This document shows positions 1 through 57,954 of a stretch of DNA of 57,954 nt, piece by piece. The notes under the pieces are model-generated. The model saw only the letters and a list, made by a program, of their open reading frames with translations, searched no databases and was not told where the DNA came from. Source of the DNA: Bacteriovoracia bacterium (GTDB taxonomy: Bacteria > Bdellovibrionota > Bacteriovoracia > Bacteriovoracales > Bacteriovoracaceae); the NCBI GenBank assembly GCA_030426585.1, contig JAUHYH010000001.1:1-57954 (forward strand). Direction: 5' to 3'. How positions within the stretch are numbered: the first letter of the stretch is position 1; each line of letters starts with the position of its first letter. A program made the position numbers and the translations under genes.

Positions 1-612
1 AGTTTTGGTCTAAATTCTGCTAAAGGTATTTTTACAGGTAACACCGCCGTTTTTGATGATAAATTTAATATTAACTTCTTATTAAACTTACAAGAAACTG
101 AAGATAAATTAAAAATTGTTTCTTCACCAAGAGTTGTGACTCAAAATAACCAGGCAGCAACAATAACGACCAAAGAGTCGAGAGTTGAACAACTTGGATT
201 TATTACAGACGCTGCTGGTATTTCGACTCCTAACTTTCAAACCTTTGATGCAAACCTTTCTCTGGATGTAACACCACAGATCAGTAATGATGGTTCAATT
301 GGCTTAAAGATTAAGGTTAAGAAAGACGACTTCCTACCAGGAGAAGATGGAGATCAAGGGGTAAGTACTCTTGCGAATGATCTTACGACAAATGTCCTTG
401 TTGATAACGGATCGACCGTTGTTATTGGTGGTTTATATAAAACAAGAGCAGCAGAGACTGAGACTGGAATTCCTTGGCTGAGAAAAATACCTTTATTGGG
501 CTGGCTATTTAAGAGCGGTTACCGTACAGAAGAAACTCGACGTGAACTTGTGGTGTTTATTACACCAAGAATTTTAAAGTCTGATGAAAGAGTTCAAGCG
601 AGCGTAGAATAG
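1..612 (+). CDS. pilQ: Type IV pilus secretin PilQ, C-terminal part (5' end lies outside the window)
   Basis: Frame 1 is open from nt 1 (SFGLNSAKGIFTG...KLKIVSSPRVVTQNNQAATI...VVIGGLYKT...GIPWLRKIPLLGWLFK...RELVVFITPRIL). These are the classic secretin C-domain motifs. There is no plausible start in the window; the ORF-track 'M' at 136 is internal. Confidence 0.8.
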   Translation, partial: SFGLNSAKGIFTGNTAVFDDKFNINFLLNLQETEDKLKIVSSPRVVTQNNQAATITTKESRVEQLGFITDAAGISTPNFQTFDANLSLDVTPQISNDGSIGLKIKVKKDDFLPGEDGDQGVSTLANDLTTNVLVDNGSTVVIGGLYKTRAAETETGIPWLRKIPLLGWLFKSGYRTEETRRELVVFITPRILKSDERVQASVE

Positions 613-619
613 AGGCTCA

Positions 620-1540
620 ATGAGCGAAAATGTTAACAATCTACTTTCAAGGTATTTAAATCAATACCAGAAGAATAGACGAAGCCGGGTCTTTGCACCT
701 CTTGCAGAAGCTTATCGAAAGATTGGAATGCTAGATGAAGCATTGCAAACACTCAAAGAAGGCATTCGTTTCCATCCCGATTATCAACTTGCTTATCTTG
801 TTCTAGCCAATTGCTATTTTGATTTACAGGAATTTAATAAGGCTTATGATGTCTTGAAGCCAATGTCCGGTAAGAATCCAGATAACTTAAAACTCCACCA
901 CCTTTTTGGAGAAGTTTGTGAAAAACTTAGTCTTCAAGATGAAGCCCTAAATGCTTATAAAAATGTTCTCTTTATCAATCCTTATGATGAAGTTGTAGCT
1001 GAAAAAGTTAAAACACTCGAAGAATCAGAGGAAATACGATCGAAATATGAGATCAAAAGAACAGATCCTTCGAAAATTGAAGCTCAAAAAACAGATGAAG
1101 AAGACTGGGTCGCGATTGACCTTTCCTTAAATGAAAAAGATACAGAGGAAGAAAAAGAAGAGACAGAAGAGGATGTTTTTGATCAGTGGTCAATGAGTAA
1201 AGATAATCTTACTCCGTCTAAAAAAACAAAGCCAAAGCCTGTCGAGAAAGAAACTTCAGTTGATGATGAAATTGACTCTATCATTTCTAGTGAAGAACCT
1301 TTTGTAACTCATACTTTAGTTGATATCTATATTGCTCAAAAGCACTTTGAAAAAGCCAGAGAGTTATTGGATAAGATTCTTGAATCAAATCCAGAGGATG
1401 AAAAATCACGAAAGAAACTCGAGCAAGTTGTCTCAAAACTTGGCGATTCCCCTGAAAGCTACTATAAAAGACTTGAAAAAAAGTACTTGGAATTCCTTGC
1501 TAAAATAAGGGCAAGGGCCGAGATTTATACGCGAGCTTAG
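620..1540 (+). CDS. TPR-repeat protein with an acidic/lysine-rich central linker and no signal peptide
   Basis: TPR-like helices sit at the N-terminus (AEAYRKIGMLDEALQTLKEGIRFHPDY..AYLVLANCYFDLQEFNKA) and C-terminus (LVDIYIAQKHFEKARELLDKILESNPED). The middle is low complexity and E/K/D rich. Confidence 0.6.
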   Translation: MSENVNNLLSRYLNQYQKNRRSRVFAPLAEAYRKIGMLDEALQTLKEGIRFHPDYQLAYLVLANCYFDLQEFNKAYDVLKPMSGKNPDNLKLHHLFGEVCEKLSLQDEALNAYKNVLFINPYDEVVAEKVKTLEESEEIRSKYEIKRTDPSKIEAQKTDEEDWVAIDLSLNEKDTEEEKEETEEDVFDQWSMSKDNLTPSKKTKPKPVEKETSVDDEIDSIISSEEPFVTHTLVDIYIAQKHFEKARELLDKILESNPEDEKSRKKLEQVVSKLGDSPESYYKRLEKKYLEFLAKIRARAEIYTRA

Positions 1541-1541
1541 T

Positions 1542-1982
1542 TTGAATATTCTGATTATTAATGGTCCCAATCTAAACCTTCTAGGTAATAGAGAAAACTC
1601 AATTTATGGGGATTTGAGTCTTTCAAAAATTCAAGAAATGACAGAAGAAAAACTGAAAAACCATAAAGTAAAAATAGAGTGGTTTCAATCTAACTTTGAG
1701 TCGGAGATCATTGATAAAATTCAAGACTTCCACCAAGGCAATGATTTTGACGCTTTAATCATTAATCCAGGGGCCTTTACCCACACGAGCCTAGCAATAA
1801 GGGACGCTTTAAAACCCGTCCAAAAGCCTGTTGGAGAGGTTCATTTAACTAATATTTATGCCCGAGAAAAGAAGCGACACTCTTTATTGACGGCTGAAGC
1901 GGCAGATTTCATAATGGAGGGACTTGGTGAAAACGCCTATTATGCTGCAGCTTGGTATATCCTCACTGAGCTTTCACGTTAG
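1542..1982 (+). CDS. aroQ: 3-dehydroquinate dehydratase, type II
   Basis: TTG start. NILIINGPNLNLLGNRE..IYG, INPGAFTHTSLAIRDAL and GEVHLTNIYAREKKRH are type II DHQase signatures. Confidence 0.9.
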   Translation: MNILIINGPNLNLLGNRENSIYGDLSLSKIQEMTEEKLKNHKVKIEWFQSNFESEIIDKIQDFHQGNDFDALIINPGAFTHTSLAIRDALKPVQKPVGEVHLTNIYAREKKRHSLLTAEAADFIMEGLGENAYYAAAWYILTELSR

Positions 1983-1990
1983 GAGAGAGC

Positions 1991-2557
1991 ATGTATAAAA
2001 CAAGTGACTTTAGAAAAAATCTCAAGCTTGAGATTGATGGGAAACCTTATGTGATTGTTGATTTTCAACACACAAATCCAGGAAAAGGTTCAGCGTTTGT
2101 TAGAACTAAATTAAAAAACTTAGAAACAGGTCAACTCCTCGAAAAAACTTATAAATCAGGAGTTGATTCATTTGATAAACCCGATCTTGATGAAAGAGAA
2201 ATGGAGTACACCTACGGTGATTCAGAAGGCTATAACTTTATGGATCAAAAAACTTTTGAGTCCATTAATCTTAACCATGATGTAGTTGGAGATGCTAAAA
2301 ATTTTCTTCAAGAAGGCATGAAAGTAGATGTTCTTTTTTACAATGAAAGACCTATTTCTCTTGAGCTTCCAAATTTTGTAGTATTGAGAGTGGCAGAAAC
2401 AGATCCTGGTCTAAAGGGAGATACTGCGAGTGGTGGCTCAAAAAAAGCCATTATGGAAACGGGGTTACAAGTTAACGTTCCTCTTTTTATCGAAGAAGGA
2501 GAGCTCCTAAAAATTGACACTCGAACAGGGGATTATGTCGAGCGAGGCAAAGAGTAA
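1991..2557 (+). CDS. efp: Translation elongation factor P
   Basis: 188 aa. DFRKNLKLEIDGKPYVIVDFQHTNPGKGSAFVRTKLKNL and ETDPGLKGDTASGGSKKA match EF-P throughout. Confidence 0.95.
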   Translation: MYKTSDFRKNLKLEIDGKPYVIVDFQHTNPGKGSAFVRTKLKNLETGQLLEKTYKSGVDSFDKPDLDEREMEYTYGDSEGYNFMDQKTFESINLNHDVVGDAKNFLQEGMKVDVLFYNERPISLELPNFVVLRVAETDPGLKGDTASGGSKKAIMETGLQVNVPLFIEEGELLKIDTRTGDYVERGKE

Positions 2558-2985
2558 TGGACTTAAAAAAGATAAAAAAATTTATTGAAGTCGCGAAAGA
2601 GGGAGAGGTTACAAAACTTAGCTATGAGCACGAAGGAACAAAACTTTCAGTTTCTTTTGAAGCTGCAATTGCTGATATTCCGAGAGTCTCTGTTCAAGCG
2701 TCTTCGCAACCGACAAAGTCTTCTGAAAAGGCTTCTAATGACAATCACCATGTTGTGAAAGCCCCTTTCGTTGGAACATTCTACTCATCTTCTGGTCCGG
2801 GCGAACCGGCTTATGTGAATGTCGGAGATAAAGTTTCTAAAGGGCAAACTCTTTGTATTTTAGAAGCGATGAAGATTATGAATGAAATTGAAGCTGATGC
2901 ATCAGGGACACTTGTTGAGATTTGTGTTGATAATGAAAGCTTTGTAGAGTTCGCACAACCATTGTTTAAAATTTCAAAAGACTAA
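2557..2985 (+). CDS. accB: Acetyl-CoA carboxylase biotin carboxyl carrier protein
   Basis: Biotinyl-lysine motif LEAMKIMNEIEA near the C-terminus. The start overlaps the efp stop (TAATG). It lies directly upstream of accC. Confidence 0.9.
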   Translation: MDLKKIKKFIEVAKEGEVTKLSYEHEGTKLSVSFEAAIADIPRVSVQASSQPTKSSEKASNDNHHVVKAPFVGTFYSSSGPGEPAYVNVGDKVSKGQTLCILEAMKIMNEIEADASGTLVEICVDNESFVEFAQPLFKISKD

Positions 2986-2986
2986 G

Positions 2987-4327
2987 ATGTTTAAAAAAGT
3001 TCTTATTGCTAATCGTGGAGAAATTGCCATCAGGGTAATGAGGAGTTGTCGTGAGTTGGGTATTGACTCTGTTAGTATTCATTCAACAGCAGATGAAAAC
3101 TCTCTTCATGTAAAAATGGCCGATGAGTCGGTCTGCATTGGTCCTCCTCCTTCACCACAAAGTTATCTAAATATTCAAGCGATCATGTCAGCGGTTGAAA
3201 TAACAGGAGCTGATGCCATTCACCCAGGTTATGGGTTTCTCTCTGAAAGTACTGAGCTTGCAGAAATGTGTAAAAAATATGGAGTGAGTTTTATCGGACC
3301 TCATATTGAAGCTCTTGATATGATGGGCGACAAGATTCGTTCAAAAAAAATAGCCAAGAATGCAAATGTTCCAATTCTAGAAGCGATTGAGGTGAAAGAA
3401 TATGGAGCTAGCCTAGAATCAAAAGTTCAAGAACTTGGATTCCCAGTTTTAGTTAAAGCTTCAGCCGGAGGTGGTGGGAAGGGTATGCAGATAGTGCATA
3501 AACTTTCTGAGCTACAAGCAATTGTTAAGAAACTTGAGAGAGAAGCGGAAGCAGCCTTTGGTGACAAGACTTTATTTATCGAGAAATATATAGAAACTCC
3601 TCGTCATATCGAAGTTCAAATTCTTGCAGACAAACATGGAAAAATTCTTCATCTTGGAGAAAGAGATTGTAGTGTTCAAAGAAATTATCAAAAGGTTATT
3701 GAAGAATCACCATCTCTCGCTCTTACTGATTCAGAAAGAGCAAATATTTGTGCTGACGCAATCAAGCTTTGCCAAGCCGTAAAATATGATTCTGTTGGAA
3801 CCGTTGAGTTCATCTATGACATGAAAGATAAAAAATATTATTTCATGGAAATGAATACAAGGATTCAAGTTGAACACCCAGTAACTGAAGAAAGATGCAA
3901 GATAGACTTAATTGGTGAACAAATAAAAGTTGCTACCGGACAAAAACTAGAGATATCGCAGGATGATATTGAGTTTAATAATCATGTAATTGAATGCCGG
4001 ATCAATGCTGAGGACCCCAACACTTTTGCGCCATCACCTGGTAAAATTGATCATTATCATCGGCCAGGAGGAATGGGTGTCAGGGTTGATGATTTCATCT
4101 ACTCTGGTTATCAAGTACCTCCTTTCTATGATTCGATGATTTCAAAAGTCATTGTTTCTGCCCCAGATCGAAATAAATGCATTACTAGAATGAAAAGGGC
4201 ATTAAAAGAGACTATTGTTGGCGGAATAAAAACGAATATAGACCTTCATTTAAGAATTCTTGATAGTGAAGAATTCAAAACAAATAACTTTTCAACGAAC
4301 CTGATTAAAGAACTTCTTAAGAAGTAG
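2987..4327 (+). CDS. accC: Acetyl-CoA carboxylase biotin carboxylase subunit
   Basis: 446 aa. KVLIANRGEIAIRVMR, ATP-grasp GGGGKGM and EMNTRIQVEHPVTE are present. Confidence 0.95.
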   Translation: MFKKVLIANRGEIAIRVMRSCRELGIDSVSIHSTADENSLHVKMADESVCIGPPPSPQSYLNIQAIMSAVEITGADAIHPGYGFLSESTELAEMCKKYGVSFIGPHIEALDMMGDKIRSKKIAKNANVPILEAIEVKEYGASLESKVQELGFPVLVKASAGGGGKGMQIVHKLSELQAIVKKLEREAEAAFGDKTLFIEKYIETPRHIEVQILADKHGKILHLGERDCSVQRNYQKVIEESPSLALTDSERANICADAIKLCQAVKYDSVGTVEFIYDMKDKKYYFMEMNTRIQVEHPVTEERCKIDLIGEQIKVATGQKLEISQDDIEFNNHVIECRINAEDPNTFAPSPGKIDHYHRPGGMGVRVDDFIYSGYQVPPFYDSMISKVIVSAPDRNKCITRMKRALKETIVGGIKTNIDLHLRILDSEEFKTNNFSTNLIKELLKK

Positions 4328-4433
4328 ATTCAAAAGTTTTTTCTAAACAAAATTACCCTTGGAACTTTTTCTCAATGCGAAATAAATTTCGCATAAATCA
4401 GTATAATTACAATAAGATACGCAGGAGAGAGAG

Positions 4434-5465
4434 ATGAAAATACTCAAGTTGATTGAGGACTTTTCACACCATAGGGAAAACAGAAACATTGAAAAAAGTT
4501 TTCAATGTTTGGTGGAATATAAAAACTTCGCAATGAAGTTTAAAAACTATTCTTCATTTGAAAATTTTGACATTGAACCTGTTAAATCAAAAAAGATTTC
4601 ATTTCTTTGGAATCAAGTTAAGTTCGAAAAAGCACTTCAAGAATATAATTTCGAAGAGTTAGAAGAATCGTTTGATGAAATGTACCACTATTCATTAAAT
4701 GATCCCCGTTCTGTTAGTGAAGATTTTTGGGATAACATCTCGAATTTATTGAAACCTCATAACTCAAAGATTTATGAAATCAATAGTCTTAAGCTTGAAG
4801 TAGAAGTACTAAAAGAAGTTATAACTTCCTATAATTACTCACTTCCAATTCCCTTAACGAGAAAAGTACAAAAGATAATTGAGCTAGTTTTAATTGCTTC
4901 AAAAAACCCCAAAGTTCTTAGAACATTAAATAAATATTTTCATCTGCTTAGCGAGCCAAAGCTGGAGCAATCTTATCATGCAGCTTTCCCGGATGCTAAG
5001 AGTAAGAATCATGTCGATAACTTTTATCATAATTTGAAAAAGAGCAAGGTTGATCGAGACATTCGCGTAGATGTTCTTGTTGATAGTATCGAAATTCCAA
5101 TAAGCAAAGAGTTAGAGAAGAAAACAAGATACATAACCCAAGCGACTCAAGAGAAGCTCTTTTCATATCTAGTTCCCTCAAGAACCCTTACGAATATTAA
5201 TATTGTAGAGTTTTATATTTCAGAGGCTCAATACGATGAAGCCTTGAAAGAGCTACAAAAATTTTATGAAAAGAAGGAAAAGGATACAAACTTTTATTAT
5301 CTAAAAGCTTATATAACATACAGAACACAAGGGGCGATAGCTGCCCTTAGATCAATTCAAGATGATGATGTGGACTCACTCGTTGTCTCAGATAAAGAAT
5401 TTTTAAGCCTAGTTGCAAGACTTAGAGCTGAAATACTTGTCAGGGGAGCGGAGAGTGAAAATTAA
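4434..5465 (+). CDS. Hypothetical cytoplasmic protein with a TPR-like C-terminus
   Basis: 343-aa ORF preceded by AGGAGAGAGAG. I recognise no family. The end overlaps the tamB-like start. Confidence 0.5.
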   Translation: MKILKLIEDFSHHRENRNIEKSFQCLVEYKNFAMKFKNYSSFENFDIEPVKSKKISFLWNQVKFEKALQEYNFEELEESFDEMYHYSLNDPRSVSEDFWDNISNLLKPHNSKIYEINSLKLEVEVLKEVITSYNYSLPIPLTRKVQKIIELVLIASKNPKVLRTLNKYFHLLSEPKLEQSYHAAFPDAKSKNHVDNFYHNLKKSKVDRDIRVDVLVDSIEIPISKELEKKTRYITQATQEKLFSYLVPSRTLTNINIVEFYISEAQYDEALKELQKFYEKKEKDTNFYYLKAYITYRTQGAIAALRSIQDDDVDSLVVSDKEFLSLVARLRAEILVRGAESEN

Positions 5466-8400
5466 ACGCTTCAATTTTATTGTTTTGACGATTCTATTTG
5501 TATTTTTGTTTTTTTATTATGTTCTTTGGCAGTTTATTTCAAGTCCTTTCTTTGCAGGTGTGGCTACAAAGCTCGTAAATGACTCGATACCGGCAGAATA
5601 TAGAGATGCAATTAAGTTTGAAAAAATTAGAGTTGGAAATTTTCCACCAAGAATTATTGTTGAGGATATAAGCCTAAATCTTAATAATCAATTCGGCTTT
5701 AAAAACCTGGTCGTTCAAGCCCAAGAACTTCAAATTGGGATTAATGTGTTCTCTTCTTATCGAGATAAGTTTTCTTTATCTCATGTCAAACTTTACAATG
5801 GCTTCACCCTAATTGAACCATTAGAAAATAAAATCTCAGAGGACAAAGCAGAAACTGAGCTTGAGCGTAAAAAACAACAAAGAAAACAAATTAAAAAAGA
5901 AATCAATAACTTTGTTCTAAATAACATGAAGGGGTTTGATCTCGGAGAGATTATAGTATCAAGGTTTGAGTTAGAAAAAATGTATTTTAAATACAGCGAT
6001 CAAGCAACCCTGTTTTTTCAAAGTTCTTCTATTGAAACCTATAGAGAGAAGATATTTACAGAACTTGATATCGAGGATTTTCAAGTTGACTTGGAAGATC
6101 TAAAGGGATTATCAAGCGTGAAGCTTAAAGGTGTTCTTGATAAAAATAGCTATGACCTAGATTTTGTTAAGATTACGAAAGGTTCAAGTATCCTAAACCT
6201 TCGCGGTGCCATCAAAAAACCTTTTGATAAAAACCGAAGAAGTTTTCTTGTTAACTTCTCTGGAGAAGTTGTTCCGAATGAAATTTCTCAAGCGGGATTA
6301 GTAAAAGAATTAGGGTTAAAAGGGGTAGTTAAATTTCAAGGTGAATCAATTGGGAGAAGAAAAGTTGAAAGAGTTAATACCGTTATTGTGTTCAAAGACT
6401 TTAGGAGTAAGTTTTTGGAAATGGATAAAGGTGTTGGAAACTTAAGCTTTGATGGGAAAAAAATTATGCTTAACAAGCTTAGATTCGAACTAGACTCTGG
6501 AGAAGTTCAGCTCAAGAAGAAAGCTTTGATGTATGATTTTAAGAAAAAAGTTTTACTGAACGACCCAATTAAAATTGCACTAAAGAATGTCCCCCTTGAT
6601 CGTGCAATCGTTGCCGTACCCCCCGTTTCAAAAACAATAACAGGTAAAGCGAGTGGAGAAATTTCACTTTTAATTAATAAAAAAGTAGTAAATGTTGAAC
6701 ACGATACTTCTTTGGAAATGAACGAAATTGGTATCCGTAATGAAGAAAAAGAAATATTTCGACTAGGAAAAGTTGTTTTCGATAAATCTCAATACACCTT
6801 CGATTTAAATGAAAAAGTTCTAACGTTGAAAACTGACGGCAAAATTTCAGACAAACAGATAACAGTACAAGGGACCATGTCTGAAAACAACGTAGATATA
6901 GCGAGTAACGATTTCTATATAAACTTTGATAACCTCATTCACCTTGGTGACCTTGATATAAAAGGTTACGGAAAAATGAAAGTCCAAACATCGGGAAGTC
7001 TTAATGATCTTTCTATAAGGTTTGATCTTGATACCGAGAAAACTGAGTTGGCTAATTTTTATATGGGTCGAGTAGAAAGCAAGCTCGATTTAGATTTAAA
7101 GAATGCTTTTTTAAAGATGGAGAAAGTTGAAGGCGAGATCGGAACTGGTAATTATTCCATGAAAGGTAGTTTAGATTTTAAAAATAAAAAAGCAGATGTT
7201 CGAACTAGATTTAAAGAGTTTAATATCGAAGGGTTCAGAAAAAGTCATGGGCCAGCACTTGCTGGTGTAGACCCAATTTACTGGACATATATTAGTGGTA
7301 TTTTATCTGGGGAGTATCACTTCCTAGGTGGCTTTGACCTTGAAAGTCTTGAAGTCACTGGAACATACCTTTCGGATGATTTAACTCTTTTCAAGGAGAG
7401 AATCAATTCTTATAGAGCAAATATGAGATTTAAGGATATGAAACTCGATCTTCGTAATGTTGAGTTCGACATTGGTAACGGTCGAGTCGAAGGCTCCTAT
7501 AGTTATGATCTGAATAATAAAGTTGCAACTTATGGTTTTGAATCAGAACAACTTAATACAAAAGATCTTAATTATTATCTCTCTCACGGATTAGGGTACA
7601 GCTCAAAGATTAAATTAAAAGTAGATGGAGTTAGTGACAAGACAACGAACAGAATGAATATTGATACTTTGTTTTTCGACTCAGTCATGTCTGGACAACC
7701 TGTTAAAGACTCAAGATTTATTCTTAATAAAAATGAAAAAAACTTAATGGTTAATGCCAGTTTTTTAGAAGATGTATTTAAGTTTAACTCGACGATAGAT
7801 ATCGACCGAGCAGGAAATCTTCAAAATGCAGATTTTAATCTCAGTGTAGATATTCCTCATTGGAGCTATGTACTTAATCTTGTTTCATCTTACGATGTAG
7901 ATGATAACTTTCTCAGGGGACGACTAGTTGGAAACGTGAAGGGAAGTTTTAACGTAGCGAGATGGAATACTTTAAACCTAGTTGGAGGTATTCAATTATT
8001 TAGTTTCGAACATCCAGAAATTGATATTAGCTCTAAAGGTGTGAATGCTGTTCAAATAGAAAATGGAGAAATTAAAAAATGGATATTTAATGTTGTAGGT
8101 AGCGACAACGAGGAATTTATAAGTACAGGTACTGGTTCATTGAGAAGTCGCTACAAGATCGATTTTCGTTCACGCTTTATTCTCGATAAAATTAATCGTG
8201 TCTTAGGCTCCCTTTTTAATCTAAAGGGAGGCGTCGAGTTTCTTGGTAGTTTAGAAAAGAAAAGTAGAGACTCAAAAGACGACTTTAATTTTAAGTTTAA
8301 AGGAAATGATGTTTCAATCAGTCGGGTTGGTTGGTTTACAAGTCTTGATAATACATTTTTTGAAATTGTATTAAATGAAGGAAAGCTTAATCTTAAATAT

Positions 8401-9546
8401 CTTCAATCGAAATTAGGAAATGGAGACTTGAAGATGAATGGAACAATCGATGATCTTGGTTTTGATCCAGATTTTAATATTAAATATCAACTTGATGATG
8501 CAGTTATAAGTATTAACGAAAGAAGTTATTTTGTTGTAAATGGAACGGGAAATCTATTGGGTTCTGACTTTCCTTATGCTTTATCAGGAGAAATCAGAGT
8601 AATTGGAGGTGAAGTTTTTGATGAGTTTGAAAAGTTTATTAATGATGATTCATCTTTATCACTTAATAATACCAATCGTTATACACCTCGATCTAGGGAA
8701 GAGCTAAGTTCTGGTCTTTTAAGTCTCAATCTCAATACGACAATTGAAAAAGAGATTTGGTTTCGAAATTCACTAGTGGATTTTAAAATGCTTGGGGGCT
8801 TAAATATTACAGGATCTAATGAGCAGCCCTTATTATTTGGAAAAGTTTTTACGAATTTAGACAAAGAAAACAAAGTAGTAATCAAAGATAACGAACTTTT
8901 TGTTGAAAAACTTATGATTAACTTCTCTGGAAGTGAAGACTATACGAATCCACTAATTGATTTTTCATCTAATATGAAAACCAATGACTATAAAATTACA
9001 GTTCAAGCTTATGGACCTGCTAAAAACTTGAGTATCGACTTTTCTTCTGACCCTTACCTAAATAGACAGAGCATTCTTTCATTGATGGCCTTTGGATATG
9101 TAGAGCAATATTCAGAAAGACTGAGTCAGTCTGATAGAGAAAGTATCTCTTCTGCCGGAGTCGGAAGTTTCCTTTTTAATAGGCTTAAGATCAATGAAAC
9201 TCTTAAGGATAATCTAGGTGTGACACTGAACGTAGGTACTGTTTTTCAACAAGACGAACAAAGTTTTCTACAAGGGAGAACTCAATCAGGTGGTCAAGGT
9301 GGGTCTGTTAGATCTGCAACCAAACTTGAATTGAATAAAAAGATTACTGATAACGTTGATCTTTCTGTATCAAGTGCGATCTCGGGAAGCATAGGTCAAC
9401 AGCAAAAAATGAACGTTAATTATAACATCAATAAAAATGTAAGCCTTCAAGGAGTCTATGAACTAACGACTGATAGAGATGGAGAAGAAGGAGGTCAAGA
9501 TACCTCCGTTGGGGCAGATGTGAAGTTTAGGTGGACCTTTAAATGA
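5455..9546 (+). CDS. TamB-like translocation and assembly module protein (AsmA/TamB superfamily, N-terminal membrane anchor)
   Basis: About 1360 aa with a single N-terminal TM (FNFIVLTILFVFLFFYYVLW), then long beta-rich sequence ending in an aromatic beta-strand (VKFRWTF). It overlaps the Omp85 gene by 4 nt. The GTG at 5455 is preferred over the ATG at 5413 because it minimises overlap with the upstream gene; the start is uncertain. Confidence 0.6.
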   Translation: MKIKRFNFIVLTILFVFLFFYYVLWQFISSPFFAGVATKLVNDSIPAEYRDAIKFEKIRVGNFPPRIIVEDISLNLNNQFGFKNLVVQAQELQIGINVFSSYRDKFSLSHVKLYNGFTLIEPLENKISEDKAETELERKKQQRKQIKKEINNFVLNNMKGFDLGEIIVSRFELEKMYFKYSDQATLFFQSSSIETYREKIFTELDIEDFQVDLEDLKGLSSVKLKGVLDKNSYDLDFVKITKGSSILNLRGAIKKPFDKNRRSFLVNFSGEVVPNEISQAGLVKELGLKGVVKFQGESIGRRKVERVNTVIVFKDFRSKFLEMDKGVGNLSFDGKKIMLNKLRFELDSGEVQLKKKALMYDFKKKVLLNDPIKIALKNVPLDRAIVAVPPVSKTITGKASGEISLLINKKVVNVEHDTSLEMNEIGIRNEEKEIFRLGKVVFDKSQYTFDLNEKVLTLKTDGKISDKQITVQGTMSENNVDIASNDFYINFDNLIHLGDLDIKGYGKMKVQTSGSLNDLSIRFDLDTEKTELANFYMGRVESKLDLDLKNAFLKMEKVEGEIGTGNYSMKGSLDFKNKKADVRTRFKEFNIEGFRKSHGPALAGVDPIYWTYISGILSGEYHFLGGFDLESLEVTGTYLSDDLTLFKERINSYRANMRFKDMKLDLRNVEFDIGNGRVEGSYSYDLNNKVATYGFESEQLNTKDLNYYLSHGLGYSSKIKLKVDGVSDKTTNRMNIDTLFFDSVMSGQPVKDSRFILNKNEKNLMVNASFLEDVFKFNSTIDIDRAGNLQNADFNLSVDIPHWSYVLNLVSSYDVDDNFLRGRLVGNVKGSFNVARWNTLNLVGGIQLFSFEHPEIDISSKGVNAVQIENGEIKKWIFNVVGSDNEEFISTGTGSLRSRYKIDFRSRFILDKINRVLGSLFNLKGGVEFLGSLEKKSRDSKDDFNFKFKGNDVSISRVGWFTSLDNTFFEIVLNEGKLNLKYLQSKLGNGDLKMNGTIDDLGFDPDFNIKYQLDDAVISINERSYFVVNGTGNLLGSDFPYALSGEIRVIGGEVFDEFEKFINDDSSLSLNNTNRYTPRSREELSSGLLSLNLNTTIEKEIWFRNSLVDFKMLGGLNITGSNEQPLLFGKVFTNLDKENKVVIKDNELFVEKLMINFSGSEDYTNPLIDFSSNMKTNDYKITVQAYGPAKNLSIDFSSDPYLNRQSILSLMAFGYVEQYSERLSQSDRESISSAGVGSFLFNRLKINETLKDNLGVTLNVGTVFQQDEQSFLQGRTQSGGQGGSVRSATKLELNKKITDNVDLSVSSAISGSIGQQQKMNVNYNINKNVSLQGVYELTTDRDGEEGGQDTSVGADVKFRWTFK

Positions 9547-12347
9547 TGAGAATTATAATAATTTTATTATTATTCTATTCTGTAAATTGTTTCTCATACC
9601 TCGTGAGAGATGTTTCTATTAACTGTACACCAAGTACGACCTGTGACTTCTTTAAAAAAAATATGACGATTCTTCGTCGAGATTATTCAAATAGAGAAGA
9701 GTTCTTTAAACTTCTTAAAATATTTTATTCTAAAATTGGTTATTCAAAGTTTCAATATGAACTCATCGAATCTCCGAAAGGTGCAAGTTTAAATATCATT
9801 CTCAAGACAAGCAAAACAATTAAAGAAATATTTTTTAATGTTGAGGAAGATGAAATCAGTGAACTTTCACTTTCATCAACTCTTGAAATTAACGAAGGCG
9901 AGTACTTAGATTGGTATAGGTTGGAGGAAGATGAAAAAAGAATGCTTCGAAAATTACGCCTACAAGGATTTCCGGACGCAAAAATCACTAAAGAAATTGT
10001 AGAATTTGGGCCTCAAGAGGTTGAACTATACTTTACTGTCAAAGCGGGGCTTCCTGAAAAAGTTAGAAATATTACTCACACCTGTAAAGGTGGTTATATA
10101 AAAAACCTTATGGATAATTACTTTCATGATTTTAAAGGAAAGCTCTTCAATAAAGAAAATATAATTCAGGAGATGAAGTCTTTAGAAACGGATCTTATGG
10201 GACAAGGTTATTATCTTACGAATGTCCAATATAAGGCAGAGAAGTTTGGAAGAAATGTCGATGTCGTTATTAGTTGTGGGAATACTCAAAGGGTTGTTTT
10301 AACACTCAAAGACCAAAATAGTTTTTATACCAAAGAAGATATTTACTATCAGCTCAGAGAATATTTCCAAACAACTCAGAGAAGTTTTTCGGAAAGTGAT
10401 TTAAAGCGAGTTGTCGAAGAGATTTATGTAAAGAAAGGATTTTTTAGGCCCTTAGTTGCAATTAACAACTTGCAAGTTCGAGAGAATGGAGAGGAGTATA
10501 ACCGTGCAACTGTCGTCATAGGCAAATCAAAACGCCTAAGGGTTTCAGAAGTAGCTTTTAAAGGGGCTGGGTTTTACCTTGAAGAGGAACTTATTGATTT
10601 CTTTTATAAAAACTCAAGTGATCTTGCTAGTGCAAAATATATTGATGAAGATTATTATAATCTCTTTACTCAACTTTTAAAAAACAAATATATGTCTGCT
10701 GGTTTCGTAGATGCTTCAATTAAGTATTACGTAAAAACCCTTTCTCCTCAAACTCGTTCAGTGCTTTTTGTGATAAATGAAGGGAGTCGTTCAATTGTTC
10801 GTGAAATAAGAGTTTCGGGGAAAAAAGTAGAAAGGCTTAGTGGATTAAAGCTGGGGGACCCGTTCAACCCACTTTCATTCGGTCAGACACTTTCAAGTTT
10901 TCTTTCTGAAGTCAAAAGTGAAGGATACTTTTTTGCTGAAATTAATAATGAAGATGATAAAGAAGTTGTTCGTTATTTTAATGGAAACAGAGAAGTTAGA
11001 ATTAATATTAACCTTTCAAAAGGAAAAAAATCCCGTGTTCGAAACCTTCTCATTTTTGGAGTTGAGAAGACTAAAAAGTCTGTTGTTAGAAGACAGCTTA
11101 ATTATCTTTACGAAAGCCATCTGACCCCATCTCTTGTAAAGGACATCTATTCAGATATTGCTTCACTTGGAATCTTCAAAAACTATAATGTAACTTTTTT
11201 GAGAGGAGCCAATGAAGAAGTTGATATCGTTGTTAATGTAGAAGAGAAAGAGTACGGAGTTTTTGAACTAGCGCCAGGGTTTCGATCAGATTTAGGCTTA
11301 AAGGTTTGGAGTCGTATTTCGAGATCGAACTTACTCGGTCGAAACCAAACACTTTCACTTACAACACAAGTGAACTACAGATTAAGCTTGAGTGAGATTG
11401 ATCAAGATAGAACAAGCGAAAAACTTTATGAGTACCTGGCAAGATTAAATTATATTTATCCGGATTTCTTTAAAACTTACTGGGACTACTTTGCGACAAT
11501 CAGTATGTCGAGAATGAGATTTTATAGTTTTGATGCTGAGATTGAGAGATTTTCAAATACATTTAGGAAAGAGTTTTCCTTCAAAAAATTAATAGATGGT
11601 TGGGACTGGAGACATTCTTTTAGTCTTACTCATCAACTCGAAAATATCGAGCAGTATGGAGCCGATCCTATTGTTAATCCAGAAGATAACGATACTTTTA
11701 GAATTGGGAGTATTACTCCAAGTTTAACTTTAAATTTTTTAGATAAAGAAAATCCGACTGTGCCTAAAAAGGGGACTCTTTTTCAATTAAGTTGGGAGAT
11801 CGCTCAACCGGGACTTCTCTCTCAAAGTGAAGATGACCTGACGATTGATTTTGATAAAAAAGTTTTTAGGAATCGTTTTTATATTCCTTTTTCTGAAAAC
11901 TTTTATCTTGCATCTTCAATTGCTGTAGGAGTTCAGACAAATAGAGGGGGAACTCGAATTCCCGCTATTAAAGTTTTTAGGCTTACAGGGGTTGATATCG
12001 TAAGAGGCTTTGCAGAAGATGAAATTAATATCGTCGATGATGGGAGTAATTTAGATATTGCTGATATCGATATTACCAATCGTGCCTTTATGTCGAATTA
12101 CAAAATTGAGCCCCGCTATATAATAGATGACTCTATGATGCTTGGCGTCTTTTATGATGCCGGAAGTGTTCAGGTAGACACTTATAGACCTTTTGATGTC
12201 CGCTCATCAGTCGGATTAAGCTTTAAATATGTCACACCTGTCGGGACCCTAGACTTCGATTATGGTATTAAGCTAAGCCGGAGGCGTTTCTCTGATGGTA
12301 CTAAAGAGAGTCCGGGAAGAATTCACGTCTCGATTGGATTCTTTTGA
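9543..12347 (+). CDS. bamA: Omp85-family outer membrane protein assembly factor (BamA-sized, multiple POTRA-like repeats)
   Basis: 934 aa with a signal peptide and repeated POTRA-like units (e.g. IREIRVSGKK, VRNLLIFGVEKTKKSVVRRQL). The C-terminal barrel carries RGF (VDIVRGFAEDE) and the terminal motif HVSIGFF. Confidence 0.75.
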   Translation: MMRIIIILLLFYSVNCFSYLVRDVSINCTPSTTCDFFKKNMTILRRDYSNREEFFKLLKIFYSKIGYSKFQYELIESPKGASLNIILKTSKTIKEIFFNVEEDEISELSLSSTLEINEGEYLDWYRLEEDEKRMLRKLRLQGFPDAKITKEIVEFGPQEVELYFTVKAGLPEKVRNITHTCKGGYIKNLMDNYFHDFKGKLFNKENIIQEMKSLETDLMGQGYYLTNVQYKAEKFGRNVDVVISCGNTQRVVLTLKDQNSFYTKEDIYYQLREYFQTTQRSFSESDLKRVVEEIYVKKGFFRPLVAINNLQVRENGEEYNRATVVIGKSKRLRVSEVAFKGAGFYLEEELIDFFYKNSSDLASAKYIDEDYYNLFTQLLKNKYMSAGFVDASIKYYVKTLSPQTRSVLFVINEGSRSIVREIRVSGKKVERLSGLKLGDPFNPLSFGQTLSSFLSEVKSEGYFFAEINNEDDKEVVRYFNGNREVRININLSKGKKSRVRNLLIFGVEKTKKSVVRRQLNYLYESHLTPSLVKDIYSDIASLGIFKNYNVTFLRGANEEVDIVVNVEEKEYGVFELAPGFRSDLGLKVWSRISRSNLLGRNQTLSLTTQVNYRLSLSEIDQDRTSEKLYEYLARLNYIYPDFFKTYWDYFATISMSRMRFYSFDAEIERFSNTFRKEFSFKKLIDGWDWRHSFSLTHQLENIEQYGADPIVNPEDNDTFRIGSITPSLTLNFLDKENPTVPKKGTLFQLSWEIAQPGLLSQSEDDLTIDFDKKVFRNRFYIPFSENFYLASSIAVGVQTNRGGTRIPAIKVFRLTGVDIVRGFAEDEINIVDDGSNLDIADIDITNRAFMSNYKIEPRYIIDDSMMLGVFYDAGSVQVDTYRPFDVRSSVGLSFKYVTPVGTLDFDYGIKLSRRRFSDGTKESPGRIHVSIGFF

Positions 12348-12390
12348 AAATTTCTCTGTATTTTAAGGCCTGCGTCAGGCCGTCAAGGTA

Positions 12391-12419
12391 TTGACTTCGT
12401 TCAGCACTTTTTCTATAAA
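12391..12419 (+). promoter_or_regulatory. Near-consensus sigma70-type promoter for rplM-rpsI
   Basis: TTGACT (12391-12396), a 17-nt spacer, then TATAAA (12414-12419), 37 nt upstream of the rplM ATG. It follows a short GGCCTG/CAGGCC hairpin (12367-12381) after bamA. Confidence 0.5.
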
Positions 12420-12456
12420 GAACCACTATTTCAAGTTAAAACGTTGAGGGAAAACT

Positions 12457-12906
12457 ATGTATACGCAAAGAACTTCGGGACTTACCCAAGATCAAGCTGC
12501 TGCTCAAAAAAAGTGGTATGTCATCGATGGAACAGATAAAGTTGTTGGTCGTTTAGCAACTGAAATTGCAGACTTACTTCGTGGAAAATTAAAAGCTCAA
12601 TACACACCTAATATTGATACAGGTGATTTTGTTATTCTAACTAACTGTGAAAAAGTTCGTTTTACAGGAAACAAATTAGAAAACAAAACATACAATTGGC
12701 ACACTGGTTTTATCGGTGGGTTAAAAACAAGAACAGCTAAAGAACAATTAGAAAGACATCCAGAGCTTATTATGATGAAAGCTGTTGAGAGAATGCTTCC
12801 TAAAGGTGCTTTAGGAAGAAAACAATTAAAGAAATTCAAAGTATTCAAGGGTGAAGCTCACGGTCACGAAGCTCAAAACCCTGAAGCTTATACACCGAAG
12901 AACTAA
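12457..12906 (+). CDS. rplM: 50S ribosomal protein L13
   Basis: KKWYVIDGTDKVVGRLATEIADLLRGK and TGDFVILTNCEKV are L13 hallmarks. Confidence 0.95.
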   Translation: MYTQRTSGLTQDQAAAQKKWYVIDGTDKVVGRLATEIADLLRGKLKAQYTPNIDTGDFVILTNCEKVRFTGNKLENKTYNWHTGFIGGLKTRTAKEQLERHPELIMMKAVERMLPKGALGRKQLKKFKVFKGEAHGHEAQNPEAYTPKN

Positions 12907-12921
12907 AGGGTTACTTAAGTT

Positions 12922-13335
12922 ATGGCAGCAGAAAAGAAAGCAAAAACTACTTACCTTACTCACGCTGTTGGAAGAAGAAAATCTTCTATCGCTAGAGTTT
13001 ATGTTAAACAAGGGTCAGGTAAAATCACAATTAACAAAAGAGAAATTTCAGACTACTTCCCAAAAGCAACTAGTCGGTATGTTGTTAACCAACCACTAAA
13101 GCTTTTATCAGTATCTGATCAATACGATTTCAACATCAATGTTGTTGGTGGTGGATTTACGGGTCAAGCTGGTGCCATCAGACTTGGGATCGCAAGAGCT
13201 CTTCTAAGCCTTAATGAAGGTACTAGAGGTGATCTTAAGAAAGCTGGATTCCTTACTCGAGACGCAAGAAAAGTTGAGAGAAAGAAATACGGTCTTTCTG
13301 GTGCAAGAAAGTCTTACCAATTCTCGAAAAGATAG
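12922..13335 (+). CDS. rpsI: 30S ribosomal protein S9
   Basis: GRRKSSIARVYV, GGGFTGQAGAIRLGIARAL and the C-terminal RKKYGLSGARKSYQFSKR are present. Confidence 0.95.
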   Translation: MAAEKKAKTTYLTHAVGRRKSSIARVYVKQGSGKITINKREISDYFPKATSRYVVNQPLKLLSVSDQYDFNINVVGGGFTGQAGAIRLGIARALLSLNEGTRGDLKKAGFLTRDARKVERKKYGLSGARKSYQFSKR

Positions 13336-13365
13336 AACTTATTTATTTTTGTTTATACAGAGAAG

Positions 13366-13393
13366 AGGAGGGGATTACCCCTCCTTTTTTTTT
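13366..13393 (+). terminator. Rho-independent terminator of rplM-rpsI
   Basis: AGGAGGGG-ATTA-CCCCTCCT stem-loop followed by a T9 run. Confidence 0.8.
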
Positions 13394-13409
13394 GCTATAG
13401 TATTAAGCA

Positions 13410-15921
13410 ATGACAAAAGAGATCACTCATATATCGATTCGAGGCGCTCGAGTTAACAATCTCAAAAACGTTGATGTCGATATTCCACTAAAGCAAATTA
13501 CCTGTTTCATTGGTCCTTCTGGTTCAGGAAAGTCATCACTCGCTTTTCATACATTACTCGCAGAATCGAAACGAAGACTTATGAATTGTTTTCCAAACGA
13601 TCTCCGCTTTTTTAGTGAAAAACCGCCTGCGGTTGAAGTGGATTACCTCGCTCCTGTTCTTCCGGTTTTTGGCCTCCCTCAAATTAATCCGGTTAAGGGT
13701 TCAAGAACGAATGTTCTTGATAGCATCGGCCTTACTCATTTACTTCAGAACTTATGGTATTACATGAGTGAAGAGTATTGTGAACGACACAAAATTCCTC
13801 TAGAGACGCTTAGTTATTCAAAACAATTTACAGAGCAAATTGAACATGATGACGAGGGGATAGTTCACTTTCTTCTTCATAAAGTGACTTACCTAAAAAT
13901 TTTTTCAAATCAAATTCTACCTTCTCGAGTTTATAATGAAGAATCTGGAGAGATGGTTCCTTTTGATAAAGATCAAGAGTATTGGGAAATCAGTCGTTGT
14001 AGAAAAGGAAATTTTTCTAAACTCGATGAAGTTTTGTCGGGGATTGATGGAAGAGTTTCCACTATCTACGTTTATCAAAAAGGTGAGTTGGTTGAATGGA
14101 ACCCAACGCAAACGAAACAATGTCCGACGTGTTTTAGCCCTTCAAAAGTGACGAAGTCAGAAAATCTTTTTTCTCCACATAATGCACTTGGAGCTTGTGA
14201 TAACTGTAATGGGTTTGGGGCTAACTTAGTGGTTGACCCTGAAAAAATCATTGATAAAAATCTTTCAATTAATGATGGTGGGATAAAAATTTTCAAACAT
14301 AAGAAATTTACGAAATATTCTCCAAAGTTTAATGCCGCCTGTAAGGCAAAAAAGATTAGCTTAAACAAGCCTATAGAAAAACTAGATAAAAATTTTGAGA
14401 CGTTGTTTTATGAAGGAAGTGGTCAGTGGGGAGGTTTTAACAAAATTTTGGATTTTCTTGAAAGGAAAAAGTATAAACCAGGAATTAGAATTCTCCTGAG
14501 AAGACTACAAACCGAAAGACTTTGTGAAACCTGTGAGGGAAGTCGACTGACTCCATTAGTGAAAAGGTTTTATCTTGATCCAGAGACACCGAACTTAGCA
14601 GAACTAAGCCAACTCACGGTTGAAGAGCTTAATAATGTTATTAATAAAATTGAACCTCAGAACAAAAGCATAAAATTTGTTTTAGAAAAAATTGAAAGGA
14701 CATTAAAAACTGCGATTGAAATTGGCCTTGGCCATCTTCAACTTAATAGAAAGACAAAAACAATTTCAGCGGGAGAATATAAAACAACAAAAGAATCTTT
14801 TTAAGGGATTAGAGAGGATTAAATCTCAAGGCAATACAATTGTCTTGGTTGACCATTCTCCTGAGCTCGCAAAACTTTCTGATAAAGTCGTTTGGATGGG
14901 ACCATTGGCAGGTTCTGAAGGTGGGCAAATTGTTAAGGAAGGCCCTTATCAGGAAAAGAAGACAACAATAAAATATAAGAAAGAGGCGAAAAAGTTAAAA
15001 CCGAATGTAGAAATCGGAAAGACTTCAATTTATGGTAAAAGTTATGACTCTTTCAGTTTTCCTCTTAAGTCTATGATTTGGGTTCATGGTGAAACAGGTA
15101 GTGGTAAGTCGTCTGTTTTTAATACGGTGTTGAATGAACTCAATTACCAAATGAAGGGAGAATACATCCTTGATAAAGTGGGGGATTTAAAAAGCTTAAA
15201 ATTTCCTCCGAATAAGCTTGAATCGGTTTTGATTGTTGATGCTAACTTGAACAGATATACAAGTCGAAGTACTGTTGGAAGCTTTACTGATCTCGCGAAA
15301 CCTCTTCGCCGGCATTATCTTAACCAACCTACATCGAAAGCTTTAGATTTAAGCGAGGGTCACTTTTCTCCCAACTCTGAACTGGGCCGGTGTTCACGAT
15401 GTGATGGTCGAGGTGAAGAAATTATTGAAATGCAATATCTTGAAGATGTGATTTTACCTTGTGAGGAATGTAAGGGAAAAAAATTAAAAGAAGAGTACGC
15501 TAATATATCTGATGGGATAATGACCGTTTCAGAAGCTTACGAATTACCTATTTCTAAAGTTTTTGAAAGTATTTCTCTAACACCGAAATACCGTAGAATT
15601 CTCTCGTATTTAAAAAAGTTAAAACTAGATTATCTTTCTTTAAGTCGGAATATGACCAATCTTTCAGGGGGAGAAAAGCAAAGGATTTATTTGCTTTCTA
15701 AGCTACTAATTGATTCGAAAGACCAACTTATTTTGATTGAAAACTTATCATTTGGGTTATCTGAAAGAGAGCTTTTTGCGATTCTCGAGTTTTTGAATGA
15801 GCTTGTTTCAGTTGGAAAGACGATTATCCTCATCGATCACAACCCAAAGTTTAAAGCATTTTGTGATTGGGAAGTGGAATTTAAGTCGAAAGGTAAGATA
15901 AATTCTAGTTTTATTAGCTGA
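13410..15921 (+). pseudogene. UvrA-like ABC ATPase paralogue, disrupted. Two overlapping ORFs (13410..14804 and 14716..15921) lie in different frames, and an internal segment is missing.
   Basis: The N-terminus is UvrA-like ([31 protein letters not shown]). Zn modules are present (CPTC..CDNCNGFG, CETCEGSRL, CSRCDGRG..CEECKGKK). There is a second Walker A (GETGSGKSS) and a second signature (LSGGEKQRIYL). The frame switches by +1 within about 14776-14790. The stretch between signature I (ISAGE) and ..SQGNTIVLVDH lacks the Walker B/D-loop segment of about 27 aa. Walker B II reads LILIEN instead of hhhhDE. Confidence 0.65.
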
Positions 15922-15977
15922 CTAAAGCTGTAGGGTTTCAAGTTCTCTGAAATACCTCCGATAGGAATGTTGGAGGG

Positions 15978-16721
15978 GTGATGAAAGCTTTACTATTTTC
16001 CTTGGTTTTTTCGATTTCATGTCTTTTTGCCCTCGATCAGGTCAGTCAATCCAAAGTTCTATCAGCTTTAGTTAGAGATTCTCAAGCGATCGTCAGGGGA
16101 AAGGTTCTTGATATTGAATACGGTGATTCGAGATCTTATATTTATTTAAAAGTTTTTGAAGCCACTGGAGTTAAACCAACTGATATTCAAGATACTTTTG
16201 TAAAAGTTTACTTCCCTGTAACAAAGAGTGATTACAAAGTGGAGTCAGAAAGAGGCTTGAACTTTGATGCAAGTGAAGAAATCGTCGTATTCCTTGATAA
16301 GAAAAATGGGAAGTATTGGTTACACGAAGATGGGTTAGGAAAATATCGAATTGAATTTATTGGTGGAAAAAAATCATTGATCTCTTCAGTAATTCGTCGT
16401 CACAAAGATGGAGGAGAAATTCCTTTATCACAGTTTTATAAACTCGTTATGGGAATCAAAAATGTCCCGCTGCAATGGTGGGAGAACAATCAATTTGTGA
16501 ATAAAAGTTTTTTAGAGAAAAGCCTCATGACGACAAGTATCGACAAAGATGATTCAGGCAGGGGGATTGCCTCACTTGGAGAGTCTGAGACCAGAACATT
16601 GAGCCGGGAGCCAGCTGATGTGCCACAAGAGGAAGAGGCGCCTACTAAGTCAGTTTTCTGGCTGGTAGCCTTACTTGCTGTTGTTGGAGGCGCTGCAAGA
16701 ATTGTGTGGAAAAACTCATAA
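15978..16721 (+). CDS. Hypothetical exported protein with a C-terminal transmembrane anchor
   Basis: Signal peptide MMKALLFSLVFSISCLFA. The C-terminal hydrophobic helix FWLVALLAVVGGAARIVW follows an acidic/proline stretch. Confidence 0.5.
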   Translation: MMKALLFSLVFSISCLFALDQVSQSKVLSALVRDSQAIVRGKVLDIEYGDSRSYIYLKVFEATGVKPTDIQDTFVKVYFPVTKSDYKVESERGLNFDASEEIVVFLDKKNGKYWLHEDGLGKYRIEFIGGKKSLISSVIRRHKDGGEIPLSQFYKLVMGIKNVPLQWWENNQFVNKSFLEKSLMTTSIDKDDSGRGIASLGESETRTLSREPADVPQEEEAPTKSVFWLVALLAVVGGAARIVWKNS

Positions 16722-16819
16722 AGTCATTTCCTCTTAATATCTAAAATTCACCGTATTCTTTTTGGCTTAAGAAGCCAATTTCGCTACAATAAAGACGAGT
16801 ACAAGCGAGGAGAACTCAA

Positions 16820-17290
16820 TTGAAAGTCTTACGAATAGCTCTATTTTTATTACCCCTTTGTGCAATGGGAAATTCTCTCTTAGAGCAGAGGACGATCAAG
16901 CTTAGTGCTAAAAAGGCTTCTGTTTATAGCGACTCCGGTGTCTTTTTCTGGAAATCCACAATGAAGGGGGCAAAGGTTAAGGGCGTTAGAAGTTTCTACT
17001 CTAAGCAAAGGGGATTCGAGCGGGTTGTTGTTGATTTTTCAACTCCTAATATCCCAAGTGTCTATGGTCATATTGATGAAAAGACGGGAAAACTTTTTTT
17101 AGATCTCTTAGATGCTTCTCCTGATTCTGATATAAATCAAAATGTCTCGGGAAAATATTTAAAATCAATTAATATCTTTTCTCTAGATAAATCAAATACT
17201 TCCCTTGAACTGAGTTTTAATAAAAAATATGGGTTTGATATTTTTTATTTGAATTCACCAGGGCGCCTAGTAATTGACGTTAGAAAATAA
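16820..17290 (+). CDS. Small exported protein, AMIN-domain-like
   Basis: TTG start and a signal peptide (LFLLPLCAMG). RVVVDFS...LELSF...GRLVIDVRK resembles the AMIN beta-sandwich pattern found at the N-terminus of PilQ/AmiC. Confidence 0.4.
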   Translation: MKVLRIALFLLPLCAMGNSLLEQRTIKLSAKKASVYSDSGVFFWKSTMKGAKVKGVRSFYSKQRGFERVVVDFSTPNIPSVYGHIDEKTGKLFLDLLDASPDSDINQNVSGKYLKSINIFSLDKSNTSLELSFNKKYGFDIFYLNSPGRLVIDVRK

Positions 17291-17310
17291 TTTTAAAAAA
17301 GAAGAAAACT

Positions 17311-19860
17311 ATGGGTGAAAATGAAAATACCGTCACCATGAAGATCAGTGGTGAAAATGTAATTAAGGGAAAACTTCCAGAAGAAGTTGCTGTCATTCCA
17401 ATTTTAAACAGTCCAATTTTTCCTGGAATGATTGCACCGATTGTAATGTCTCAAAATAAGTTCACTCCTGAGCTAGATGATTATGTTTCAAAGAATAGTT
17501 ATATTGCTTTGAATTTAATCAAGTTTCGCGAAGGTGAAGATGACGAATATGATGAGTATGAGGAAGAAGACGTAGAGGAAGCGATTAAAGAAGGGTTTTC
17601 TCCAGATTTAAACTTCTCTGAAGATGTTTTCGAAGAAGAAGTTGATGAAGAAGACATGGAGTCTGTTCCTATAAAAGGAAACGATCTTTATCGTGTTGGT
17701 ATTTTTTGCAAAGTTGTAAAAAAGCTAAAATTACCAGATGGTTCCGTAAATCTTCTTGTTCACGGTTTAAAGCGATATAGAGCACTTGAATTCACATCTG
17801 AAACTCCATTGCTTAAAGCAAGAATCGAAGTTTTTGAAGATGTTCTTAATCAAGATGAAGAACTTGATGCTTATACTCGTTCGGTCATTAATCAGGTTAA
17901 GAAACTTTCAGAAATAAATCCTTATTTTAATGAAGAGATGAAGTTGGCCATGCTCAACTCACCTTCACCGGGATCTTTGGCAGACTTGGTTGCTTTTGCA
18001 TTGTCACTTGATGTTCCCGAAGCTCAAGACTTCCTTGAAACACTGGTTGTTCGAAAAAGATTCGCAAAACTTCTTGTTTATTTAAGAAGAGAACAAGACG
18101 TTTCAGATATTCAGAAAAAAATTACTGATGAAGTGAATGATAAGGTTAATAAATATCAAAGAGAATACTACTTAAAAGAACAACTTAAGATTATTCGAAG
18201 TGAACTTGGTTTAGATGATGACGACAAATCAAGAGACCTTAAAAAGTTTAAAGACGCGATTGATGAAGCGAATATGCCTGAAGATGCTAGAAAAACAGCT
18301 TTAGAGGAGCTTGATAGACTTCAGTCAATTCCTGAGTCATCACCTGAATATACAGTAACAAGAACTTACTTAAGTTGGATTACAGAACTTCCTTGGGATA
18401 AAAGTACTGAAAAAGAAATCAATATTGATGAAGCTGAAAAAACTCTAGAAAAAGATCACTATGGATTAGAAAAACCCAAGGAAAGAATCCTAGAATTTTT
18501 AGCGGTCAGAAAATTAAAGTCTGATTATGATGGGACCATTCTTTGTTTTGCGGGGCCCCCAGGAGTAGGGAAAACTTCTCTTGGAAATAGTATAGCGAAG
18601 GCTCTTGGTCGAAAGTTTTATCGATTTAGTCTTGGTGGAATGAGAGATGAAGCTGAGATTAAAGGTCATAGAAAGACTTATGTTGGAGCGATGCCAGGAA
18701 AACTACTTCAGGCTCTTAAGAGAGTTGAGGTTAACAACCCCGTTATAATGCTTGATGAGATCGACAAACTAGGAAGTTCCTATCAAGGTGATCCCTCTTC
18801 TGCTCTTTTGGAAGTTTTGGACCCTGAACAAAATAAGACCTTTATCGATAACTATTTAGATATACCCTTTGATTTATCAAAGGTGCTTTTTATTGCTACG
18901 GCTAACTATGTTGGTGAAATACCAGAACCTCTTTTAGATAGAATGGAGCTCATTGAGCTTAGTGGCTATACACTTGAAGAGAAGCAGACAATTGCAAATA
19001 AATGGGTTATTCCTAAGCAACTTAAAAAGCACGGATTGAAAGCAACAGACTTTTCATTAAAGAAAACTGTTCTAACTAAACTTATTCAAGATTATGCTCG
19101 TGAGCCTGGTGTAAGAACGTTAGAACAATTTATTGCTAAGCTCTGCCGAATTGCAGTTCTTCAGAAAGTTAAGAAGAAAGGAAGAGCTAAAAAGTTTAAT
19201 CCTGAAGTTAAAGATCTTGAGCAGTTATTAGGACCTCAAAGGTATCAAAGTGATAAACTAGAAAAAGCAATGAAGCCAGGAGTTGTTACTGGACTCGCTT
19301 GGACAGCTTATGGCGGAGATATTCTTCAAGTAGAATCTATTCCGCTTAACGGAAAAGGTTTTAAACTTACGGGACAGCTTGGCGATGTCATGAATGAATC
19401 GGCGAATCTCGCCTATAGTTATGTGAAATCAATGCTTCAGGATGAGATACCTAAATCGAAACCTAAAAAACTTAAAATTCAAGAACAAGAGGAAGAAGGG
19501 GCTGATTTTCTTGCAAATCATGAAGTGCACCTTCACCTTCCAGCTGGAGCAACTCCCAAAGATGGACCAAGTGCTGGAATAACAATGGCGCTTGCCCTTT
19601 ATAGTCTTGCGAATAATAAAAAAATTCGTGGAACACTTGCGATGACGGGAGAGTTAAGCCTTACAGGTAGAGTATTACCAGTTGGTGGAATTAAAGAAAA
19701 AGTTCTCGCTGCAAAAAGAGCTGGAATTAAAGAAATTATTCTTCCAAGTGATAACGAAAAAGATCTTAAAGAAGTTCCCGAAAGACATCGAAAAGGTTTG
19801 AAGTTTTATCCGGTAAAAAGTTTTGATGAAGTACTGAACGTAGCGTTCAAAAGAAAATAA
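17311..19860 (+). CDS. lon: ATP-dependent Lon protease (LonA type)
   Basis: 849 aa with Walker [10 protein letters not shown], Walker B IMLDEIDK, the protease serine motif PKDGPSAG, and lysine in [14 protein letters not shown]. Confidence 0.95.
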
Positions 19861-19864
19861 AAAA

Positions 19865-19891
19865 AGCCGGGTCAAAAGCCCGGCTTTTTTT
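19865..19891. terminator. Bidirectional rho-independent terminator between lon (+) and rpoZ (-)
   Basis: AGCCGGG-TCAAAAG-CCCGGCT stem-loop flanked by an A-run on the left and a T-run on the right. Confidence 0.8.
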
Positions 19892-19911
19892 ATATCCAAA
19901 AATAATTAAAT

Positions 19912-20124
19912 TTAAAATTCTTCAGAGTCGTATTCAGAAACTATCGCGTGAGAAACTTTTCCCGCTGCGATTTCTCTAAGAGCAGTCACAACTTCTTTGT
20001 TCTTGCTGTGAACTTCAGAGTCATCCCCGTCTTTTAACTGCTTAACTCTTTTGGCAGTAAGATGAACCAATTCATATCGGTTCTCAACTTTTTCTAAACA
20101 GTCTTCAATTGTAACTCTTGCCAT
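19912..20124 (-). CDS. rpoZ: DNA-directed RNA polymerase subunit omega
   Basis: MARVTIEDCLEKVENRYELVHLTAKRVKQL is a typical omega N-terminus. 70 aa. Confidence 0.9.
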   Translation of the reverse strand: MARVTIEDCLEKVENRYELVHLTAKRVKQLKDGDDSEVHSKNKEVVTALREIAAGKVSHAIVSEYDSEEF

Positions 20125-20249
20125 TGCGCATTGCTCCGTAGTTTTTCTTAATAGGAAGTCTTAAATAATAACCTTTAGGTGTTTTTGTCAAGCAATCCTC
20201 GTTATTTAGCTTCAGAAAGGGCGATTTAAGGCCTGCATAGATAAAGAAT

Positions 20250-20489
20250 ATGAGAACTGTTGTCTTGGTATCCCGTTGTCTAAGAGTTGCTGGTGACTAT
20301 TACGAAATGCATTTTAGAGGTTGCTTGGAAGGTGAGGTTATTAAACTAGTGAGGCTTAAAACGTTGAAAAAGCTCCATGGGGGTGAGGATTATATTGTCT
20401 GGCTTGGGGTAGATAGGATCGAGCAAGGTGTTTTATGGGGAAAAGCCTATAAAATACGAAATCTTCTCGACCTCCGAGTAGATCTTTAA
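20250..20489 (+). CDS. Hypothetical 79-aa ORF (doubtful)
   Basis: Open frame only. No Shine-Dalgarno sequence and no recognisable motif. It fills an otherwise ~360-nt gap. Confidence 0.25.
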   Translation: MRTVVLVSRCLRVAGDYYEMHFRGCLEGEVIKLVRLKTLKKLHGGEDYIVWLGVDRIEQGVLWGKAYKIRNLLDLRVDL

Positions 20490-20875
20490 TCGACCTTAAC
20501 GTTAACGTGATCACCTATCATTAAGGAGTTTACCTCAAAGAAGGTCGGGAGTTTGTCAGCATTATTGGCTGAAAGTTCTGCGATAGCGTGATTCTTCTCA
20601 GAGTGAATGACCTTTATCTGTCCAATTTTCACTTTGTAGTTAATTCGTTCCTGTCTTTCTTTGCTAAAAGGATTTGTCCTAGAAATCAGTCGATAAACAG
20701 AGAGTTCAGTTCCGGGTTCGATTCCTTGAGAACTTCCTATATTTACGTAATAGTTCTTCTTAAGGATTTCGTTCTCAAGGCCCATAGGGAATTCTTGAGA
20801 GATGCTATAGATCATGTAATTTTCGGCATAAAGAGATGTCGAAAATAATGTCATAAAGATTAAAAGAGTTTTCAT
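20486..20875 (-). CDS. Hypothetical small exported protein
   Basis: Signal peptide MKTLLIFMTLFSTSLYA. The start is taken at the second Met of the ORF 20486..20893. Confidence 0.5.
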   Translation of the reverse strand: MKTLLIFMTLFSTSLYAENYMIYSISQEFPMGLENEILKKNYYVNIGSSQGIEPGTELSVYRLISRTNPFSKERQERINYKVKIGQIKVIHSEKNHAIAELSANNADKLPTFFEVNSLMIGDHVNVKVD

Positions 20876-20979
20876 GCAGGACTCCTTACACATTTGCTAT
20901 AGAACTATTCGGATGTTCAGGCGGAAAATCTTACCCTCTAAATAACTAGGCAATATCTTCCGGTGGACAGCAATGTCGG

Positions 20980-22632
20980 CTACTTAGAGTCTTGAATTTC
21001 AAAGTATTTGTGAGAGTTGTTGACTAAAGAAGACGGTTTATAGTTTTTGATTTTGTTGTGGTGGAGCATATAGGATTGGGAATAAAACTGCATAATCCAA
21101 ACAACATCACCCAACACTTTTTTCTCAATTTCAGTCATGAGGATCTTTTTTTCAAGATTGTTTTCCAATATTGAAACCTTTTGAATCAACTTATCAACTT
21201 CAGGATTATTGTAATATGAGGAATTTATCCCAGGAGGGTGATTTTCGGAATAAAGTAACTGGAGAATATTTTCACTATCTGGATAATCGAGAGCCCAACC
21301 ATCTTGCCAAAATTGTAATTCACCTTTCTTGGCCTTCTGTAAAAAAGTCGGAAAATTATTAGCAATAACCTTGATATTGATTCCAATTTTAGCAAGTTCA
21401 GCCTTGATGAACTCTGCCCTCTTTAATGTGGAATTATCATTGCTTCGAGTATCAAAATTGAGAACGGGTAGTCCCTTTCCATTGGGATAGCCGGCATCTT
21501 TTAAATATTTTTTCGCTTTTTCAATATTATAACTATAGGGAAGTTCAGAATTTTTATCATAGCCATAAACAGAAGGGTGATAGATTGAATTAGCTTTAAT
21601 TCCCGTATTATTAGTGAATTTTTCGATAAAGCGTGGCTGGTTGGTAGCATGAGCAATGGCAAGACGAAGATTCTTATTTGAACCAACGATTTTATTTTGC
21701 ATATTAAAAGAGATCCACCAATAGGTCATGCTTGGTGTCTTTTTGAGTTCAAAACCCTTGTCTTTAAATTCTTCTTTTAGATTACCATCTTTATCAAGCG
21801 CCACATTAAAGTGCTCAGTTGTCATTCCAAAAAAATCTACCTTATTCTTTAAAAAATTGAGCCAACGAGTTTGAGCTTCTTTCATAATCGGGTATTCAAT
21901 GACTGAAGTTTTTGGAAGATCCGAATTATGATATTTCTTAAAATGAGAAATTTTTATTTTATGAGAACGTTGAATCTTTTCTAGATAATAAGGTCCTGTT
22001 CCAACTTCTTCGTTTGTTAAATTATTATTTAAACCAATGACAACTTCCTCAGGAATAGGAGTTACAAAAGCCATTGTTAGCGCGTAAATCATTTGTGGGT
22101 AGGGCTTTAAAAGCTCAATGCTGAAAGTTTGATCATCGATGACTTTAATCCCTTCAATAGGAATTTCAAGCATTTTACCGAGATCTTCTCCTGCTTCTTC
22201 GCGAAATTGATTTATCCCTTTAACCTTCCCGTCAAATAACCAAAACCCTTGGCCTTTTGTTGGGAGAAAAGCGAGCCTTTTAATTTGTGTAATAAAGTCC
22301 TGAGCTTTAACAATTCGATCTTTGTCTGTGATCAAGGGATGAGGATGATATTTAATCCCTTTTTTTATTTTGATGGTATAAATTAACTGATCTTCTGAAA
22401 CTTTTGGCATTGATTCAGCTAACAAGGGAATGATTTTAGTAGGGTTGTTATAATCGTATTGATAGAGAGTTTCATAAATCTGATAAACCACCTGAAGAGA
22501 AACACTATCAAAAGCGACAGCAGGGTCGAGTGAGGAAATATCACTCGATAAAGGTAAAACAATTGTTTCTTTATTTACTTCGTTTTTGGTACAGGAAAAG
22601 AAGAGCAGAAGTAAAAGAAGAATGTATTTCAA
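20980..22632 (-). CDS. ABC transporter substrate-binding lipoprotein, family 5 (peptide/nickel/opine type)
   Basis: Lipobox LLLFFSC. SLDPAVAFDSVSLQVVYQIYETLYQYD is the family-5 SBP N-terminal pattern. 550 aa. The start is 1 nt after the alaS stop. Confidence 0.8.
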   Translation of the reverse strand: MKYILLLLLLFFSCTKNEVNKETIVLPLSSDISSLDPAVAFDSVSLQVVYQIYETLYQYDYNNPTKIIPLLAESMPKVSEDQLIYTIKIKKGIKYHPHPLITDKDRIVKAQDFITQIKRLAFLPTKGQGFWLFDGKVKGINQFREEAGEDLGKMLEIPIEGIKVIDDQTFSIELLKPYPQMIYALTMAFVTPIPEEVVIGLNNNLTNEEVGTGPYYLEKIQRSHKIKISHFKKYHNSDLPKTSVIEYPIMKEAQTRWLNFLKNKVDFFGMTTEHFNVALDKDGNLKEEFKDKGFELKKTPSMTYWWISFNMQNKIVGSNKNLRLAIAHATNQPRFIEKFTNNTGIKANSIYHPSVYGYDKNSELPYSYNIEKAKKYLKDAGYPNGKGLPVLNFDTRSNDNSTLKRAEFIKAELAKIGINIKVIANNFPTFLQKAKKGELQFWQDGWALDYPDSENILQLLYSENHPPGINSSYYNNPEVDKLIQKVSILENNLEKKILMTEIEKKVLGDVVWIMQFYSQSYMLHHNKIKNYKPSSLVNNSHKYFEIQDSK

Positions 22633-22633
22633 T

Positions 22634-25390
22634 TTAAAGTTCCTGTTTAAGGTGTTCGAGAAAAGTATTAAAGTCTTTAGAATTTGCAGACCCTTGTGTC
22701 ATGTCAGGTTTTCCTCCCCCACGGCCTTCAATTTTAGAGAAGATATCTTTTGTTAGGGTAGAAAGATTAATGTTTTTATTTGATTTATTTGTTCTTAGAA
22801 TAAAGGCAAATTTATCATCTGTATTCGTATAGAGAAAAAGAACATCTTTAGGCTGCTTATCAATAAAATTATCAGAAACTTTTCTCAACTCTTTTGGAGA
22901 ACTTTCTGTTTCTGTAACAAAGAGATTACATGATTTGAGCTGAATCGGATCAACAAAGAGATCAGCACTTTCAGAAGACCTTTTTTGGTCTTTTAAAGAA
23001 GTATTAATTTTTGAAAGAGTTTTTTTGAGTTTTATAAATCCTTTAACTTTTTCAATAGCATTCTTAGTTGAGTCATCCTTTAGTTTACTAACAAGACTTT
23101 CGGACTTTTTTAAACCAAGTTCTGATTCGAGATTGCTGTTTTCTTTTTCAATTTTTAAAAGGTCATCGATGATTCCTTGTAAGCGAACTGGAACTTCATT
23201 GGGGCTAGTACTTAACGCTTTTGCAAGCTGACTAACTTCATTACCGTTAGAATCAGATTTTTTGGCATTAGTAATCTGATTGACTTGATTTAAGATTTCA
23301 TCGAGTTCAGAAAGATAGTTCTTAGCTTTCTCGCCAGTATAAGCAATCAGTCTTCTTACTCCAGCGGCAAGAGCGGACTCTGTATAAACTTTAAAGAGAT
23401 CAATATCAGAAGTATTGTTAACGTGAGTTCCACCACAAAGTTCAGTTGAGAAGCCACCCATTTGAATAACTCTAACCTCGTCTCCGTACTTTTCACCGAA
23501 AAGGGCCATCGCACCTTGTTTAACGGCTTCATCTTTATTCATGATTTGATCTTTAACGGGAAGAGCTGCTCTAATTTCTTGATTAACAAGTTCTTCAGTT
23601 TCAGAAATTTCTTTCTCACTGAGTCCGGAGTCATGAGTGAAGTCAAAACGAAGCATTTCTTCATTAACATATGAACCGGCTTGTTTAATATGAGGTCCTA
23701 AAATTTTAATTAAGGCTGCCTGTAAAAGGTGAGTTGCGGAATGATTTTTAATTGTTTGGTTTCGGAGCTTTTCATTTACTTCCAAAGAGTATGATTTACC
23801 GACTTCTAGTTCGTCAGCATTTTCAACAAGGTGAACATGGAAATCATCAATTGGCTTTTGTGTATCAAGAACTTCAACAGTGCCATTGATCGTCCCCTTG
23901 TCTCCAACTTGCCCTCCGGACTCACCGTAGAAGGGAGTCTTATCAAAAACGAGGGCATAACCATCTCCGAACTTTTCTTTTGCAAGTAAAGTTCCTTGAT
24001 CCTTTAAAGTTTTATAACCCGTAAAGCTAGTTTCGCCATGTTTCTCTTTGATGGCATAAAAAACCTCGAGGTCACTGGCATCAGCATGAAACTTTTGATG
24101 TTTCTTTGATTGCTCTACTCGTTCATTCATGAGTTTTTCAAAACCATCACTATCAACGGAGATTCCTTTTTCTTTAAGGATTGTCTCGGTCAAGTCGAGT
24201 GGAAATCCATAGGTATCGTAAAGTTTAAAAGCCACTTCTCCAGGCAGATTTTTTGATTTTAATTCCTCGATGCTTTCATTGAGAATTTTTAAACCATTAT
24301 TAAGCGTTGCTCTAAATTTATCTTCTTCTTGTTTTAAAGATTTTTCAGCAAGTGCTTGGTTTGCTTTGTTTTCAGCATACTCTTCGCCAAGAGTTTCAAA
24401 AACGGTTGGGACAAGTTTATAAAGGGAAGACCTTGTTAAGCCAAGTTCATTTGCATGGCGAACGGCCCTTCGTATAATTCTTCTAAGAACATAACCACGC
24501 CCTTCATTGGATGGCATTGCTCCATCAGTGATTAACATAGTGGCAGAACGCAAATGATCACCAATAACTCGAAAACTATTAACATATTGTGGATCTGAAT
24601 ATTTCTTTCCAGAGAGTTCTTCTAACTTTTTAAAAAGTGCAGTGAAAAGATCAGTATCATAGTTCCAATAAAATTTTTGCATGACGGCTGCGAGACGTTC
24701 GAGGCCGGCACCAGTATCAACACTTGGCTTAGGAAGGTTCGTTCGGGTTCCATCCTTATGTTTTTCAAATTGCATGAAAACGAGGTTCCACACTTCGACA
24801 CATCTTTCTTCATCTTTCATGGGGTGATCAAAATTTCCAGAAGCGTACTTTTCACCGTGATCATAAAAAATTTCGCTACAAGGACCACAAGGTCCTGTTT
24901 CTCCCATTTCCCAAAAATTATCTTTGTCTCCCATTTTAAAAATTCGATCAGCCGGAACTCCTTGTTCTTTTATCCAAAGCTCTTTGGCCTCATCATCTGA
25001 ATCATGAACAGTGACATAAAGTTTATCTTTAGGAATTTTGAGTTCTTCTGTTAAAAACTTCCAAGCAAGAGCAATCGCTTCACTTTTAAAATAATCTCCG
25101 AAAGAGAAATTACCGAGCATTTCAAAAAAAGTGTGATGCCTGGCTGTAAAACCAACATTTTCTAAATCGTTATGTTTCCCACCGGCCCGAACACATTTTT
25201 GAACAGTCACTGCCCTGGGAAAGGGAGGAACCTCTCGGCCAGTAAAGTAATCTTTGAATTGATTCATTCCAGCATTGGCAAAAAGCAGAGTAGGATCGTT
25301 GTGGGGAATTAGCGAAGAAGATGAGACTTTGGTGTGCCCATTTTTTTCAAAAAATTCAATAAATTTGCTACGAATTTCGTCAGCTCTCAT
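22634..25390 (-). CDS. alaS: Alanine--tRNA ligase
   Basis: MRADEIRSKFIEFFEKNGH, FANAGMNQFK, the editing-domain motif HSATHLL..CGGTHV, and a C-terminal GGGKPDMTQG (DHHA1) are present. The start is taken at the Met of MRADEIR (ORF-track Met at 25432 rejected). Confidence 0.95.
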   Translation of the reverse strand: MRADEIRSKFIEFFEKNGHTKVSSSSLIPHNDPTLLFANAGMNQFKDYFTGREVPPFPRAVTVQKCVRAGGKHNDLENVGFTARHHTFFEMLGNFSFGDYFKSEAIALAWKFLTEELKIPKDKLYVTVHDSDDEAKELWIKEQGVPADRIFKMGDKDNFWEMGETGPCGPCSEIFYDHGEKYASGNFDHPMKDEERCVEVWNLVFMQFEKHKDGTRTNLPKPSVDTGAGLERLAAVMQKFYWNYDTDLFTALFKKLEELSGKKYSDPQYVNSFRVIGDHLRSATMLITDGAMPSNEGRGYVLRRIIRRAVRHANELGLTRSSLYKLVPTVFETLGEEYAENKANQALAEKSLKQEEDKFRATLNNGLKILNESIEELKSKNLPGEVAFKLYDTYGFPLDLTETILKEKGISVDSDGFEKLMNERVEQSKKHQKFHADASDLEVFYAIKEKHGETSFTGYKTLKDQGTLLAKEKFGDGYALVFDKTPFYGESGGQVGDKGTINGTVEVLDTQKPIDDFHVHLVENADELEVGKSYSLEVNEKLRNQTIKNHSATHLLQAALIKILGPHIKQAGSYVNEEMLRFDFTHDSGLSEKEISETEELVNQEIRAALPVKDQIMNKDEAVKQGAMALFGEKYGDEVRVIQMGGFSTELCGGTHVNNTSDIDLFKVYTESALAAGVRRLIAYTGEKAKNYLSELDEILNQVNQITNAKKSDSNGNEVSQLAKALSTSPNEVPVRLQGIIDDLLKIEKENSNLESELGLKKSESLVSKLKDDSTKNAIEKVKGFIKLKKTLSKINTSLKDQKRSSESADLFVDPIQLKSCNLFVTETESSPKELRKVSDNFIDKQPKDVLFLYTNTDDKFAFILRTNKSNKNINLSTLTKDIFSKIEGRGGGKPDMTQGSANSKDFNTFLEHLKQEL

Positions 25391-25859
25391 TGCTACTCTC
25401 TTTAGGTAAATACTGTTCAATATTTTGTACAATATAGCCCTTGGAGAGTAAATGCCTGGAAAGCTTTGAATAGAGCTTAAAGCGCTTTTCTGAGTCTAAT
25501 TCGTTGATTTGAATGTTATTGAACAAGAGTTTTTTGTGAATATGCTCTTTAATCATTTCAGGGATTGATAATCCGAGATCTTCATAAGTCTGATGGATCA
25601 ATTGCTCAGTAATAGGCAATTTTTCCTCTTCGCATTTCTGTAAAATATATTGAGGACCCTTCTTGTTTCTTGCGTAGTGTCTAACTCTACCTTCGAGATA
25701 GTTTTGGTCATTAAGGTATTTTTGCTTATGAAGTTTTTCGATTGTTTCGTCAACATCAGAGGGCTCAAAGCCTTTTTCTAGCAATTTTTGAGACATCTTA
25801 AAAGTTGAATAATCCCGTCTTACTAAAAGTTTCAGAGAGCTTGAATAGCAGTCTTTCAT
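25380..25859 (-). CDS. recX: Recombination regulator RecX
   Basis: 159 aa of three-helix repeat type (LKLLVRRDYSTFKMSQKLLEKGF...YLNDQNYLEG). It sits directly upstream of alaS and overlaps it by 11 nt, which is the conserved recX-alaS position. Confidence 0.75.
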   Translation of the reverse strand: MKDCYSSSLKLLVRRDYSTFKMSQKLLEKGFEPSDVDETIEKLHKQKYLNDQNYLEGRVRHYARNKKGPQYILQKCEEEKLPITEQLIHQTYEDLGLSIPEMIKEHIHKKLLFNNIQINELDSEKRFKLYSKLSRHLLSKGYIVQNIEQYLPKESSNES

Positions 25860-25974
25860 ACTCTTCTATTAAACTGAATCCTTTGTATTTAGCCAAATTT
25901 TTTAGACTTAAATCTAGATTTTTGTCATAATGGAACGCATCTAAAAGAAATTGCTCAGTGTTCAAGGAGGATAT

Positions 25975-26424
25975 ATGAGAATCATTACAGCAGTTATCGC
26001 TCTCACTTTATTTGTATCAACACCAGCTTTCTCCGAAGGAAAAAAGAGAAAGATGAGAGGTGGGAAGTATGGACCAGCAGGTTGTGGTCTTGGAGCTACA
26101 CTTCTAAAAGGTAAAAAAGGACTCATGTTCAACGTTTTAGCGGCGACTTTAAACGGAACAGGTTTTCAAACTTTTGCAATGTCTACAGGAACTCTTGGAT
26201 GTAAGGGAGATTCACGTGTAGCAGCTGTTAACTTTATCGAAACAAACAAGGTTTTCCTTGCGAATGATATCGCTAAAGGTGAAGGTGAAACTGTTAATGC
26301 ATTTCTTGATCTAATCAATGAAGATGCAGACTCAATTGCAACTTTACGAACAAACTATGATGAAATTTTCGCTAAAGATTCTAGCTCTGAAGAAATTTGG
26401 AACAGAATCGATACTCTTCTCTAA
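25975..26424 (+). CDS. Exported DUF3015-like protein
   Basis: Signal peptide MRIITAVIALTLFVSTPAFS. GPAGCGLGATLL...GTLGC resembles the DUF3015 family as I remember it. Confidence 0.5.
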   Translation: MRIITAVIALTLFVSTPAFSEGKKRKMRGGKYGPAGCGLGATLLKGKKGLMFNVLAATLNGTGFQTFAMSTGTLGCKGDSRVAAVNFIETNKVFLANDIAKGEGETVNAFLDLINEDADSIATLRTNYDEIFAKDSSSEEIWNRIDTLL

Positions 26425-28183
26425 GAAAATTTTTATAAATTTTCTATTACTAATAGGGGGGCTAGGATTAGCCCCTCTTTTATTTGCACAAACAGAATTT
26501 TCTAAGTCTCGTGAATGGCTCCTTCTTAATAAATACCAACAGATTCTTTATAATACATATGAGAGCCAAATAGATGATCCTAATTTCTTTCTAAGTCCAA
26601 ATGGTAAAAAAAATCCAAGAGAAGAGTGGATAGCAACTTTTGAGCTGTTTAAAAAAGGTGAAGGCTACTGTCGTTTTCCCGCAAGGTTAATGCTTTTTCA
26701 AAAATTTGGTTATAAGTTCAAAACGAACTTCTCCCACTGTGAGAAGTATCGATATTTTCTTAAGCAAACGAATGTTAAAAAAGTTTGGATAGTTTTCGCT
26801 TCTTATTACGTAAACAATCCAGCATCAGCCTTTGGTCATACTTTTCTTCGTTTTCAGGCAAATGAGAAAAAGCCTTCAGATCTTTTAGATTTCACCTTGG
26901 ATTATTCAGCCGATGTTTCACCAAATGAAAATCCGATTGCGTATGGGGTTAAAGGTATTGTGGGTTCTTATTCAGCAACATATAAATTATTTCCTTATTA
27001 TTGGAAAGTTCGAGAGTATCGAGATGGGGAATCAAGAGATTTATGGGAATACGAATTAAAGCTAGACCCTAAACAGATAAAACTTTTGATGGCGCATTTA
27101 TGGGAGTTAAAAGCAGCCAAGAGTGACTACTTTTATTTTACAGAAAATTGTAGCTATCACATTCTCGGACTTATTCAAGCAGTCACACCCGATAAAAAAA
27201 TCTTAAAACCTTTACATAAAATCGTTGTTCCTATTGATACCTTGTTTGCACTAAAGGATGCCAAACTGTTAGGAGAAACAAGATTTAGACCATCAATATT
27301 TTCTAGGCTTGAGAAGCACTGGACCTCTTTAGATAAAAATCAAAAAGCGCAATTTGAAGGCTTAATGGAAGATTCGACGAAAATTTTTGAAGTGAAAGAT
27401 CAACAACTGTTTGATGCTTATATAGAGTACTATGATCGAAAGTATTACGATAAGCTTCTTGATGATAAGTCTCCTGAAAAAATTTTTAAAAATAAATTTT
27501 TAAGTAAAAGAACCAAACTTCCTGTAAATAAAACAAAGTTCAATTATGATCGAATTGCACCAACTAAAGGGCACCGATCAAGACGTTTTACGATTGGTTG
27601 GGATTCTGATGATAAATTTATGCTTCAGCATAAAGCAGCACTACATCAACTGATTGATCCAAGCTCGGGCTATGGAAAAAGTTTTCATATGGACATGGGA
27701 GAGATTCAACTAAAAATCAAAGATGATCCACAGATTCAACAAATGTCTTTGCTCAAAATAAAAGCCTATAAGCCGCTCACTCCTATTAATAAATCTTTAA
27801 GTTGGGATCTAGATATGCTGATGAGACGTGACCCACTCCAGGACTCGCTTCGAGGTATTATTAACTTTTCTGCTGGTGGAGCGTTTGATATTGCGAACTT
27901 TCTTGTGTATTTGGGGCTGACTGGAGAGTTTGAGAGTAGGAGAGGCTTATTCAGAAGAGGTGATACAGGAGTTGGCCCAAAGCTAAATTTAAAGTTCGAG
28001 TATGATAAGTTTATTTTTGTCGGAAAGTATCAAAACCTCAGCTTTTATGAACGAAAAGATGAAATTGAGCGAACCCAACTAGAATTTGGTTATCAAGTCG
28101 GAAAAAATTGGCTGACGCGACTGCGCTACGAGTTTTTTAACTCAGTGGAAGTTTCTGAATTTACTTTGTCTTACTATTTTTAA
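26357..28183 (+). CDS. DUF4105 / Lnb N-terminal periplasmic domain-like protein with a beta-barrel-like C-terminus
   Basis: NNPASAFGHTFLRF is the motif I associate with DUF4105. The C-terminus has alternating beta-strand-like segments ending ..FTLSYYF. The start is uncertain: there is no ATG after the upstream stop, so a start at 26357 overlaps the previous gene by 68 nt. Confidence 0.55.
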   Translation: MMKFSLKILALKKFGTESILFSKKIFINFLLLIGGLGLAPLLFAQTEFSKSREWLLLNKYQQILYNTYESQIDDPNFFLSPNGKKNPREEWIATFELFKKGEGYCRFPARLMLFQKFGYKFKTNFSHCEKYRYFLKQTNVKKVWIVFASYYVNNPASAFGHTFLRFQANEKKPSDLLDFTLDYSADVSPNENPIAYGVKGIVGSYSATYKLFPYYWKVREYRDGESRDLWEYELKLDPKQIKLLMAHLWELKAAKSDYFYFTENCSYHILGLIQAVTPDKKILKPLHKIVVPIDTLFALKDAKLLGETRFRPSIFSRLEKHWTSLDKNQKAQFEGLMEDSTKIFEVKDQQLFDAYIEYYDRKYYDKLLDDKSPEKIFKNKFLSKRTKLPVNKTKFNYDRIAPTKGHRSRRFTIGWDSDDKFMLQHKAALHQLIDPSSGYGKSFHMDMGEIQLKIKDDPQIQQMSLLKIKAYKPLTPINKSLSWDLDMLMRRDPLQDSLRGIINFSAGGAFDIANFLVYLGLTGEFESRRGLFRRGDTGVGPKLNLKFEYDKFIFVGKYQNLSFYERKDEIERTQLEFGYQVGKNWLTRLRYEFFNSVEVSEFTLSYYF

Positions 28184-28242
28184 ATTTTGCCGACCTCCTT
28201 CAAGACACAAGATCGTGGTATAACTAGAAGTCCGGAGGATCT

Positions 28243-28827
28243 ATGCCAAAATTTCTATTCCTGCTCTTGTTTATACTTAGTTGTTCCCAAGTCGAAGTAA
28301 AACAAACCTGTCTTTCAAAGTTTAATGAAATTGAAGAAAAGAGCTTTACGACGCTATCAGGAAGAGAACTTGCTAATCACGATAATTATTTGCGTCTAAC
28401 TGATCAGAGTTATGGAAAAAAACATTTCAAAGGAATTGAGAAAATTGAACAAGAGGATTCAACTTGCTTTCACGAATCGGAACAAAGTTTTGCTTTCTCT
28501 AAAGCCGTAATTGATAACATTGATCAATACCCTGCAAAAACAAGAGAGAAGATCTTTAAAGACCTTGTTCACTATGTAGAGTTTCGAGTGAACTCTAAAG
28601 ACAATTCACTTCAGCACAATCTATATCTTTACGGGCTGCTTAATAAGGCTACAAGGAAAGGTTATTTTCTCAAAAGTCGTAATCGAATTATTTTAAAAAT
28701 GCGCGAACTTGCGCAAAAATGGGATCAAATTAAAGGTGTTGAAGATCCGAAAGAGGCAAAACTTGAAAAAGAGATTCTTTATCAAGTTTCAAGAGGCCAT
28801 ATTTTAGAGATCTTAGAGCGGGGATAA
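28243..28827 (+). CDS. Hypothetical lipoprotein
   Basis: Lipobox LFILSC at residues 9-14. 194 aa. No recognised domain. Confidence 0.5.
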   Translation: MPKFLFLLLFILSCSQVEVKQTCLSKFNEIEEKSFTTLSGRELANHDNYLRLTDQSYGKKHFKGIEKIEQEDSTCFHESEQSFAFSKAVIDNIDQYPAKTREKIFKDLVHYVEFRVNSKDNSLQHNLYLYGLLNKATRKGYFLKSRNRIILKMRELAQKWDQIKGVEDPKEAKLEKEILYQVSRGHILEILERG

Positions 28828-28831
28828 AAAC

Positions 28832-28862
28832 CGGTGACCCATTCGAATCACCGGCTCTTTTA
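28832..28862. terminator. Bidirectional terminator between the lipoprotein gene (+) and recA (-)
   Basis: CCGGTGA-(10 nt)-TCACCGG stem with an A-run upstream and CTTTT downstream. Confidence 0.65.
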
Positions 28863-28863
28863 G

Positions 28864-29961
28864 TTATTGAAGCTTTTTCTTAGACTTCGTTGTCTTTTTC
28901 TTTGCCTCTTCCTTGGCTTCTTCATCAACTGCAGGAATGGCATCGTTTACTGTCATGAGGCCATATTTTTGAAGAACAAGATTCTTAATTTTTTCGAGAG
29001 TTTCAGGGTTTTCAGTTAAGAATTTTTTAGAGTTTTCACGGCCTTGACCAATCTTTTCATTTTCAAAAGAGAACCAAGCTCCAGCTTTTTGAACAATTTC
29101 TTCTTTTACAGCAAGGTCAAGAAGATCACCCGTAAACGAAATTCCCTCTCCGTACATAATATCGAATTCGACTTGTCTGAATGGAGGTGCAACTTTGTTT
29201 TTAACAACCTTAACTCTTGTTCGGTTACCAATTACATTATCGCCATCTTTGATAGCTGCAATTCTTCGGATGTCCATTCTTACTGAAGAGTAAAACTTAA
29301 GAGCATTACCACCAGTAGTCGTTTCTGGGTTACCAAACATGACACCAATTTTCATTCTTAATTGGTTAATGAAGATAACGGTACAGTTTGATCGTGAAAT
29401 TGACCCAGTAAGTTTTCTAAGTGCTTGTGACATAAGCCGTGCTTGAAGACCCATGTGTGCATCACCCATGTCCCCTTCAAGTTCTGCTCTTGGAGTAAGG
29501 GCCGCAACAGAGTCGATGATGAGAAGGTTAACAGCTCCAGAGCGAACGAGCATATCTGCAATTTCTAAGGCTTGCTCTCCACTATCTGGTTGAGAAATAA
29601 GGGTTGCTGGAACATCAACACCAAGCTTTGAAGCGTACTGAGGATCAAGCGCGTGCTCAGCATCGACGAAAGCGACTGTCCCACCACGCTTCTGGCATTC
29701 AGCTGCGATGTGAAGAGTAAGTGTTGTTTTACCTGAAGATTCAGGTCCATAAATTTCAATGATTCTTCCTTGCGGAATTCCTCCGATACCAAGTGCGATA
29801 TCGAGACCAAGAGATCCTGTTGGAATAGCAGCAACATTTCGGTTGGCTTCCTCACCAAGCTTCATAATTGAACCTTTACCGAATTGTTTTTCGATAGTGC
29901 TCAAAGCAAGGTCGAGTGCTTTTTTCTTTTCAGGTGTGTTTTCAAAAGTACTAAGTGCCAT
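28864..29961 (-). CDS. recA: Recombinase RecA
   Basis: [23 protein letters not shown], Walker [10 protein letters not shown] and IIDSVAAL are present. The start is at MALSTFEN, preceded by GAAGGAG. Confidence 0.97.
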
Positions 29962-30128
29962 AATTTCTCCTTCTTTCAAAGTAGAGCTTTAAGGCGAAGA
30001 AAAGCTGCTATCTTCATTTAGGCTATAAGTTAACTGTTTAAAAATAACACCAGCACAGGGCCGATGCAATCTATATAAACTATGCAAAGGGAGACAAAAA
30101 AATGACAAAACTAACAGTTGGAAAATAC

Positions 30129-30608
30129 TCAGGGAAAAAGTCTAAGAACAAAATAACTTACTATCGCTGCATAAATTCCTGCCACTAAATCATCGTGGAT
30201 GATTGCGTTAACCTTATCGCTTTTATCAAAGTAACTTGCTGGAAAGGGTTTCCAGATATCGAAGGCGCGAAAGAAAACAAAAAGTATAGCGGCAGCTAAG
30301 TGACTTTGCTCTGTGATGGGGAGGTTGTTAAGAATTATTGCTCCGAGTAAAAGGCCAGAAACTTCATCTTGAACTACCCACTTAGGATCCTTCTCTCCTC
30401 CACCAAATAAACGCATATAGAGACCCAATAGAAAGTAATTAAAAAAAGTAATCGTAGCAAAAAGTATAAACCCTTCTAGTTTGGAATCGCTTTGCAGGCA
30501 GAGGTAAGCTAAGGGAAGTGCTGCAATGCTCCCCATTGTTCCCGGGGCATACGGGATAAAACCAACTCCGAGGAAAGATAGATAAAATCGAAGTGAGTTT
30601 TTAAGCAA
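30129..30608 (-). CDS. pgpA: Phosphatidylglycerophosphatase A
   Basis: GFIPYAPGTMGSIAALPL and FRAFDIWKPFP are PgpA motifs. TTG start. Confidence 0.8.
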   Translation of the reverse strand: MLKNSLRFYLSFLGVGFIPYAPGTMGSIAALPLAYLCLQSDSKLEGFILFATITFFNYFLLGLYMRLFGGGEKDPKWVVQDEVSGLLLGAIILNNLPITEQSHLAAAILFVFFRAFDIWKPFPASYFDKSDKVNAIIHDDLVAGIYAAIVSYFVLRLFP

Positions 30609-30656
30609 GTGACCTTCCTTGTTATTGAAGCCAAATTATCTAATAATGTTGGCTCC

Positions 30657-31910
30657 ATGGAAAGAAAAGACTTTGAAAGCGAATTCTACCTTAATTTTGA
30701 ATTGTTAGATGTCATTCTTACTAATAAATCCGCCCTTGATTCAGCATCATTCCTTGGACAAGTTAAAAATGAAGAAGACGTTCTTAATTTCCTGCATGGT
30801 TATGGGATTAATATAGATAAACCTATTGAGAATGCTGAACTGTTTGGAAACTACCAAGAGGCATTACAGTTTATTAGAAAGTATTTTCTTAAAACCGGTA
30901 AGAAAGAAGGGTTAGATTTAAAAATCCCCAATGAACTACTTGGAATTACAGATATTTCTAAATTGTTTTTACTTTCAACAGAGGGAATTAAAGACAAAAA
31001 TAAAACAGAGCTAAGTTTATGGGCTGGGATTGTTCTAAAAGTCATGCATACAATCCTTCATGTTGATAAAGACCTACGATCTAACTATTTTAATACCATT
31101 CAAACTCAAATTTTTGATCGTTACTATAAGTACATTCATCGTGATTGGATGAATCGTCTTTGTTTAAGAACTCCCGATAAGTCGAAGTTGATTCCAATTA
31201 AAGCTTTTGAAACTAAGTCAAAGAAATCTAGAGATAGTGTCATCATTAAACTTCTTCACAAAAAAGAAAACGTGGCAGAAGAATTATTTGATAGAGTTGG
31301 TATTAGATTCGTAACCTTTGAAAGAGTAGATGTTTTAAGAGTTCTTTGGTTTTTAGTTGAGAATTTTATTGTTATCCCTCACAATATTAAGCCAAGTCGT
31401 TCACATAACTCATTGATTGAATTGGAAGAATTCAGAAAGTCTTATAATAAGATTTATAAAGAAGCTATAAAAAGTAATTTATCTCAAAAGGAAATTACTA
31501 AGAGATTCCAAGAAATTGCAGAAAAGTGTGAACCCGAAATGAAAAAGAGTCCCCGTGAGATAGCAAATCGACATTCTTTTGAGGGTTATAAGGCAATTCA
31601 TTTCACCTGTAGGCAGTTAATTAAGTACACTAATCCATTCTATCAACAGTTAGCTAAGCTTAAAAAACTGGCTAAGGAAGATGAGAAAAACCCCTTATCG
31701 AAACAGGTTTTAAAGCTAGATACCTCAAGTATCTCTAAGAACTTAAGGTTCTTTTACCCTTATGAAGTTCAGATTACCGATTACGAAAGTCACAAAAGAA
31801 ACACTGAGGGTGAAGCGAGTCACAACGAGTACAAAACAGCACAGTTAAAATCTGCAATGATCAGGCTTTTTAAGCCGCTTCTAAAATTTAAAGGCCAAGA
31901 ACTTTCTTAA
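30657..31910 (+). CDS. Divergent RelA/SpoT-domain (nucleotide pyrophosphokinase fold) protein
   Basis: The ordered motifs match a synthetase-fold NTase: KSKKSRDSVIIKLLHK; DRVGIRFVT (the D-x-x-G-x-R-h-h strand); EGYKAIHFT (GY+x-h-H); and YEVQITDYESHKRNTEGEASHNEYK (E-h-Q-h-x..H..YK). Large insertions lie between the motifs. Confidence 0.5.
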   Translation: MERKDFESEFYLNFELLDVILTNKSALDSASFLGQVKNEEDVLNFLHGYGINIDKPIENAELFGNYQEALQFIRKYFLKTGKKEGLDLKIPNELLGITDISKLFLLSTEGIKDKNKTELSLWAGIVLKVMHTILHVDKDLRSNYFNTIQTQIFDRYYKYIHRDWMNRLCLRTPDKSKLIPIKAFETKSKKSRDSVIIKLLHKKENVAEELFDRVGIRFVTFERVDVLRVLWFLVENFIVIPHNIKPSRSHNSLIELEEFRKSYNKIYKEAIKSNLSQKEITKRFQEIAEKCEPEMKKSPREIANRHSFEGYKAIHFTCRQLIKYTNPFYQQLAKLKKLAKEDEKNPLSKQVLKLDTSSISKNLRFFYPYEVQITDYESHKRNTEGEASHNEYKTAQLKSAMIRLFKPLLKFKGQELS

Positions 31911-32191
31911 TCAAGTGGTGGGTCAGTAAGTAGCTCTAGAACCAACTTTTTTTTCTTTCTTTTAGAAATCTTTTGTTCGTTCATTTCTTCAACATAACCC
32001 ATTAAGGCAGCAACACTGGCTGTGTGAATGTTGAGGCCGGTGTGTTCCACTAAATCAGATTTTTCAACACTTGTTTTAACAATTTCACCTGAATTGAGGA
32101 TTTTGAGGACTGGTTCTGTTTTTTTCCCGAAGAGACTAGAGTGAGCGAGGGGAGATCCAAGAAGGGAAAACAGAAGAATCATTTCTTTCAT
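31907..32191 (-). CDS. Small exported hypothetical protein
   Basis: 94 aa with signal peptide MKEMILLFSLLGSPLAHS and a lysine-rich segment near the C-terminus. Confidence 0.4.
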   Translation of the reverse strand: MKEMILLFSLLGSPLAHSSLFGKKTEPVLKILNSGEIVKTSVEKSDLVEHTGLNIHTASVAALMGYVEEMNEQKISKRKKKKLVLELLTDPPLD

Positions 32192-32296
32192 AACATACTC
32201 CTTATGCTACAGAGCTTACTGCTCTTTTCCGTTGAGTAATTTAGTACGCTTTTAACGCTGGAGTAAAGTAAGTAAGAAGAAATTATAGGTTTGGTG

Positions 32297-33181
32297 TCAG
32301 TGTGACCCTAAAAAAGATTCTAGCCTAGTATTAATTTGATCTGGGAAATCGATCTGTGGGACGTGGCTTCCACCCTTAACCATGAATAACTCTGAGTTTT
32401 TAAGATTGTCGTGAATGAGAAGTTGGTAGCTTGGAGGAAGGACTTTGTCGTTCTCACCAATAATGACCAAGGCTGGTTGAGCAATAGTAGGAAGCTTGGG
32501 AAGCAAATTGGTATCTGTCATTTGATTAATGAGCTGGAAGAAAATATGAGGTCCTAGTTCGTTAACTTTTTTTAAGTAAAATTTTACGAAGGAGCGAGGC
32601 ACTGTTTTAGTGTTGAATCCCATGGTTCTTACAACTTCAGTTGTAATGAAATTTGTGCTAACAGCGTTCCAGATTCTATTAAAGCTCTCAGGGTATTTTT
32701 GAGAAGTTTTGGTGAGTAAGGGGATAAGAACCTTATTGAATTCATTATTCATTAAGATATTTGAAACATCAAAAACGGTACCACTTATGAGAGTTAGATT
32801 TTTAACAGATTCAGGGAACTGATTCACGTAATTCAAGCAAACATTAACACCCATGCTATGGCCAGCCATACAAACTTTTTCGATATGAAGAAAGTAGAGT
32901 AACTCATTAAGATCTTTTGAAAATTGATCGAGAGTGAGTTTAGAAAGATCATCTTTACCTGAAGACTTAAAATGTCCTCTATAATCATAAGACAAGACAG
33001 GGTAACCTTTTTTATGAAAGTATTTTAATTGAGGTTCCCAGTGTTTGAAGTTACAAACTAAGCCATAATTAAAAACAATGACAGGCTTTTCTCTTTTTAA
33101 GGAAGGATTAAAGTTTAAAATATAGTGGATCGTTTCTTTGTCAGAAGTAGTAAAGTATCTAGACTCAAAACCATTAAACAT
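32297..33181 (-). CDS. Alpha/beta-fold hydrolase
   Basis: Nucleophile elbow GHSMG, an upstream oxyanion-type region (VFNYGLV), and a C-terminal GGSHVPQ histidine motif. Confidence 0.75.
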   Translation of the reverse strand: MFNGFESRYFTTSDKETIHYILNFNPSLKREKPVIVFNYGLVCNFKHWEPQLKYFHKKGYPVLSYDYRGHFKSSGKDDLSKLTLDQFSKDLNELLYFLHIEKVCMAGHSMGVNVCLNYVNQFPESVKNLTLISGTVFDVSNILMNNEFNKVLIPLLTKTSQKYPESFNRIWNAVSTNFITTEVVRTMGFNTKTVPRSFVKFYLKKVNELGPHIFFQLINQMTDTNLLPKLPTIAQPALVIIGENDKVLPPSYQLLIHDNLKNSELFMVKGGSHVPQIDFPDQINTRLESFLGSH

Positions 33182-33183
33182 TC

Positions 33184-33585
33184 TTAATCCAAATAGCTTG
33201 TTAACTGACTGACGAGTTTTATAAGTAGAGGATTTTTCTGAGTATCCTCAAGGGCTTGATTCGTAAAGTTTCGATAAGAGTTATATTTAATATTTTCAAA
33301 ATCAACAACAGTGATCCTGAAAGCTCCGAAATCAATCTTATCACCTTTGTTGGTAACTAAAGGAAGTCGTGATCTTTTTCCATTGTGTATAACGTAGTGC
33401 TCTTCACTGTCACATTGAAAAATAAGTTTACCTTCTTGGATTTTAATTTTTATCTGAGGGTAAGGAAATACTTCTTCTTCAATAAAAAGATTTCCCGTTG
33501 GACCCATTGTAATAGAGTTTCGGTTGATTTCTCTCAGTCCGAGATAGTCCTGGTTTTTCGCATGATCAAAATTAAGACAAATCAT
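33184..33585 (-). CDS. Small FHA-like domain protein (degenerate)
   Basis: ITMGPTGNLFIEE...IKIKIQEGKLIF...VIHNGKR...NKGDKIDFGAFRITVV follows the FHA strand pattern but lacks the canonical S-x-x-H. It overlaps the recG stop by 4 nt. Confidence 0.35.
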   Translation of the reverse strand: MICLNFDHAKNQDYLGLREINRNSITMGPTGNLFIEEEVFPYPQIKIKIQEGKLIFQCDSEEHYVIHNGKRSRLPLVTNKGDKIDFGAFRITVVDFENIKYNSYRNFTNQALEDTQKNPLLIKLVSQLTSYLD

Positions 33586-35645
33586 ATATACTTATTAATA
33601 TAATCGTTTTCATACAAATTAAAAAAGCGGGCTTGATTTTCCAGAATGGCCCTATCCCCTGTAAATTCCTCGAAATCTTTTATCGCCTGTTCGAAAATTT
33701 CATTATCTTCAAGATATTCAGAGATTCTTCGTTCTAGAACAAAGCCTGACTGCTGAGCTCCAAATAAATCACCTTCTCCTCTAAAGGCGAGATCATGTTC
33801 AGAAATTTTAAATCCATCATGCTCTTTTTCAAATATTTGTAGCCGTTGCAACTGAGAGTCATTAATCTTTTTTAAGTTAACGAGAAAGCAGAATCCAGGC
33901 TTTCCGCCTCGCCCAACTCGTCCTCTTAATTGGTGAAGGGAACTAAGGCCAAAGAGTTCAGGGTTATAAATGGCCATAATTGTTGCATTGGCGACATGAA
34001 TACCAACTTCAATAACGGTAGTCGAAATCAGAATTTGAACTTCATGGTTTCTGAACTGATCTAATACACTTGAAGCTTCTTCGCTATCCATTTTTCCATG
34101 AACGCCAGAAATCTTATAACCTGGAAAGTATCTTTTATATTCATCGAGTATTTCTTCAAGAGAGTGTGAATCACGTGTTTCACTTTTTTCAATATTGGGA
34201 AGGACAACATAAACTTGTTCTCCCATATCTATTCGAGTTTTTAAAAAACTTAAATATTTTTCTAAATTTTGATGATTAACAATTCGAGTACTGATTTTTT
34301 TTCGGTTACCAGGCATTTGTTTTATAACTGAAATATCGAGATCTCTAAACTGAGTTAAACGGAGAGTTCTGGGAATAGGGGTTGCAGTCATAAGGAGACA
34401 ATGAGGGAGCACTGATTTATTAACCAAAGAAATTCTTTGTTGAACTCCAAATTTATGTTGCTCATCAATAATTGAGAAGCCGAGGTTAGAAAAAGTAACG
34501 GCTTCTTGGAAAAGACTGTGAGTACCAATTACAAGCTTAGCAGTTCCAGATGCAATTGATTCAAGAACTTCTCTTTTTTCTTTAGTTTTTAAGGATGAGG
34601 TTAGGAGCACGGTTCCAGATATTTCTTTTTCTAAGTTTTGATAATGTTGTCTTGCTAGGTTTTCTGTCGGCGCCATGAAAGCAACTTGATAGCCTTGATT
34701 AATCATGAGTTGAGCACTTACTTGAGCGATTGTTGTTTTTCCACAACCAACATCACCTTGAACGAGTCGAGAAATGGGATAGCCAAGCTTGAGATCATTA
34801 ATAATATCCTTAAGGCAAAGGTCTTGATCTTCGGTTAGTTCATAAGGGAGAGATTTTATAATCTTATTATATTCACTATCTTTAATTTCAATTTTTTTTA
34901 CGGTTCGAGAGTTTCGAACCTCTCTTCTGATCATCGCCTTGAGTTGATCAAGAAAAAACTCCTGATACTTGATTCTCTTTAAAGCTTCCGGAGGCTTTAT
35001 ATGATCATTTTTATTATGAAGAGCAAGGAGGGATTCTCCAAGGGAACTTTGATTGGGAATTTCGGGAATAATTTCGTAGAGTTCAACAGGGATCTTATCA
35101 ATAAGTTTTTCAATAAAGCCACCTTTTACCTTATTGATGGTTGGATAAAAGATTTTACCTTCTTGTTCTTCATCAGATTCGTTGAATTTAGGATTGGTTA
35201 ACTGGACATTGATTCCGAAAAAGCTAACATTGCCTTCTATTGTTATTACAGATTGATTTTGAAACTTGGTTTTAATTTTCGTCGCCATATTAGGATAAGC
35301 ATTAAACCAGGTGACTCTAAAGGCTCCTTTATCAGTAATGAGGCTTGCGCTTAAATTAAACATTCTAATTTTTCTGGCAAATATAGGTCGAGACTTCAGA
35401 TTTTTAAGGTAACCCGTTATTTGAATATAATCATTTTCTTGGCAATCTTCTGGAAAAGGATTTCTTTTAACCGGGTAGTACTTATGAGGAAAGATCCAGG
35501 CAAGATCAATTAAAGTTTGAATTCCGACTTGTTCAAGTTGCTCAACACTTTTGGGGACTTTTTTCCCTTTATATAAAGCACGAACATGTGACTGCCATTT
35601 TAGGTTATTTGTATTCGACATTCTCGACTTCGTAAGAGATGTCAC
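33582..35645 (-). CDS. recG: ATP-dependent DNA helicase RecG
   Basis: Wedge-domain N-terminus, Walker A GDVGCGKT, DEQHKFG, TATPIPRT and QLRGRVGRG are present. The start may be the second Met (35621). Confidence 0.9.
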   Translation of the reverse strand: MTSLTKSRMSNTNNLKWQSHVRALYKGKKVPKSVEQLEQVGIQTLIDLAWIFPHKYYPVKRNPFPEDCQENDYIQITGYLKNLKSRPIFARKIRMFNLSASLITDKGAFRVTWFNAYPNMATKIKTKFQNQSVITIEGNVSFFGINVQLTNPKFNESDEEQEGKIFYPTINKVKGGFIEKLIDKIPVELYEIIPEIPNQSSLGESLLALHNKNDHIKPPEALKRIKYQEFFLDQLKAMIRREVRNSRTVKKIEIKDSEYNKIIKSLPYELTEDQDLCLKDIINDLKLGYPISRLVQGDVGCGKTTIAQVSAQLMINQGYQVAFMAPTENLARQHYQNLEKEISGTVLLTSSLKTKEKREVLESIASGTAKLVIGTHSLFQEAVTFSNLGFSIIDEQHKFGVQQRISLVNKSVLPHCLLMTATPIPRTLRLTQFRDLDISVIKQMPGNRKKISTRIVNHQNLEKYLSFLKTRIDMGEQVYVVLPNIEKSETRDSHSLEEILDEYKRYFPGYKISGVHGKMDSEEASSVLDQFRNHEVQILISTTVIEVGIHVANATIMAIYNPELFGLSSLHQLRGRVGRGGKPGFCFLVNLKKINDSQLQRLQIFEKEHDGFKISEHDLAFRGEGDLFGAQQSGFVLERRISEYLEDNEIFEQAIKDFEEFTGDRAILENQARFFNLYENDYINKYI

Positions 35646-36075
35646 CTTTAGGAGCTCGAACTATTATTTCATCTCCTGCTTCTTTTCCAATAAGAGATTT
35701 TCCAAGCGGGCTTGAGTAAGAAACTTTTGCTTTGGACTCAACTGCCTCATCTTCTCCAACAATTTGAAATGTTTGAGAGCTATCTTTTTCAGGATCATAA
35801 ATAGTAACTGTTGCCCCAAAAACAATTTTTTCACCTTTCAGTTTAGACGGGTCAACGACTTGGCAATTTGCAATTTTATTCTGAAGTTCAGCAATCCTGC
35901 CTTCATTATGTCCTTGAGCTTCTTTAGCAGCGTGATATTCTGCATTTTCTTTTAAATCCCCTAGAGCACGGGCTTCAGCTAGCGCTGTTTTGATTTCTTC
36001 ACGATCAACTTTAATAAGTTTTTCAAGTTCAGCTTCAAGTTTCTGTTTACCATAAACAGTCATTGGAAAATTCAT
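35605..36075 (-). CDS. greA: Transcription elongation factor GreA
   Basis: PMTVYGKQKLEAELEKL, GDLKENAEYHAAKE and VSYSSPLGKSLIGKEAGDEI are present. Confidence 0.9.
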   Translation of the reverse strand: MNFPMTVYGKQKLEAELEKLIKVDREEIKTALAEARALGDLKENAEYHAAKEAQGHNEGRIAELQNKIANCQVVDPSKLKGEKIVFGATVTIYDPEKDSSQTFQIVGEDEAVESKAKVSYSSPLGKSLIGKEAGDEIIVRAPKGDISYEVENVEYK

Positions 36076-36084
36076 TTTTTATCC

Positions 36085-36369
36085 TTAGTTTTTAAAAAGT
36101 GAATTGGCTTTGGCGAGTAGGTCATTCTTTTCGTCTTTAAGCGAGACACCTGTGTTGAGTTTAAAATAATCACAGTAATTAGACTTTTCTTTTTCAGTGA
36201 TCCTATCGGCCATGGGTTCTTTACATTCGTTATAGGAGTTTTTGTCATAGAAATCACACATAAGGCAGCAATGAAGATAAGCATTGCAGTGGTCGCAACT
36301 GTCGAGTCTACCGAGTTTAGCATCGGGAAATTCTGTAGGTTTATTGCAACTATAACAAGTGACTTTCAT
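36085..36369 (-). CDS. Cysteine-rich small protein (putative zinc ribbon)
   Basis: 94 aa with C-x2-C...C-x2-C...CC-x2-C...C...C spacing (CYSCNK..CDHCNAYLHCCLMCDFY..C..C). Confidence 0.5.
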   Translation of the reverse strand: MKVTCYSCNKPTEFPDAKLGRLDSCDHCNAYLHCCLMCDFYDKNSYNECKEPMADRITEKEKSNYCDYFKLNTGVSLKDEKNDLLAKANSLFKN

Positions 36370-36377
36370 AGATTTCC

Positions 36378-36890
36378 TTAAAAACTATTAGAGTAACCAA
36401 AGTTAACGCCAACTCCTCCTCCATTTTCTTCGTTATCCTTGTATGGAGAAAAATAGATTTGAGGGCGATTCCTTTTATTATATTCATCTATCGATCGAAT
36501 CAAGTTTTTTTCGTTCTGATAGAGCATTGTTTTAGAAACGAACAGGTTAAGAATGATGACTCCTAGCCCAGTTGCAACCAACGCATTTCGACTAAAAATC
36601 CCTTCTTGATCCTTTGAGGTTAAAAGTCCGGCGAGGCTAATCCCAATTCCAATTGTGCTAATGGCAGCACTGTTTTTACTTGGTTTACTTTGTTCTTGGT
36701 AAACGTGGAGATATTCTTTTGCGATAGGATCTCTATTTAAATAAAACTTAAGTCCATCACCGCGAACCGAAGAACTTGAGTCAACTAAGACTTCTTGGTA
36801 GTTGATATAAGCGACTCTACTGCAAGATTGCGCCGACCAAACTCGAGCAGTTTGAAACAAAAAAACAATTCCGATCAAGAACTTCATCAA
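36378..36890 (-). CDS. Hypothetical exported/membrane protein
   Basis: Signal peptide MMKFLIGIVFLFQTARVWS, two internal hydrophobic helices, and a glycine-rich end finishing in F. Confidence 0.45.
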   Translation of the reverse strand: MMKFLIGIVFLFQTARVWSAQSCSRVAYINYQEVLVDSSSSVRGDGLKFYLNRDPIAKEYLHVYQEQSKPSKNSAAISTIGIGISLAGLLTSKDQEGIFSRNALVATGLGVIILNLFVSKTMLYQNEKNLIRSIDEYNKRNRPQIYFSPYKDNEENGGGVGVNFGYSNSF

Positions 36891-36981
36891 ATTTAGGCCT
36901 AAGCTTTCCGCTTATTTAGCAAAGCGTAAAAGTATTTTAACATAATAAGAGAAAGGAAAAAGGTTTAAATAAAATCTAGTT

Positions 36982-38694
36982 ATGGATTTAGTAAAAACAG
37001 GCGCTGGCCTGACTAAGACGATTAAGAATGTGGGGCGTTTGCGCGAAATACTTTCAGTATTAGCAACGAATGGTTTTGATGAATTTATTCTACAAACAAA
37101 ACTTCATGAAAAAATTGGCTTCGTTCTACCAAGGGCCCGGTTAAAGTCAGCTTTATCAGAAAAAAGAGATGATGAACTTTGGGGTTCAGTTGGTTATCGC
37201 TTAAGAAAATCTTTTGAAACTTTGGGCCCGGGGTTTATTAAACTTGGTCAATTGATTGCTTCTCGAGAAGATCTTTTTCATAAAGATTTTATCTGGGAGA
37301 TGAAAAAACTTCAAAACAATGTTGCAGCAGGTGAGTTTTTAAACTTTGAAAATGTTTTAAAGTCTAACCTTGGAGATAATTATAAAGAACTCTTTGCGAG
37401 TTTTAATGAAAAACCGATCGCGACGGCTTCAATTGGTTCCGTGTTTGAAGCAAAGCTTAAAACAGGTGATCTTGTTGTTGCAAAGGTTAGAAAGCCAAAC
37501 ATTAAAGAGATTATCGATACGGACTTTGAGCTTTTTAAACTTGTGATCTCTCAAGTAGAGAGAATTAGCGAGGATTTAAAGTACTTAGGTCTTTCAAGAA
37601 TGATTGAAGATTTCCACAGAACGGTATTGTTAGAGCTTAATTTTGTTATTGAAAAGAAAAATTTAATTAAGCTTAAAAACAATGCTGAAAAAATTGATGA
37701 GAAGAAAATTTTAAAAATACCGGAGATCTACGAAGACTTCTGCTCTGAGGAAGTTTTGGTTATGGAGTACCTTGATGGGATTCCTTTTAATGAACTTGGT
37801 AAAGATAAGGTAACACCGGAACTGGAAAGCCAGTTGATTTCGTGCACGAAAATGTTTCTCAAAAATCTTCTGTCCGATGGTTTCTTTCATGCTGATCTTC
37901 ACGGGGGAAACTTTCTGCTTTTAAAAGATGGAAGGATAGGGATCATTGATTTTGGTTCAGTGGGAACTCTCAGTAAAAAAAACAGAGGGTCGTTAATTTC
38001 TATTCTTTATTCACTTTCAAATAATAATTATGAAAATCTTGTTTATGAATTTTTAGATATTGCAGAATACGATAAAATACCCAACTACCAACTCCTTACA
38101 AGAGATATCGAACAAAACCTTGGTCCTTTCGTTGGTTTATCAGCTCAAGAGTTAAACATTACAGAACTGATGAGTGTTATTATTCTAACACTTCGTAAGC
38201 ATCAACTTTATCTTCCCCGAGAGTGGTTTATTATTTTTCGAGCTATTACCACATTAGATGGAGTAGGGAAGTCGCTTGGTCTTGATTTAAATATTTTTGA
38301 AATTATTGAAGATGATACAAAAGATATTGTAGAAATGCTGGTTTCTAAAGATCAGCTTATGGAAGAGGGGGTATGGTTCGCAAGAGATCTTATAAACTCT
38401 TTTAAAATTTTTCCGAAACACATGACTTGGTTTTTTAAAGAAATTTCAAAGAATAATTACGCTATTGAAATCAAAAGCGAATCCTTCTCAGATAGTGTCC
38501 GGCAAATGAGTAATGCTTTATATTTTCTCGGAACAACTTTGCTGTTCTCTGTACTCTTCTTTTCAGGGGTTTTTCTAGTAAAAGACACCGTTATTAATCA
38601 TCTTTCTGATATTCCTAAAATGACCGGGTTCCTCTGGTTTCTATCACTGATAGTTTTAGTCTACATGATCTATAGAGCGCCAAATTCAAAATAG
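36982..38694 (+). CDS. ABC1/UbiB-family atypical protein kinase with C-terminal TM helices
   Basis: GPGFIKLGQLIASREDLF, ATASIGSVFEAKL..G..VVAKVRKPNI and FFHADLHGGNF are ABC1 kinase motifs. There are two C-terminal TM segments. Confidence 0.85.
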   Translation: MDLVKTGAGLTKTIKNVGRLREILSVLATNGFDEFILQTKLHEKIGFVLPRARLKSALSEKRDDELWGSVGYRLRKSFETLGPGFIKLGQLIASREDLFHKDFIWEMKKLQNNVAAGEFLNFENVLKSNLGDNYKELFASFNEKPIATASIGSVFEAKLKTGDLVVAKVRKPNIKEIIDTDFELFKLVISQVERISEDLKYLGLSRMIEDFHRTVLLELNFVIEKKNLIKLKNNAEKIDEKKILKIPEIYEDFCSEEVLVMEYLDGIPFNELGKDKVTPELESQLISCTKMFLKNLLSDGFFHADLHGGNFLLLKDGRIGIIDFGSVGTLSKKNRGSLISILYSLSNNNYENLVYEFLDIAEYDKIPNYQLLTRDIEQNLGPFVGLSAQELNITELMSVIILTLRKHQLYLPREWFIIFRAITTLDGVGKSLGLDLNIFEIIEDDTKDIVEMLVSKDQLMEEGVWFARDLINSFKIFPKHMTWFFKEISKNNYAIEIKSESFSDSVRQMSNALYFLGTTLLFSVLFFSGVFLVKDTVINHLSDIPKMTGFLWFLSLIVLVYMIYRAPNSK

Positions 38695-38834
38695 CTCCCC
38701 AACTGCCAATTTTTGTTGGCGTTTTGATGATTTGCGAAATTCTAGAGCACCCTTCTCAGTGCAATTCCGAGGAAAAAACTTACAAATGATAAAATAACGT
38801 AAGGGTTTAATTTAATTATAACGACAAGGTATTG

Positions 38835-41800
38835 ATGGTAATTAAAAGGTTTCTAACAGTATCTTTACTTGCGGTGTTAATCGCATGTAACGGCGGGAGT
38901 AATTCCGATTCAGATAATTTTCTGGGAATCGGTGATGACTCCAATGGGAGTGGACCAGGTAACTCAGCCCTCTCTTTTAGTCCATCACTTTTAGACTTTG
39001 GTGACATCGCCCTTTCAAGTTCAACAACAAGCTCTGTGACAGTAACGAATGTCAGTGACCAAGCTGTTTATCTCACAAATATTCAAGGTGAGAATTCTTT
39101 CTTTTCAAGAGTCGGAGGAACCTGTTTTTCTGGTTCAGGCTTACTAGCAGTTGATGCAACCTGTACTGTGACCATTCAATTTACTGCTTTAACGGGTGGT
39201 GATCACGAAGGAATATTTAGTTTTAATTATGGAACGGAACCAGGAGACACTGACTTAACTGCGAATTTGAGTCTTGAGGGGAGTGCAGGAGTTAATCCTC
39301 CAACCAATTACTCGTTGACCAATGTCGCCGGAACAACTGTTACCATCGGTTGGAATGATAACTCAACAAATGAAACAAGTTTTGAAGTGAATCGATGTAC
39401 AGGTACAGTTTGTGCAGCGACATTCACTGCAGACTTTACTGACTTCACAGCGGCTAACGCAACTTCTTATGCGTTCACTGGTTTAACCGAAGGTGAGTAT
39501 TACCGTTTTAGAGTAAGGGCGGTCACGGGAACAAATCAAAGTACATGGTTAGAAGGTTCAGTGATGGTCACATTTGGCGGGATTGCCTCGGTCGATGATA
39601 ACGGAACGGGTATGGCTGATCTTACAAGCCTTGATTGTCGAACGGAAGCCGAAGGAGCTTATGTTTCCTTAAGTTGGAATTCAGTGCCAGATGCAACAAA
39701 TTATTTTATCTATGATGTTACGGGTTCAGGGAATACTTTACTAAAAACGGTTTCAGCACCGGCGACTTCAGCAATTGTTACGGGTTTAACAATCAATACA
39801 GCCTATAACTTATTAGTAACAACAGGAACAAGCACGGGGTTTATTTCAGAAAATGCGACAACGACAGCTTTAACGACCACGGATTATCTTCCTTGTATTG
39901 TTCTTGGAAAAGCAGAGATGACAGGTGGGGCAAATGCAGCGGGATTGCAAAATCCAACAGCCGTTAAAATTTATGGCGGAAAGATGTATCTAGCCGATCG
40001 TAACAACCATAGAGTCCTTATTTGGAATACTCCACCAACTGGCCCAACTGATCTTCCGGATATTGTTTTAGGTCAGGATAATATGTTCTCAAACTACATA
40101 AATAATACACCTGGAAATATAGGAACGGTAAGTGGCCAGTCGATGAACTATCCTTTTGGACTTTGGGTGGGGAGTATTGGTGGAGCTGACCGTCTTCTTG
40201 TCGCAGATTCAAGTAATAATAGAATTCTTGTGTGGACCTCGCTGCCAACAACAAATCATCAAGCAGCTGACCTGGTTCTTGGGCAAGCGAATTTAACAAT
40301 TAACACAGCAGATGGTGGGGATGTTTCTAGAGGTTTACAAAACCCCTATGATGTCTACTCTGATGGAACAAAAATCTATGCGACGGATACCGGTAATCAC
40401 AGAACTCTAATTTGGAATAGTTTTCCTGCTACTAACTTTGCGACTCCGGACGTTTACCTTGGGCAACCTGATAGTACTACAACAAGCAGTGGGTGTGGTG
40501 CTGATGAAATGAATAGTCCTCAAGGCGTTTGGTCAGATGGCTCCCGAATGATGGTCGCTATCTCAAGTTGTCATCGAGTCGCTATTTATGAGTCCATTCC
40601 TGGAACTGGGACTAATCCGAATCCTGATACGATCTTGGGGCAAACGAGTTTAACAGGTAATAGTTCAAGTTCTGCTGCAGATAAAATGAATTCACCTAAA
40701 AAAGTAAGAGTTTTTGGTTCTCAAATTTTTGTTGCTGACTATGGTAGAAATCGAGTTAAGGTTTGGAACTCAATCCCTGCGCCAGGAAATCATGGAGTTG
40801 CTTCCGATTTTGTTATTGGTTTATCTAACACGGGTAATAGTTCTGGAAGCCAACAGAATAGACTTCAAAATCCAACTGATATTGAGATTTCAGGAACGAC
40901 TGTTTACGTGTCTGATTATAACAATTATAGAATTATGGGTTTTAATTCAATTCCAACTGGAGATGGGACGAACGCAGACTTTCTGTTTGGACAAGGTGGA
41001 TTCGATAAAGAAGTTCTTAACTATTACGAAGATACAAATGAAAGATCTTATGATCAACCCCAGGGAATGGCCTATGATGGGACACAGTTTTTTGTTGCTG
41101 ATCCCGACAGGCATAGGGTTCTCGTTTATAATGGAATCCCAAGTTCTTGGAATCAAGATGCTGATTATGTTCTTGGACAAGGTAATTTTAGTCTTCAATC
41201 ATCGGGAAGAAATCAAGCCGCTTTAAGCGCTCCAAGAGGGGTCTGTGTTGGTGGCGGTCAATTGTGGGTGCCAGATTATAATAACAATAGAGTTATGGTT
41301 TTTGATTTACCTATTACTACAAATTCTCCCAATGCAGCAGCAGTCTTAGGACAAACAAGCTGGACGACGAATACGACAGGTACTGGCCTAGATCAACCAA
41401 GAAACCCTATTGCTTGTCATTATGATGGTTCAAAGTTTTTTGTAGTTGATCGAGGTTACGATAGAGTTCTTGTTTGGAATTCTCTTCCGAGCATGGCAAC
41501 AGTGGCAGACAATCCTGCTGCTGATTTTATGTTAGGAACAACAACGGGGAATCAGACGAGTCAAAATCAGCTTTACGATCCTTGGGGAATTTATTCTGAT
41601 GGAACGAAACTTTATGTCGCTGATGCTGGAAATCACCGGGTCATGGTTTGGAATAGTTTGACGGGCGTTGATGATCAAAATGCGGATTTTTATCTTGGTG
41701 GAAATACTAACTGGACCTCAAGGAATGGACTCGTTTCAGCAACTGGTCTTAATTACCCTATCGATATAGTGGGAGATGGAGGGTCAGGGATTTATGTACT

Positions 41801-42023
41801 TGATGCGTCTAATGGTCGAGTGATGAAATTTGATAATCCCGTCGCAACAAATGATTTTGCTTCGACTGTTTATGGTAAGTCGAGCTTTACTGATACAACC
41901 GAACCGGGTAATGAGAGTATGTCACTTTCAACAAGTGCTCGGTCATTATTAAGAATAAATAATAGATTATTCGTTTCTGACCAAGGTCACTCGAGAGTAA
42001 TAGCAACGCCTATTGCGCCTTAA
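38835..42023 (+). CDS. Large surface lipoprotein: beta-sandwich (HYDIN/choice-of-anchor-D-like) + 2 fibronectin type III + 12 NHL repeats (two six-bladed propellers)
   Basis: Lipobox LIAC. LDFGDIAL..VTVTNVSDQAVYL...C..ATCTVTIQF is the beta-sandwich. GWNDNSTNETSFEV..YRFRVRAV is FN3. There are twelve copies of the h-[YF]-V-x-D-x-x-N-x-R-[VI]-h-h-[WF]-N pattern (e.g. MYLADRNNHRVLIWN, LYVADAGNHRVMVWN). Confidence 0.8.
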   Translation: MVIKRFLTVSLLAVLIACNGGSNSDSDNFLGIGDDSNGSGPGNSALSFSPSLLDFGDIALSSSTTSSVTVTNVSDQAVYLTNIQGENSFFSRVGGTCFSGSGLLAVDATCTVTIQFTALTGGDHEGIFSFNYGTEPGDTDLTANLSLEGSAGVNPPTNYSLTNVAGTTVTIGWNDNSTNETSFEVNRCTGTVCAATFTADFTDFTAANATSYAFTGLTEGEYYRFRVRAVTGTNQSTWLEGSVMVTFGGIASVDDNGTGMADLTSLDCRTEAEGAYVSLSWNSVPDATNYFIYDVTGSGNTLLKTVSAPATSAIVTGLTINTAYNLLVTTGTSTGFISENATTTALTTTDYLPCIVLGKAEMTGGANAAGLQNPTAVKIYGGKMYLADRNNHRVLIWNTPPTGPTDLPDIVLGQDNMFSNYINNTPGNIGTVSGQSMNYPFGLWVGSIGGADRLLVADSSNNRILVWTSLPTTNHQAADLVLGQANLTINTADGGDVSRGLQNPYDVYSDGTKIYATDTGNHRTLIWNSFPATNFATPDVYLGQPDSTTTSSGCGADEMNSPQGVWSDGSRMMVAISSCHRVAIYESIPGTGTNPNPDTILGQTSLTGNSSSSAADKMNSPKKVRVFGSQIFVADYGRNRVKVWNSIPAPGNHGVASDFVIGLSNTGNSSGSQQNRLQNPTDIEISGTTVYVSDYNNYRIMGFNSIPTGDGTNADFLFGQGGFDKEVLNYYEDTNERSYDQPQGMAYDGTQFFVADPDRHRVLVYNGIPSSWNQDADYVLGQGNFSLQSSGRNQAALSAPRGVCVGGGQLWVPDYNNNRVMVFDLPITTNSPNAAAVLGQTSWTTNTTGTGLDQPRNPIACHYDGSKFFVVDRGYDRVLVWNSLPSMATVADNPAADFMLGTTTGNQTSQNQLYDPWGIYSDGTKLYVADAGNHRVMVWNSLTGVDDQNADFYLGGNTNWTSRNGLVSATGLNYPIDIVGDGGSGIYVLDASNGRVMKFDNPVATNDFASTVYGKSSFTDTTEPGNESMSLSTSARSLLRINNRLFVSDQGHSRVIATPIAP

Positions 42024-42613
42024 AGTTTTATATCAATTCCAAAAAGTAGGCTTAGACTTGTGAGGGTAGAGTTATTCTGCATGGTCTCATAATTGATCCC
42101 AGCAAATGCGGTCGAAAAATTAAAGGGGTATTTATAATAAGTACCAAGACCAAATCCCGTGAATGGGACTGTGCTTGAAGAGGTATTTATGTAGTACTGT
42201 GAGCCAATTGCCTGTAAGCACCATGACGGGGTTTCAGCATCAACACTATTAAGAATTGTTTTCGAATTAAGATTAATTTTTGAAGTCTTTTTAAGAAGTG
42301 AGCCTGTTAAAGCGTAAATATATCTAAAGTTAAAAGCCGAGCCTGAACTTTCAGATCCCAGATTCATTTGTCGGAAGCTCACTCCTAGTGCTGATTTTTG
42401 ATTAATCGCATATTGGGCTAAAAGTTCTAAACCAGGACCAGATAAACTTTGACCAGTACCTGAGTTGGAAAGTTGGGTATAGGCCAAGCTTGGCTGAAGC
42501 GAAAGTTTAGAAACTTGAGTAGCTGTATTAACGATCTCTTCAGAGAACGCTGACATAGTAAAACTTACACTTAAAAGGCATAAAAGAGTCTTAAGCATAG
42601 ATATATTATACAC
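42020..42613 (-). CDS. Small outer-membrane beta-barrel protein (OmpA-like/porin-family barrel, ~8 strands)
   Basis: Signal peptide LLCLLSVSFTMSAFS and alternating amphipathic strands. The C-terminal strand ends LLFGIDIKL, so it lacks a terminal aromatic residue. Confidence 0.5.
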   Translation of the reverse strand: MYNISMLKTLLCLLSVSFTMSAFSEEIVNTATQVSKLSLQPSLAYTQLSNSGTGQSLSGPGLELLAQYAINQKSALGVSFRQMNLGSESSGSAFNFRYIYALTGSLLKKTSKINLNSKTILNSVDAETPSWCLQAIGSQYYINTSSSTVPFTGFGLGTYYKYPFNFSTAFAGINYETMQNNSTLTSLSLLFGIDIKL

Positions 42614-42700
42614 AGACTCTAACTAAAGAGAATTTTTCCTTATGTTTTTCTACGCTTTACTGAGAGATAATAATTATTGAGGTGGGATAAATCGATAAAT

Positions 42701-44968
42701 ATGGTCAAGAAAAAAGAAAAAGATATTAGGAAGCTCGAAGTAAAAGAACATGTTCTTAAGCATAAGGAAATCTATGCGAAGAAACTAAAAGAACTTGTTG
42801 AAGAAAATGAGAGAGAGCAGAAAGAATATCAATCGAAGCTTTCAAAGTTAGAATCTGACCTTGTTGATAAAAAACATATAATTCAGTGTTTAACCCAAGA
42901 TCTTAAAAAAGTAGAAATTCAAAAAGAAAGCAAACTTGCTTCTGTATCTGACTTAAAAAGAAAAAAAGCCACACTTTTAGATGAAGTAAACCAATTTGAA
43001 AAAGAGATAGCAGAAACAACGAAGTCAATTAAGTTGGCAGATGAAGAAGAAGTGAAACTTCAGGGCGAAATCAGTACTCTAAAACAACAGAAAGAAGAAA
43101 AAGAAATTCTTGTTGAAGAATTGGCTAATAAAAAGAATCAGGTTCTAAGTGTTGTTGATAAGCAAAAAGAAGTATTAGCGCTGGCCAATCATGACTTTAC
43201 AACAATAGCCCAAAGGAAGTCTGTTTTAGCAGAAGAATTAGTTGATCTAAAAAATAAAGAAGCAAGTTTTTTGGAAGAAATAAAAAAACTTGAAAAAGAA
43301 ATTACTGAAACCTCTCAATCAATAGAGTTAGCGACTGAAGAAGAAGTTAAGTTAAAAGATCGAATCTCTGAGTTACAAAATATAAATGAGAAGAAGTTGG
43401 CAGCAATTTCAGAGTTAACAAAAAAGAAAGATCAAGTTTTAAACCTTGTTAATAAATATAAAGAAAGTTTGGAGAGTTTAAACAAGGGGTTTGAATCTTC
43501 AGCCGAGAAAGAAGCCGTTTTAAATGAAGAGATATCTTCGCTGAATAAAGAAAAATTAGAACTAGAAGCAAAGATTAAAGAGTATGATGTTCTCGCTCCA
43601 CTTTCGAAGAAGGGGCTCTTGGAAGAGGTTGAGAGTTTAAAGACACTTGAAAGTTCCGTGGAAGCTCTTAGGACTGAATTAAAAGAAAAAGAATCTGGCA
43701 TTATAAACTTAGTAGAAGAAAATAACCGTATTTCAAATGAAACGTTGAAGGTTACCAGTCAACTCAGAGAGTTCACTCTTGAAAAAATAAACCTTGATAA
43801 ACAAGAAGCAAATATTAGAAGCCAGATGACAAACTCCCTGGAGAGTCACAAAAGCTTAGTTACTCAAAGGGATAAAATCAAGAAAGCGTCCAAAGAAGCA
43901 GGAGACCGAATATCGCGCTCATTAGAACTTGTTTCAAGAGCAGATGAAAAGCTAAAATCAGATAGAGAGAATTTATCGGTCTTGATGAGTGAATATAAAA
44001 ATTTAAAAGATCACGAAATAAGTCTTAGATCTGAAATCGCAACAAAAAAATCAGAAATTCTAAAAAATACCAAGGACATTGAAAGTTACAAAGAAGATAT
44101 TTCCTCTATGACAGTTTCACTTTCAGGCTCAAAGAAGACTTTAATAGAGGTTTCTGAAGAGCTCTCAAAATTATTAAAAGAGGTGAAATTTCTTTCACAA
44201 GAGAAGTCAGACCTTCAAAAAAATTGTAGTAGTACAAAAGAAAAACTTATAAAAGAAACTGAAGAACTTAAAATAACGTCAGAAGAAAGAACTTCATTGG
44301 AAAAAGAGATTTCTTTACTGAATTCTCAATTGAAGTCGAATAAAAAAGGAATCTCATTAACTGAGAAGAACCTTGAAAAAGAAACAAAGCTAGTCGACTC
44401 ATTAAAGTCTGACTTAAAAGCCTTGAAGTCTGAAAACAAAATCCTAGAGTCCAGACTTGATTCTCTTCAGGATCAATATCATAAAGTGAACGAAGAGCGA
44501 AAAGATCTCGATCTTCAAAGAAAAGAACAACAAACTCTGAAAAGAACTCTTGAAAGAAATCAGAATAAACTTAAAGCAGATATAGAGTTGTTTTTAACTA
44601 AGATGAAGGACCTCTCGAGAGATGATGCACAGGTTTCATTCAAAGAACTCAAAAGCTATGTTCATGGAGTTGTTGACCTTAATGAACGTGCTGTTGATTT
44701 AATAGGAAAAAGTCCTAAAGCAAATGAATTATTAAAAACTCTTTTCAGAGTAATAATCTCTGAAAAAATTTATTGTAAGTCGCTCACACTCCAGGCCGTG
44801 AGTAACCAAGTATGTAAATTGGTTATTAAAGATCCTTTTGATTCCGTTGAGTCTTGTAGTGATGTCCTTAGCCAATATGGAGTTTCAAACCTAGCAATCA
44901 GAGGCAATGACCTTGAAATTCTTATTAATATCAATGGGTTAGAAAAGCAGCAAAACTTTCCTCTCTGA
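42701..44968 (+). CDS. Long coiled-coil protein (~755 aa) with a non-coiled C-terminal ~130-aa domain
   Basis: Almost continuous heptad-like E/K/L-rich sequence. No TM or signal peptide. The ATG at 42701 is preferred to the TTG at 42677. Confidence 0.6.
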   Translation: MVKKKEKDIRKLEVKEHVLKHKEIYAKKLKELVEENEREQKEYQSKLSKLESDLVDKKHIIQCLTQDLKKVEIQKESKLASVSDLKRKKATLLDEVNQFEKEIAETTKSIKLADEEEVKLQGEISTLKQQKEEKEILVEELANKKNQVLSVVDKQKEVLALANHDFTTIAQRKSVLAEELVDLKNKEASFLEEIKKLEKEITETSQSIELATEEEVKLKDRISELQNINEKKLAAISELTKKKDQVLNLVNKYKESLESLNKGFESSAEKEAVLNEEISSLNKEKLELEAKIKEYDVLAPLSKKGLLEEVESLKTLESSVEALRTELKEKESGIINLVEENNRISNETLKVTSQLREFTLEKINLDKQEANIRSQMTNSLESHKSLVTQRDKIKKASKEAGDRISRSLELVSRADEKLKSDRENLSVLMSEYKNLKDHEISLRSEIATKKSEILKNTKDIESYKEDISSMTVSLSGSKKTLIEVSEELSKLLKEVKFLSQEKSDLQKNCSSTKEKLIKETEELKITSEERTSLEKEISLLNSQLKSNKKGISLTEKNLEKETKLVDSLKSDLKALKSENKILESRLDSLQDQYHKVNEERKDLDLQRKEQQTLKRTLERNQNKLKADIELFLTKMKDLSRDDAQVSFKELKSYVHGVVDLNERAVDLIGKSPKANELLKTLFRVIISEKIYCKSLTLQAVSNQVCKLVIKDPFDSVESCSDVLSQYGVSNLAIRGNDLEILININGLEKQQNFPL
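42974..43567 (+). repeat. Diverged tandem duplication (2 x 297 nt = 2 x 99 aa) inside the coiled-coil gene
   Basis: LLDEVNQFEKEIAETTKSIKLADEEEVKLQGEISTL..ANKKNQVLSVVDKQKE.. aligns colinearly with LEEIKKLEKEITETSQSIELATEEEVKLKDRISEL..TKKKDQVLNLVNKYKE.. Confidence 0.6.
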
Positions 44969-45012
44969 GGTTTGCCCTCATTTCCAGCATTCAGGTTTCG
45001 ATAAGTTCTGTG

Positions 45013-45576
45013 ATGAAAAATCTATATTTATTTTTTTGCTTTTATTTGGTTGCTTGCGCTCAAGTCCAGACTGAAAAACCTTACATCATTGTAAAGCATG
45101 ATGCTGAGATTGAAGTCGATGGAGTTATTAAAAAGGTTAAGGCTAACGAAAAAATTGAAGTTGAAGACGAAAAGACTATAAAAGTTTCGGCGGATGGTAA
45201 GGCTTCACTCGTAATTTTTAATACTAAGGGTTTAAAAAATAATGAAGTAAATCTACCAGACCTTTCTGAGACAAGCATGAATGAAAAGCTTATCCAAAGT
45301 TTGAATAAAAGATTAGACCAGTTGATGCCTCAGATTCAAGAGGTTCAACAAATGATTCTCAATGAAGATTATAATAATGCTATTTCTAAAGTTAGAGATC
45401 TAAAGAATATTTATCCAGGTTTAGCATACCTTTCGTTTTTAGAGAGTGCTTGTTATAAAGTTCAAGGAAGGGATTCTGAAGCCCTGAGAGTTCTTAATGA
45501 GGGACTTTCTATTAATCCAGAAAGCACTGAAGGAAAATCACTATATAGATCTCTTAGTGGTAGGGAGGTTCGATGA
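45013..45576 (+). CDS. Lipoprotein with a C-terminal TPR/SEL1-like repeat, first gene of the stator operon
   Basis: Lipobox YLVAC. C-terminal NEDYNNAISKVRDLKNIYPGLAYLSFLESACYKVQGRDSEALRVLNEGLSINPES. Its stop overlaps the motA-like start (ATGA). Confidence 0.55.
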   Translation: MKNLYLFFCFYLVACAQVQTEKPYIIVKHDAEIEVDGVIKKVKANEKIEVEDEKTIKVSADGKASLVIFNTKGLKNNEVNLPDLSETSMNEKLIQSLNKRLDQLMPQIQEVQQMILNEDYNNAISKVRDLKNIYPGLAYLSFLESACYKVQGRDSEALRVLNEGLSINPESTEGKSLYRSLSGREVR

Positions 45577-46295
45577 AATCACTACCAATAGGAATTCTAG
45601 GCGTCATTATTGTTATTGCTTTGAGTATGGATACCGCGAACTCAGCAATTTATATGAGTGCTCACAGCTTTTATATTGTTTTCTTAGGAACAGCAGCAAT
45701 CTTTCTTTTTGCCAATCCTTTTAAGAATATTATTACCACCTTTGTTGCTGTAAAAAGTTTATTTGAAAAAGATAAAACTCCAGAAGAGGTGAGAAGTCTT
45801 GTTGAAGAGATTGCTAAAAATAAAGGCTTAGAAAAAGATCACAAAATACCACTGGTAGACTATGCCCTTAAGCTTTGGAAACAAGGTGTTGAGCCTGACA
45901 TTGTTGAAAGTTTGCTTATTGAAAAAAATGAAGACGTTGTTTCTACGACTGAAATTCCTGTAAGTGTACTTAAAAACCTTTCTAAATACCCTCCAGCATT
46001 GGGTATGACAGGAACGGTTATGGGTATGATTAGTTTATTTGCAAACCTTAATAGTGATAATAAAGCCGCTATTGGAGAGGCTCTTTCTGTTGCCATGACT
46101 GCAACCTTTTATGGTTTGATGTACGCGAACTTCATTTTGTTACCACTTGCAGACAGACTCCATATTCGTCATAAGGCCATTACAAATAGAAACGATCTTG
46201 TTTTAAACGCTCTTTTAAAAATTAATAGATCTGAGCCTTTGAGCTTTATAGAGAACCTTAACCTCGAGCAATCTTATTACGAGCAGGCAGGTTAA
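45573..46295 (+). CDS. motA: MotA/PomA-family proton (or sodium) channel stator subunit
   Basis: 240 aa with a 2 TM + ~100-aa cytoplasmic loop + 2 TM topology. PPALGMTGTVMGMI and TATFYGLMYANFILLPLADRL match the MotA/ExbB/TolQ channel helices. Confidence 0.75.
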   Translation: MKSLPIGILGVIIVIALSMDTANSAIYMSAHSFYIVFLGTAAIFLFANPFKNIITTFVAVKSLFEKDKTPEEVRSLVEEIAKNKGLEKDHKIPLVDYALKLWKQGVEPDIVESLLIEKNEDVVSTTEIPVSVLKNLSKYPPALGMTGTVMGMISLFANLNSDNKAAIGEALSVAMTATFYGLMYANFILLPLADRLHIRHKAITNRNDLVLNALLKINRSEPLSFIENLNLEQSYYEQAG

Positions 46296-46296
46296 G

Positions 46297-46908
46297 ATGG
46301 CTAGAAAAACGTATTATTACCATGATTCAGAAGGTTGGGCGGTCTCTTATTCAGACCTTTTAATGGTTTTAATGTCGTTCTTTATTATTTATTTCAATAT
46401 CGATGGTGGGGATAATACCCCTCTTCAAAAACTAGCTTTTGAGTTGATGGAAGATAAAAGCCTAAAAGATCAGAGTTTTATTGTGAATCCTTCGAGAGAG
46501 GTTGCTGGCAATAGTTTGACCGAAGGTCTTAATATTGGTTTTAATAATAAGCCTACTGAAAAACCAATCTATAAAGAGTTTATAATTGATCTTCCTCCAA
46601 ATATATATTCGGTTGGTAATTATGAATTATCCAATCAAGCGAAAGAAAAACTAAACAAAGTCTTTAACTTGATTGAAAAATATAAAGCTGATCTTGATAT
46701 TTATTTTATCGGTCATACCGATTCTCAAAAGTTTAAAAAAAATAAAGAAATTATCAATAGTAATCTCATTCTTTCTAGTATGAGATCAGCGAGGGCGGTA
46801 GAGTACGCGATCAAAAATGGGTTTGATGAAAATCAAGTTTATGTCCAGGGATTAAAAGGACGCCCAAGAGATACGAGATCCTTAAGTCTAAGGTTGGTGG
46901 CACGATGA
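46297..46908 (+). CDS. motB: MotB/PomB-family stator subunit with an OmpA-like peptidoglycan-binding C-terminus
   Basis: GWAVSYSDLLMVLMSFFIIYF contains the invariant channel Asp. The C-terminal IGHTDS...N..LS..RA..V pattern is OmpA-like. Confidence 0.75.
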   Translation: MARKTYYYHDSEGWAVSYSDLLMVLMSFFIIYFNIDGGDNTPLQKLAFELMEDKSLKDQSFIVNPSREVAGNSLTEGLNIGFNNKPTEKPIYKEFIIDLPPNIYSVGNYELSNQAKEKLNKVFNLIEKYKADLDIYFIGHTDSQKFKKNKEIINSNLILSSMRSARAVEYAIKNGFDENQVYVQGLKGRPRDTRSLSLRLVAR

Positions 46909-48338
46909 TGAAAATGATAATCTTATTTGCTTTTGCATTATCAATAAAAGGGTTTAGCTTTGATCAACTTTCAGAAAAGGAAGCACTTAGAGGTGAAATC
47001 ACTGATAGAATTACCAATGTCATAAAAGTTTTTGATTCTGAAGCAAGAGTCGATGTCAGTATTCAGTTATCAAAAAGGAATAAAAAAATTAAAGTTAATA
47101 ATCCTTTTCTGTTATCGCTTGATCAAGAAAATGGGGCCAGTGAATATTATATTTTAAAACTCTCTGCAACAATATTTACTCGGTTTTCAACTTCAGAGAT
47201 ACCAACTGAGGTGACAGAGAGAATTAATGCTATTAGTTCTGAATATTCTAGAAACAAAGAAGTATTTTATTCTGAGCTTCAAGGTTCTACTGTAAGTCCT
47301 TCTTTCATGAGTCAAACTTCACCTTTTGAGTTCTTTGTCGCTTTTATATTATTATTTGCCTGCTCATTTGGAGTGTTTGTTTTTTATCAATCCAAGAAGC
47401 AAGCTTCAAGTAATATTGGGAGCATTGTTGAAGAAGGAATTAAGAAAATTTCAAACTCGCTTGATTCATTGGGAACCATCGCTGGTGGAAATGTCGAAAC
47501 GACGCCATTTAATATTGAGGTTAACTCGGGTAAAGAGTCCTTTCTTTTAGATGTTTCACTAGACTCCTTAGAAGAGGTCCTAATGGACTGTTATTGGTGT
47601 GAAGAGGATCGGTATGGTGCCTATCTGTGGGAAAGACTGGATGTTCTTAGAAAGGGGCAATTAATAGAGAAAAATAAGAGAATGGCAGATTATGGTGCTT
47701 TTCTTCAATCTGTTGAACCTGAGAATAAAAAGTTTGTGACAGATTCTTATTACCTTTCTCCTTTATCTCTAGAATCGATTGATAATGAATCACTTACGAA
47801 GTTAGTTGAAAAGTACAACTCTGTCTTTCATCTTCTTCCTAAAATCAGAATTGACCACCTTGACCTATCAGCAATTAAAAAGAAAGAACTTTATTTAAAG
47901 AAATACTCTAAGGAAGATACTCAATTCGAAATTCAAAATATTAATTGGGATGAGTACAAAACTACAATTTCACGTCCATTAGATAATGTACATGTGTTTA
48001 GTTTTAAAGATTTTGATGAAGAAGAAGAGTTTTTTAAAGAAAATAGTCATGATGTGTCCCTTATTCATGCATTTCCCTCGCTTTCTTGGTTAACTGTTTT
48101 AAGAGAAGAAGATATTACTGAAATTTTATCAAAATTTACAGCTAAACAACTGGCGATTGCTTGGCACGCTCCAAGTTCTACTTTGGAAAAATTGGAAGAA
48201 TGTCTTCCAGAAGAAAAACTCCATCTCTTAAAGACTTATCAGGAAAGTTTAACTTCCAATAGAAACAATTCTGTTTATCAACAGATTATTGCCGAAGCTA
48301 TTGTAAGACTTGAGAAAAGACTAACATTGGCTGCATAG
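46905..48338 (+). CDS. Bitopic membrane protein of unknown function: periplasmic FliF/YscJ ring-motif-like segment, one TM, and a cytoplasmic domain with a FliG-C-like end
   Basis: N-terminal hydrophobic leader, then ALRGEITDRITNVIKVFDSEARVDVSIQL (compare FliF ALEGELARTIETL..V..ARVHL). TM FFVAFILLFACSFGVFVFY. C-terminal VLREEDITEILSKFTAKQLAIAWHAPSSTLEKLEECLPEEKLHLLKTY...IIAEAIVRLEKR (compare the FliG_C pattern L..VD...L..LL.......LA.ALKGAS.EL.EK...NMS.R....L.EE.E......I...IR.LE). Overlaps motB by 4 nt. Confidence 0.45.
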   Translation: MMKMIILFAFALSIKGFSFDQLSEKEALRGEITDRITNVIKVFDSEARVDVSIQLSKRNKKIKVNNPFLLSLDQENGASEYYILKLSATIFTRFSTSEIPTEVTERINAISSEYSRNKEVFYSELQGSTVSPSFMSQTSPFEFFVAFILLFACSFGVFVFYQSKKQASSNIGSIVEEGIKKISNSLDSLGTIAGGNVETTPFNIEVNSGKESFLLDVSLDSLEEVLMDCYWCEEDRYGAYLWERLDVLRKGQLIEKNKRMADYGAFLQSVEPENKKFVTDSYYLSPLSLESIDNESLTKLVEKYNSVFHLLPKIRIDHLDLSAIKKKELYLKKYSKEDTQFEIQNINWDEYKTTISRPLDNVHVFSFKDFDEEEEFFKENSHDVSLIHAFPSLSWLTVLREEDITEILSKFTAKQLAIAWHAPSSTLEKLEECLPEEKLHLLKTYQESLTSNRNNSVYQQIIAEAIVRLEKRLTLAA

Positions 48339-48365
48339 TAAATATCAAATTAAATTATAAAGATA

Positions 48366-48396
48366 AAAAAACCCGGAACTAAGTCCCGGGTTTTTC
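48366..48396. terminator. Bidirectional terminator after the stator operon
   Basis: AAAAAAACCCGG-(AACTAAGTC)-CCGGGTTTTT hairpin with flanking A and T runs, lying between convergent genes. Confidence 0.7.
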
Positions 48397-48398
48397 TT

Positions 48399-48920
48399 TT
48401 AGGAAGCGTTCTGTAGCTTCGCTTGTATTTTTTGAATAAGCCTGAAATAGCTTGGAGCTTTTTCTCTAACCTCTTCAACAACAATGATGTCTGAGGTTTT
48501 TTCAGCCATTGGATTTACATACATTTGAGGTCTAAAAAATACGGTATAAACCTTTCTGTAGAAGTATGTAAGTATCCCAAGTGGGATGATCGCTGCGACG
48601 AGAGTTAATCCTCCGATCCATGGTGCAACCATAAAGTTTGCGATAATCATGAACGTCACAATTGGATAAACAAATAGTAACGCTGTTGGTACAAGCAAGT
48701 TGTTGATCATTGCAATACCGATTAAAATCATGGACACATCAAAAAACATAGATGCTGGTCCCGTTGGTTCCAATCCAAATACTGAGAAGTATTCAGTTTC
48801 AAAGCCAGCAAAAGGAACAATATCAAAGTGCGGTGAAAAACCCGCTAATAGAAAAAATGATCCTACAAAAAGCCTTGAAAGGATAACCCACCAGCTATCT
48901 CCTGATTTAAAAAATTCCAT
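48399..48920 (-). CDS. Hypothetical integral membrane protein (about 4 TM)
   Basis: 173 aa with four hydrophobic helices. No recognised motif. Confidence 0.5.
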   Translation of the reverse strand: MEFFKSGDSWWVILSRLFVGSFFLLAGFSPHFDIVPFAGFETEYFSVFGLEPTGPASMFFDVSMILIGIAMINNLLVPTALLFVYPIVTFMIIANFMVAPWIGGLTLVAAIIPLGILTYFYRKVYTVFFRPQMYVNPMAEKTSDIIVVEEVREKAPSYFRLIQKIQAKLQNAS

Positions 48921-49007
48921 ATAACCTCCTTATCAATACTTATGATAGGGGATTATCATTTTTTAATCTTTAAGCTAGTTTTATAAATTGTGAAGAAAAT
49001 TACACAT

Positions 49008-49883
49008 TTAGATACTGTCTATGCCGTTGATCCATAGGTTATCAATTCCATGATCATTTTTAAAGAGGCCTAAATAAGAAATTTGATTGGGCTCAGTAGG
49101 GAATTCATTAGCAGCAGTCCAAAGGTTTCCGTGATTTCGAACTTGGACGAATAACTCAGGGGGAATAAAATGTTCATGAATGATATTTTTTAAGTCCTGA
49201 CCTTTATTGATTAAAAAATAAGAAAAGATTTGATCATTTTTTTTATAAATATAAAGATCTGCTGATTCGACTTTGAACCACTCCTCCCAGTCTCTTTCAG
49301 TTCTTTGAAACATTGTGAGTTTTTTTGATTTTTCCAAATAGAGTTCTTTGATCTTATCGAATTCTTTAGGGGAGAGACTCTTTTTGTCTTTTAAGAAAAA
49401 TTCTGAAGAAGCATTTTCTTGAAAGTATTCATATTGTTGGTTTTTAAGTTCAAATCCGAATTTATAGTAAATCTCAGGAGCTCCACTCCAGAGAATTTGT
49501 ATGGTTTCTTTATTTTCTTTTGCTTGTAGACTTTCAAAAAACTTTCGAAAAAGACCTTTTCCTTGAAATTCTTTTTTTACGACAATGCCTCCCCACAAAG
49601 AAGCATCATATGATTGAGTATTTTTCTTGAGTATTCGCTTTTTTTGGCCAATATGAGCGATAACTTCACTGTTTTTATTCAAGAGGACATGGCAATTCTG
49701 GAAGTTATGCTTATTGAATAGGGGATAAAAATCAGTTTTGAAGGAATATTGGGGCAGATAGTTGAACTCTTTCTCAATTATGTCCAAAGCCTGACTAACG
49801 AGATCAGGTTTGTGCTCTAAATTACTGATAGTAAAATCATTAAAATCCATAAGATAGATATTAACAGGGAAAGAAGTTCCCAT
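49008..49883 (-). CDS. GNAT-family N-acetyltransferase-like protein
   Basis: WGGIVVKKEFQGKGLFRKFFESL resembles GNAT motif A (Q/R-x-x-G-x-G/A). 291 aa. Divergent from flagellin 1. Confidence 0.55.
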   Translation of the reverse strand: MGTSFPVNIYLMDFNDFTISNLEHKPDLVSQALDIIEKEFNYLPQYSFKTDFYPLFNKHNFQNCHVLLNKNSEVIAHIGQKKRILKKNTQSYDASLWGGIVVKKEFQGKGLFRKFFESLQAKENKETIQILWSGAPEIYYKFGFELKNQQYEYFQENASSEFFLKDKKSLSPKEFDKIKELYLEKSKKLTMFQRTERDWEEWFKVESADLYIYKKNDQIFSYFLINKGQDLKNIIHEHFIPPELFVQVRNHGNLWTAANEFPTEPNQISYLGLFKNDHGIDNLWINGIDSI

Positions 49884-49952
49884 AAAGCTAACACCTCTAA
49901 AACAATCTCTAAATTTTCACGATCTGTATGATGCGAAGACATTGAACTTCGC

Positions 49953-49975
49953 CAACCTCAAATGAGTTGAGGTTG
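49953..49975 (+). promoter_or_regulatory. Perfect 9-bp hairpin / inverted repeat in the flagellin-1 leader
   Basis: CAACCTCAA-ATGAG-TTGAGGTTG, ending 8 nt upstream of the AGGAGG Shine-Dalgarno (49984-49989). Confidence 0.45.
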
Positions 49976-49996
49976 AAATCATCAGGAGGATGCGCA

Positions 49997-50845
49997 ATGG
50001 GATTACGTATCAACACCAACGTAGCGTCTGTGAACGCACAACGGAACCTCCGAACGACACAGAGAGGTCTCCATAAGACTCTCGAGCAATTGTCTTCGGG
50101 TTTTCGTATCAATCGTGCTGGTGACGATGCCGCTGGTTTGGCCATTTCCGAGAATTTGAGAGCTCAAATTCGAGGTCTAGGGCAAGCCGAAAGAAACGCA
50201 AGTGACGGTATCTCACTAGTGCAGATCGCAGAAGGTGCTCTTGCCGAATCATCTAACATTCTAATCAGACTTAGAGAGTTAGCAGTGCAAGCAGCGTCAG
50301 ACACGATCGGACCAACAGAGAGAAAGTTTCTCAACGTTGAATTCGAGCAGTTGATTTCCGAAATGGATCGGATCGCCAACTCAACAGAATTTAACAACGT
50401 TAAACTTCTCAACGGAACAGGAGCTGTACTCGATATCCAAATCGGAACGAGAAACGATCCTATCGCCGACAGATTAACATTTGATGCTTCGGCAGCGGAT
50501 GTTAACGTCGCGGCTTTAGGACTGAATCTCGCTTCAGTGGCGGATAAAATTTCAGCTCAGAACTCGCTCGCAGCGATTGACCAAGCAATCATTACAGTTT
50601 CTGGGGTAAGGGCCGATTTTGGTGCTCTTCAGAACCGATTGCAATCAACGATCAATAACATTTTGATCAGTATTGAGAACATGTCGGCTGCAAACTCTCG
50701 GGTTCGAGATGCAGACATCGCGAAAGCGACGGCTGAATTGACGAAAAACAACGTTCTAATGCAAGCAGGTACTTCGGTACTAGCGCAAGCGAACCGAGTG
50801 ACCTCGTCTGCGATTGGACTAATCCAATCCGCTTCGAATATCTAA
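49997..50845 (+). CDS. fliC: Flagellin (short, ~282 aa, D0/D1 only), GC-rich paralogue
   Basis: MGLRINTNVASVNAQRNL, AGDDAAGLAISE, LGALQNRL and LAQAN are present. The start is at 49997 behind AGGAGG; the longer ORF-track start at 49967 is rejected. Confidence 0.92.
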   Translation: MGLRINTNVASVNAQRNLRTTQRGLHKTLEQLSSGFRINRAGDDAAGLAISENLRAQIRGLGQAERNASDGISLVQIAEGALAESSNILIRLRELAVQAASDTIGPTERKFLNVEFEQLISEMDRIANSTEFNNVKLLNGTGAVLDIQIGTRNDPIADRLTFDASAADVNVAALGLNLASVADKISAQNSLAAIDQAIITVSGVRADFGALQNRLQSTINNILISIENMSAANSRVRDADIAKATAELTKNNVLMQAGTSVLAQANRVTSSAIGLIQSASNI

Positions 50846-50875
50846 GCACTAATGAGTTAAGTCATTAGTGCTTAG
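50842..50875 (+). terminator. Perfect 14-bp stem-loop overlapping the flagellin-1 stop codon (no T-tract)
   Basis: CTAAGCACTAATGA-GTTAAG-TCATTAGTGCTTAG. The TAA stop (50843-50845) lies inside the 5' arm. Confidence 0.45.
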
Positions 50876-51094
50876 AAGGCTCGATGAGCTGAGTAGAGCG
50901 AAACGTTGAGTTGTATTTTGTTGAGTTGAACTTTTTGAAAGTTAACGATCCTGCATAAGTTAGATGGAGAGGTGCGTCCGCTCCGGTAACAATGAAGTTG
51001 TAGAGAGTGAAATCTCTATAGGTGTAGAAGTATGTGCAAAAAACTTTTTATTAACAAAATGATCATGAAGATCGCTAAGCATAGGAGGTGCGCA

Positions 51095-51112
51095 ATGAAT
51101 AGCGGAGATTAA
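51095..51112 (+). other. Five-codon upstream mini-ORF (MNSGD*) in the flagellin-2 leader
   Basis: AGGAGG (51083-51088) + TGCGCA + ATG copies the flagellin-1 SD/spacer/start (AGGAGG-ATGCGCA-ATG). The frame stops at TAA 51110-51112, 2 nt before the flagellin-2 ATG. Confidence 0.3.
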
Positions 51113-51114
51113 TC

Positions 51115-51948
51115 ATGGGACTAAGAATTAACACCAATGTGCCTTCAATTACGGCACAGCGGAACTTAAAGATGACAAAACGGAGTCTTGATAGCAATTA
51201 CAGCAGACTTGCATCAGGCTCTAGGATTTCAAAAGCAGCAGATGATGCTGCAGGGTTAGCAATTAGTGAGAAACTCAAAGCCCAAATTCGAAGTTTACGA
51301 CAAGCCAGAAGAAACACTGAAGACGGTATTTCGATGGTTCAAGTCGCCGAAGGTGGGATGAATGAAGTTTCAGGGATGTTAATTAGGATGAGAGAGTTGG
51401 CGATTCAAGCAGCTTCAGACACAATTGGACCAGACGAAAGACGGTTCACTGACCTAGAATTTCAAGCTTTGAAAGCTGAAATTGAAAGGGTTGCACAGTC
51501 TGGAGAATACAATGGGAACAAGCTCCTTAATGGAGCAGGTGGACTCATTGAAGTGCAAATTGGAACGCGTAATAATCCATTCGAAGATAGAATTAGTTAC
51601 GACGCTTCACTTACCGACGTTACTTTAGGAGCACTCGGTATTACAGGTGACGAAGTGACTAGTAAAGAAGGAGCTCAAAGCGCACTAACCAGTCTTGATA
51701 ATGCGATATTATCAGTCAACGGTTCACGTGCAGAACTTGGAGCGCTTCAGAATCGAATGGTAACGATTACAAACACTCTCGACATTAACGACGAGAACTT
51801 CAGTGCTGCAAACTCACGGATTCGAGATGTTGATATTGCTTCCGAATCAGCTGACCTTACTAAAAACAATATCCTAGTACAGTCCGGAGTATCTGTACTA
51901 GCCCAAGCCAACAATACTTCGAACCTTGCACTGAAACTACTAGGCTAA
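51115..51948 (+). CDS. fliC: Flagellin (short, 277 aa)
   Basis: MGLRINTNVPSITAQRNL, AADDAAGLAISE, LGALQNRM and LAQANNTSNLALKLLG are present. Confidence 0.93.
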   Translation: MGLRINTNVPSITAQRNLKMTKRSLDSNYSRLASGSRISKAADDAAGLAISEKLKAQIRSLRQARRNTEDGISMVQVAEGGMNEVSGMLIRMRELAIQAASDTIGPDERRFTDLEFQALKAEIERVAQSGEYNGNKLLNGAGGLIEVQIGTRNNPFEDRISYDASLTDVTLGALGITGDEVTSKEGAQSALTSLDNAILSVNGSRAELGALQNRMVTITNTLDINDENFSAANSRIRDVDIASESADLTKNNILVQSGVSVLAQANNTSNLALKLLG

Positions 51949-51980
51949 TAGAGAGATCATTCACTTCAATCTCTACAATA

Positions 51981-52013
51981 CCCCGGGGCGGAATCACCCC
52001 GGGGTTTTTTTTT
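51981..52013 (+). terminator. Rho-independent terminator of flagellin 2
   Basis: CCCCGGGG-(8 nt)-CCCCGGGG stem followed by T9. Confidence 0.85.
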
Positions 52014-52206
52014 ATTTGAGTGCAGAAAACCTTCTATCTACTTCGTCACTTTCAATTTTTTCTCAGTCACTTACCAAAGCGTAAGCTCCTGTCGAATAAA
52101 ATCAAAAGTTCCTTGTATCTCTCGTTTTTCTTTCTCAAATACACCTATTTACTCAAGTAATTTGAGCCTGGATGATAAAAGTAGGGAAATCGAATAGAAT
52201 GAGAGA

Positions 52207-53196
52207 GTGGAAGAGATAAAAGACAAAAAAACTATTCTTGTTCTAGGTGCCTCATCTTTTTTAGGTGTAAACCTCATAAGTTATTTAAAAACAAACCATC
52301 GAGTTATTGGAACCTACTATAATACGCCGATCCATTTTAAGGATGTCTTAACCGTTCGATTAGATATTTTTAATAAAAAAGCCCTCGATAGACTCGTTTT
52401 TGCTTTCCGACCAGATATTGTCATTTATTGTATTGGTCAAAACTCCCTCACCCGATGTGGTAAATATAGAAATGCCGCTGAGGCACTCAATACTTCCGGG
52501 GTTGTTAATACTGTTTCTACAATTGAAAAATATGGAACAAAGTTTGTGTACTTTTCGAGTCCTCATATTTTTTCTGGAGATAAAGGAAATTATTCAGAAA
52601 GAGAAACTCCAATGCCTTCAACTGTCCTTGGGGGAACTCAAGCCAATTCAGAGTTTTATATACAGAAGAACTCTCTGAATTATCTCATCTTTCGAGTGTG
52701 TAATCTTTTTGGAAGGTCTTATAATCCAGGGAAACCAAACTTTTTAGAATTTCTTGAAAATAAGTTCTTTTACCACGAACCTTTTTATTGTGATAACTCT
52801 GTAAGTACAGGTTGGTTCAGTGTTCTCTTGCTTGCCAAAATTGTTGATATGGCAATCAGAAAAAATCTCTCAAATAGGCTACTTCAAGTATGCTCTAATG
52901 AGGCTTTAAACCAATATGAGTTTGCAAAAATTTATGCCAAAGTCCATAAGCTTGATACGTCTTTTGTGTCACAAAGGCGAGTTCCTTTTCCTTTAGATGA
53001 AAAGAAAGCAATGGTTTCCGGAGTAGGGAATGCAGACTATTTGGATTTTTCGATGAGTGTTCAAAACCTTCTGAGTGTCTTCAACTTAAAGATCCCAAAG
53101 ATCGATTCAATGGTTCATAACTATTACACAATGTTGGGATTAAATATCAAAGCCGCGGCGGCACCAACTCAAAAGTCCGAGATTAAATATATCTAG
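52207..53196 (+). CDS. RmlD-like (dTDP-4-dehydrorhamnose reductase fold) extended-SDR protein lacking the catalytic Tyr/Lys
   Basis: GTG start. Rossmann motif ILVLGASSFLGVNL. VYFSSPHIFSGDKGNYSERETPMPSTVLGGTQANSE aligns with RmlD hSTDYVFDG...Y.E.D...P.NVYG.SK..GE, but Y is replaced by L and K by Q. Confidence 0.6.
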   Translation: MEEIKDKKTILVLGASSFLGVNLISYLKTNHRVIGTYYNTPIHFKDVLTVRLDIFNKKALDRLVFAFRPDIVIYCIGQNSLTRCGKYRNAAEALNTSGVVNTVSTIEKYGTKFVYFSSPHIFSGDKGNYSERETPMPSTVLGGTQANSEFYIQKNSLNYLIFRVCNLFGRSYNPGKPNFLEFLENKFFYHEPFYCDNSVSTGWFSVLLLAKIVDMAIRKNLSNRLLQVCSNEALNQYEFAKIYAKVHKLDTSFVSQRRVPFPLDEKKAMVSGVGNADYLDFSMSVQNLLSVFNLKIPKIDSMVHNYYTMLGLNIKAAAAPTQKSEIKYI

Positions 53197-53212
53197 TAAG
53201 GTCGCGCGTACC

Positions 53213-53746
53213 TTATTGGGCTGACTGGCGAATAAACTCAGTAAGATAATACTTCACAAGTGTACTGACGTTGACCTTGTCCCCTTGGAAAGTCCATTGG
53301 ATTTCATTGAAAGGCCCAACACTTGCGCGTATTTCGTGTGCAGTGTTCTCTTTTCCTGATCCATTATTCATTCTTGCTGGGTAATAACCAGAAGAATTAC
53401 TCACAAATCCAAGAGAGATCACATCGGAAGCGGCACGAGAAACTATAAGCTTTAAAGAATTTCTAAAAAGCATAAAGTCATTAACCGTATTTGAAATTTT
53501 AAACATCTTGATAGACTTATTATTAGTATAGTCATTTCTTAGATGATTAAACTTTGTTGTGTATACTTCAAAAAGCTCACGAATTTCTTCCATGAGTTCA
53601 ATAGAAGCTTCTTCAAGTTCCATTGTTGGATCAACGTGATTGTTAAAATTAACGATTCCCGTCTCGTCCATATTGATTTCTTCGAGAGCGAGATTTTCAA
53701 TCCACTTCGTGGAGAGGTTTGTGAGGGTTTCTCTAGTATTTTCCAT
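53213..53746 (-). CDS. Hypothetical cytoplasmic protein
   Basis: 177-aa ORF with an acidic N-terminal half. No family recognised. Confidence 0.45.
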   Translation of the reverse strand: MENTRETLTNLSTKWIENLALEEINMDETGIVNFNNHVDPTMELEEASIELMEEIRELFEVYTTKFNHLRNDYTNNKSIKMFKISNTVNDFMLFRNSLKLIVSRAASDVISLGFVSNSSGYYPARMNNGSGKENTAHEIRASVGPFNEIQWTFQGDKVNVSTLVKYYLTEFIRQSAQ

Positions 53747-53807
53747 ACTTTAATTTCATCGTTAATGGAGGTTTATGTCAAATATAGAGGGGGGTTAAAG
53801 AAAGAGG

Positions 53808-53991
53808 GTCCGGCGGGTCCGTGAGTTTCGCGCCCCTTCAAAGAAGGTGGGCGCAATAAGTAGTTACGTTAGGCTTCCCATTTATCTATCAATATTCATA
53901 ACAGATAATAATAGTCGGGCATGCACACAGTAACCAGTGACAGCTCCCGAAAGAGTATTTGTAGGGCGAAACACCGTGTGGTCCGCCGGAC
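53808..53991 (+). ncRNA. Candidate structured RNA or cis-regulatory leader: GC-rich ~184-nt imperfect rod-like hairpin upstream of the Tad/Flp locus
   Basis: A 12-bp closing helix joins 53808-53819 to 53980-53991 (GTCCGGCGGGTC / GGTCCGCCGGAC), including two G-U pairs that work only on the + strand. A second helix pairs GTTTCG(CG)CCC 53825-53835 with GGGCGAAAC 53964-53972. An alternative local hairpin spans 53830-53854, and an AT-rich apical hairpin spans about 53878-53920. The region stands out compositionally in an AT-rich 386-nt intergenic gap. Confidence 0.3.
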
Positions 53992-54132
53992 ACCTTAATC
54001 TAATTATACCCTAAATCTGCTATAGAAAAGCAAAAAAAACATATTTTCTCTCTTGCCTAATAAAGGCTTAACAAGCGGAAATTCCTACCAACTTATAACC
54101 CCTCTATAAGCTGTATTACAATATAAGGAGAG

Positions 54133-54339
54133 ATGAGAGACGCAGGACAAGCAGTTTTGGAATACCTTTTGCTAATGGCAATCGCTACCCTACTTTTAGG
54201 GCAGTTTGTTTCTAGTGCCTCAAGTGAAACTCAAGACAAGTTTGGAAACTTGGCACATATTTTGGCATTTAATTTATCCTCGGGAACATGCGACCAAGAT
54301 TGCTTTTTTGGTGGCTACAAAAATAGGCATAATGAATAA
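54133..54339 (+). CDS. flp: Flp-family type IVb prepilin
   Basis: Strong SD (AAGGAGAG). MRDAG/QAVLEYLLLMAIATLLL matches the Flp G/xxxxEY processing motif plus a hydrophobic helix. 68 aa. Confidence 0.6.
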   Translation: MRDAGQAVLEYLLLMAIATLLLGQFVSSASSETQDKFGNLAHILAFNLSSGTCDQDCFFGGYKNRHNE

Positions 54340-54631
54340 TAAAGAATCTGGGCAAACAATGGTTGAATACCTCTTACTTTCCCTTGTGATTGTAACGATT
54401 ATTTATGGGGTCATAAAATCTGATGTTTTTAGAAATGTTGTCGATATTGATGGCGGAGTCATGGAAGGTTTGTATCGTAGAATGCGTTACTCTTATAGAC
54501 ATGCTTTGCCTGGAAATAAAAAAATGAACCCTCGTACGGATTATAATTCGACGAAACATGATTCGTATCTTAATCCACAAACTAATTTTTCAAGATTTTT
54601 TGCTCCAAATGCTGGCTATCCGAGGCAATGA
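54332..54631 (+). CDS. Flp/TadE-like prepilin (second pilin-like gene)
   Basis: MNNKESG/QTMVEYLLLSLVIVTIIYGVI has the same G/xxxxEY motif. The start at 54332 overlaps the flp stop by 8 nt; the ORF-track start at 54206 is rejected. Confidence 0.5.
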   Translation: MNNKESGQTMVEYLLLSLVIVTIIYGVIKSDVFRNVVDIDGGVMEGLYRRMRYSYRHALPGNKKMNPRTDYNSTKHDSYLNPQTNFSRFFAPNAGYPRQ

Positions 54632-55179
54632 TGAAAAAGCTTCATCGTAACCAATCTGGGCAAGTGACAATAGAGTTCATTTTTGCCTTTAGTTTGTCAG
54701 TAATGTTTCTCGTGTTCTTTCTCTACTTTGCTTTTAATTTTACAGTTGGCTATATCGTTCATTATGCAACCTATTCAGCATCTAGGGCGTATTTAAGTCA
54801 CGATATAGTTTCGAGAACTCCAGGTGTGAGTTTAAGAGAAGCGAAAGCCCATGCTCAAAAAGAATTCGACAGTTATTCATTGAAGTCATTTGGAATCAAA
54901 TCTAAAAATGGTTACTTGCTTCAATTTAATGATCCGGATAGCGATACAATTTATGAATATGTTGGAGCTCTTTTTAGTTTTAAACCACCATTTTCTAGGC
55001 AAGATGCTAATGAACAAGATTTAGAATATTTATCTGAGTCTTTCTTGGGGCGAGAACCCTCTCGAGCGGAATGTGGTTGTCAAATTCTAGAACATATTGA
55101 TGGTTTTAGTTGCCAGGGTGGCGACTTTGATATGAAAAACCAAGCGGGGGAATTAACGGTTTATGATAATGGCTGTTAA
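54628..55179 (+). CDS. TadE-like pseudopilin
   Basis: MMKKLHRNQSG/QVTIEFIFAFSLSVMFLVFF matches the TadE N-terminal pattern G-x-x-x-h-E-F + TM. 183 aa. 4-nt overlap with the previous gene. Confidence 0.6.
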   Translation: MMKKLHRNQSGQVTIEFIFAFSLSVMFLVFFLYFAFNFTVGYIVHYATYSASRAYLSHDIVSRTPGVSLREAKAHAQKEFDSYSLKSFGIKSKNGYLLQFNDPDSDTIYEYVGALFSFKPPFSRQDANEQDLEYLSESFLGREPSRAECGCQILEHIDGFSCQGGDFDMKNQAGELTVYDNGC

Positions 55180-55672
55180 AAAAATTTTAAAACAAGAAGA
55201 AGGAGTTGCCTTCTTTGAGTTTATTTTCTTTTTGCCATTAATGGTTCTTCTCATGGGACTGTTGGTTAGTATTGGTAATTCAATCAATGGGTCAATTAAC
55301 CAACAAAAAATTGCACGGTCTTATTTTTATTCCCGCATTTCTAATAACTCACTCTTTCCATTAAAAAATAATGACCCAAATTCAAATCAAAAATTTTGGA
55401 AATCTTTTGGAATGTTCTTTATCGGTTGGAGAGAGAAATCTGAGGGGGAGTTCCCGGTTCAACCTTGCTATAAATTTCGACTTCCTTTTGCAGGGGAAGA
55501 GCAGTCTTGTCAGGAATATCGAAAAAACTCTACTGAATATGTCAGGGTTGGGACGGTTTACGGGGCCTGTGGGGCCACCTATGTGGTTGTGGGCCAGCAA
55601 CCCATACGCGCACCACGACCAACGGCGACTGATTTAGTCAGCTCCTATCACGGTTGTACAATTAGGGAGTAA
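55163..55672 (+). CDS. TadE/TadG-like pseudopilin
   Basis: ..KQEEG/VAFFEFIFFLPLMVLLMGLLV. 169 aa. Overlaps the previous gene by 17 nt. Confidence 0.55.
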   Translation: MIMAVKKILKQEEGVAFFEFIFFLPLMVLLMGLLVSIGNSINGSINQQKIARSYFYSRISNNSLFPLKNNDPNSNQKFWKSFGMFFIGWREKSEGEFPVQPCYKFRLPFAGEEQSCQEYRKNSTEYVRVGTVYGACGATYVVVGQQPIRAPRPTATDLVSSYHGCTIRE

Positions 55673-55731
55673 TTCTTTCCTCCGGGCCCGATTAACAGGG
55701 ACATTTCGTACAATTAAGATGGGAGAAATAT

Positions 55732-56559
55732 ATGAATTCACGAGCTTTTACACTGTCTGTCCTCATTGCGGGAATCGCCATGTTTATGGCTTGGTCTTAT
55801 ATTGACTCGGAGGAATCTGCCCTCATAAAAAAATATGGGAACTCTCAACCTGTCGTTGTTGCAAAACAAGACATACGAGAACTTGAACTTATTGATGATA
55901 CAAAAGTTCAGGTTATTACAGTTCCTCAAAAATTTATTCAACCCGGTCATATTAAAAGGATTGAAGAAATTTACAATACGATTGCTGCCACTCCGATTAA
56001 AAAGGGAGAGCAGATTACAAAACCAAGAGTAACCCAACCGGGATCACGAACAGGTCTCGCGAACCAGGTGAGCGTCGGTAAAAGAGCTTATGCAATCAAT
56101 GTAAGTGATTCTCAAGCTGTTGGAAAACTTATTAAACCAGGTGATAGGATCGATATTCTTTCGGTTATTAACTATGCTCCAGGGCAACTCGAAAAATTAA
56201 AAGTAAAAACTGTTCTTCAAGATGTCTTGGTTCTTTCAACAGGACTTAAGGTTACCAATGAACTGCCACTTGCTTATGTTGAAAGGAACGAAGAACTGAG
56301 AAGGCTTAATTTAAACCGTCACACTGATTACAACACAGTGACAGTTGAGCTTAGTCCAGCTGAAGTTCAAAGGATGATCTATATTGTAAATGCAGGTTCT
56401 CGGATTCATCTCAGCTTAAGAAATAATGATGATAAAACCATCGAAAGACTTCCCTCTACACATTTATTTGATGTGTTGGGTGAAGATCAGATGGAGGCTA
56501 GAAAATACTACAAACAAAAAGAGCTAGAAACTCAAAGAAGACGAGGAAACTCGCGATAA
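55732..56559 (+). CDS. cpaB: Flp pilus assembly protein CpaB/RcpC
   Basis: N-terminal TM, a SAF-like segment (VVVAKQDIRELELID...ATPIKKGEQIT) and the RcpC motif GKRAYAINVSD..GKLIKPGDRIDIL. Confidence 0.75.
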   Translation: MNSRAFTLSVLIAGIAMFMAWSYIDSEESALIKKYGNSQPVVVAKQDIRELELIDDTKVQVITVPQKFIQPGHIKRIEEIYNTIAATPIKKGEQITKPRVTQPGSRTGLANQVSVGKRAYAINVSDSQAVGKLIKPGDRIDILSVINYAPGQLEKLKVKTVLQDVLVLSTGLKVTNELPLAYVERNEELRRLNLNRHTDYNTVTVELSPAEVQRMIYIVNAGSRIHLSLRNNDDKTIERLPSTHLFDVLGEDQMEARKYYKQKELETQRRRGNSR

Positions 56560-57954
56560 TGAAATATAATATAGCTTTTATCTTATTTCTATTTTCTCTA
56601 TCTTCATTCTCCCAAGTGAAGAAAGTAGAAACAAAAGAAGTTAATGTTGCAATCGGTATCGATAAGATTCTCGAAGTTGATTTTGATTTTAGTCCAGAGT
56701 ACAACATCGGTGATGCTTCATTGATGCAAGTGAAGCCAGATCTTAAAAGAAGAAAACTGGTTCTGATTGGAAAAAAATCAGGAAACACTTCTTTGACCCT
56801 AAAAGATCAAACAGGTGAAGAGAGAGTTCGATACATCATTAGCGTAACAGCGAATGACCAATCTAAAATTGTTCAAGAACTAAGAGAGTTACTTGATGAT
56901 GTTGAAGGTATCAAAATTGGCATCAAGGGTGGGAAGGTCTTTGTTGGAGGGCATATTGTTGTTCCAAGTGATATTGGAAAAGTCGGGGCTGTTCTCGCAA
57001 ATTATCCAGAAGTTTTACGATTAGTGGAAATGCATCCTCAAACTCAACAAATCATCGCAAAAAAGATGACTGAAGAGTTGGCTCGATTTAATTTTAAAAA
57101 TGTTTCTGTAAGGGTTGTTAATAATGCTTTCTGGGTCGAGGGAGTTGTTGGGAATGAAGCAGAAAAAAAAGTCGTTGAAAACATAGCAATTGCTTATCTC
57201 CCAGATAAAATAGAAAAACTTGCAGCTCAATCAGAACGTATTGTTGGGGCCCAAAGACAATCAGACATTCTCTTCTTTCTATCAGTAAATCAAGAGAAAG
57301 CAGCTGAACCCGATCCTCTTAAAAAACTTGTAAAAATTTCGACTCAATTTGTTGAACTTTCAAAAGACTATAGCAAAATTTTTGGTTTTAGCTGGGCTCC
57401 GATTATGAGTCAAGGTGGAGGTCAAATCAATATTGGAAGAACCCAAGATGGAAATGTGACTTCTAATACCAGTAATACATTCAGCGCCGTTATTTCGAAT
57501 CTTTTTCCAAGGATTCAATCCTTAAAAAATGCAGGTTATGGAAGAGTTCTTCAATCGGGAGTTGTTGTCGCTCAGGAAGAAACAACTGCAACAATCAATA
57601 AGGTAACAAATATTCCTTTTACTGCAGGTTCTGGAGAAAATGGAATTGCGACTGGGGCACAATTAAAGTTTGATCTTGCGGTCGTTCCAAAAATAAAACA
57701 AGACGACATTGTAGAATTGAATCCTTTAAATGTTGTGGTCAGTTTGCCAAATGGAACTAATGCTGAAGGGCAGCCAGTAACAACTTCGAACAATGTAAAA
57801 ACAATTCTAACAGTAAAGTCAGGTCAATCGGCCGTCGTTGGGGGAATCGTTCAAAGTCAGGACCTAACAGGGTTTGACAAGGATGCACCAGCTGTAACCC
57901 CAGGAAGTCCGAGTGACTTTATACTTTTTAATGCCAGAAGATCAAAGTCACATA
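56559..57954 (+). CDS. cpaC: Tad pilus secretin CpaC/RcpA (3' end outside the window; absent from the ORF track because no stop is reached)
   Basis: ATG overlaps the cpaB stop (TAATG), and the frame stays open to the window end. It has a signal peptide, an N-terminal pilus-formation domain (LVLIGKKSGNTSLTL), a BON-like segment, and secretin motifs (VKISTQFVELSKDYSKIFGFSW, GYGRVLQSGVVVAQEETTATI, KSGQSAVVGGIVQS). Confidence 0.8.
   Translation, partial: MKYNIAFILFLFSLSSFSQVKKVETKEVNVAIGIDKILEVDFDFSPEYNIGDASLMQVKPDLKRRKLVLIGKKSGNTSLTLKDQTGEERVRYIISVTANDQSKIVQELRELLDDVEGIKIGIKGGKVFVGGHIVVPSDIGKVGAVLANYPEVLRLVEMHPQTQQIIAKKMTEELARFNFKNVSVRVVNNAFWVEGVVGNEAEKKVVENIAIAYLPDKIEKLAAQSERIVGAQRQSDILFFLSVNQEKAAEPDPLKKLVKISTQFVELSKDYSKIFGFSWAPIMSQGGGQINIGRTQDGNVTSNTSNTFSAVISNLFPRIQSLKNAGYGRVLQSGVVVAQEETTATINKVTNIPFTAGSGENGIATGAQLKFDLAVVPKIKQDDIVELNPLNVVVSLPNGTNAEGQPVTTSNNVKTILTVKSGQSAVVGGIVQSQDLTGFDKDAPAVTPGSPSDFILFNARRSKSH

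Follow-up and report, generated by a model that had tools for sequence, protein, structure and literature searches.

Among the closest described systems to the locus reported here is the flagellar stator-rotor system, PomAB/MotAB-FliG-FliF, whose flagellar-type stators (MotAB/PomAB) have been defined as the 'FIT' class (PMC12505986). FliF and FliG also occur joined in one chain, in a fusion found in the Chlamydiaceae (Bergeron 2016, PMC4768692) and in engineered Salmonella and Vibrio fusions (PMC11481574); engineered fusions make rings and, in Salmonella, support rotation (PMC4768692). Likenesses also come from three further systems. The Agl-Glt machinery of Myxococcus and Bdellovibrio, present in related predatory lineages, ties a MotA/TolQ-family ion-driven motor genetically to periplasmic TPR proteins, outer-membrane beta-barrels and a surface adhesin. 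Tol-Pal and ExbBD-TonB serve the outer membrane with a 5:2-type inner-membrane motor, a bitopic transducer that extends into the periplasm, a TPR protein, a beta-propeller and an OmpA-type anchor, and Zorya (ZorAB) employs a MotAB-like pair outside the flagellum.

The locus lies in a stretch of 57,954 nucleotides from a Bacteriovoracia bacterium (contig JAUHYH010000001.1), referred to as a whole as the window. Our analysis suggests a previously undescribed envelope-spanning machine made of flagellar motor parts. On the reading favoured here, its four genes would supply the core, at the inner membrane, of a more extensive envelope system conserved in Bdellovibrionota, not an extra flagellar accessory set.

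The four-gene operon and its conserved neighbours

The genes, here called g1 to g4, their upstream neighbours and the terminator are:

38832-42023, plus strand: giant surface protein, 1063 aa, with LIAC lipobox, HYDIN/VesB-type Ig domain, fn3 and many NHL repeats
42020-42613, minus strand: small exported OMP-like protein, 197 aa, orthologue of 'g5', the gene immediately after g4 in the other clade
42677-44968, plus strand: cytoplasmic coiled-coil protein, 763 aa, with only coiled-coil-type matches (SMC, JetC)
45010-45576, plus strand: g1, 188 aa, first ORF of the four-gene run
45573-46295, plus strand: g2, motA-like, 240 aa
46297-46908, plus strand: g3, motB-like, 203 aa
46905-48338, plus strand: g4, 477 aa
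48365-48397, no strand assigned: bidirectional intrinsic terminator, 15-pair stem (6 of the pairs G-C) between an A-run and a T-run

The original prediction described four genes at 45010-48338 that overlap at 45573 and at 46905 and are 1 nt apart at 46296, and plus-strand ORFs lie at exactly these coordinates. Read from the sequence, the g1/g2 and g3/g4 junctions are ATGA overlaps (cgATGAaa and cgATGAtg, respectively), and the g2/g3 junction at 46293-46299 is TAA-g-ATG. The strong bidirectional terminator proposed after g4 was found as the 15-pair stem, which is able to serve both strands, being bordered by a run of A at one end and a run of T at the opposite end. As also described, and in agreement with the ORF list, two minus-strand genes (48399-48920 and 49008-49883 (GNAT)) separate g4 from two flagellin genes 1.6 kb beyond it (starts at 49967 and 51115). 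Tight packing by itself is an ordinary operon feature; more weight lies with the fact that the set is conserved over 13 informative loci spanning 31-57% GC.

In all 13 of these loci, MotA, MotB and g4 have a giant repeat protein of the NHL/fn3/Ig type as neighbour; a relative of g1 (weak TPR) is found in 12/13 and a small OMP-like protein, confirmed by BLAST, likewise in 12/13. The module is kept, with overlapping junctions, down to about 20% g4 identity. The conserved unit also takes in the genes at 38832-42613, which the first reading of the window overlooked, and by sequence comparison the functional unit is predicted to reach upstream to the small OMP-like gene and the 1063-aa NHL/fn3/Ig lipoprotein. 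The giant protein gave 102.8 bits for NHL in Pfam, plus fn3 and Ig matches; its orthologues occupy the same relative place in L001, L004, L025 and L027 (55-76% identity), and over about 1080 aa it is 31-32% identical to the giants that follow g4 in L009 and L024 (E 6.6e-114 and 6.6e-127). The 42020-42613 product carries a signal peptide and matches g5 of L026 (3.5e-8), L023 (5.7e-7) and L010 (1e-3) in tblastn. With a C-terminal aromatic/hydrophobic residue in its relatives (...GLLYRF) and a faint OMP_b-brl match (Pfam) of the L025 orthologue, it is probably an outer-membrane beta-barrel. The coiled-coil ORF, also overlooked at first, stops 41 nt before g1 with no intervening terminator and is probably co-transcribed with it; its slot holds proteins of 571 aa in L001 (26% identity), 571 aa in L004, 649 aa in L025 and 1053 aa in L027, and the long protein is clade-specific, with no counterpart in the other clade.

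The module does not usually adjoin flagellar genes, and linkage to them is seen in only 3/13 loci: both the window and L001 have flagellins at a distance of 1.6 kb, and L025 has a fliL-fliP operon at 6 kb. Genes for FliM/FliN, the export gate, the rod or the hook were not linked to the module, and in L002 its flank is the non-flagellar rpsU-dnaG-rpoD. The neighbourhood comparison proposed with the original prediction thus came out in its favour, the set being conserved as a unit and mostly outside flagellar clusters. In L023, a single locus from a metagenome assembly, MotB and g4 form one 698-aa protein; if this fusion is real, g4 would not be free to rotate relative to the anchored stator. 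A PilZ-domain gene adjoins the module in this locus.

The stator pair and g1

The g2 product matches PF01618 MotA_ExbB (E=4e-19, Pfam) and has four TM segments and a cytoplasmic loop of PomA size. Against E. coli MotA, hhalign gave a probability of 97.5%, with P173/P222 aligned to the TM3/TM4 prolines P141/P191. Position 84, equivalent to E. coli MotA R90, is K/R in 92% of 120 relatives, and acidic residues are conserved at 103 and 107; E98 of E. coli MotA has no mappable counterpart in the alignment. The g3 product exceeds the Pfam cut-offs for MotB_plug (30.8 bits, cut-off 24) and OmpA (31.5 bits, cut-off 27.2), and both its channel Asp D20 (nt 46354-46356, in WAVSYSDLL) and its peptidoglycan-binding motif GHTD...N..LS..R are invariant among orthologues. 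In NCBIfam, the best match of g2 is PomA with 99.3 bits (cut-off 341), against 19 bits for TolQ and 12 for ExbB, and that of g3 is MotD with 41.8 bits (cut-off 283), which places both far under every curated flagellar MotA/PomA/MotB equivalog cut-off. The NCBI pipeline (PGAP) names MotA relatives only 'MotA/TolQ/ExbB proton channel family protein', a generic and not a flagellar name. The sole annotated flagellar motAB cluster of H. marinus SJ measures 1671 bp, compared with 1336-1465 bp in the module. Judged by these profiles, g2 and g3 encode a divergent yet complete flagellar-type MotA/MotB stator with plug, channel Asp and peptidoglycan anchor, resembling PomAB/MotAB in its 4-TM MotA with TM3/TM4 prolines and in its MotB.

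Two other assignments of the pair were considered. A likeness to the Agl/Glt gliding machinery, offered in the original prediction, found no support: MotB has a plug and an OmpA-type anchor, while AglQ/S resemble TolR and lack a plug as well as a peptidoglycan-binding domain, and AglR falls among generic ion transporters (PMC12505986). MotA scores higher with PomA (99 bits) than with TolQ (19 bits), the coupling protein is FliG-like rather than TonB-like (see below), and no Glt homologues or Glt-type families were detected among the module neighbours. For Zorya, PADLOC gave no ZorA match and a ZorB match to the OmpA region only (<=27 bits); unlike ZorA, the window's MotA has no long tail, and ZorC/D/E-type genes are absent.

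The g1 product carries an LVAC lipobox, read from the sequence, and is a lipoprotein in the window's clade; it is exported, its N-terminal half is rich in beta structure and its C-terminal half is TPR-like, and its family connects both clades (tblastn). Its earlier comparison with MotX, the SEL1-repeat T-ring protein, found no support, as Pfam returned no Sel1 match and only sub-threshold matches to TPR_19, TPR_2 and TPR_14. The MotY model gave only a weak match to the OmpA domain of MotB (E=0.018). Because g1 and g4 match neither MotX, MotY, FliL nor any other curated family (Pfam, NCBIfam), the view that MotA and MotB are translationally coupled and have uncharacterised envelope proteins as dedicated partners holds after profile searches of all four proteins; what has to be revised is the description of g4 as an unknown membrane protein, since it contains a FliG_C-like domain.

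Predicted architecture of g4

No Pfam or NCBIfam model matched g4. A deep hmmsearch gathered 375 family representatives, 301 of them at E<=1e-30; the roughly 375 clusters are found in Bdellovibrionota and every one is named "hypothetical". In the loci compared, g4 always follows motB, usually overlapping it. AF2 models were built on a 7-sequence alignment, and the following parts were located in g4:

46959-47276, plus strand: periplasmic domain, aa 19-124, alpha-beta-beta-alpha-beta in the AF2 model, ring-building-motif (RBM)-like
47322-47399, plus strand: TM helix, aa 140-165, helical in the AF2 model, followed by a low-confidence linker of about 45 aa
47991-48278, plus strand: FliG_C-like region, aa 363-458, from Foldseek and hhalign
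g4 aa 434-445, plus strand: torque-helix equivalent LPEEKLHLLKTY, inside the FliG_C-like region

On these models, g4 is predicted to be a bitopic membrane protein, with a signal peptide, an RBM-like periplasmic domain, a TM helix and a cytoplasmic domain with FliG_C-like C-terminus, in this order. The linker region (aa 161-211) has a pLDDT below 50, and in the L023 fusion protein only two segments are strongly hydrophobic, one of them the equivalent of the TM helix.

In the periplasmic domain, structured parts reach a pLDDT of about 85, and a conserved LPGT loop sits between beta1 and beta2; the topology resembles FliF RBM3, which also has an insertion at this place. Foldseek matched the domain to FliF MS-ring RBM3 and PrgK (E 2e-3 to 0.1, prob 0.97-1.0), and OsmC/Ohr folds matched about equally well. 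By hhalign, g4 scored 24.4 against FliF, with 20.7-22.3 for reversed profiles; restricted to the periplasmic domain and RBM3, the score was 19.9 (P=0.009, 1/30 shuffles higher), the alignment being collinear and placing LPGT opposite VPGA. The sequence likeness to RBM3 is thus not significant and only suggestive.

For the cytoplasmic domain model (pLDDT 86.5), the top 16 of 16 Foldseek matches were FliG, with noise thereafter. Among them, 1qc7_A superposed with an rmsd of 3.3 A over 77 columns (28% identity), and 8ucs_H, a MotAB-bound FliG, gave a TM score of 0.58; with the whole g4 model, FliF and FliG led the matches. A hmmsearch of the g4 family against the PDB returned FliG as 4 of the top 6 matches, at E of only about 0.2. 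With a 146-sequence g4 profile and an 11-sequence FliG profile, hhalign scored 38.0 (P=3.7e-4; aligned to EcFliG 201-302), against 12.5-17.7 for 32 controls. Four independent routes (two Foldseek searches, PDB hmmsearch and hhalign) hence agree on one FliG-like region. The likeness appears remote, with statistical support confined to the last ~95 residues: no FliG-family Pfam model (FliG_N/M/C) matched any of 7 g4-family members at E<=1, and the EHPQR FliM-binding motif was not seen, the alignment before aa 363 being without confidence.

Within this region, position 437 is basic in 90%, 438 in 100% and 453 in 98% of sequences; the basic residues at the equivalents of FliG R281 (90%) and R297 (98%) are a likeness to the flagellar stator-rotor pair. 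The acidic pair D288/D289 is not conserved, its equivalents being Ser/Thr and Tyr, so that in the profile alignment the FliG charged set K264, R281, D288, D289, R297 is incomplete. Conserved charges are complementary on MotA and g4. Unlike FliG, a soluble protein that docks on FliF through FliG_N, g4 is membrane-anchored in the AF2 model, and fliM/fliN are not linked to it. No FliG or FliF model of Pfam matched g4. Unlike in the flagellar system, the rotor-like functions would be combined in a single chain of 477 aa that has just one, small, periplasmic domain, and the module is constantly linked to the OMP-like protein and to the giant NHL/Ig protein of the surface.

The arrangement of signal sequence, reduced RBM-type region, TM helix and cytosolic FliG-like domain recalls the chlamydial and engineered FliF-FliG fusions, which means that an architecture of the g4 type exists. 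The Chlamydiaceae fusion differs in being FliG_M-like and not FliG_C-like, in having no MotAB partner and in being thought injectisome-related, whereas the g4 family is defined by motAB adjacency and found in Bdellovibrionota.

A possible mechanism and its alternatives

We tentatively propose, with a probability of roughly 45%, that a flagellum-independent stator acts on a FliG-like partner coupled to a surface protein. Ion flow through MotB would turn the MotA pentamer, whose cytoplasmic loop (conserved K/R84, D/E103, D/E107) would push the basic torque-helix equivalent of g4 (E436, K437, K438, R453), in the way that flagellar MotA pushes FliG. Working as a small ring joined by the RBM-like domain or else as a single lever, g4 would convey the movement over the inner membrane to its periplasmic domain, from where it would pass to g1, then to the small OMP and finally to the giant at the cell surface. 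A likely use would be to move, tension or expose an adhesin for surface motility or prey handling.

Alternatively, the module MotAB could be an alternative or the sole flagellar stator of these predators, with g1 and g4 as species-specific scaffold or docking proteins in a role like that of MotX/MotY, FliL or PflA/PflB, and the FliG-like domain helping to position or pre-activate stators at the C ring. We regard this as unlikely. It would account for the flagellar-type hallmarks and PomA proximity of the pair and for the flagellins or fliL-fliP operon near the module in the window, L001 and L025. Genomes of BALOs hold 1-4 stator pairs apart from flagellar clusters, and a published screen of two B. 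stolpii isolates counted no more than one motAB pair, while the module is present in a MAG that bears the label B. stolpii. Yet flagellar linkage is missing in most of the 13 loci, where linkage to the giant and the small OMP is constant; the 99 bits of MotA stay far below the 341 required, as below all flagellar equivalog cut-offs, its PGAP name is generic, the annotated H. marinus flagellar pair is larger, and no place is known in the flagellar motor for a second FliG-like domain tethered to the membrane.

More doubtful still is that g4 transmits no work and its FliG_C-like domain, as a decoy, brake or sensor, holds a dedicated MotA pentamer in a defined state, by sequestering the stator, gating ion flow or relaying envelope or surface contact sensed by the giant to the cytoplasm. 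The apparent MotB-g4 fusion suits such a static complex better than a rotor, but is a single metagenome observation that one indel at the ATGA junction could produce. The PilZ-domain gene of L023 and the missing acidic pair, which implies an interface different from a working torque interface, also fit; an anchored, plug-bearing stator whose channel Asp is kept over ~375 clusters, however, suggests selection for ion-coupled work, and the OMP and the surface giant, always inherited together with it, suggest outward output.

Least probable is a Tol/Ton-style energiser, in which the stator powers g4 by TM-helix contacts and the FliG resemblance of a generic ARM-like helical module with another role, e.g. 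binding the coiled-coil protein, is coincidental: the Tol-Pal-like logic (MotA/B-like pair, bitopic transducer, TPR as CpoB, beta-propeller as TolB, OmpA-type anchor) and the remote, C-terminally confined FliG likeness are set against a MotA much nearer PomA than TolQ or ExbB, a large FliG-like domain in the cytoplasm, missing from TonB and TolA, Foldseek top matches to FliG alone, including MotAB-bound FliG_C, with no other ARM-type proteins, and R281/R297-equivalent basic residues conserved at 90-98%.

Gene set and surroundings of the module

ORF calling placed the four plus-strand genes of the module exactly at the coordinates of the original prediction, and reading of the junctions bore out the claimed overlaps and gap (ATGA at 45573, TAA-g-ATG at 46293-46299, ATGA at 46905). 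The predicted terminator was likewise found, as a hairpin of 15 pairs with an A-run before and a T-run after it, and separates the operon from a convergent gene. As claimed, the flagellins (two genes) lie behind two minus-strand genes, which encode a 173-aa membrane protein and a GNAT acetyltransferase. A 763-aa coiled-coil ORF had been overlooked; only 41 nt separate its end from the start of gene 1, and they contain no terminator. The conserved unit extends back to 38832, beyond the four genes. The features are:

38832-42023 (+): 1063-aa NHL repeat lipoprotein, the giant surface protein of the window
42020-42613 (-): small exported protein, counterpart of the gene termed g5 in another clade
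45010-48338 (+): genes 1 to 4, with gene 2 MotA-like and gene 3 MotB-like
46905-48338 (+): gene 4, 477-aa membrane protein
48365-48397: terminator hairpin

Genomic contexts were gathered for members of the gene 4 family with as little as about 20% identity, yielding 13 informative loci including the window (31-57% GC; numbered L001 to L027 for the relatives), with L006, on a short contig, left out as uninformative. The neighbourhoods agreed with the prediction of a stand-alone module: the order MotA-MotB-gene 4 is kept in 13/13 loci, mostly with overlapping junctions, and a gene 1 relative is present in 12/13, immediately upstream of motA in 11 and relocated in L024. Flagellar genes are close by in only three loci, namely the window and L001 (flagellins) and L025 (fliL-fliP, 6 kb off). 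In this last locus, from a Halobacteriovoraceae MAG, 6 kb lie between gene 4 and the downstream fliL-fliM-fliN-fliO-fliP operon (17684-21470), with unrelated genes for an aminotransferase, an amidase, SpoIID, DsbA and HU separating them. Other flanks differ between loci, e.g. rpsU-dnaG-rpoD in L002. A scan of reference genomes was performed with a 7-sequence gene 4 alignment and confirmed two loci, the 144-sequence alignment being too diverse; among the named relatives, no cultured isolates were found.

A small exported protein of 190-216 aa was confirmed by BLAST in 12/13 loci, with an unverified 192-aa candidate in L024. Its gene, g5, overlaps the end of gene 4 in one clade; the counterpart in the clade of the window is the minus-strand gene 42020-42613 (E=3.5e-8 to g5 of L026), whose orthologue in L025 gives a faint match to an OMP beta-barrel. 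A giant exported repeat protein adjoins the module or lies within about 4 kb in all 13 loci. It is of NHL/fn3/Ig type in the window, L001, L004, L005, L009, L022, L024, L025 and L027, of Invasin_D3/Filamin type in L002 and of GLUG type in L023, while no Pfam match is recorded for the giant of L010 (6025 aa), which gives only a weak tblastn match to the NHL protein of the window, or for that of L026 (8745 aa). The NHL protein of the window shares 31-32% identity over about 1080 residues with the giants following gene 4 in L009 and L024. The coiled-coil protein is confined to the clade of the window (L001, L004, L025, L027).

The remaining window (about 36% GC) is ordinary chromosome, encoding EF-P, AccC, TamB/Omp85, UvrA, RecG and UbiB. 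UvrA appears to be spread over two overlapping ORFs, 13410-14804 (UvrA DNA-binding and ABC matches) and 14716-15921 (ABC match), which may reflect a frameshift, a pseudogene or a fault of the assembly. In the stretch 50001-52000, the flagellin genes are compositionally distinct (GC 0.445, about 0.35 around them). In promoter scans, sigma-70-like sites were rarer than in shuffles, and the sigma-28 scan was uninformative, because the flagellin genes of the window themselves do not fit the consensus. A weak A/T-rich hairpin at 44742-44766, inside the coiled-coil ORF towards its 3' end, has terminator-like flanks on both strands, contains three G-C pairs only and is probably non-functional. Pilus systems thus lie some way off on both sides of the region: the left edge (136-1540) has a C-terminal piece of a secretin and, after it, a multi-TPR protein, and an RcpC/CpaB Flp-pilus gene is found near the right edge (55732-56559).

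The stator pair

Gene 2 (240 aa) contains a MotA_ExbB domain (E=4e-19) and scored best with flagellar models (PomA 99 bits, MotA 74, MotP 58, versus TolQ 19, ExbB 12), all far under the equivalog cut-offs of 237-394 bits. Alignment to E. coli MotA with hhalign gave a probability of 97.5%, with the prolines of TM3 and TM4 aligned; K or R occupies the position aligned to R90 in 92% of 120 relatives, positions 103 and 107 hold conserved acids, and the mapping of E98 onto the gene 2 alignment was unreliable. The relatives form a tight family of 233-247 aa, named by NCBI only as 'MotA/TolQ/ExbB proton channel family protein', and those whose source is named come from MAGs assigned to Halobacteriovoraceae, Bdellovibrionia and Bdellovibrionales. 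Since gene 3 (203 aa) carries a plug, a channel aspartate (D20, invariant among orthologues) and an OmpA-like peptidoglycan-binding end, the pair is, by its sequence, a complete, anchored stator of flagellar type.

A Zorya system was ruled out for the pair with PADLOC. Of the likenesses raised in the original prediction, that of gene 1 to MotX was rejected for want of a Sel1 match. That to the Agl/Glt gliding machinery was not borne out, as the stator is anchored and flagellar-type by sequence, whereas Agl motors are TolR-like and anchorless in the classification of MotA-type motors into flagellar (FIT) and generic (GIT) ion transporters (PMC12505986).

Indirect evidence suggests that the MotAB of the module is an additional, specialised pair rather than the flagellar stator: naming is generic and equivalog scores are low, most loci lack flagellar synteny, and the sole annotated motAB cluster of H. 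marinus SJ is larger (1671 bp, versus 1336-1465 bp for this module). By size, motAB2 (1844 bp) and motAB3 (1793 bp) of Bdellovibrio HD100 are excluded as members of the module family, and motAB1 (1553 bp) is still compatible. Against an additional pair counts a published screen with one motAB pair in each of two B. stolpii isolates, while a MAG labelled Bacteriovorax stolpii (L009, contig CAMCVE010000023.1) carries the module. This label may be loose, since GC at the locus is 56.5% and that of cultured B. stolpii nearer 42%, which bears on the comparison with published stator counts.

Architecture of gene 4

Genes 1 and 4 gave nothing above threshold in Pfam, NCBIfam and PADLOC, and gene 4, predicted to be uncharacterised, indeed matched no curated family; all named members of its own family are called 'hypothetical protein'. 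A word-indexed search returned 8 relatives, but the tiny family this implied was overturned by an index-free profile search, which yielded 375 representative clusters (301 at E<=1e-30), nearly all of 470-520 aa.

In the AlphaFold2 model (7-sequence alignment, pLDDT 72), gene 4 starts with a signal-like helix. Residues 19-124 then fold into a periplasmic alpha-beta-beta-alpha-beta domain, residues 140-165 form a TM helix leading into a disordered linker, and residues 213-476 make up a cytoplasmic, all-helical domain. In Foldseek searches of the PDB, FliF MS-ring structures and FliG ranked best for the whole model. For the cytoplasmic domain alone (pLDDT 86.5), the top 16 matches were all FliG, from five organisms, and included the MotAB-bound fragment 8ucs_H; probabilities drop to about 0.02 past rank 16. 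The isolated FliG C-terminal domain 1qc7_A aligned with an rmsd of 3.3 Å over 77 columns at 28% identity. The cytoplasmic domain opens with an almost invariant motif, D-C-Y-W-x3-D-x-Y-A-x3-W (aa 228-242; D228 99%, Y230 99%, W231 100%, D235 98%, W242 99% in 146 sequences), for which no FliG counterpart was identified.

As Foldseek E-values were weak, the likeness to FliG was tested by sequence. Searching a 144-sequence gene 4 profile against all PDB sequences placed T. maritima FliG at four of the top six ranks, at a non-significant E of about 0.2, and hhalign against single E. coli FliG or FliF sequences was not significant. Against a profile built from E. coli FliG and FliG sequences of plasmid or chromid records, 11 in all and diverse, hhalign gave a score of 38.0 (P=3.7e-4, 96 columns; two reversed profiles 13.6-13.8, 30 block-shuffled profiles 12.5-17.7), aligning residues 363-458 with E. 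coli FliG 201-302, i.e. ARM_C and the torque helix. Upstream of residue 363, alignment to FliG or FliG_M was without confidence and the EHPQR motif was not seen. A basic residue occupies positions 437 and 453, which correspond to FliG R281 and R297, in 90% and 98% of the 146 sequences of the family, and K438 is conserved in 100%, while the acidic pair D288/D289 is replaced by Ser/Thr-Tyr. Given these residues and those at the R90 position, 103 and 107 of the MotA protein, both partners retain conserved, potentially complementary charges, though in a pattern different from the flagellar one.

For the periplasmic domain, the alignment to FliF was non-significant (24.4 against 20.7-22.3 in controls), also when restricted to the ring-building motif RBM3 (19.9, with 1/30 shuffles higher), although collinear, with the conserved LPGT loop falling on VPGA of FliF. 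The claim is therefore limited to an RBM-like fold, and we call gene 4 an 'RBM-like fold plus FliG_C-like domain', neither a FliF nor a FliG orthologue.

Proposed mechanism and significance

Among published architectures, that of the Chlamydiaceae FliF-FliG fusion comes nearest. This fusion likewise unites an RBM region with a TM helix and a FliG-type domain in one protein, but its domain is FliG_M-like and it lacks a stator (PMC4768692). The literature searched gave no account of a FliG-like partner encoded with a stand-alone or non-flagellar MotAB, nor of the gene set of the module, and reported the MotA-FliG torque interface for the flagellum alone. Ion-driven 5:2 motors drive the flagellum, Tol-Pal, TonB uptake, Bacteroidetes gliding/T9SS and Zorya defence, each through a separate coupling partner; the module would be a motor of this known kind whose coupling partner and output are both new.

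Taken together, the components point to a chain across the envelope, which would start from an anchored MotA5B2-type motor and run through gene 4 as a bitopic link, with its FliG_C-like handle in the cytoplasm and its RBM-like domain in the periplasm, to the periplasmic TPR-like gene 1 protein, the small outer-membrane barrel and the giant surface protein. Most economically, MotA would push the FliG-like handle as in the flagellum and gene 4 convey the movement outward; beyond sequence and predicted structure, we infer this scheme throughout.

One possibility is that gene 4 forms a small ring, in agreement with the usual role of RBM domains, which is to build rings. Engineered FliF-FliG fusions do form rings (PMC11481574). 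In its fullest form, a mini MS/C-ring-like inner-membrane rotor would be spun by its own MotAB without flagellum, rod or export apparatus, its rotation being passed via gene 1 and the barrel to a giant NHL/Ig adhesin; we hold this reading to be tentative, with a probability of about one in four. If true, predatory bacteria would possess a new kind of rotary machine at their surface, which would either have arisen by paring down the flagellar motor or survive as a relative of a pre-flagellar rotor-stator pair.

In the conserved and widespread gene 4 family (about 375 clusters), the protein with the FliG_C-like domain is anchored in the membrane, has an RBM-like domain as well, and is encoded alongside a flagellar-type stator of its own and a giant surface protein. 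The module would thereby be the first candidate for use of the MotA-FliG torque interface outside the flagellum, bear on the origin of the rotor-stator contact (relic or re-use), provide a very small system for the study of torque transfer, and could account for a surface or prey-contact function in Bdellovibrio-like predators.

Alternatively, gene 4 could be a lever. In L023 (GCA_900143125.1, a metagenome assembly; 10001-12097), MotB and gene 4 are joined in one 698-aa protein of coherent topology, with two strong hydrophobic segments only (the TM segments of MotB and gene 4) and the former gene 4 signal peptide weakened. This single observation is either a genuine Rosetta-stone fusion, which would favour a lever or static complex over a free rotor, or the product of an indel at the ATGA junction, which could yield the same protein. 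In the same locus, g5 is directly followed by a PilZ-domain gene of the c-di-GMP-binding type (12685-13407, minus strand) and then a response-regulator gene, which may hint at c-di-GMP control.

Follow-up and report, generated by a model that had tools for sequence, protein, structure and literature searches.

A predicted bitopic protein with a FliG_C-like domain, encoded beside a flagellar-type MotA/MotB pair, suggests a flagellar-motor-derived machine outside the flagellum in Bdellovibrionota

The window analyzed here is a stretch of 57,954 nucleotides from a Bacteriovoracia bacterium (assembly GCA_030426585.1, contig JAUHYH010000001.1, positions 1 to 57,954). On its forward strand, a gene for a 1063-residue lipoprotein (38832–42023; lipobox LIAC) with HYDIN-type Ig, fn3, and NHL β-propeller repeats precedes a reverse-strand gene for a 197-residue secreted β-rich protein, a putative small outer-membrane barrel (42020–42613). 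These are followed, again on the forward strand, by genes for a 763-residue coiled-coil protein (42677–44968), a 188-residue lipoprotein with lipobox LVAC and a C-terminal TPR module (45010–45576), a 240-residue MotA/PomA-like stator A subunit of the flagellar type (45573–46295), a 203-residue MotB-like stator B subunit (46297–46908), and a 477-residue protein with an ATG start in the list of open reading frames, here called X (46905–48338). The ATG of X (46905–46907) overlaps the TGA of motB (46906–46908), so that the two genes share the 4-nt sequence ATGA, as originally predicted. A bidirectional terminator hairpin with a 15-bp stem (48365–48397) closes the operon after X, and two flagellin genes are found 1.6 kb downstream, both in the window and in one other locus, L001.

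The proteins encoded directly upstream of X carry the features of a stator, namely a four-TM A subunit and a B subunit with a plug (MotB_plug, 2.2e-7), an ion-binding Asp (D32 in E. coli) that is invariant, and an OmpA-type peptidoglycan-binding domain (OmpA, 2.3e-7). The A subunit matches MotA_ExbB (PF01618) at 4e-19 and, over residues 6–228 of its 240, the PomA model at 2.1e-28. The latter match scores 99 bits, far below the NCBIfam PomA equivalog cut-off of 341, whereas the competing TolQ and ExbB models reach only 19 bits (1e-3) and 12 bits (0.14), respectively. In the MotA sequences, the residues corresponding to the two essential prolines, P173 and P222, are invariant, the R90 position holds Lys or Arg, and the E98 position is acidic in five of nine. 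Judged by the criteria of a published stator classification (PMC12505986), these sequences place the pair in the flagellar (PomAB-like) class.

X begins with a putative Sec-type leader (residues 1–18, MMKMIILFAFALSIKGFS; 46905–46958, forward strand, as are all further coordinates), recognized by its hydropathy and by the AXA-like leader ends in the family alignment. It is followed by a periplasmic α-β-β-α-β domain (residues 19–124; 46959–47276), a single TM helix (residues 143–161; 47331–47387), a cytoplasmic linker (residues 162–211; 47388–47537), a middle helical domain (residues 213–345; 47541–47939), and a FliG_C-like domain (residues 364–476; 47994–48332). The TM segment, FFVAFILLFACSFGVFVFY, has a Kyte-Doolittle value of 2.5, is the sole strong hydrophobic window besides the leader, and lies within a helix that spans residues 140–164 in the AlphaFold model. 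Directly behind it comes SKK, as expected from the positive-inside rule, and this, together with the AXA-type leader ends found across the family, fits a cleaved leader, a periplasmic N-terminal domain, one TM helix, and a cytoplasmic C-terminal part. Sequence and model together thus identify X as a predicted type I (bitopic) inner-membrane protein. All sequence strings quoted in the original prediction were located in the translation, including ALRGEITDRITNVIKVFDSEARVDVSIQL at residues 27–55 and VLREEDITEILSKF...IVRLEKR at residues 398–473, and its description of a reading frame with a hydrophobic leader, one TM helix, and a conserved C-terminus was accurate. The frame is confirmed as a real, conserved gene.

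Scans with Pfam, NCBIfam, and PADLOC models gave no match for X or for any of the eight close members of its family; nothing in these scans points to an unrelated known family, in line with the original prediction. A profile of the X family compared with PDB sequences by HMM gave only a sub-threshold FliG_C match (E 0.73) in addition to noise from the TM region. The family is nevertheless large. Although a word-indexed protein search returned eight relatives, with one extra protein when repeated with an alignment of 52 X sequences, and a genome scan with a shallow alignment returned only three loci because its peptide pattern was narrow, an exhaustive profile search yielded 375 clusters at E ≤ 1e-3, 301 of them at ≤ 1e-30, nearly all full-length at 470–560 residues. 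All 76 clusters inspected are unnamed proteins from metagenome-assembled genomes (MAGs) or metagenomes, and those with a taxon label all come from Bdellovibrionota, to which this unnamed family is confined among labelled sources. No cultured flagellated Bdellovibrio, B. bacteriovorus included, was seen among these 76 clusters; the genome scan used the narrow pattern mentioned above.

The original prediction had likened the periplasmic part of X to the ring-building motif (RBM) of FliF and YscJ. DSSP analysis of the full-length model gives the order α (19–41), β (48–57), β (81–92), α (101–112), β (118–124), and in a Foldseek search of the PDB this model finds its top matches in FliF MS-ring chains, PrgK, and FliG. 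The FliF matches (9a67_A, 8zds, 7d84, 8t8p, 8ftf) have probabilities of 0.97–1.0, the range widening to 0.84–1.0 when PrgK (2y9j_Y, 4oyc_B) is included, and the best match of all is a FliF-YlxF model. OsmC/Ohr is also matched, so that RBMs are not alone in having this α-β-β-α-β fold. At the sequence level, the best hhalign match to a FliF profile falls at the start of RBM3, where it scores 21.2 against 15.0 ± 2.0 for shuffles (maximum 19.8), a weak match with z of about 3. The RBM2 register scores 15.6, which is within the noise of the same shuffles, and YscJ_FliF (PF01514) is not matched by Pfam in X or in the eight close members. The predicted fold with its FliF and PrgK matches thus bears out the RBM comparison, while the quoted RBM2-type motif alignment does not hold up. 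Since that alignment is within noise, the assignment rests on the predicted fold, and the likeness is to be understood at the level of the modeled fold only.

On the cytoplasmic side, the linker is modeled with low confidence (pLDDT 31–48), poorly conserved, and variable in the alignments. The middle domain, by contrast with pLDDT above 90, is where conservation across the family is highest (residues D228, C229, Y230, W231, D235, W242, Y263, Y283, P286, and R315). No relative of this domain was detected, and hhalign of X 205–362 against the N-terminal and middle domains of FliG (FliG 1–200) scored at noise level.

The C-terminal domain is where the resemblance to a known protein is strongest. 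Comparisons with single E. coli FliG or FliF sequences by hhalign were too weak to stand alone (P 0.04–0.1), and FliG and FliF profiles were therefore built from plasmid and chromid genes, the former from 10 sequences. Against the FliG profile, X 364–458 aligns with FliG 202–302 over 95 columns with a score of 36.3 (P 2.9e-4), compared to 16.3 ± 1.9 (maximum 22.1) for 60 block-shuffled profiles and 15.8 for the reversed profile, which puts the match about 10 SD above the shuffles. The register is identical when the X family is aligned to single E. coli FliG or to T. maritima FliG_C. The AlphaFold model of the cytoplasmic domain (pLDDT 92.1) likewise has FliG as each of its first 15 PDB matches by Foldseek, with MgtE first appearing at rank 40. 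Among these matches are FliG_C alone (1qc7; 80 columns, 4.4 Å, 22% identity, probability 0.98–0.99) and FliG_C bound to MotAB (8ucs_H), the two together covering 79–80 columns at an rmsd of 4.2–4.4 Å, TM-scores of 0.53–0.59, probabilities of 0.97–0.99, and E-values of 0.04–0.7. No Foldseek E-value for X falls below 1e-3, the best being 0.037 for the domain model, and none of the Pfam models FliG_C (PF01706), FliG_M, FliG_N, and MgtE_N is matched at E ≤ 10 in the eight members. Profile and model comparisons together establish the last ~110 residues of X as a predicted divergent FliG C-terminal domain. The FliG-C-like end proposed at the outset is thereby upheld, and the blind AlphaFold/Foldseek comparison recovered both domain guesses, FliF/PrgK for the periplasmic part and FliG for the cytoplasmic one.

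Within this domain, ARM_C-like helices are followed by PSLxWL in place of the MFxF hinge of FliG and then by helices equivalent to those with which FliG contacts MotA, where the family motif reads LPEKKxxLLxSYxxxxxPSR. In E. coli FliG, the charged residues that pair with MotA are K264, R281, D288, D289, and R297, with the acidic pair D288/D289 facing R90 of MotA. The original prediction called for such residues in X, and they are found in part. The equivalents of R281 and R297 are basic: K437 is Lys or Arg in 46 of 52 X sequences and R453 is Arg or Lys in 51, and K438, next to the R281 equivalent, is invariant (52/52). These three residues sit on the equivalent of the FliG torque helix and are among the best conserved of the C-terminal domain. 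The K264 equivalent, on the other hand, is Ile or Val, and the positions of D288 and D289 hold Ser/Thr and Tyr. The absence of the acidic pair and the lack of conservation at the MotA E98 position count against X as the rotor-side partner of MotA.

The genomic setting ties X to the stator. In nine independent loci, down to about 25% identity between X proteins, the adjacency motA-motB-X is invariant, in neighbourhoods that are otherwise unrelated. Six genes recur, coding for the giant NHL-repeat lipoprotein (co-conserved in seven loci), the TPR protein of ~185 residues (co-conserved in eight), flagellar-type MotA, MotB, X, and the barrel-like protein of ~195 residues, whose homologs adjoin X downstream elsewhere and of which one member only gives a faint match to OMP_b-brl. 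The 763-residue coiled-coil protein is probably co-transcribed with the module but is confined to the window and its closest relative, and is therefore clade-specific. A 415-residue neighbour recurs by eye in L027, L028, and L030 but failed the all-vs-all criterion. Flagellar genes near the module are seen only in the window's own clade, with none nearby in seven of the nine loci, and no fliM/fliN, rod, or export genes are linked to X in any of the nine.

Most likely, these genes form a dedicated non-flagellar stator-partner module, and we consider it fairly probable that X, as part of a non-flagellar envelope module, is the cognate partner of MotA through its FliG_C-like domain. X would then be a rotor-side partner dedicated to the MotA/MotB encoded directly upstream, the three forming a flagellar-motor-derived machine outside the flagellum. 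Ion flow would turn the MotA pentamer around peptidoglycan-anchored MotB, and the cytoplasmic domain of MotA would engage the membrane-tethered FliG_C-like domain of X. Self-assembly through the RBM-like periplasmic domain and the conserved middle domain could make X a small ring, with the equivalents of FliF and FliG in one chain, although we regard this rotating-ring geometry as tentative, with the chances somewhat against it. Engineered FliF-FliG fusions do assemble rings (PMC10941966, PMC11481574, PMC6079021), and a single-chain rotor is therefore physically plausible. Such a ring would be driven round in the membrane, its periplasmic face coupling the motion to the TPR protein, the barrel, and the NHL giant, with movement of a surface adhesin, gliding, or prey contact as possible outputs. 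In its fullest form, this reading would make the six-gene module a new envelope machine of Bdellovibrionota that rotates or transduces force, a pared-down relative of the flagellar motor, either its descendant or its sister. One chain would do the work of both FliF and FliG, driven by a PomAB-like stator of its own, and would power the surface NHL-repeat lipoprotein; taken as a whole, this is rather unlikely.

Neither a ring nor continuous rotation of X would be required if X were instead a force transducer tethered to its stator, built from flagellar parts and working by the logic of Ton and Tol. Each MotA5B2 would keep one or two X, gripped by their FliG_C-like domain and dragged or wound as MotA rotates, and the resulting pull on the periplasmic domain would pass via the TPR protein to the barrel and the NHL giant at the outer membrane. 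Translational coupling through the ATGA implies nearly 1:1 X:MotB, the ~50-residue cytoplasmic linker would serve as a flexible tether, and the co-conserved outer-membrane and lipoprotein partners recall the inner-to-outer-membrane logic of Ton and Tol. In locus L030, furthermore, MotB and X are fused in frame (MotB::X) into a protein whose two TMs give a coherent topology, and a fusion of this kind, if genuine, would keep X from turning continuously against the stator axle; this fusion is, however, the only one among the 150 representatives listed, comes from a single MAG (FRDC01000361.1, GCA_900143125.1), and carries an in-frame GTG as a possible internal start. X also lacks the extended periplasmic region of TonB or TolA, its periplasmic domain amounting to only ~110 residues, the stator is PomAB-like rather than ExbBD/TolQR-like, and the ancestry of both X domains lies in rotor proteins that form rings (for the RBM, a likeness at fold level). 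On balance, we consider the tethered transducer unlikely.

It is distinctly unlikely that X is an accessory of the true flagellar motor whose FliG_C mimic serves to hold or pre-activate stators near the sheathed flagellum, be it as their chaperone, decoy, brake, or recruitment scaffold. This MotAB would then be just one set among several flagellar stators, as is the case in Bdellovibrio. The flagellar type of the stator and the flagellin genes near X in the window and L001 would agree with such a role, as would the TPR periplasmic protein, reminiscent of the stator scaffolds MotX and PflA/PflB, and the FliF-YlxF model at the top of the Foldseek matches; FlgY/YlxF, MotX/MotY, PflA/PflB, and FlgX would be comparable, and FlgY is a precedent for reuse of a FliG/MgtE-like ARM fold (PMC11870540). 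Yet most of the loci lack flagellar genes nearby, neither the NHL giant nor the barrel-like protein is a known part of flagella, and the inspected clusters include no cultured flagellated Bdellovibrio.

Quite improbable, too, is reuse of the FliG_C-like fold without contact to MotA, in a membrane scaffold or signalling protein whose functional centre is the DCYW middle domain and which owes its link to MotAB to nothing more than common regulation or assembly. The position of the most conserved residues, in the middle rather than the FliG_C-like domain, the incomplete set of canonical torque-generating charge pairs, and the modest structural E-values would all suit this explanation, but it has to contend with an adjacency and a start-stop overlap with motB kept over deep divergence, with the conservation of K437, K438, and R453, and with matches that single out FliG_C over generic ARM folds and MgtE_N. 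A Ton/Tol/Agl-type motor (given the stator scores above and an X without a TonB/TolA-like domain), a Zorya system (in the PADLOC scan MotA does not match ZorA and neither X nor its neighbours give a match, the only one being weak, between the OmpA part of MotB and ZorB), and a plain flagellar operon (given the loci without flagellar genes nearby) were rejected or given less weight.

We return to the non-flagellar stator-partner module. To our knowledge, the sole target assigned so far to flagellar-type MotAB stators is the FliG of the flagellar C-ring. The structural hallmarks of these stators are also treated as flagellum-specific in the classification cited above (PMC12505986), and no description of an arrangement like the present one turned up in the literature searched, as the original prediction had supposed. 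If our interpretation is correct, the interface between stator and FliG_C also serves outside the flagellum, whether by co-option or by retention, in a minimal torque-transfer system of about 920 residues in three proteins. Such a natural minimal stator-rotor pair would bear on how rotor and stator were first coupled. A 2026 review lists the gliding motor or adhesin apparatus of Bdellovibrionota as unidentified (PMC13104615), and the module may, speculatively, be a candidate gliding or prey-contact motor of these predators, its family not having been seen in cultured B. bacteriovorus.

Among known systems, the 5:2 motors ExbBD-TonB, TolQR-TolA, AglRQS-Glt, and GldLM share with the module an ion-driven inner-membrane motor encoded together with a bitopic partner and with components that are lipoproteins or sit in the outer membrane, and thus the logic of energizing the envelope or surface. 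Partners of ExbB/TolQ- or GldL-class motors engage them via TM-TM contacts and have long periplasmic domains, and we know of none in these systems that uses a FliG_C-like cytoplasmic domain. The module stator has in common with PomAB/MotAB, the FIT class of PMC12505986, the four-TM A subunit of PomA length with P173/P222 and the B subunit with plug, D32, and OmpA-type domain, but it falls below the equivalog cut-offs, does not conserve E98, and is invariably linked to X, not to flagellar genes. FlgY/YlxF, a periplasmic E-ring protein, is an accessory that reuses a FliG/MgtE-type helical fold, as X may, but its ARM domain is periplasmic and about 56 residues long, whereas the FliG-like part of X is predicted to be cytoplasmic and FliG_C-specific.

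The closest comparisons are with the rotor itself. FliF and SctJ (EscJ/PrgK/YscJ) have the α-β-β-α-β fold predicted for X, which matches RBM2/RBM3 of FliF as well as PrgK, although sequence similarity is not significant. SctJ also resembles X in topology, with an N-terminal Sec leader, a periplasmic domain, and a C-terminal TM, but it has a lipobox Cys and no large cytoplasmic domain, the opposite of X on both counts, and RBMs number three in FliF and two in SctJ, with a single RBM-like domain in X. With FliG_C (PF01706), residues 364–476 of X share the ARM_C-like segment, the hinge, the MotA-contact helical bundle, and the basic R281/R297 equivalents, and the X gene adjoins flagellar-type MotAB. 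FliG, however, is a soluble C-ring subunit that binds the FliF tail via FliG_N and has an acidic D288/D289 pair. X is anchored by its own TM, has Ser/Thr-Tyr at that pair, is linked to no FliM/FliN genes, falls below the Pfam threshold, and shows no detectable EHPQR/FliM-binding signature or FliG_N/M sequence. The engineered FliF-FliG fusions of Salmonella and Vibrio are like X, as predicted, in that one polypeptide unites a ring-type domain in the periplasm, a TM, and an FliG_C that faces the stator. The Salmonella fusion reportedly also supports motility. These are laboratory constructs of full-length FliF and FliG, about 900 residues long and housed in a complete flagellum, whereas X is natural, strongly diverged, only 477 residues long, and linked to envelope genes that are not flagellar.

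The gene for the 477-aa membrane protein X occupies positions 46905..48338 of the forward strand. As originally predicted, its start codon overlaps the stop codon of an upstream motB (ATGA); a terminator hairpin with a 15-bp stem follows at 48365-48397. The three sequence features read as a fused ring-building motif (RBM), TM helix and FliG-C-like end were found at aa 27-55, 143-161, and 398-473, and hydropathy gave strong hydrophobic windows only for the N-terminal leader and aa 138-163. The product of the upstream gene has the MotB_plug and OmpA domains of MotB, and the gene before it encodes a MotA/PomA-like protein (PF01618, 4e-19), matched over its whole length by the NCBIfam PomA model (2.1e-28), with TolQ at 1e-3 and ExbB at 0.14.

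No Pfam, NCBIfam or PADLOC model matched X or its close relatives. A word-indexed protein search returned 8 relatives, and an exhaustive profile search retrieved 375 clusters, represented at 50% identity, with E<=1e-3; 301 reach <=1e-30, and nearly all of the 375 are full-length (470-560 aa). All 76 clusters inspected are MAG or metagenome proteins, hypothetical or without label, and those that carry a taxon belong to Halobacteriovoraceae, Bacteriovoracaceae, Pseudobdellovibrionaceae, Bdellovibrionaceae or Bdellovibrionales; no cultured strain was seen among them. In a 52-sequence family alignment, conservation is highest in a middle block (D228, C229, Y230, W231, D235, W242, Y263, Y283, P286, R315), and a second block lies in the C-terminal part (E373, L393, W395, L408, A413, L416, A417, W420, L427, K438, Y445). 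For the invariant D-C-Y-W...D.Y(A)...W stretch (aa 228-242, window 47586-47630), the best-conserved part of the protein, neither the PDB nor the FliG N/M domains yielded a sequence homolog; the stretch could serve oligomerisation or bind a partner or ligand. The beta1-beta2 loop of the periplasmic domain, modelled with low confidence, carries an LPGT or LP.TPF motif in most members (consensus K.....LPGT.F), which is missing from the window's own clade, where NNPFLLS is found. The C-terminus (...LTLAA, window 48327-48335) belongs to a family pattern of AA, VA, AS or SA endings (146 of 156 full-length members, AA in 102). These resemble ssrA-type C-terminal degrons and the turnover signal at the C-terminus of Caulobacter FliF. 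They may tag X for proteolysis tied to the life cycle.

The full-length model (pLDDT 74.5) has a periplasmic domain of the order alpha(19-41)-beta(48-57)-beta(81-92)-alpha(101-112)-beta(118-124), as foreseen for an RBM-like fold, then a TM helix at 140-164, a disordered linker, and an all-helical cytoplasmic part (213-476). Blind Foldseek searches of the PDB recovered both proposed parentages. The best FliF match was 9a67_A (E 1.6e-3, prob 1.0), followed by 8zds, 7d84, 8t8p, and 8ftf (prob 0.97-0.99), together with PrgK (2y9j_Y, 4oyc_B, 6rwx_a) and FliG (8umx_B, 4fhr_B, 1lkv, 1qc7); the sole other recurrent matches, OsmC/Ohr proteins, cover the periplasmic domain. Residues 205-477, modelled separately with a 35-sequence alignment (mean pLDDT 92.1), had FliG from T. 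maritima, A. aeolicus, Salmonella, and H. pylori as all 15 of their top 15 PDB matches. They superimpose on isolated FliG_C (1qc7) over 80 columns at 4.4 A (TM 0.53-0.57, 22% identity, prob 0.98-0.99) and on MotAB-stator-bound FliG_C (8ucs_H) over 79 columns at 4.2 A (TM 0.59, 23% identity). Beyond the top 15, probabilities drop to less than 0.05, with MgtE ranked 40th (prob 0.23). With modest E-values (0.037 at best), the structural evidence counts as specific, not overwhelming.

Aligned by hhalign with single E. coli sequences, the X family gave the expected registers at P of only about 0.04-0.1, and its HMM matched T. maritima FliG_C in the same register as in the E. coli comparison (E 0.73). 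Because of these single-sequence values, a FliG profile was built from E. coli and nine plasmid or chromid FliG sequences (Beta- and Alphaproteobacteria, Bacillota, Actinomycetota). Against this profile, X 364-458 aligned with FliG 202-302 with a score of 36.3 (P 2.9e-4), compared with 16.3 +/- 1.9 (max 22.1) for 60 block-shuffled profiles and 15.8 for the reversed profile, so that at the level of sequence comparison the relationship of the C-terminal part to FliG_C is real. The middle domain (205-362) gave no signal against FliG 1-200 (12.7; shuffles 12.2 +/- 2.1). With a six-sequence FliF profile, the periplasmic domain aligned best with the start of RBM3, the third of the successive FliF RBMs (FliF 231-271; 21.2 versus shuffles 15.0 +/- 2.0, max 19.8, z about 3). 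The RBM2-type motif match quoted in the original prediction did not hold up, its register scoring 15.6, inside the noise, so it is the predicted fold that carries the RBM assignment.

The register pairs FliG MSQR-AADILRDDLANRGPVR with the family motif LPEKK-xxLLxSYxxxxxPSR. E. coli FliG R281 thereby falls on position 437 (K/R in 46/52; Glu in the window's own clade), A282 on K438 (invariant, 52/52), R297 on R453 (R/K in 51/52), K264 on position 421 (Ile/Val), D288 on position 444 (Ser/Thr), and D289 on Y445 (Tyr in 47/52). Of the charged residues expected to pair with MotA, the basic R281 and R297 equivalents are thus kept and the acidic D288/D289 pair is absent, so any MotA contact must differ in detail from that in E. 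coli. Among nine cluster-linked MotA sequences, the R90 position is K/R in eight, and the E98 position is acidic in five and Ile in the window. The stator looks functional as judged from sequence, because MotA P173 and P222 are invariant and the linked MotB proteins keep D32 and the PG-binding motif.

We compared ten loci whose X proteins share as little as about 25% identity and whose neighbourhoods are otherwise unrelated; the order motA-motB-X holds in 9/9 loci with flank. In eight loci, the gene just upstream of motA codes for a ~185-aa secreted protein or lipoprotein whose C-terminal TPR module was confirmed. In seven, the gene for a ~195-aa secreted, beta-rich protein (OMP_b-brl match only faint) usually overlaps the 3' end of X; weaker matches are the window's minus-strand ORF 42020-42613 and its ortholog in L001, a locus of the same clade. 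Seven loci encode a giant protein built of HYDIN-type Ig, fn3, and NHL repeats (window 38832-42023, lipobox at its start). Among the loci compared, a 763-aa coiled-coil protein (window 42677-44968; weak SMC/JetC-like matches; 42 nt to the next gene), inserted between the barrel-like and TPR lipoprotein genes, is confined to the window and L001. These two also share tandem flagellin genes, in the window at 49967-50845 and 51115-51948, 1.6 kb downstream of X, where G+C is 44.5% against about 34% around. No flagellin gene flanks the module outside the window and L001; its neighbours at the other loci are rpsU-dnaG-rpoD, RND efflux genes, an MCP, a BCCT transporter, or a PilZ/response-regulator pair, which places it outside any conserved flagellar gene cluster. 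The PilZ protein and response regulator (L030 10685-13313), and a NIT-MCP with a cNMP-binding Crp-like regulator at another locus (L027 1777-4679), hint at second-messenger or chemosensory control, which is not conserved. An Lnb_N/DUF784x periplasmic-domain protein directly upstream of motA at a further locus (L028 6456-8444) has a relative in the window (26318-28183), 17 kb from the module, which may be coincidence. Elsewhere in the window, a TamB-like gene (5413-9546, 1377 aa) and an Omp85/POTRA gene (9543-12347, 934 aa) share 4 nt and make up a TAM-like pair for outer-membrane assembly, and overlapping ORFs 13410-14804 and 14716-15921, with a UvrA DNA-binding and an ABC ATPase domain, respectively, look like a split or frameshifted uvrA.

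To our knowledge, FliG_C is the only known client of flagellar-class stators. By the criteria for stator classes in PMC12505986, the X-linked MotAB pair belongs to the flagellar class. X is translationally coupled to motB, and its own TM and a ~50-aa tether place the FliG_C-like domain under the membrane; on the simplest reading, it is probably the cognate partner of the adjacent stator. We tentatively favour a model in which X would self-assemble into a small ring turned by MotAB stators, its periplasmic face coupling to the TPR protein, the barrel, and the NHL giant, because both of its recognisable domains go back to rotor proteins that form rings, and FliF-FliG fusions made by engineering do assemble into rings (PMC10941966, PMC11481574, PMC6079021). 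Ring formation, MotA contact, rotation, and output are what we infer for X. The main rival, a stator-tethered Ton/Tol-like transducer, appears rather unlikely; it is favoured by a possible in-frame MotB::X fusion of 698 aa (P0115; L030 8001-10097, from FRDC01000361.1, GCA_900143125.1), the sole case among 150 representatives listed. The two other frames are closed there and the product has two TMs in a coherent topology with a shortened leader-like segment; it is a candidate known from a single MAG assembly, and separate initiation might also occur at an in-frame GTG that precedes the leader. The reuse of FliG/MgtE-like folds in accessories such as FlgY/YlxF (PMC11870540) calls for caution in reading X; a flagellar accessory role and a MotA-independent scaffold role both strike us as quite unlikely.

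A Zorya reading was rejected on the PADLOC scan, and a Ton/Tol/Agl-type reading on the PomA-model score of MotA against those of TolQ and ExbB. Full-text literature searches turned up no account of a FliG_C-like protein that is anchored in the membrane and coupled to MotAB, in agreement with the original prediction; a 2026 review lists the gliding motor and adhesins of Bdellovibrionota as unidentified (PMC13104615). X shares a homologous FliG_C-like domain with FliG and an RBM-like fold with FliF/SctJ, but differs from them in its single RBM-like domain and its anchoring, and membership of either family as defined was rejected, as X is without a Pfam match, FliG_N/M, or a FliM partner. That the module is a categorically new non-flagellar rotary machine is doubtful; we see it as a 5:2 ion-driven motor made of flagellar parts that has a partner dedicated to it.

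Follow-up and report, generated by a model that had tools for sequence, protein, structure and literature searches.

The GC-rich element in the gap upstream of the Tad/Flp operon is almost certainly (probability about 95%) a minus-strand gene, ssrS, which encodes the 6S RNA of an uncultured bacterium from the Bacteriovoracaceae/Halobacteriovoraceae group (Bdellovibrionota). This reading is based on a full-length Rfam match, the single copy of the element, a rod architecture with compensatory changes, a conserved -10 box and a U-rich tract. The gap 5' of the operon would accordingly be annotated as a housekeeping 6S RNA gene and not as a pilus riboswitch, and the value of the result lies chiefly in this annotation. 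An earlier note on this DNA had left open two alternatives, a leader for pilus expression and an independent sRNA, and the second is very probably the correct one. The element shows those hallmarks of 6S RNA that sequence and predicted structure can reveal, and by analogy it would bind the holoenzyme and template pRNA.

Within the window, by which we mean the whole analysed stretch of 57,954 nt, the intergenic gap covers 386 nt (53747-54132) between a minus-strand ORF of 177 aa and a plus-strand pilin-like ORF of 68 aa. The G+C content is 0.500 at 53808-53991, compared with 0.321 (53747-53802) and 0.314 (53996-54132) in the flanks of the gap and 0.363 in the whole window; these figures agree with the sharply GC-enriched segment of about 184 nt in an AT-rich gap that had been described from the letters. 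The element itself (53803-53995, 193 nt, 50% G+C) has a rod-like fold, and the energy of its minus strand (-67.2 kcal/mol, z -4.17) was equalled by none of 200 dinucleotide shuffles. Other details of the earlier description can be read directly in the sequence, including a plus-strand closing helix of 12 bp with two G·U pairs (53808-53819 with 53980-53991), the helix GUUUCG(CG)CCC/GGGCGAAAC, a local hairpin of 25 nt at 53830-53854, and an AT-rich apex.

The identity of the element was obtained when the whole window was compared by cmscan with 4227 Rfam families; the sole gathering-level match was 6S/SsrS RNA (RF00013) at 53803-53995 on the minus strand. The match scores 47.3 bits against a gathering score of 46.4 (a margin of 0.9 bit), covers model positions 1-187 of 187, and has an E value of 2e-6 in the window and 2.3e-8 in a 651-nt stretch. 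The alignment is good in the core round the central bubble and in the terminal arm (GGGAGC…GUGUGCAUGCCC…GGGAAGCCUAA…GCGCCCACCU), the latter being its best-conserved portion; the closing stem is mostly deleted, and the apex carries an insertion. The layout previously called 6S-like thus corresponds to a match over the full model. The same search takes away the novelty that had been claimed, since the RNA family is already known, and leaves the feature standing as a real but ordinary 6S gene. Only one RF00013 match is present in the assembly (2.65 Mb in 287 contigs, 90.7% complete). Weak cmscan rows elsewhere in the output for the gap, namely mir-703 (E 0.08) and two CRISPR-repeat models (E 0.85 and 2.8), are far under their gathering scores and were discarded as chance.

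The features of the locus are listed below, in the order of the RNA and followed by the two neighbouring genes; R1 is the family model described in the next section.

54003-54008, minus strand: -10 hexamer TATAAT, 7 nt upstream of the modelled 5' end (sequence and 76 homologous loci)
53803..53995, minus strand: 6S/SsrS RNA gene, 193 nt, ends given by the limits of the Rfam and family models (RF00013; R1, 149.2 bits)
53983..53995, minus strand: closing stem, 5' strand, RNA nt 1-13, AGG + GUCCGGCGG (MFE fold, arm duplex energies)
53964..53972, minus strand: bubble-proximal ('downstream') helix, 5' strand, RNA nt 24-32, GUUUCGCCC (paired in the MFE and consensus structures)
53949..53963, minus strand: central bubble, 5' strand, RNA nt 33-47, UACAAAUACUCUUUC (unpaired in the MFE and consensus structures)
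53849..53948, minus strand: terminal (apical) arm, RNA nt 48-147, with a GGGAGC/GCGCCC helix, internal loops and an AT-rich apical hairpin
53835..53848, minus strand: central bubble, 3' strand, RNA nt 148-161, with the 5-bp hairpin CCUUC-UUU-GAAGG
53825..53834, minus strand: bubble-proximal helix, 3' strand, RNA nt 162-171, GGCGCGAAAC (MFE and consensus structures)
53805..53816, minus strand: closing stem, 3' strand, RNA nt 180-191, CCGCCGGAC + CCU (MFE fold, duplex energies)
53797..53805, minus strand: U-rich tail UCUUUCUUU, 3' of the closing stem (T runs in 78 homologs)
53213..53746, minus strand: ORF p177, a conserved 177-aa protein, downstream neighbour of 6S
54133..54339, plus strand: ORF flp68 (68 aa), the Flp-type pilin-like gene that opens the Tad-like operon, divergent from 6S

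In the window, the arm-to-arm closing duplex reaches -36.9 kcal/mol (z -4.4). The central bubble, with 15 nt in its 5' strand and 14 nt in its 3' strand, is mostly single-stranded and has G-C-rich helices on either side. The CG in the GGCGCGAAAC strand is bulged compared with most relatives, and the apical hairpin is a 35-nt AT-rich insertion with respect to the Rfam consensus. By analogy, the GUUUCGCCC strand (53964..53972) would be the pRNA template region, and the U-rich tail UCUUUCUUU is a possible termination site.

Distribution and conserved architecture

Of 41 related genomes (G000 counted in), 34 have a single RF00013 match, and 29 of the 41 score above the cut-off. Among the 24 genomes of the same family it matched 19 and missed five. 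A family model (R1), for which 20 family sequences were aligned with MAFFT (alignment A1), recovered a single copy, at 113-136 bits, in four of the five missed genomes (G012, G014, G020 and G022; loci L115-L118); the fifth is only 66% complete and is also without an R1 match. RF00013 is therefore at its sensitivity limit in this lineage, where the family-specific model outperforms it. A separate search with p177 found 124 relatives, of which 80 loci from Bacteriovoracaceae, Halobacteriovoraceae and Bdellovibrionota MAGs were kept. R1 matches 6S in 78 of these p177-anchored loci, always on the strand of the p177 gene; the other two (L061 and L100) have a p177 homolog and no 6S RNA detectable by unfiltered search in the available flank.

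Comparative alignment, which had been proposed as a check for covariation, revealed compensatory changes in two sets of sequences. RNAalifold on A1, an alignment that was not fitted to a structure, predicted 28 pairs, 12 of them with compensatory double changes. In the second alignment (A2), whose 76 distinct rows come from the R1 matches in the p177-anchored loci and were fitted to the model structure and whose shuffle significance is overstated because the sequences are related, 97.2% of cells are paired compared with 93.4% in shuffles, 13 of 28 pairs change on both sides compared with 7.4, and 120 cells carry both-side changes compared with 28.9; for each of these three measures the observed level was reached by 0 of 500 shuffles. 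When the partners in A2 were slid by 1-3 columns, paired cells fell to 33-52%. Helices 2-4 of the terminal arm have compensatory changes in both alignments.

Parts of the rod that vary in sequence retain their pairing. The closing stem does not align by sequence and was assessed by duplex energies: the arms form a duplex with z < -2 in 69 of 76 homologs (median 15 bp, 75 distinct arm sequences), and z is -2.2 or lower in 30 of the 34 first-set Rfam matches. The apical segment pairs over at least 4 bp in 75 of 76 homologs with 72 distinct sequences, the lone exception containing an N. Likewise, 74 of 76 homologs form a hairpin of at least 4 bp in the 3' bubble strand; 46 different sequences are represented, and the stems covary (CCUGUC/GACGGG, CCUAGC/GCUGGG, CCUAUU/AAUGGG and CCUUC/GAAGG). 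The GUUUCGCCC/GGGCGCGAAAC and GGGAGC/GCGCCC helices are (nearly) invariant in the 20 family sequences, and in the 5' bubble strand of the same sequences T33, A34 and C35 are invariant and A36 and A37 near-invariant. The rod architecture, consisting of the closing stem, the bubble-proximal helix, a bubble of about 15 + 14 nt and the terminal arm, is maintained through compensatory changes in about 100 relatives.

Strand and transcription signals

Which strand is read separates a 6S gene from a quite different possibility, namely that the flp/tad operon has its cis-regulatory leader or riboswitch here, on the plus strand, and that this RNA switches between the rod and the local hairpin. Such a leader could draw on the plus-strand fold of the element (-64.5 kcal/mol, z -3.24, again equalled by 0 of 200 dinucleotide shuffles), but any rod-like RNA is expected to fold well on both strands. 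It could also draw on the position of flp/tad, which adjoin the element in 70 of 80 loci; this adjacency is as conserved as that of p177 and therefore cannot decide the strand. In L042 and other loci, moreover, an extra pilin gene and about 565 nt lie between the element and the flp68 ortholog. A third argument for the leader is the 12-bp closing helix with its two plus-only G·U pairs, which the earlier note had taken as evidence for a plus-strand transcript. This is offset by G001, from the same genus: on its minus strand the closing helix is GUCCGGCGG/CUGUCGGAC, and two of the pairs are G·U, which on the plus strand become A·C mismatches (compared by eye).

The comparison across all homologs points to the minus strand as well. 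When the 28 modelled pairs are read on this strand, 290 G·U pairs are found against 7 A·C among 2110 cells, and two G·U pairs are invariant in 76 of 76 rows. R1 gives the element in the window 149.2 bits when the minus strand is scored and 12.1 bits (E 0.27) for the opposite strand. Among 4227 models, cmscan placed no Rfam family, whether c-di-GMP-I or any other riboswitch or leader, on the plus strand over the element at E<=10.

Of 76 homologous loci, 68 carry a hexamer that agrees with TATAAT in at least 5 of 6 positions and ends 2-13 nt before the RNA start; 54 of these boxes are exact and 23 are preceded by TG. Among 1560 random positions, 140 pass the same test. The conserved TATAAT stands 4-7 nt upstream of the start of the 6S RNA and is directed away from flp. 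A -35 box is not recognisable on the minus strand, and a scan for consensus promoters and terminators over 53150-54350 found no minus-strand promoter, because it required a -35 match; the -10 box emerged only by comparison. Of 78 homologs, 41 have a run of at least four T at the 3' end of 6S, while 212 of 1560 control positions have one. Judged from sequence, transcription of the 6S RNA uses the minus strand and runs away from flp, as indicated by the excess of G·U over A·C, the minus-strand TATAAT, the U-rich tail and the R1 and Rfam scores. The reading as a plus-strand transcript is accordingly largely refuted, a cis-regulatory leader or riboswitch for pilus expression is most improbable, and flp68 is probably not cis-regulated by the element, as far as the evidence reaches.

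Two contigs of 154 and 157 nt from RNA libraries lie on 53823-53972 with 2 differing letters; they come from two runs of one metatranscriptome study and are strand-blind. In both runs the contig cover is confined to 53823-53972, which, for assembled contigs of one study, is uninformative on the ends and level of the RNA and on silence of the flanks. The contigs are weak evidence that an RNA library contains this element or its counterpart in a very close relative, as assembled contigs may also reflect DNA carry-over. A further RNA contig of 89 nt, which differs at 5 positions and has a loose end resembling an adapter, could not be interpreted. A DNA run (X1) is near-identical to the window and may be its source, so it is not independent.

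The RNA-library contigs also bear, weakly, on the idea that the element is non-transcribed palindromic DNA, i.e. a repeat, a protein-binding site or a mobile-element remnant in the divergent promoter region. Such DNA could be suspected from the length of the imperfect inverted repeat and its locally raised G+C, but the element is single-copy in the genome, its compensatory pattern is rich in G·U pairs that are relevant to RNA only, and the unpaired nucleotides of its bubble are invariant. This explanation is hardly credible.

Alternative pairing and likeness to known 6S RNAs

The pairings that share GCGCCC had been interpreted in the earlier note as a switch. The MFE structure of the free RNA contains, in the 3' bubble strand, the hairpin CCUUC-UUU-GAAGG, which is the core of the 'competing hairpin' at 53830-53854. 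A pRNA hybrid was mimicked in silico by blocking nt 24-35, i.e. the GUUUCGCCC strand plus UAC. With this block, the thermodynamic prediction for the window contains GCGCCC..CUUC-UUU-GAAG-GGGCGC, which is the hairpin 53830-53854, and the pairing grows from 5 to 10 bp. With the template blocked in the relatives, the median local pairing of the 3' segment is predicted to rise from 4 to 9 bp, with a gain of at least 2 bp in 66 of 75. As modelled, the alternative pairing is real and conserved, and this part of the claim stands, whereas the supposed switch corresponds to the known 3'-bubble hairpin of 6S RNAs, a family property whose role in this element we infer.

In E. coli-type 6S RNA, according to PMC8876501, unwinding of the downstream helix during pRNA synthesis leads to a 9-bp hairpin in the 3' bubble strand, which drives release. 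The same paper describes B. subtilis 6S-1 as having a small 3'-bubble hairpin already in the free state; this RNA is reported to form no extended 3' hairpin and to use a 'central bubble collapse helix'. By analogy with these two RNAs as treated there, the RNA of the element would mimic an open promoter and occupy the active site of the housekeeping sigma-RNA polymerase holoenzyme, which would damp transcription once growth stops. During outgrowth, a short pRNA would be copied by the polymerase from the GUUUCGCCC strand and the 5' bubble strand, if the mechanism in that source holds here. The synthesis of pRNA would free the GGGGCGCG strand, and the freed strand could extend the small 3'-bubble hairpin to the 10-bp hairpin (53830-53854), with release of the RNA. 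The non-growing attack phase makes 6S RNA a plausible regulator in predatory Bdellovibrionota, and one may speculate that this phase is the natural time of 6S action in a predator.

How does the element compare with the known systems? It resembles E. coli-type 6S RNA (RF00013) in its length of about 190 nt, in the succession of closing stem, large central bubble and terminal arm, in the G-C-rich helices that border the bubble, and in its full-model Rfam match above the gathering score. It differs from this type in its borderline score, in a closing stem that aligns poorly, in the 35-nt AT-rich apical insertion, and in a promoter with a -10 box only and no -35. A predicted likeness is that its 3'-bubble hairpin would reach about 9-10 bp once the downstream helix opens, as described for E. 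coli 6S in PMC8876501. With B. subtilis 6S-1 (same source) it shares a 3' bubble strand that already carries a hairpin of 5-6 bp in the free state; unlike 6S-1, it is predicted to form an extended 3' hairpin. B. subtilis has two 6S genes (PMC10578484), whereas a single one is present in this genome.

A 6S-like shape could also belong to an RNA with another partner or role, either a binder of core RNA polymerase like Ms1 or a paralog like 6S-2. Ms1 RNA of actinobacteria is, like the element, rod-like, and it binds RNA polymerase (PMC9130861). The enzyme form bound by Ms1 is the core enzyme, Ms1 is another family, and the window has no Ms1-type Rfam match. What might argue for an altered role is the borderline Rfam score, together with a search of one literature library that returned neither biochemistry of 6S in Bdellovibrionota nor a discussion of 6S RNA in the predatory members. 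Against this, the element is the only 6S-like gene in the genome and therefore the default housekeeping copy, and its best-conserved parts flank the central bubble, as in canonical 6S RNA. Furthermore, the predicted behaviour of the 3'-bubble hairpin fits the 6S release mechanism as given in PMC8876501. An altered role is very unlikely.

Genomic neighbourhood

The 6S gene lies directly upstream of p177 in 78 of 80 Bacteriovoracaceae-type loci. The two are usually about 60 nt apart; in four loci (L112, L093, L097 and L083) 6S is about 1.1-1.5 kb upstream of p177, and something has been inserted. At the start of p177 in the window, the minus strand reads TTGACA (53776-53781), 17 nt, TGAAAT (53753-53758), 6 nt and ATG. 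Defined as TTGACA, a spacer of 16-18 nt, a weak -10-like hexamer and 6-8 nt before ATG, this arrangement is shared by 74 of the 78 loci, whereas among 2334 random ATGs it was counted at 129; TTGACA is exact in 66 of the p177 loci, and the distance to the ATG is 6 nt in 67. The upstream sequence of p177 has no Shine-Dalgarno motif. The arrangement suggests that p177 is transcribed from a promoter of its own, probably into a leaderless mRNA, with 6S as a separate transcription unit. In E. coli, the arrangement is ssrS-ygfA, in which 6S is followed by the gene for 5-formyltetrahydrofolate cyclo-ligase. The 3' neighbour of the element is not such a gene but the unrelated p177 with its putative promoter.

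The product of p177 has no match in Pfam or NCBIfam and falls only into unnamed clusters in the ESM Atlas. Its AlphaFold model is moderate (pLDDT 73.8), and Foldseek against the PDB returned nothing at E<=0.001. The model resembles frataxin/CyaY-like alpha-beta sandwiches only weakly and was given no assignment, the best VIA-align rows having Z 5.2-7.3, below the level that the tool regards as meaningful.

The gene order around the element is kept across the family: a convergent RmlD-like gene, p177, 6S and the divergent flp-tad genes form a block that covers 52207-56559 in the window and recurs in loci L035-L114. All 80 loci have p177, through which they were chosen; 74 also have the convergent RmlD-like gene, 70 flp68 and 68 a TadE-like gene. 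It is possible, though unlikely, that the block is functional and not just inherited, with one short divergent control region shared by the 6S gene and the pilus operon, or that the family-restricted p177 works with 6S or RNA polymerase. If the block were functional, pilus expression and global transcription damping would be adjusted jointly as cells pass between attack phase and growth.

On the other side of the gap, flp68 has no Pfam match, and CpaB/RcpC was confirmed downstream in the Tad-like operon. In L042 (959-2013), a gene that by sequence appearance encodes an extra Flp-type pilin of 71 aa lies between 6S and the flp68 ortholog, and just beyond that ortholog is a gene for a polytopic membrane protein of 168 aa, possibly a prepilin peptidase (a guess from sequence). 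Flp pilins and TadE/F pseudopilins carry a G-x4-E-Y/F motif ahead of a hydrophobic stretch. The four small proteins that open the Tad-like operon in the window (54133-55672; 68, 90, 183 and 169 aa) have no match in Pfam or NCBIfam, and all four have G-x4-E-Y/F before a hydrophobic stretch.
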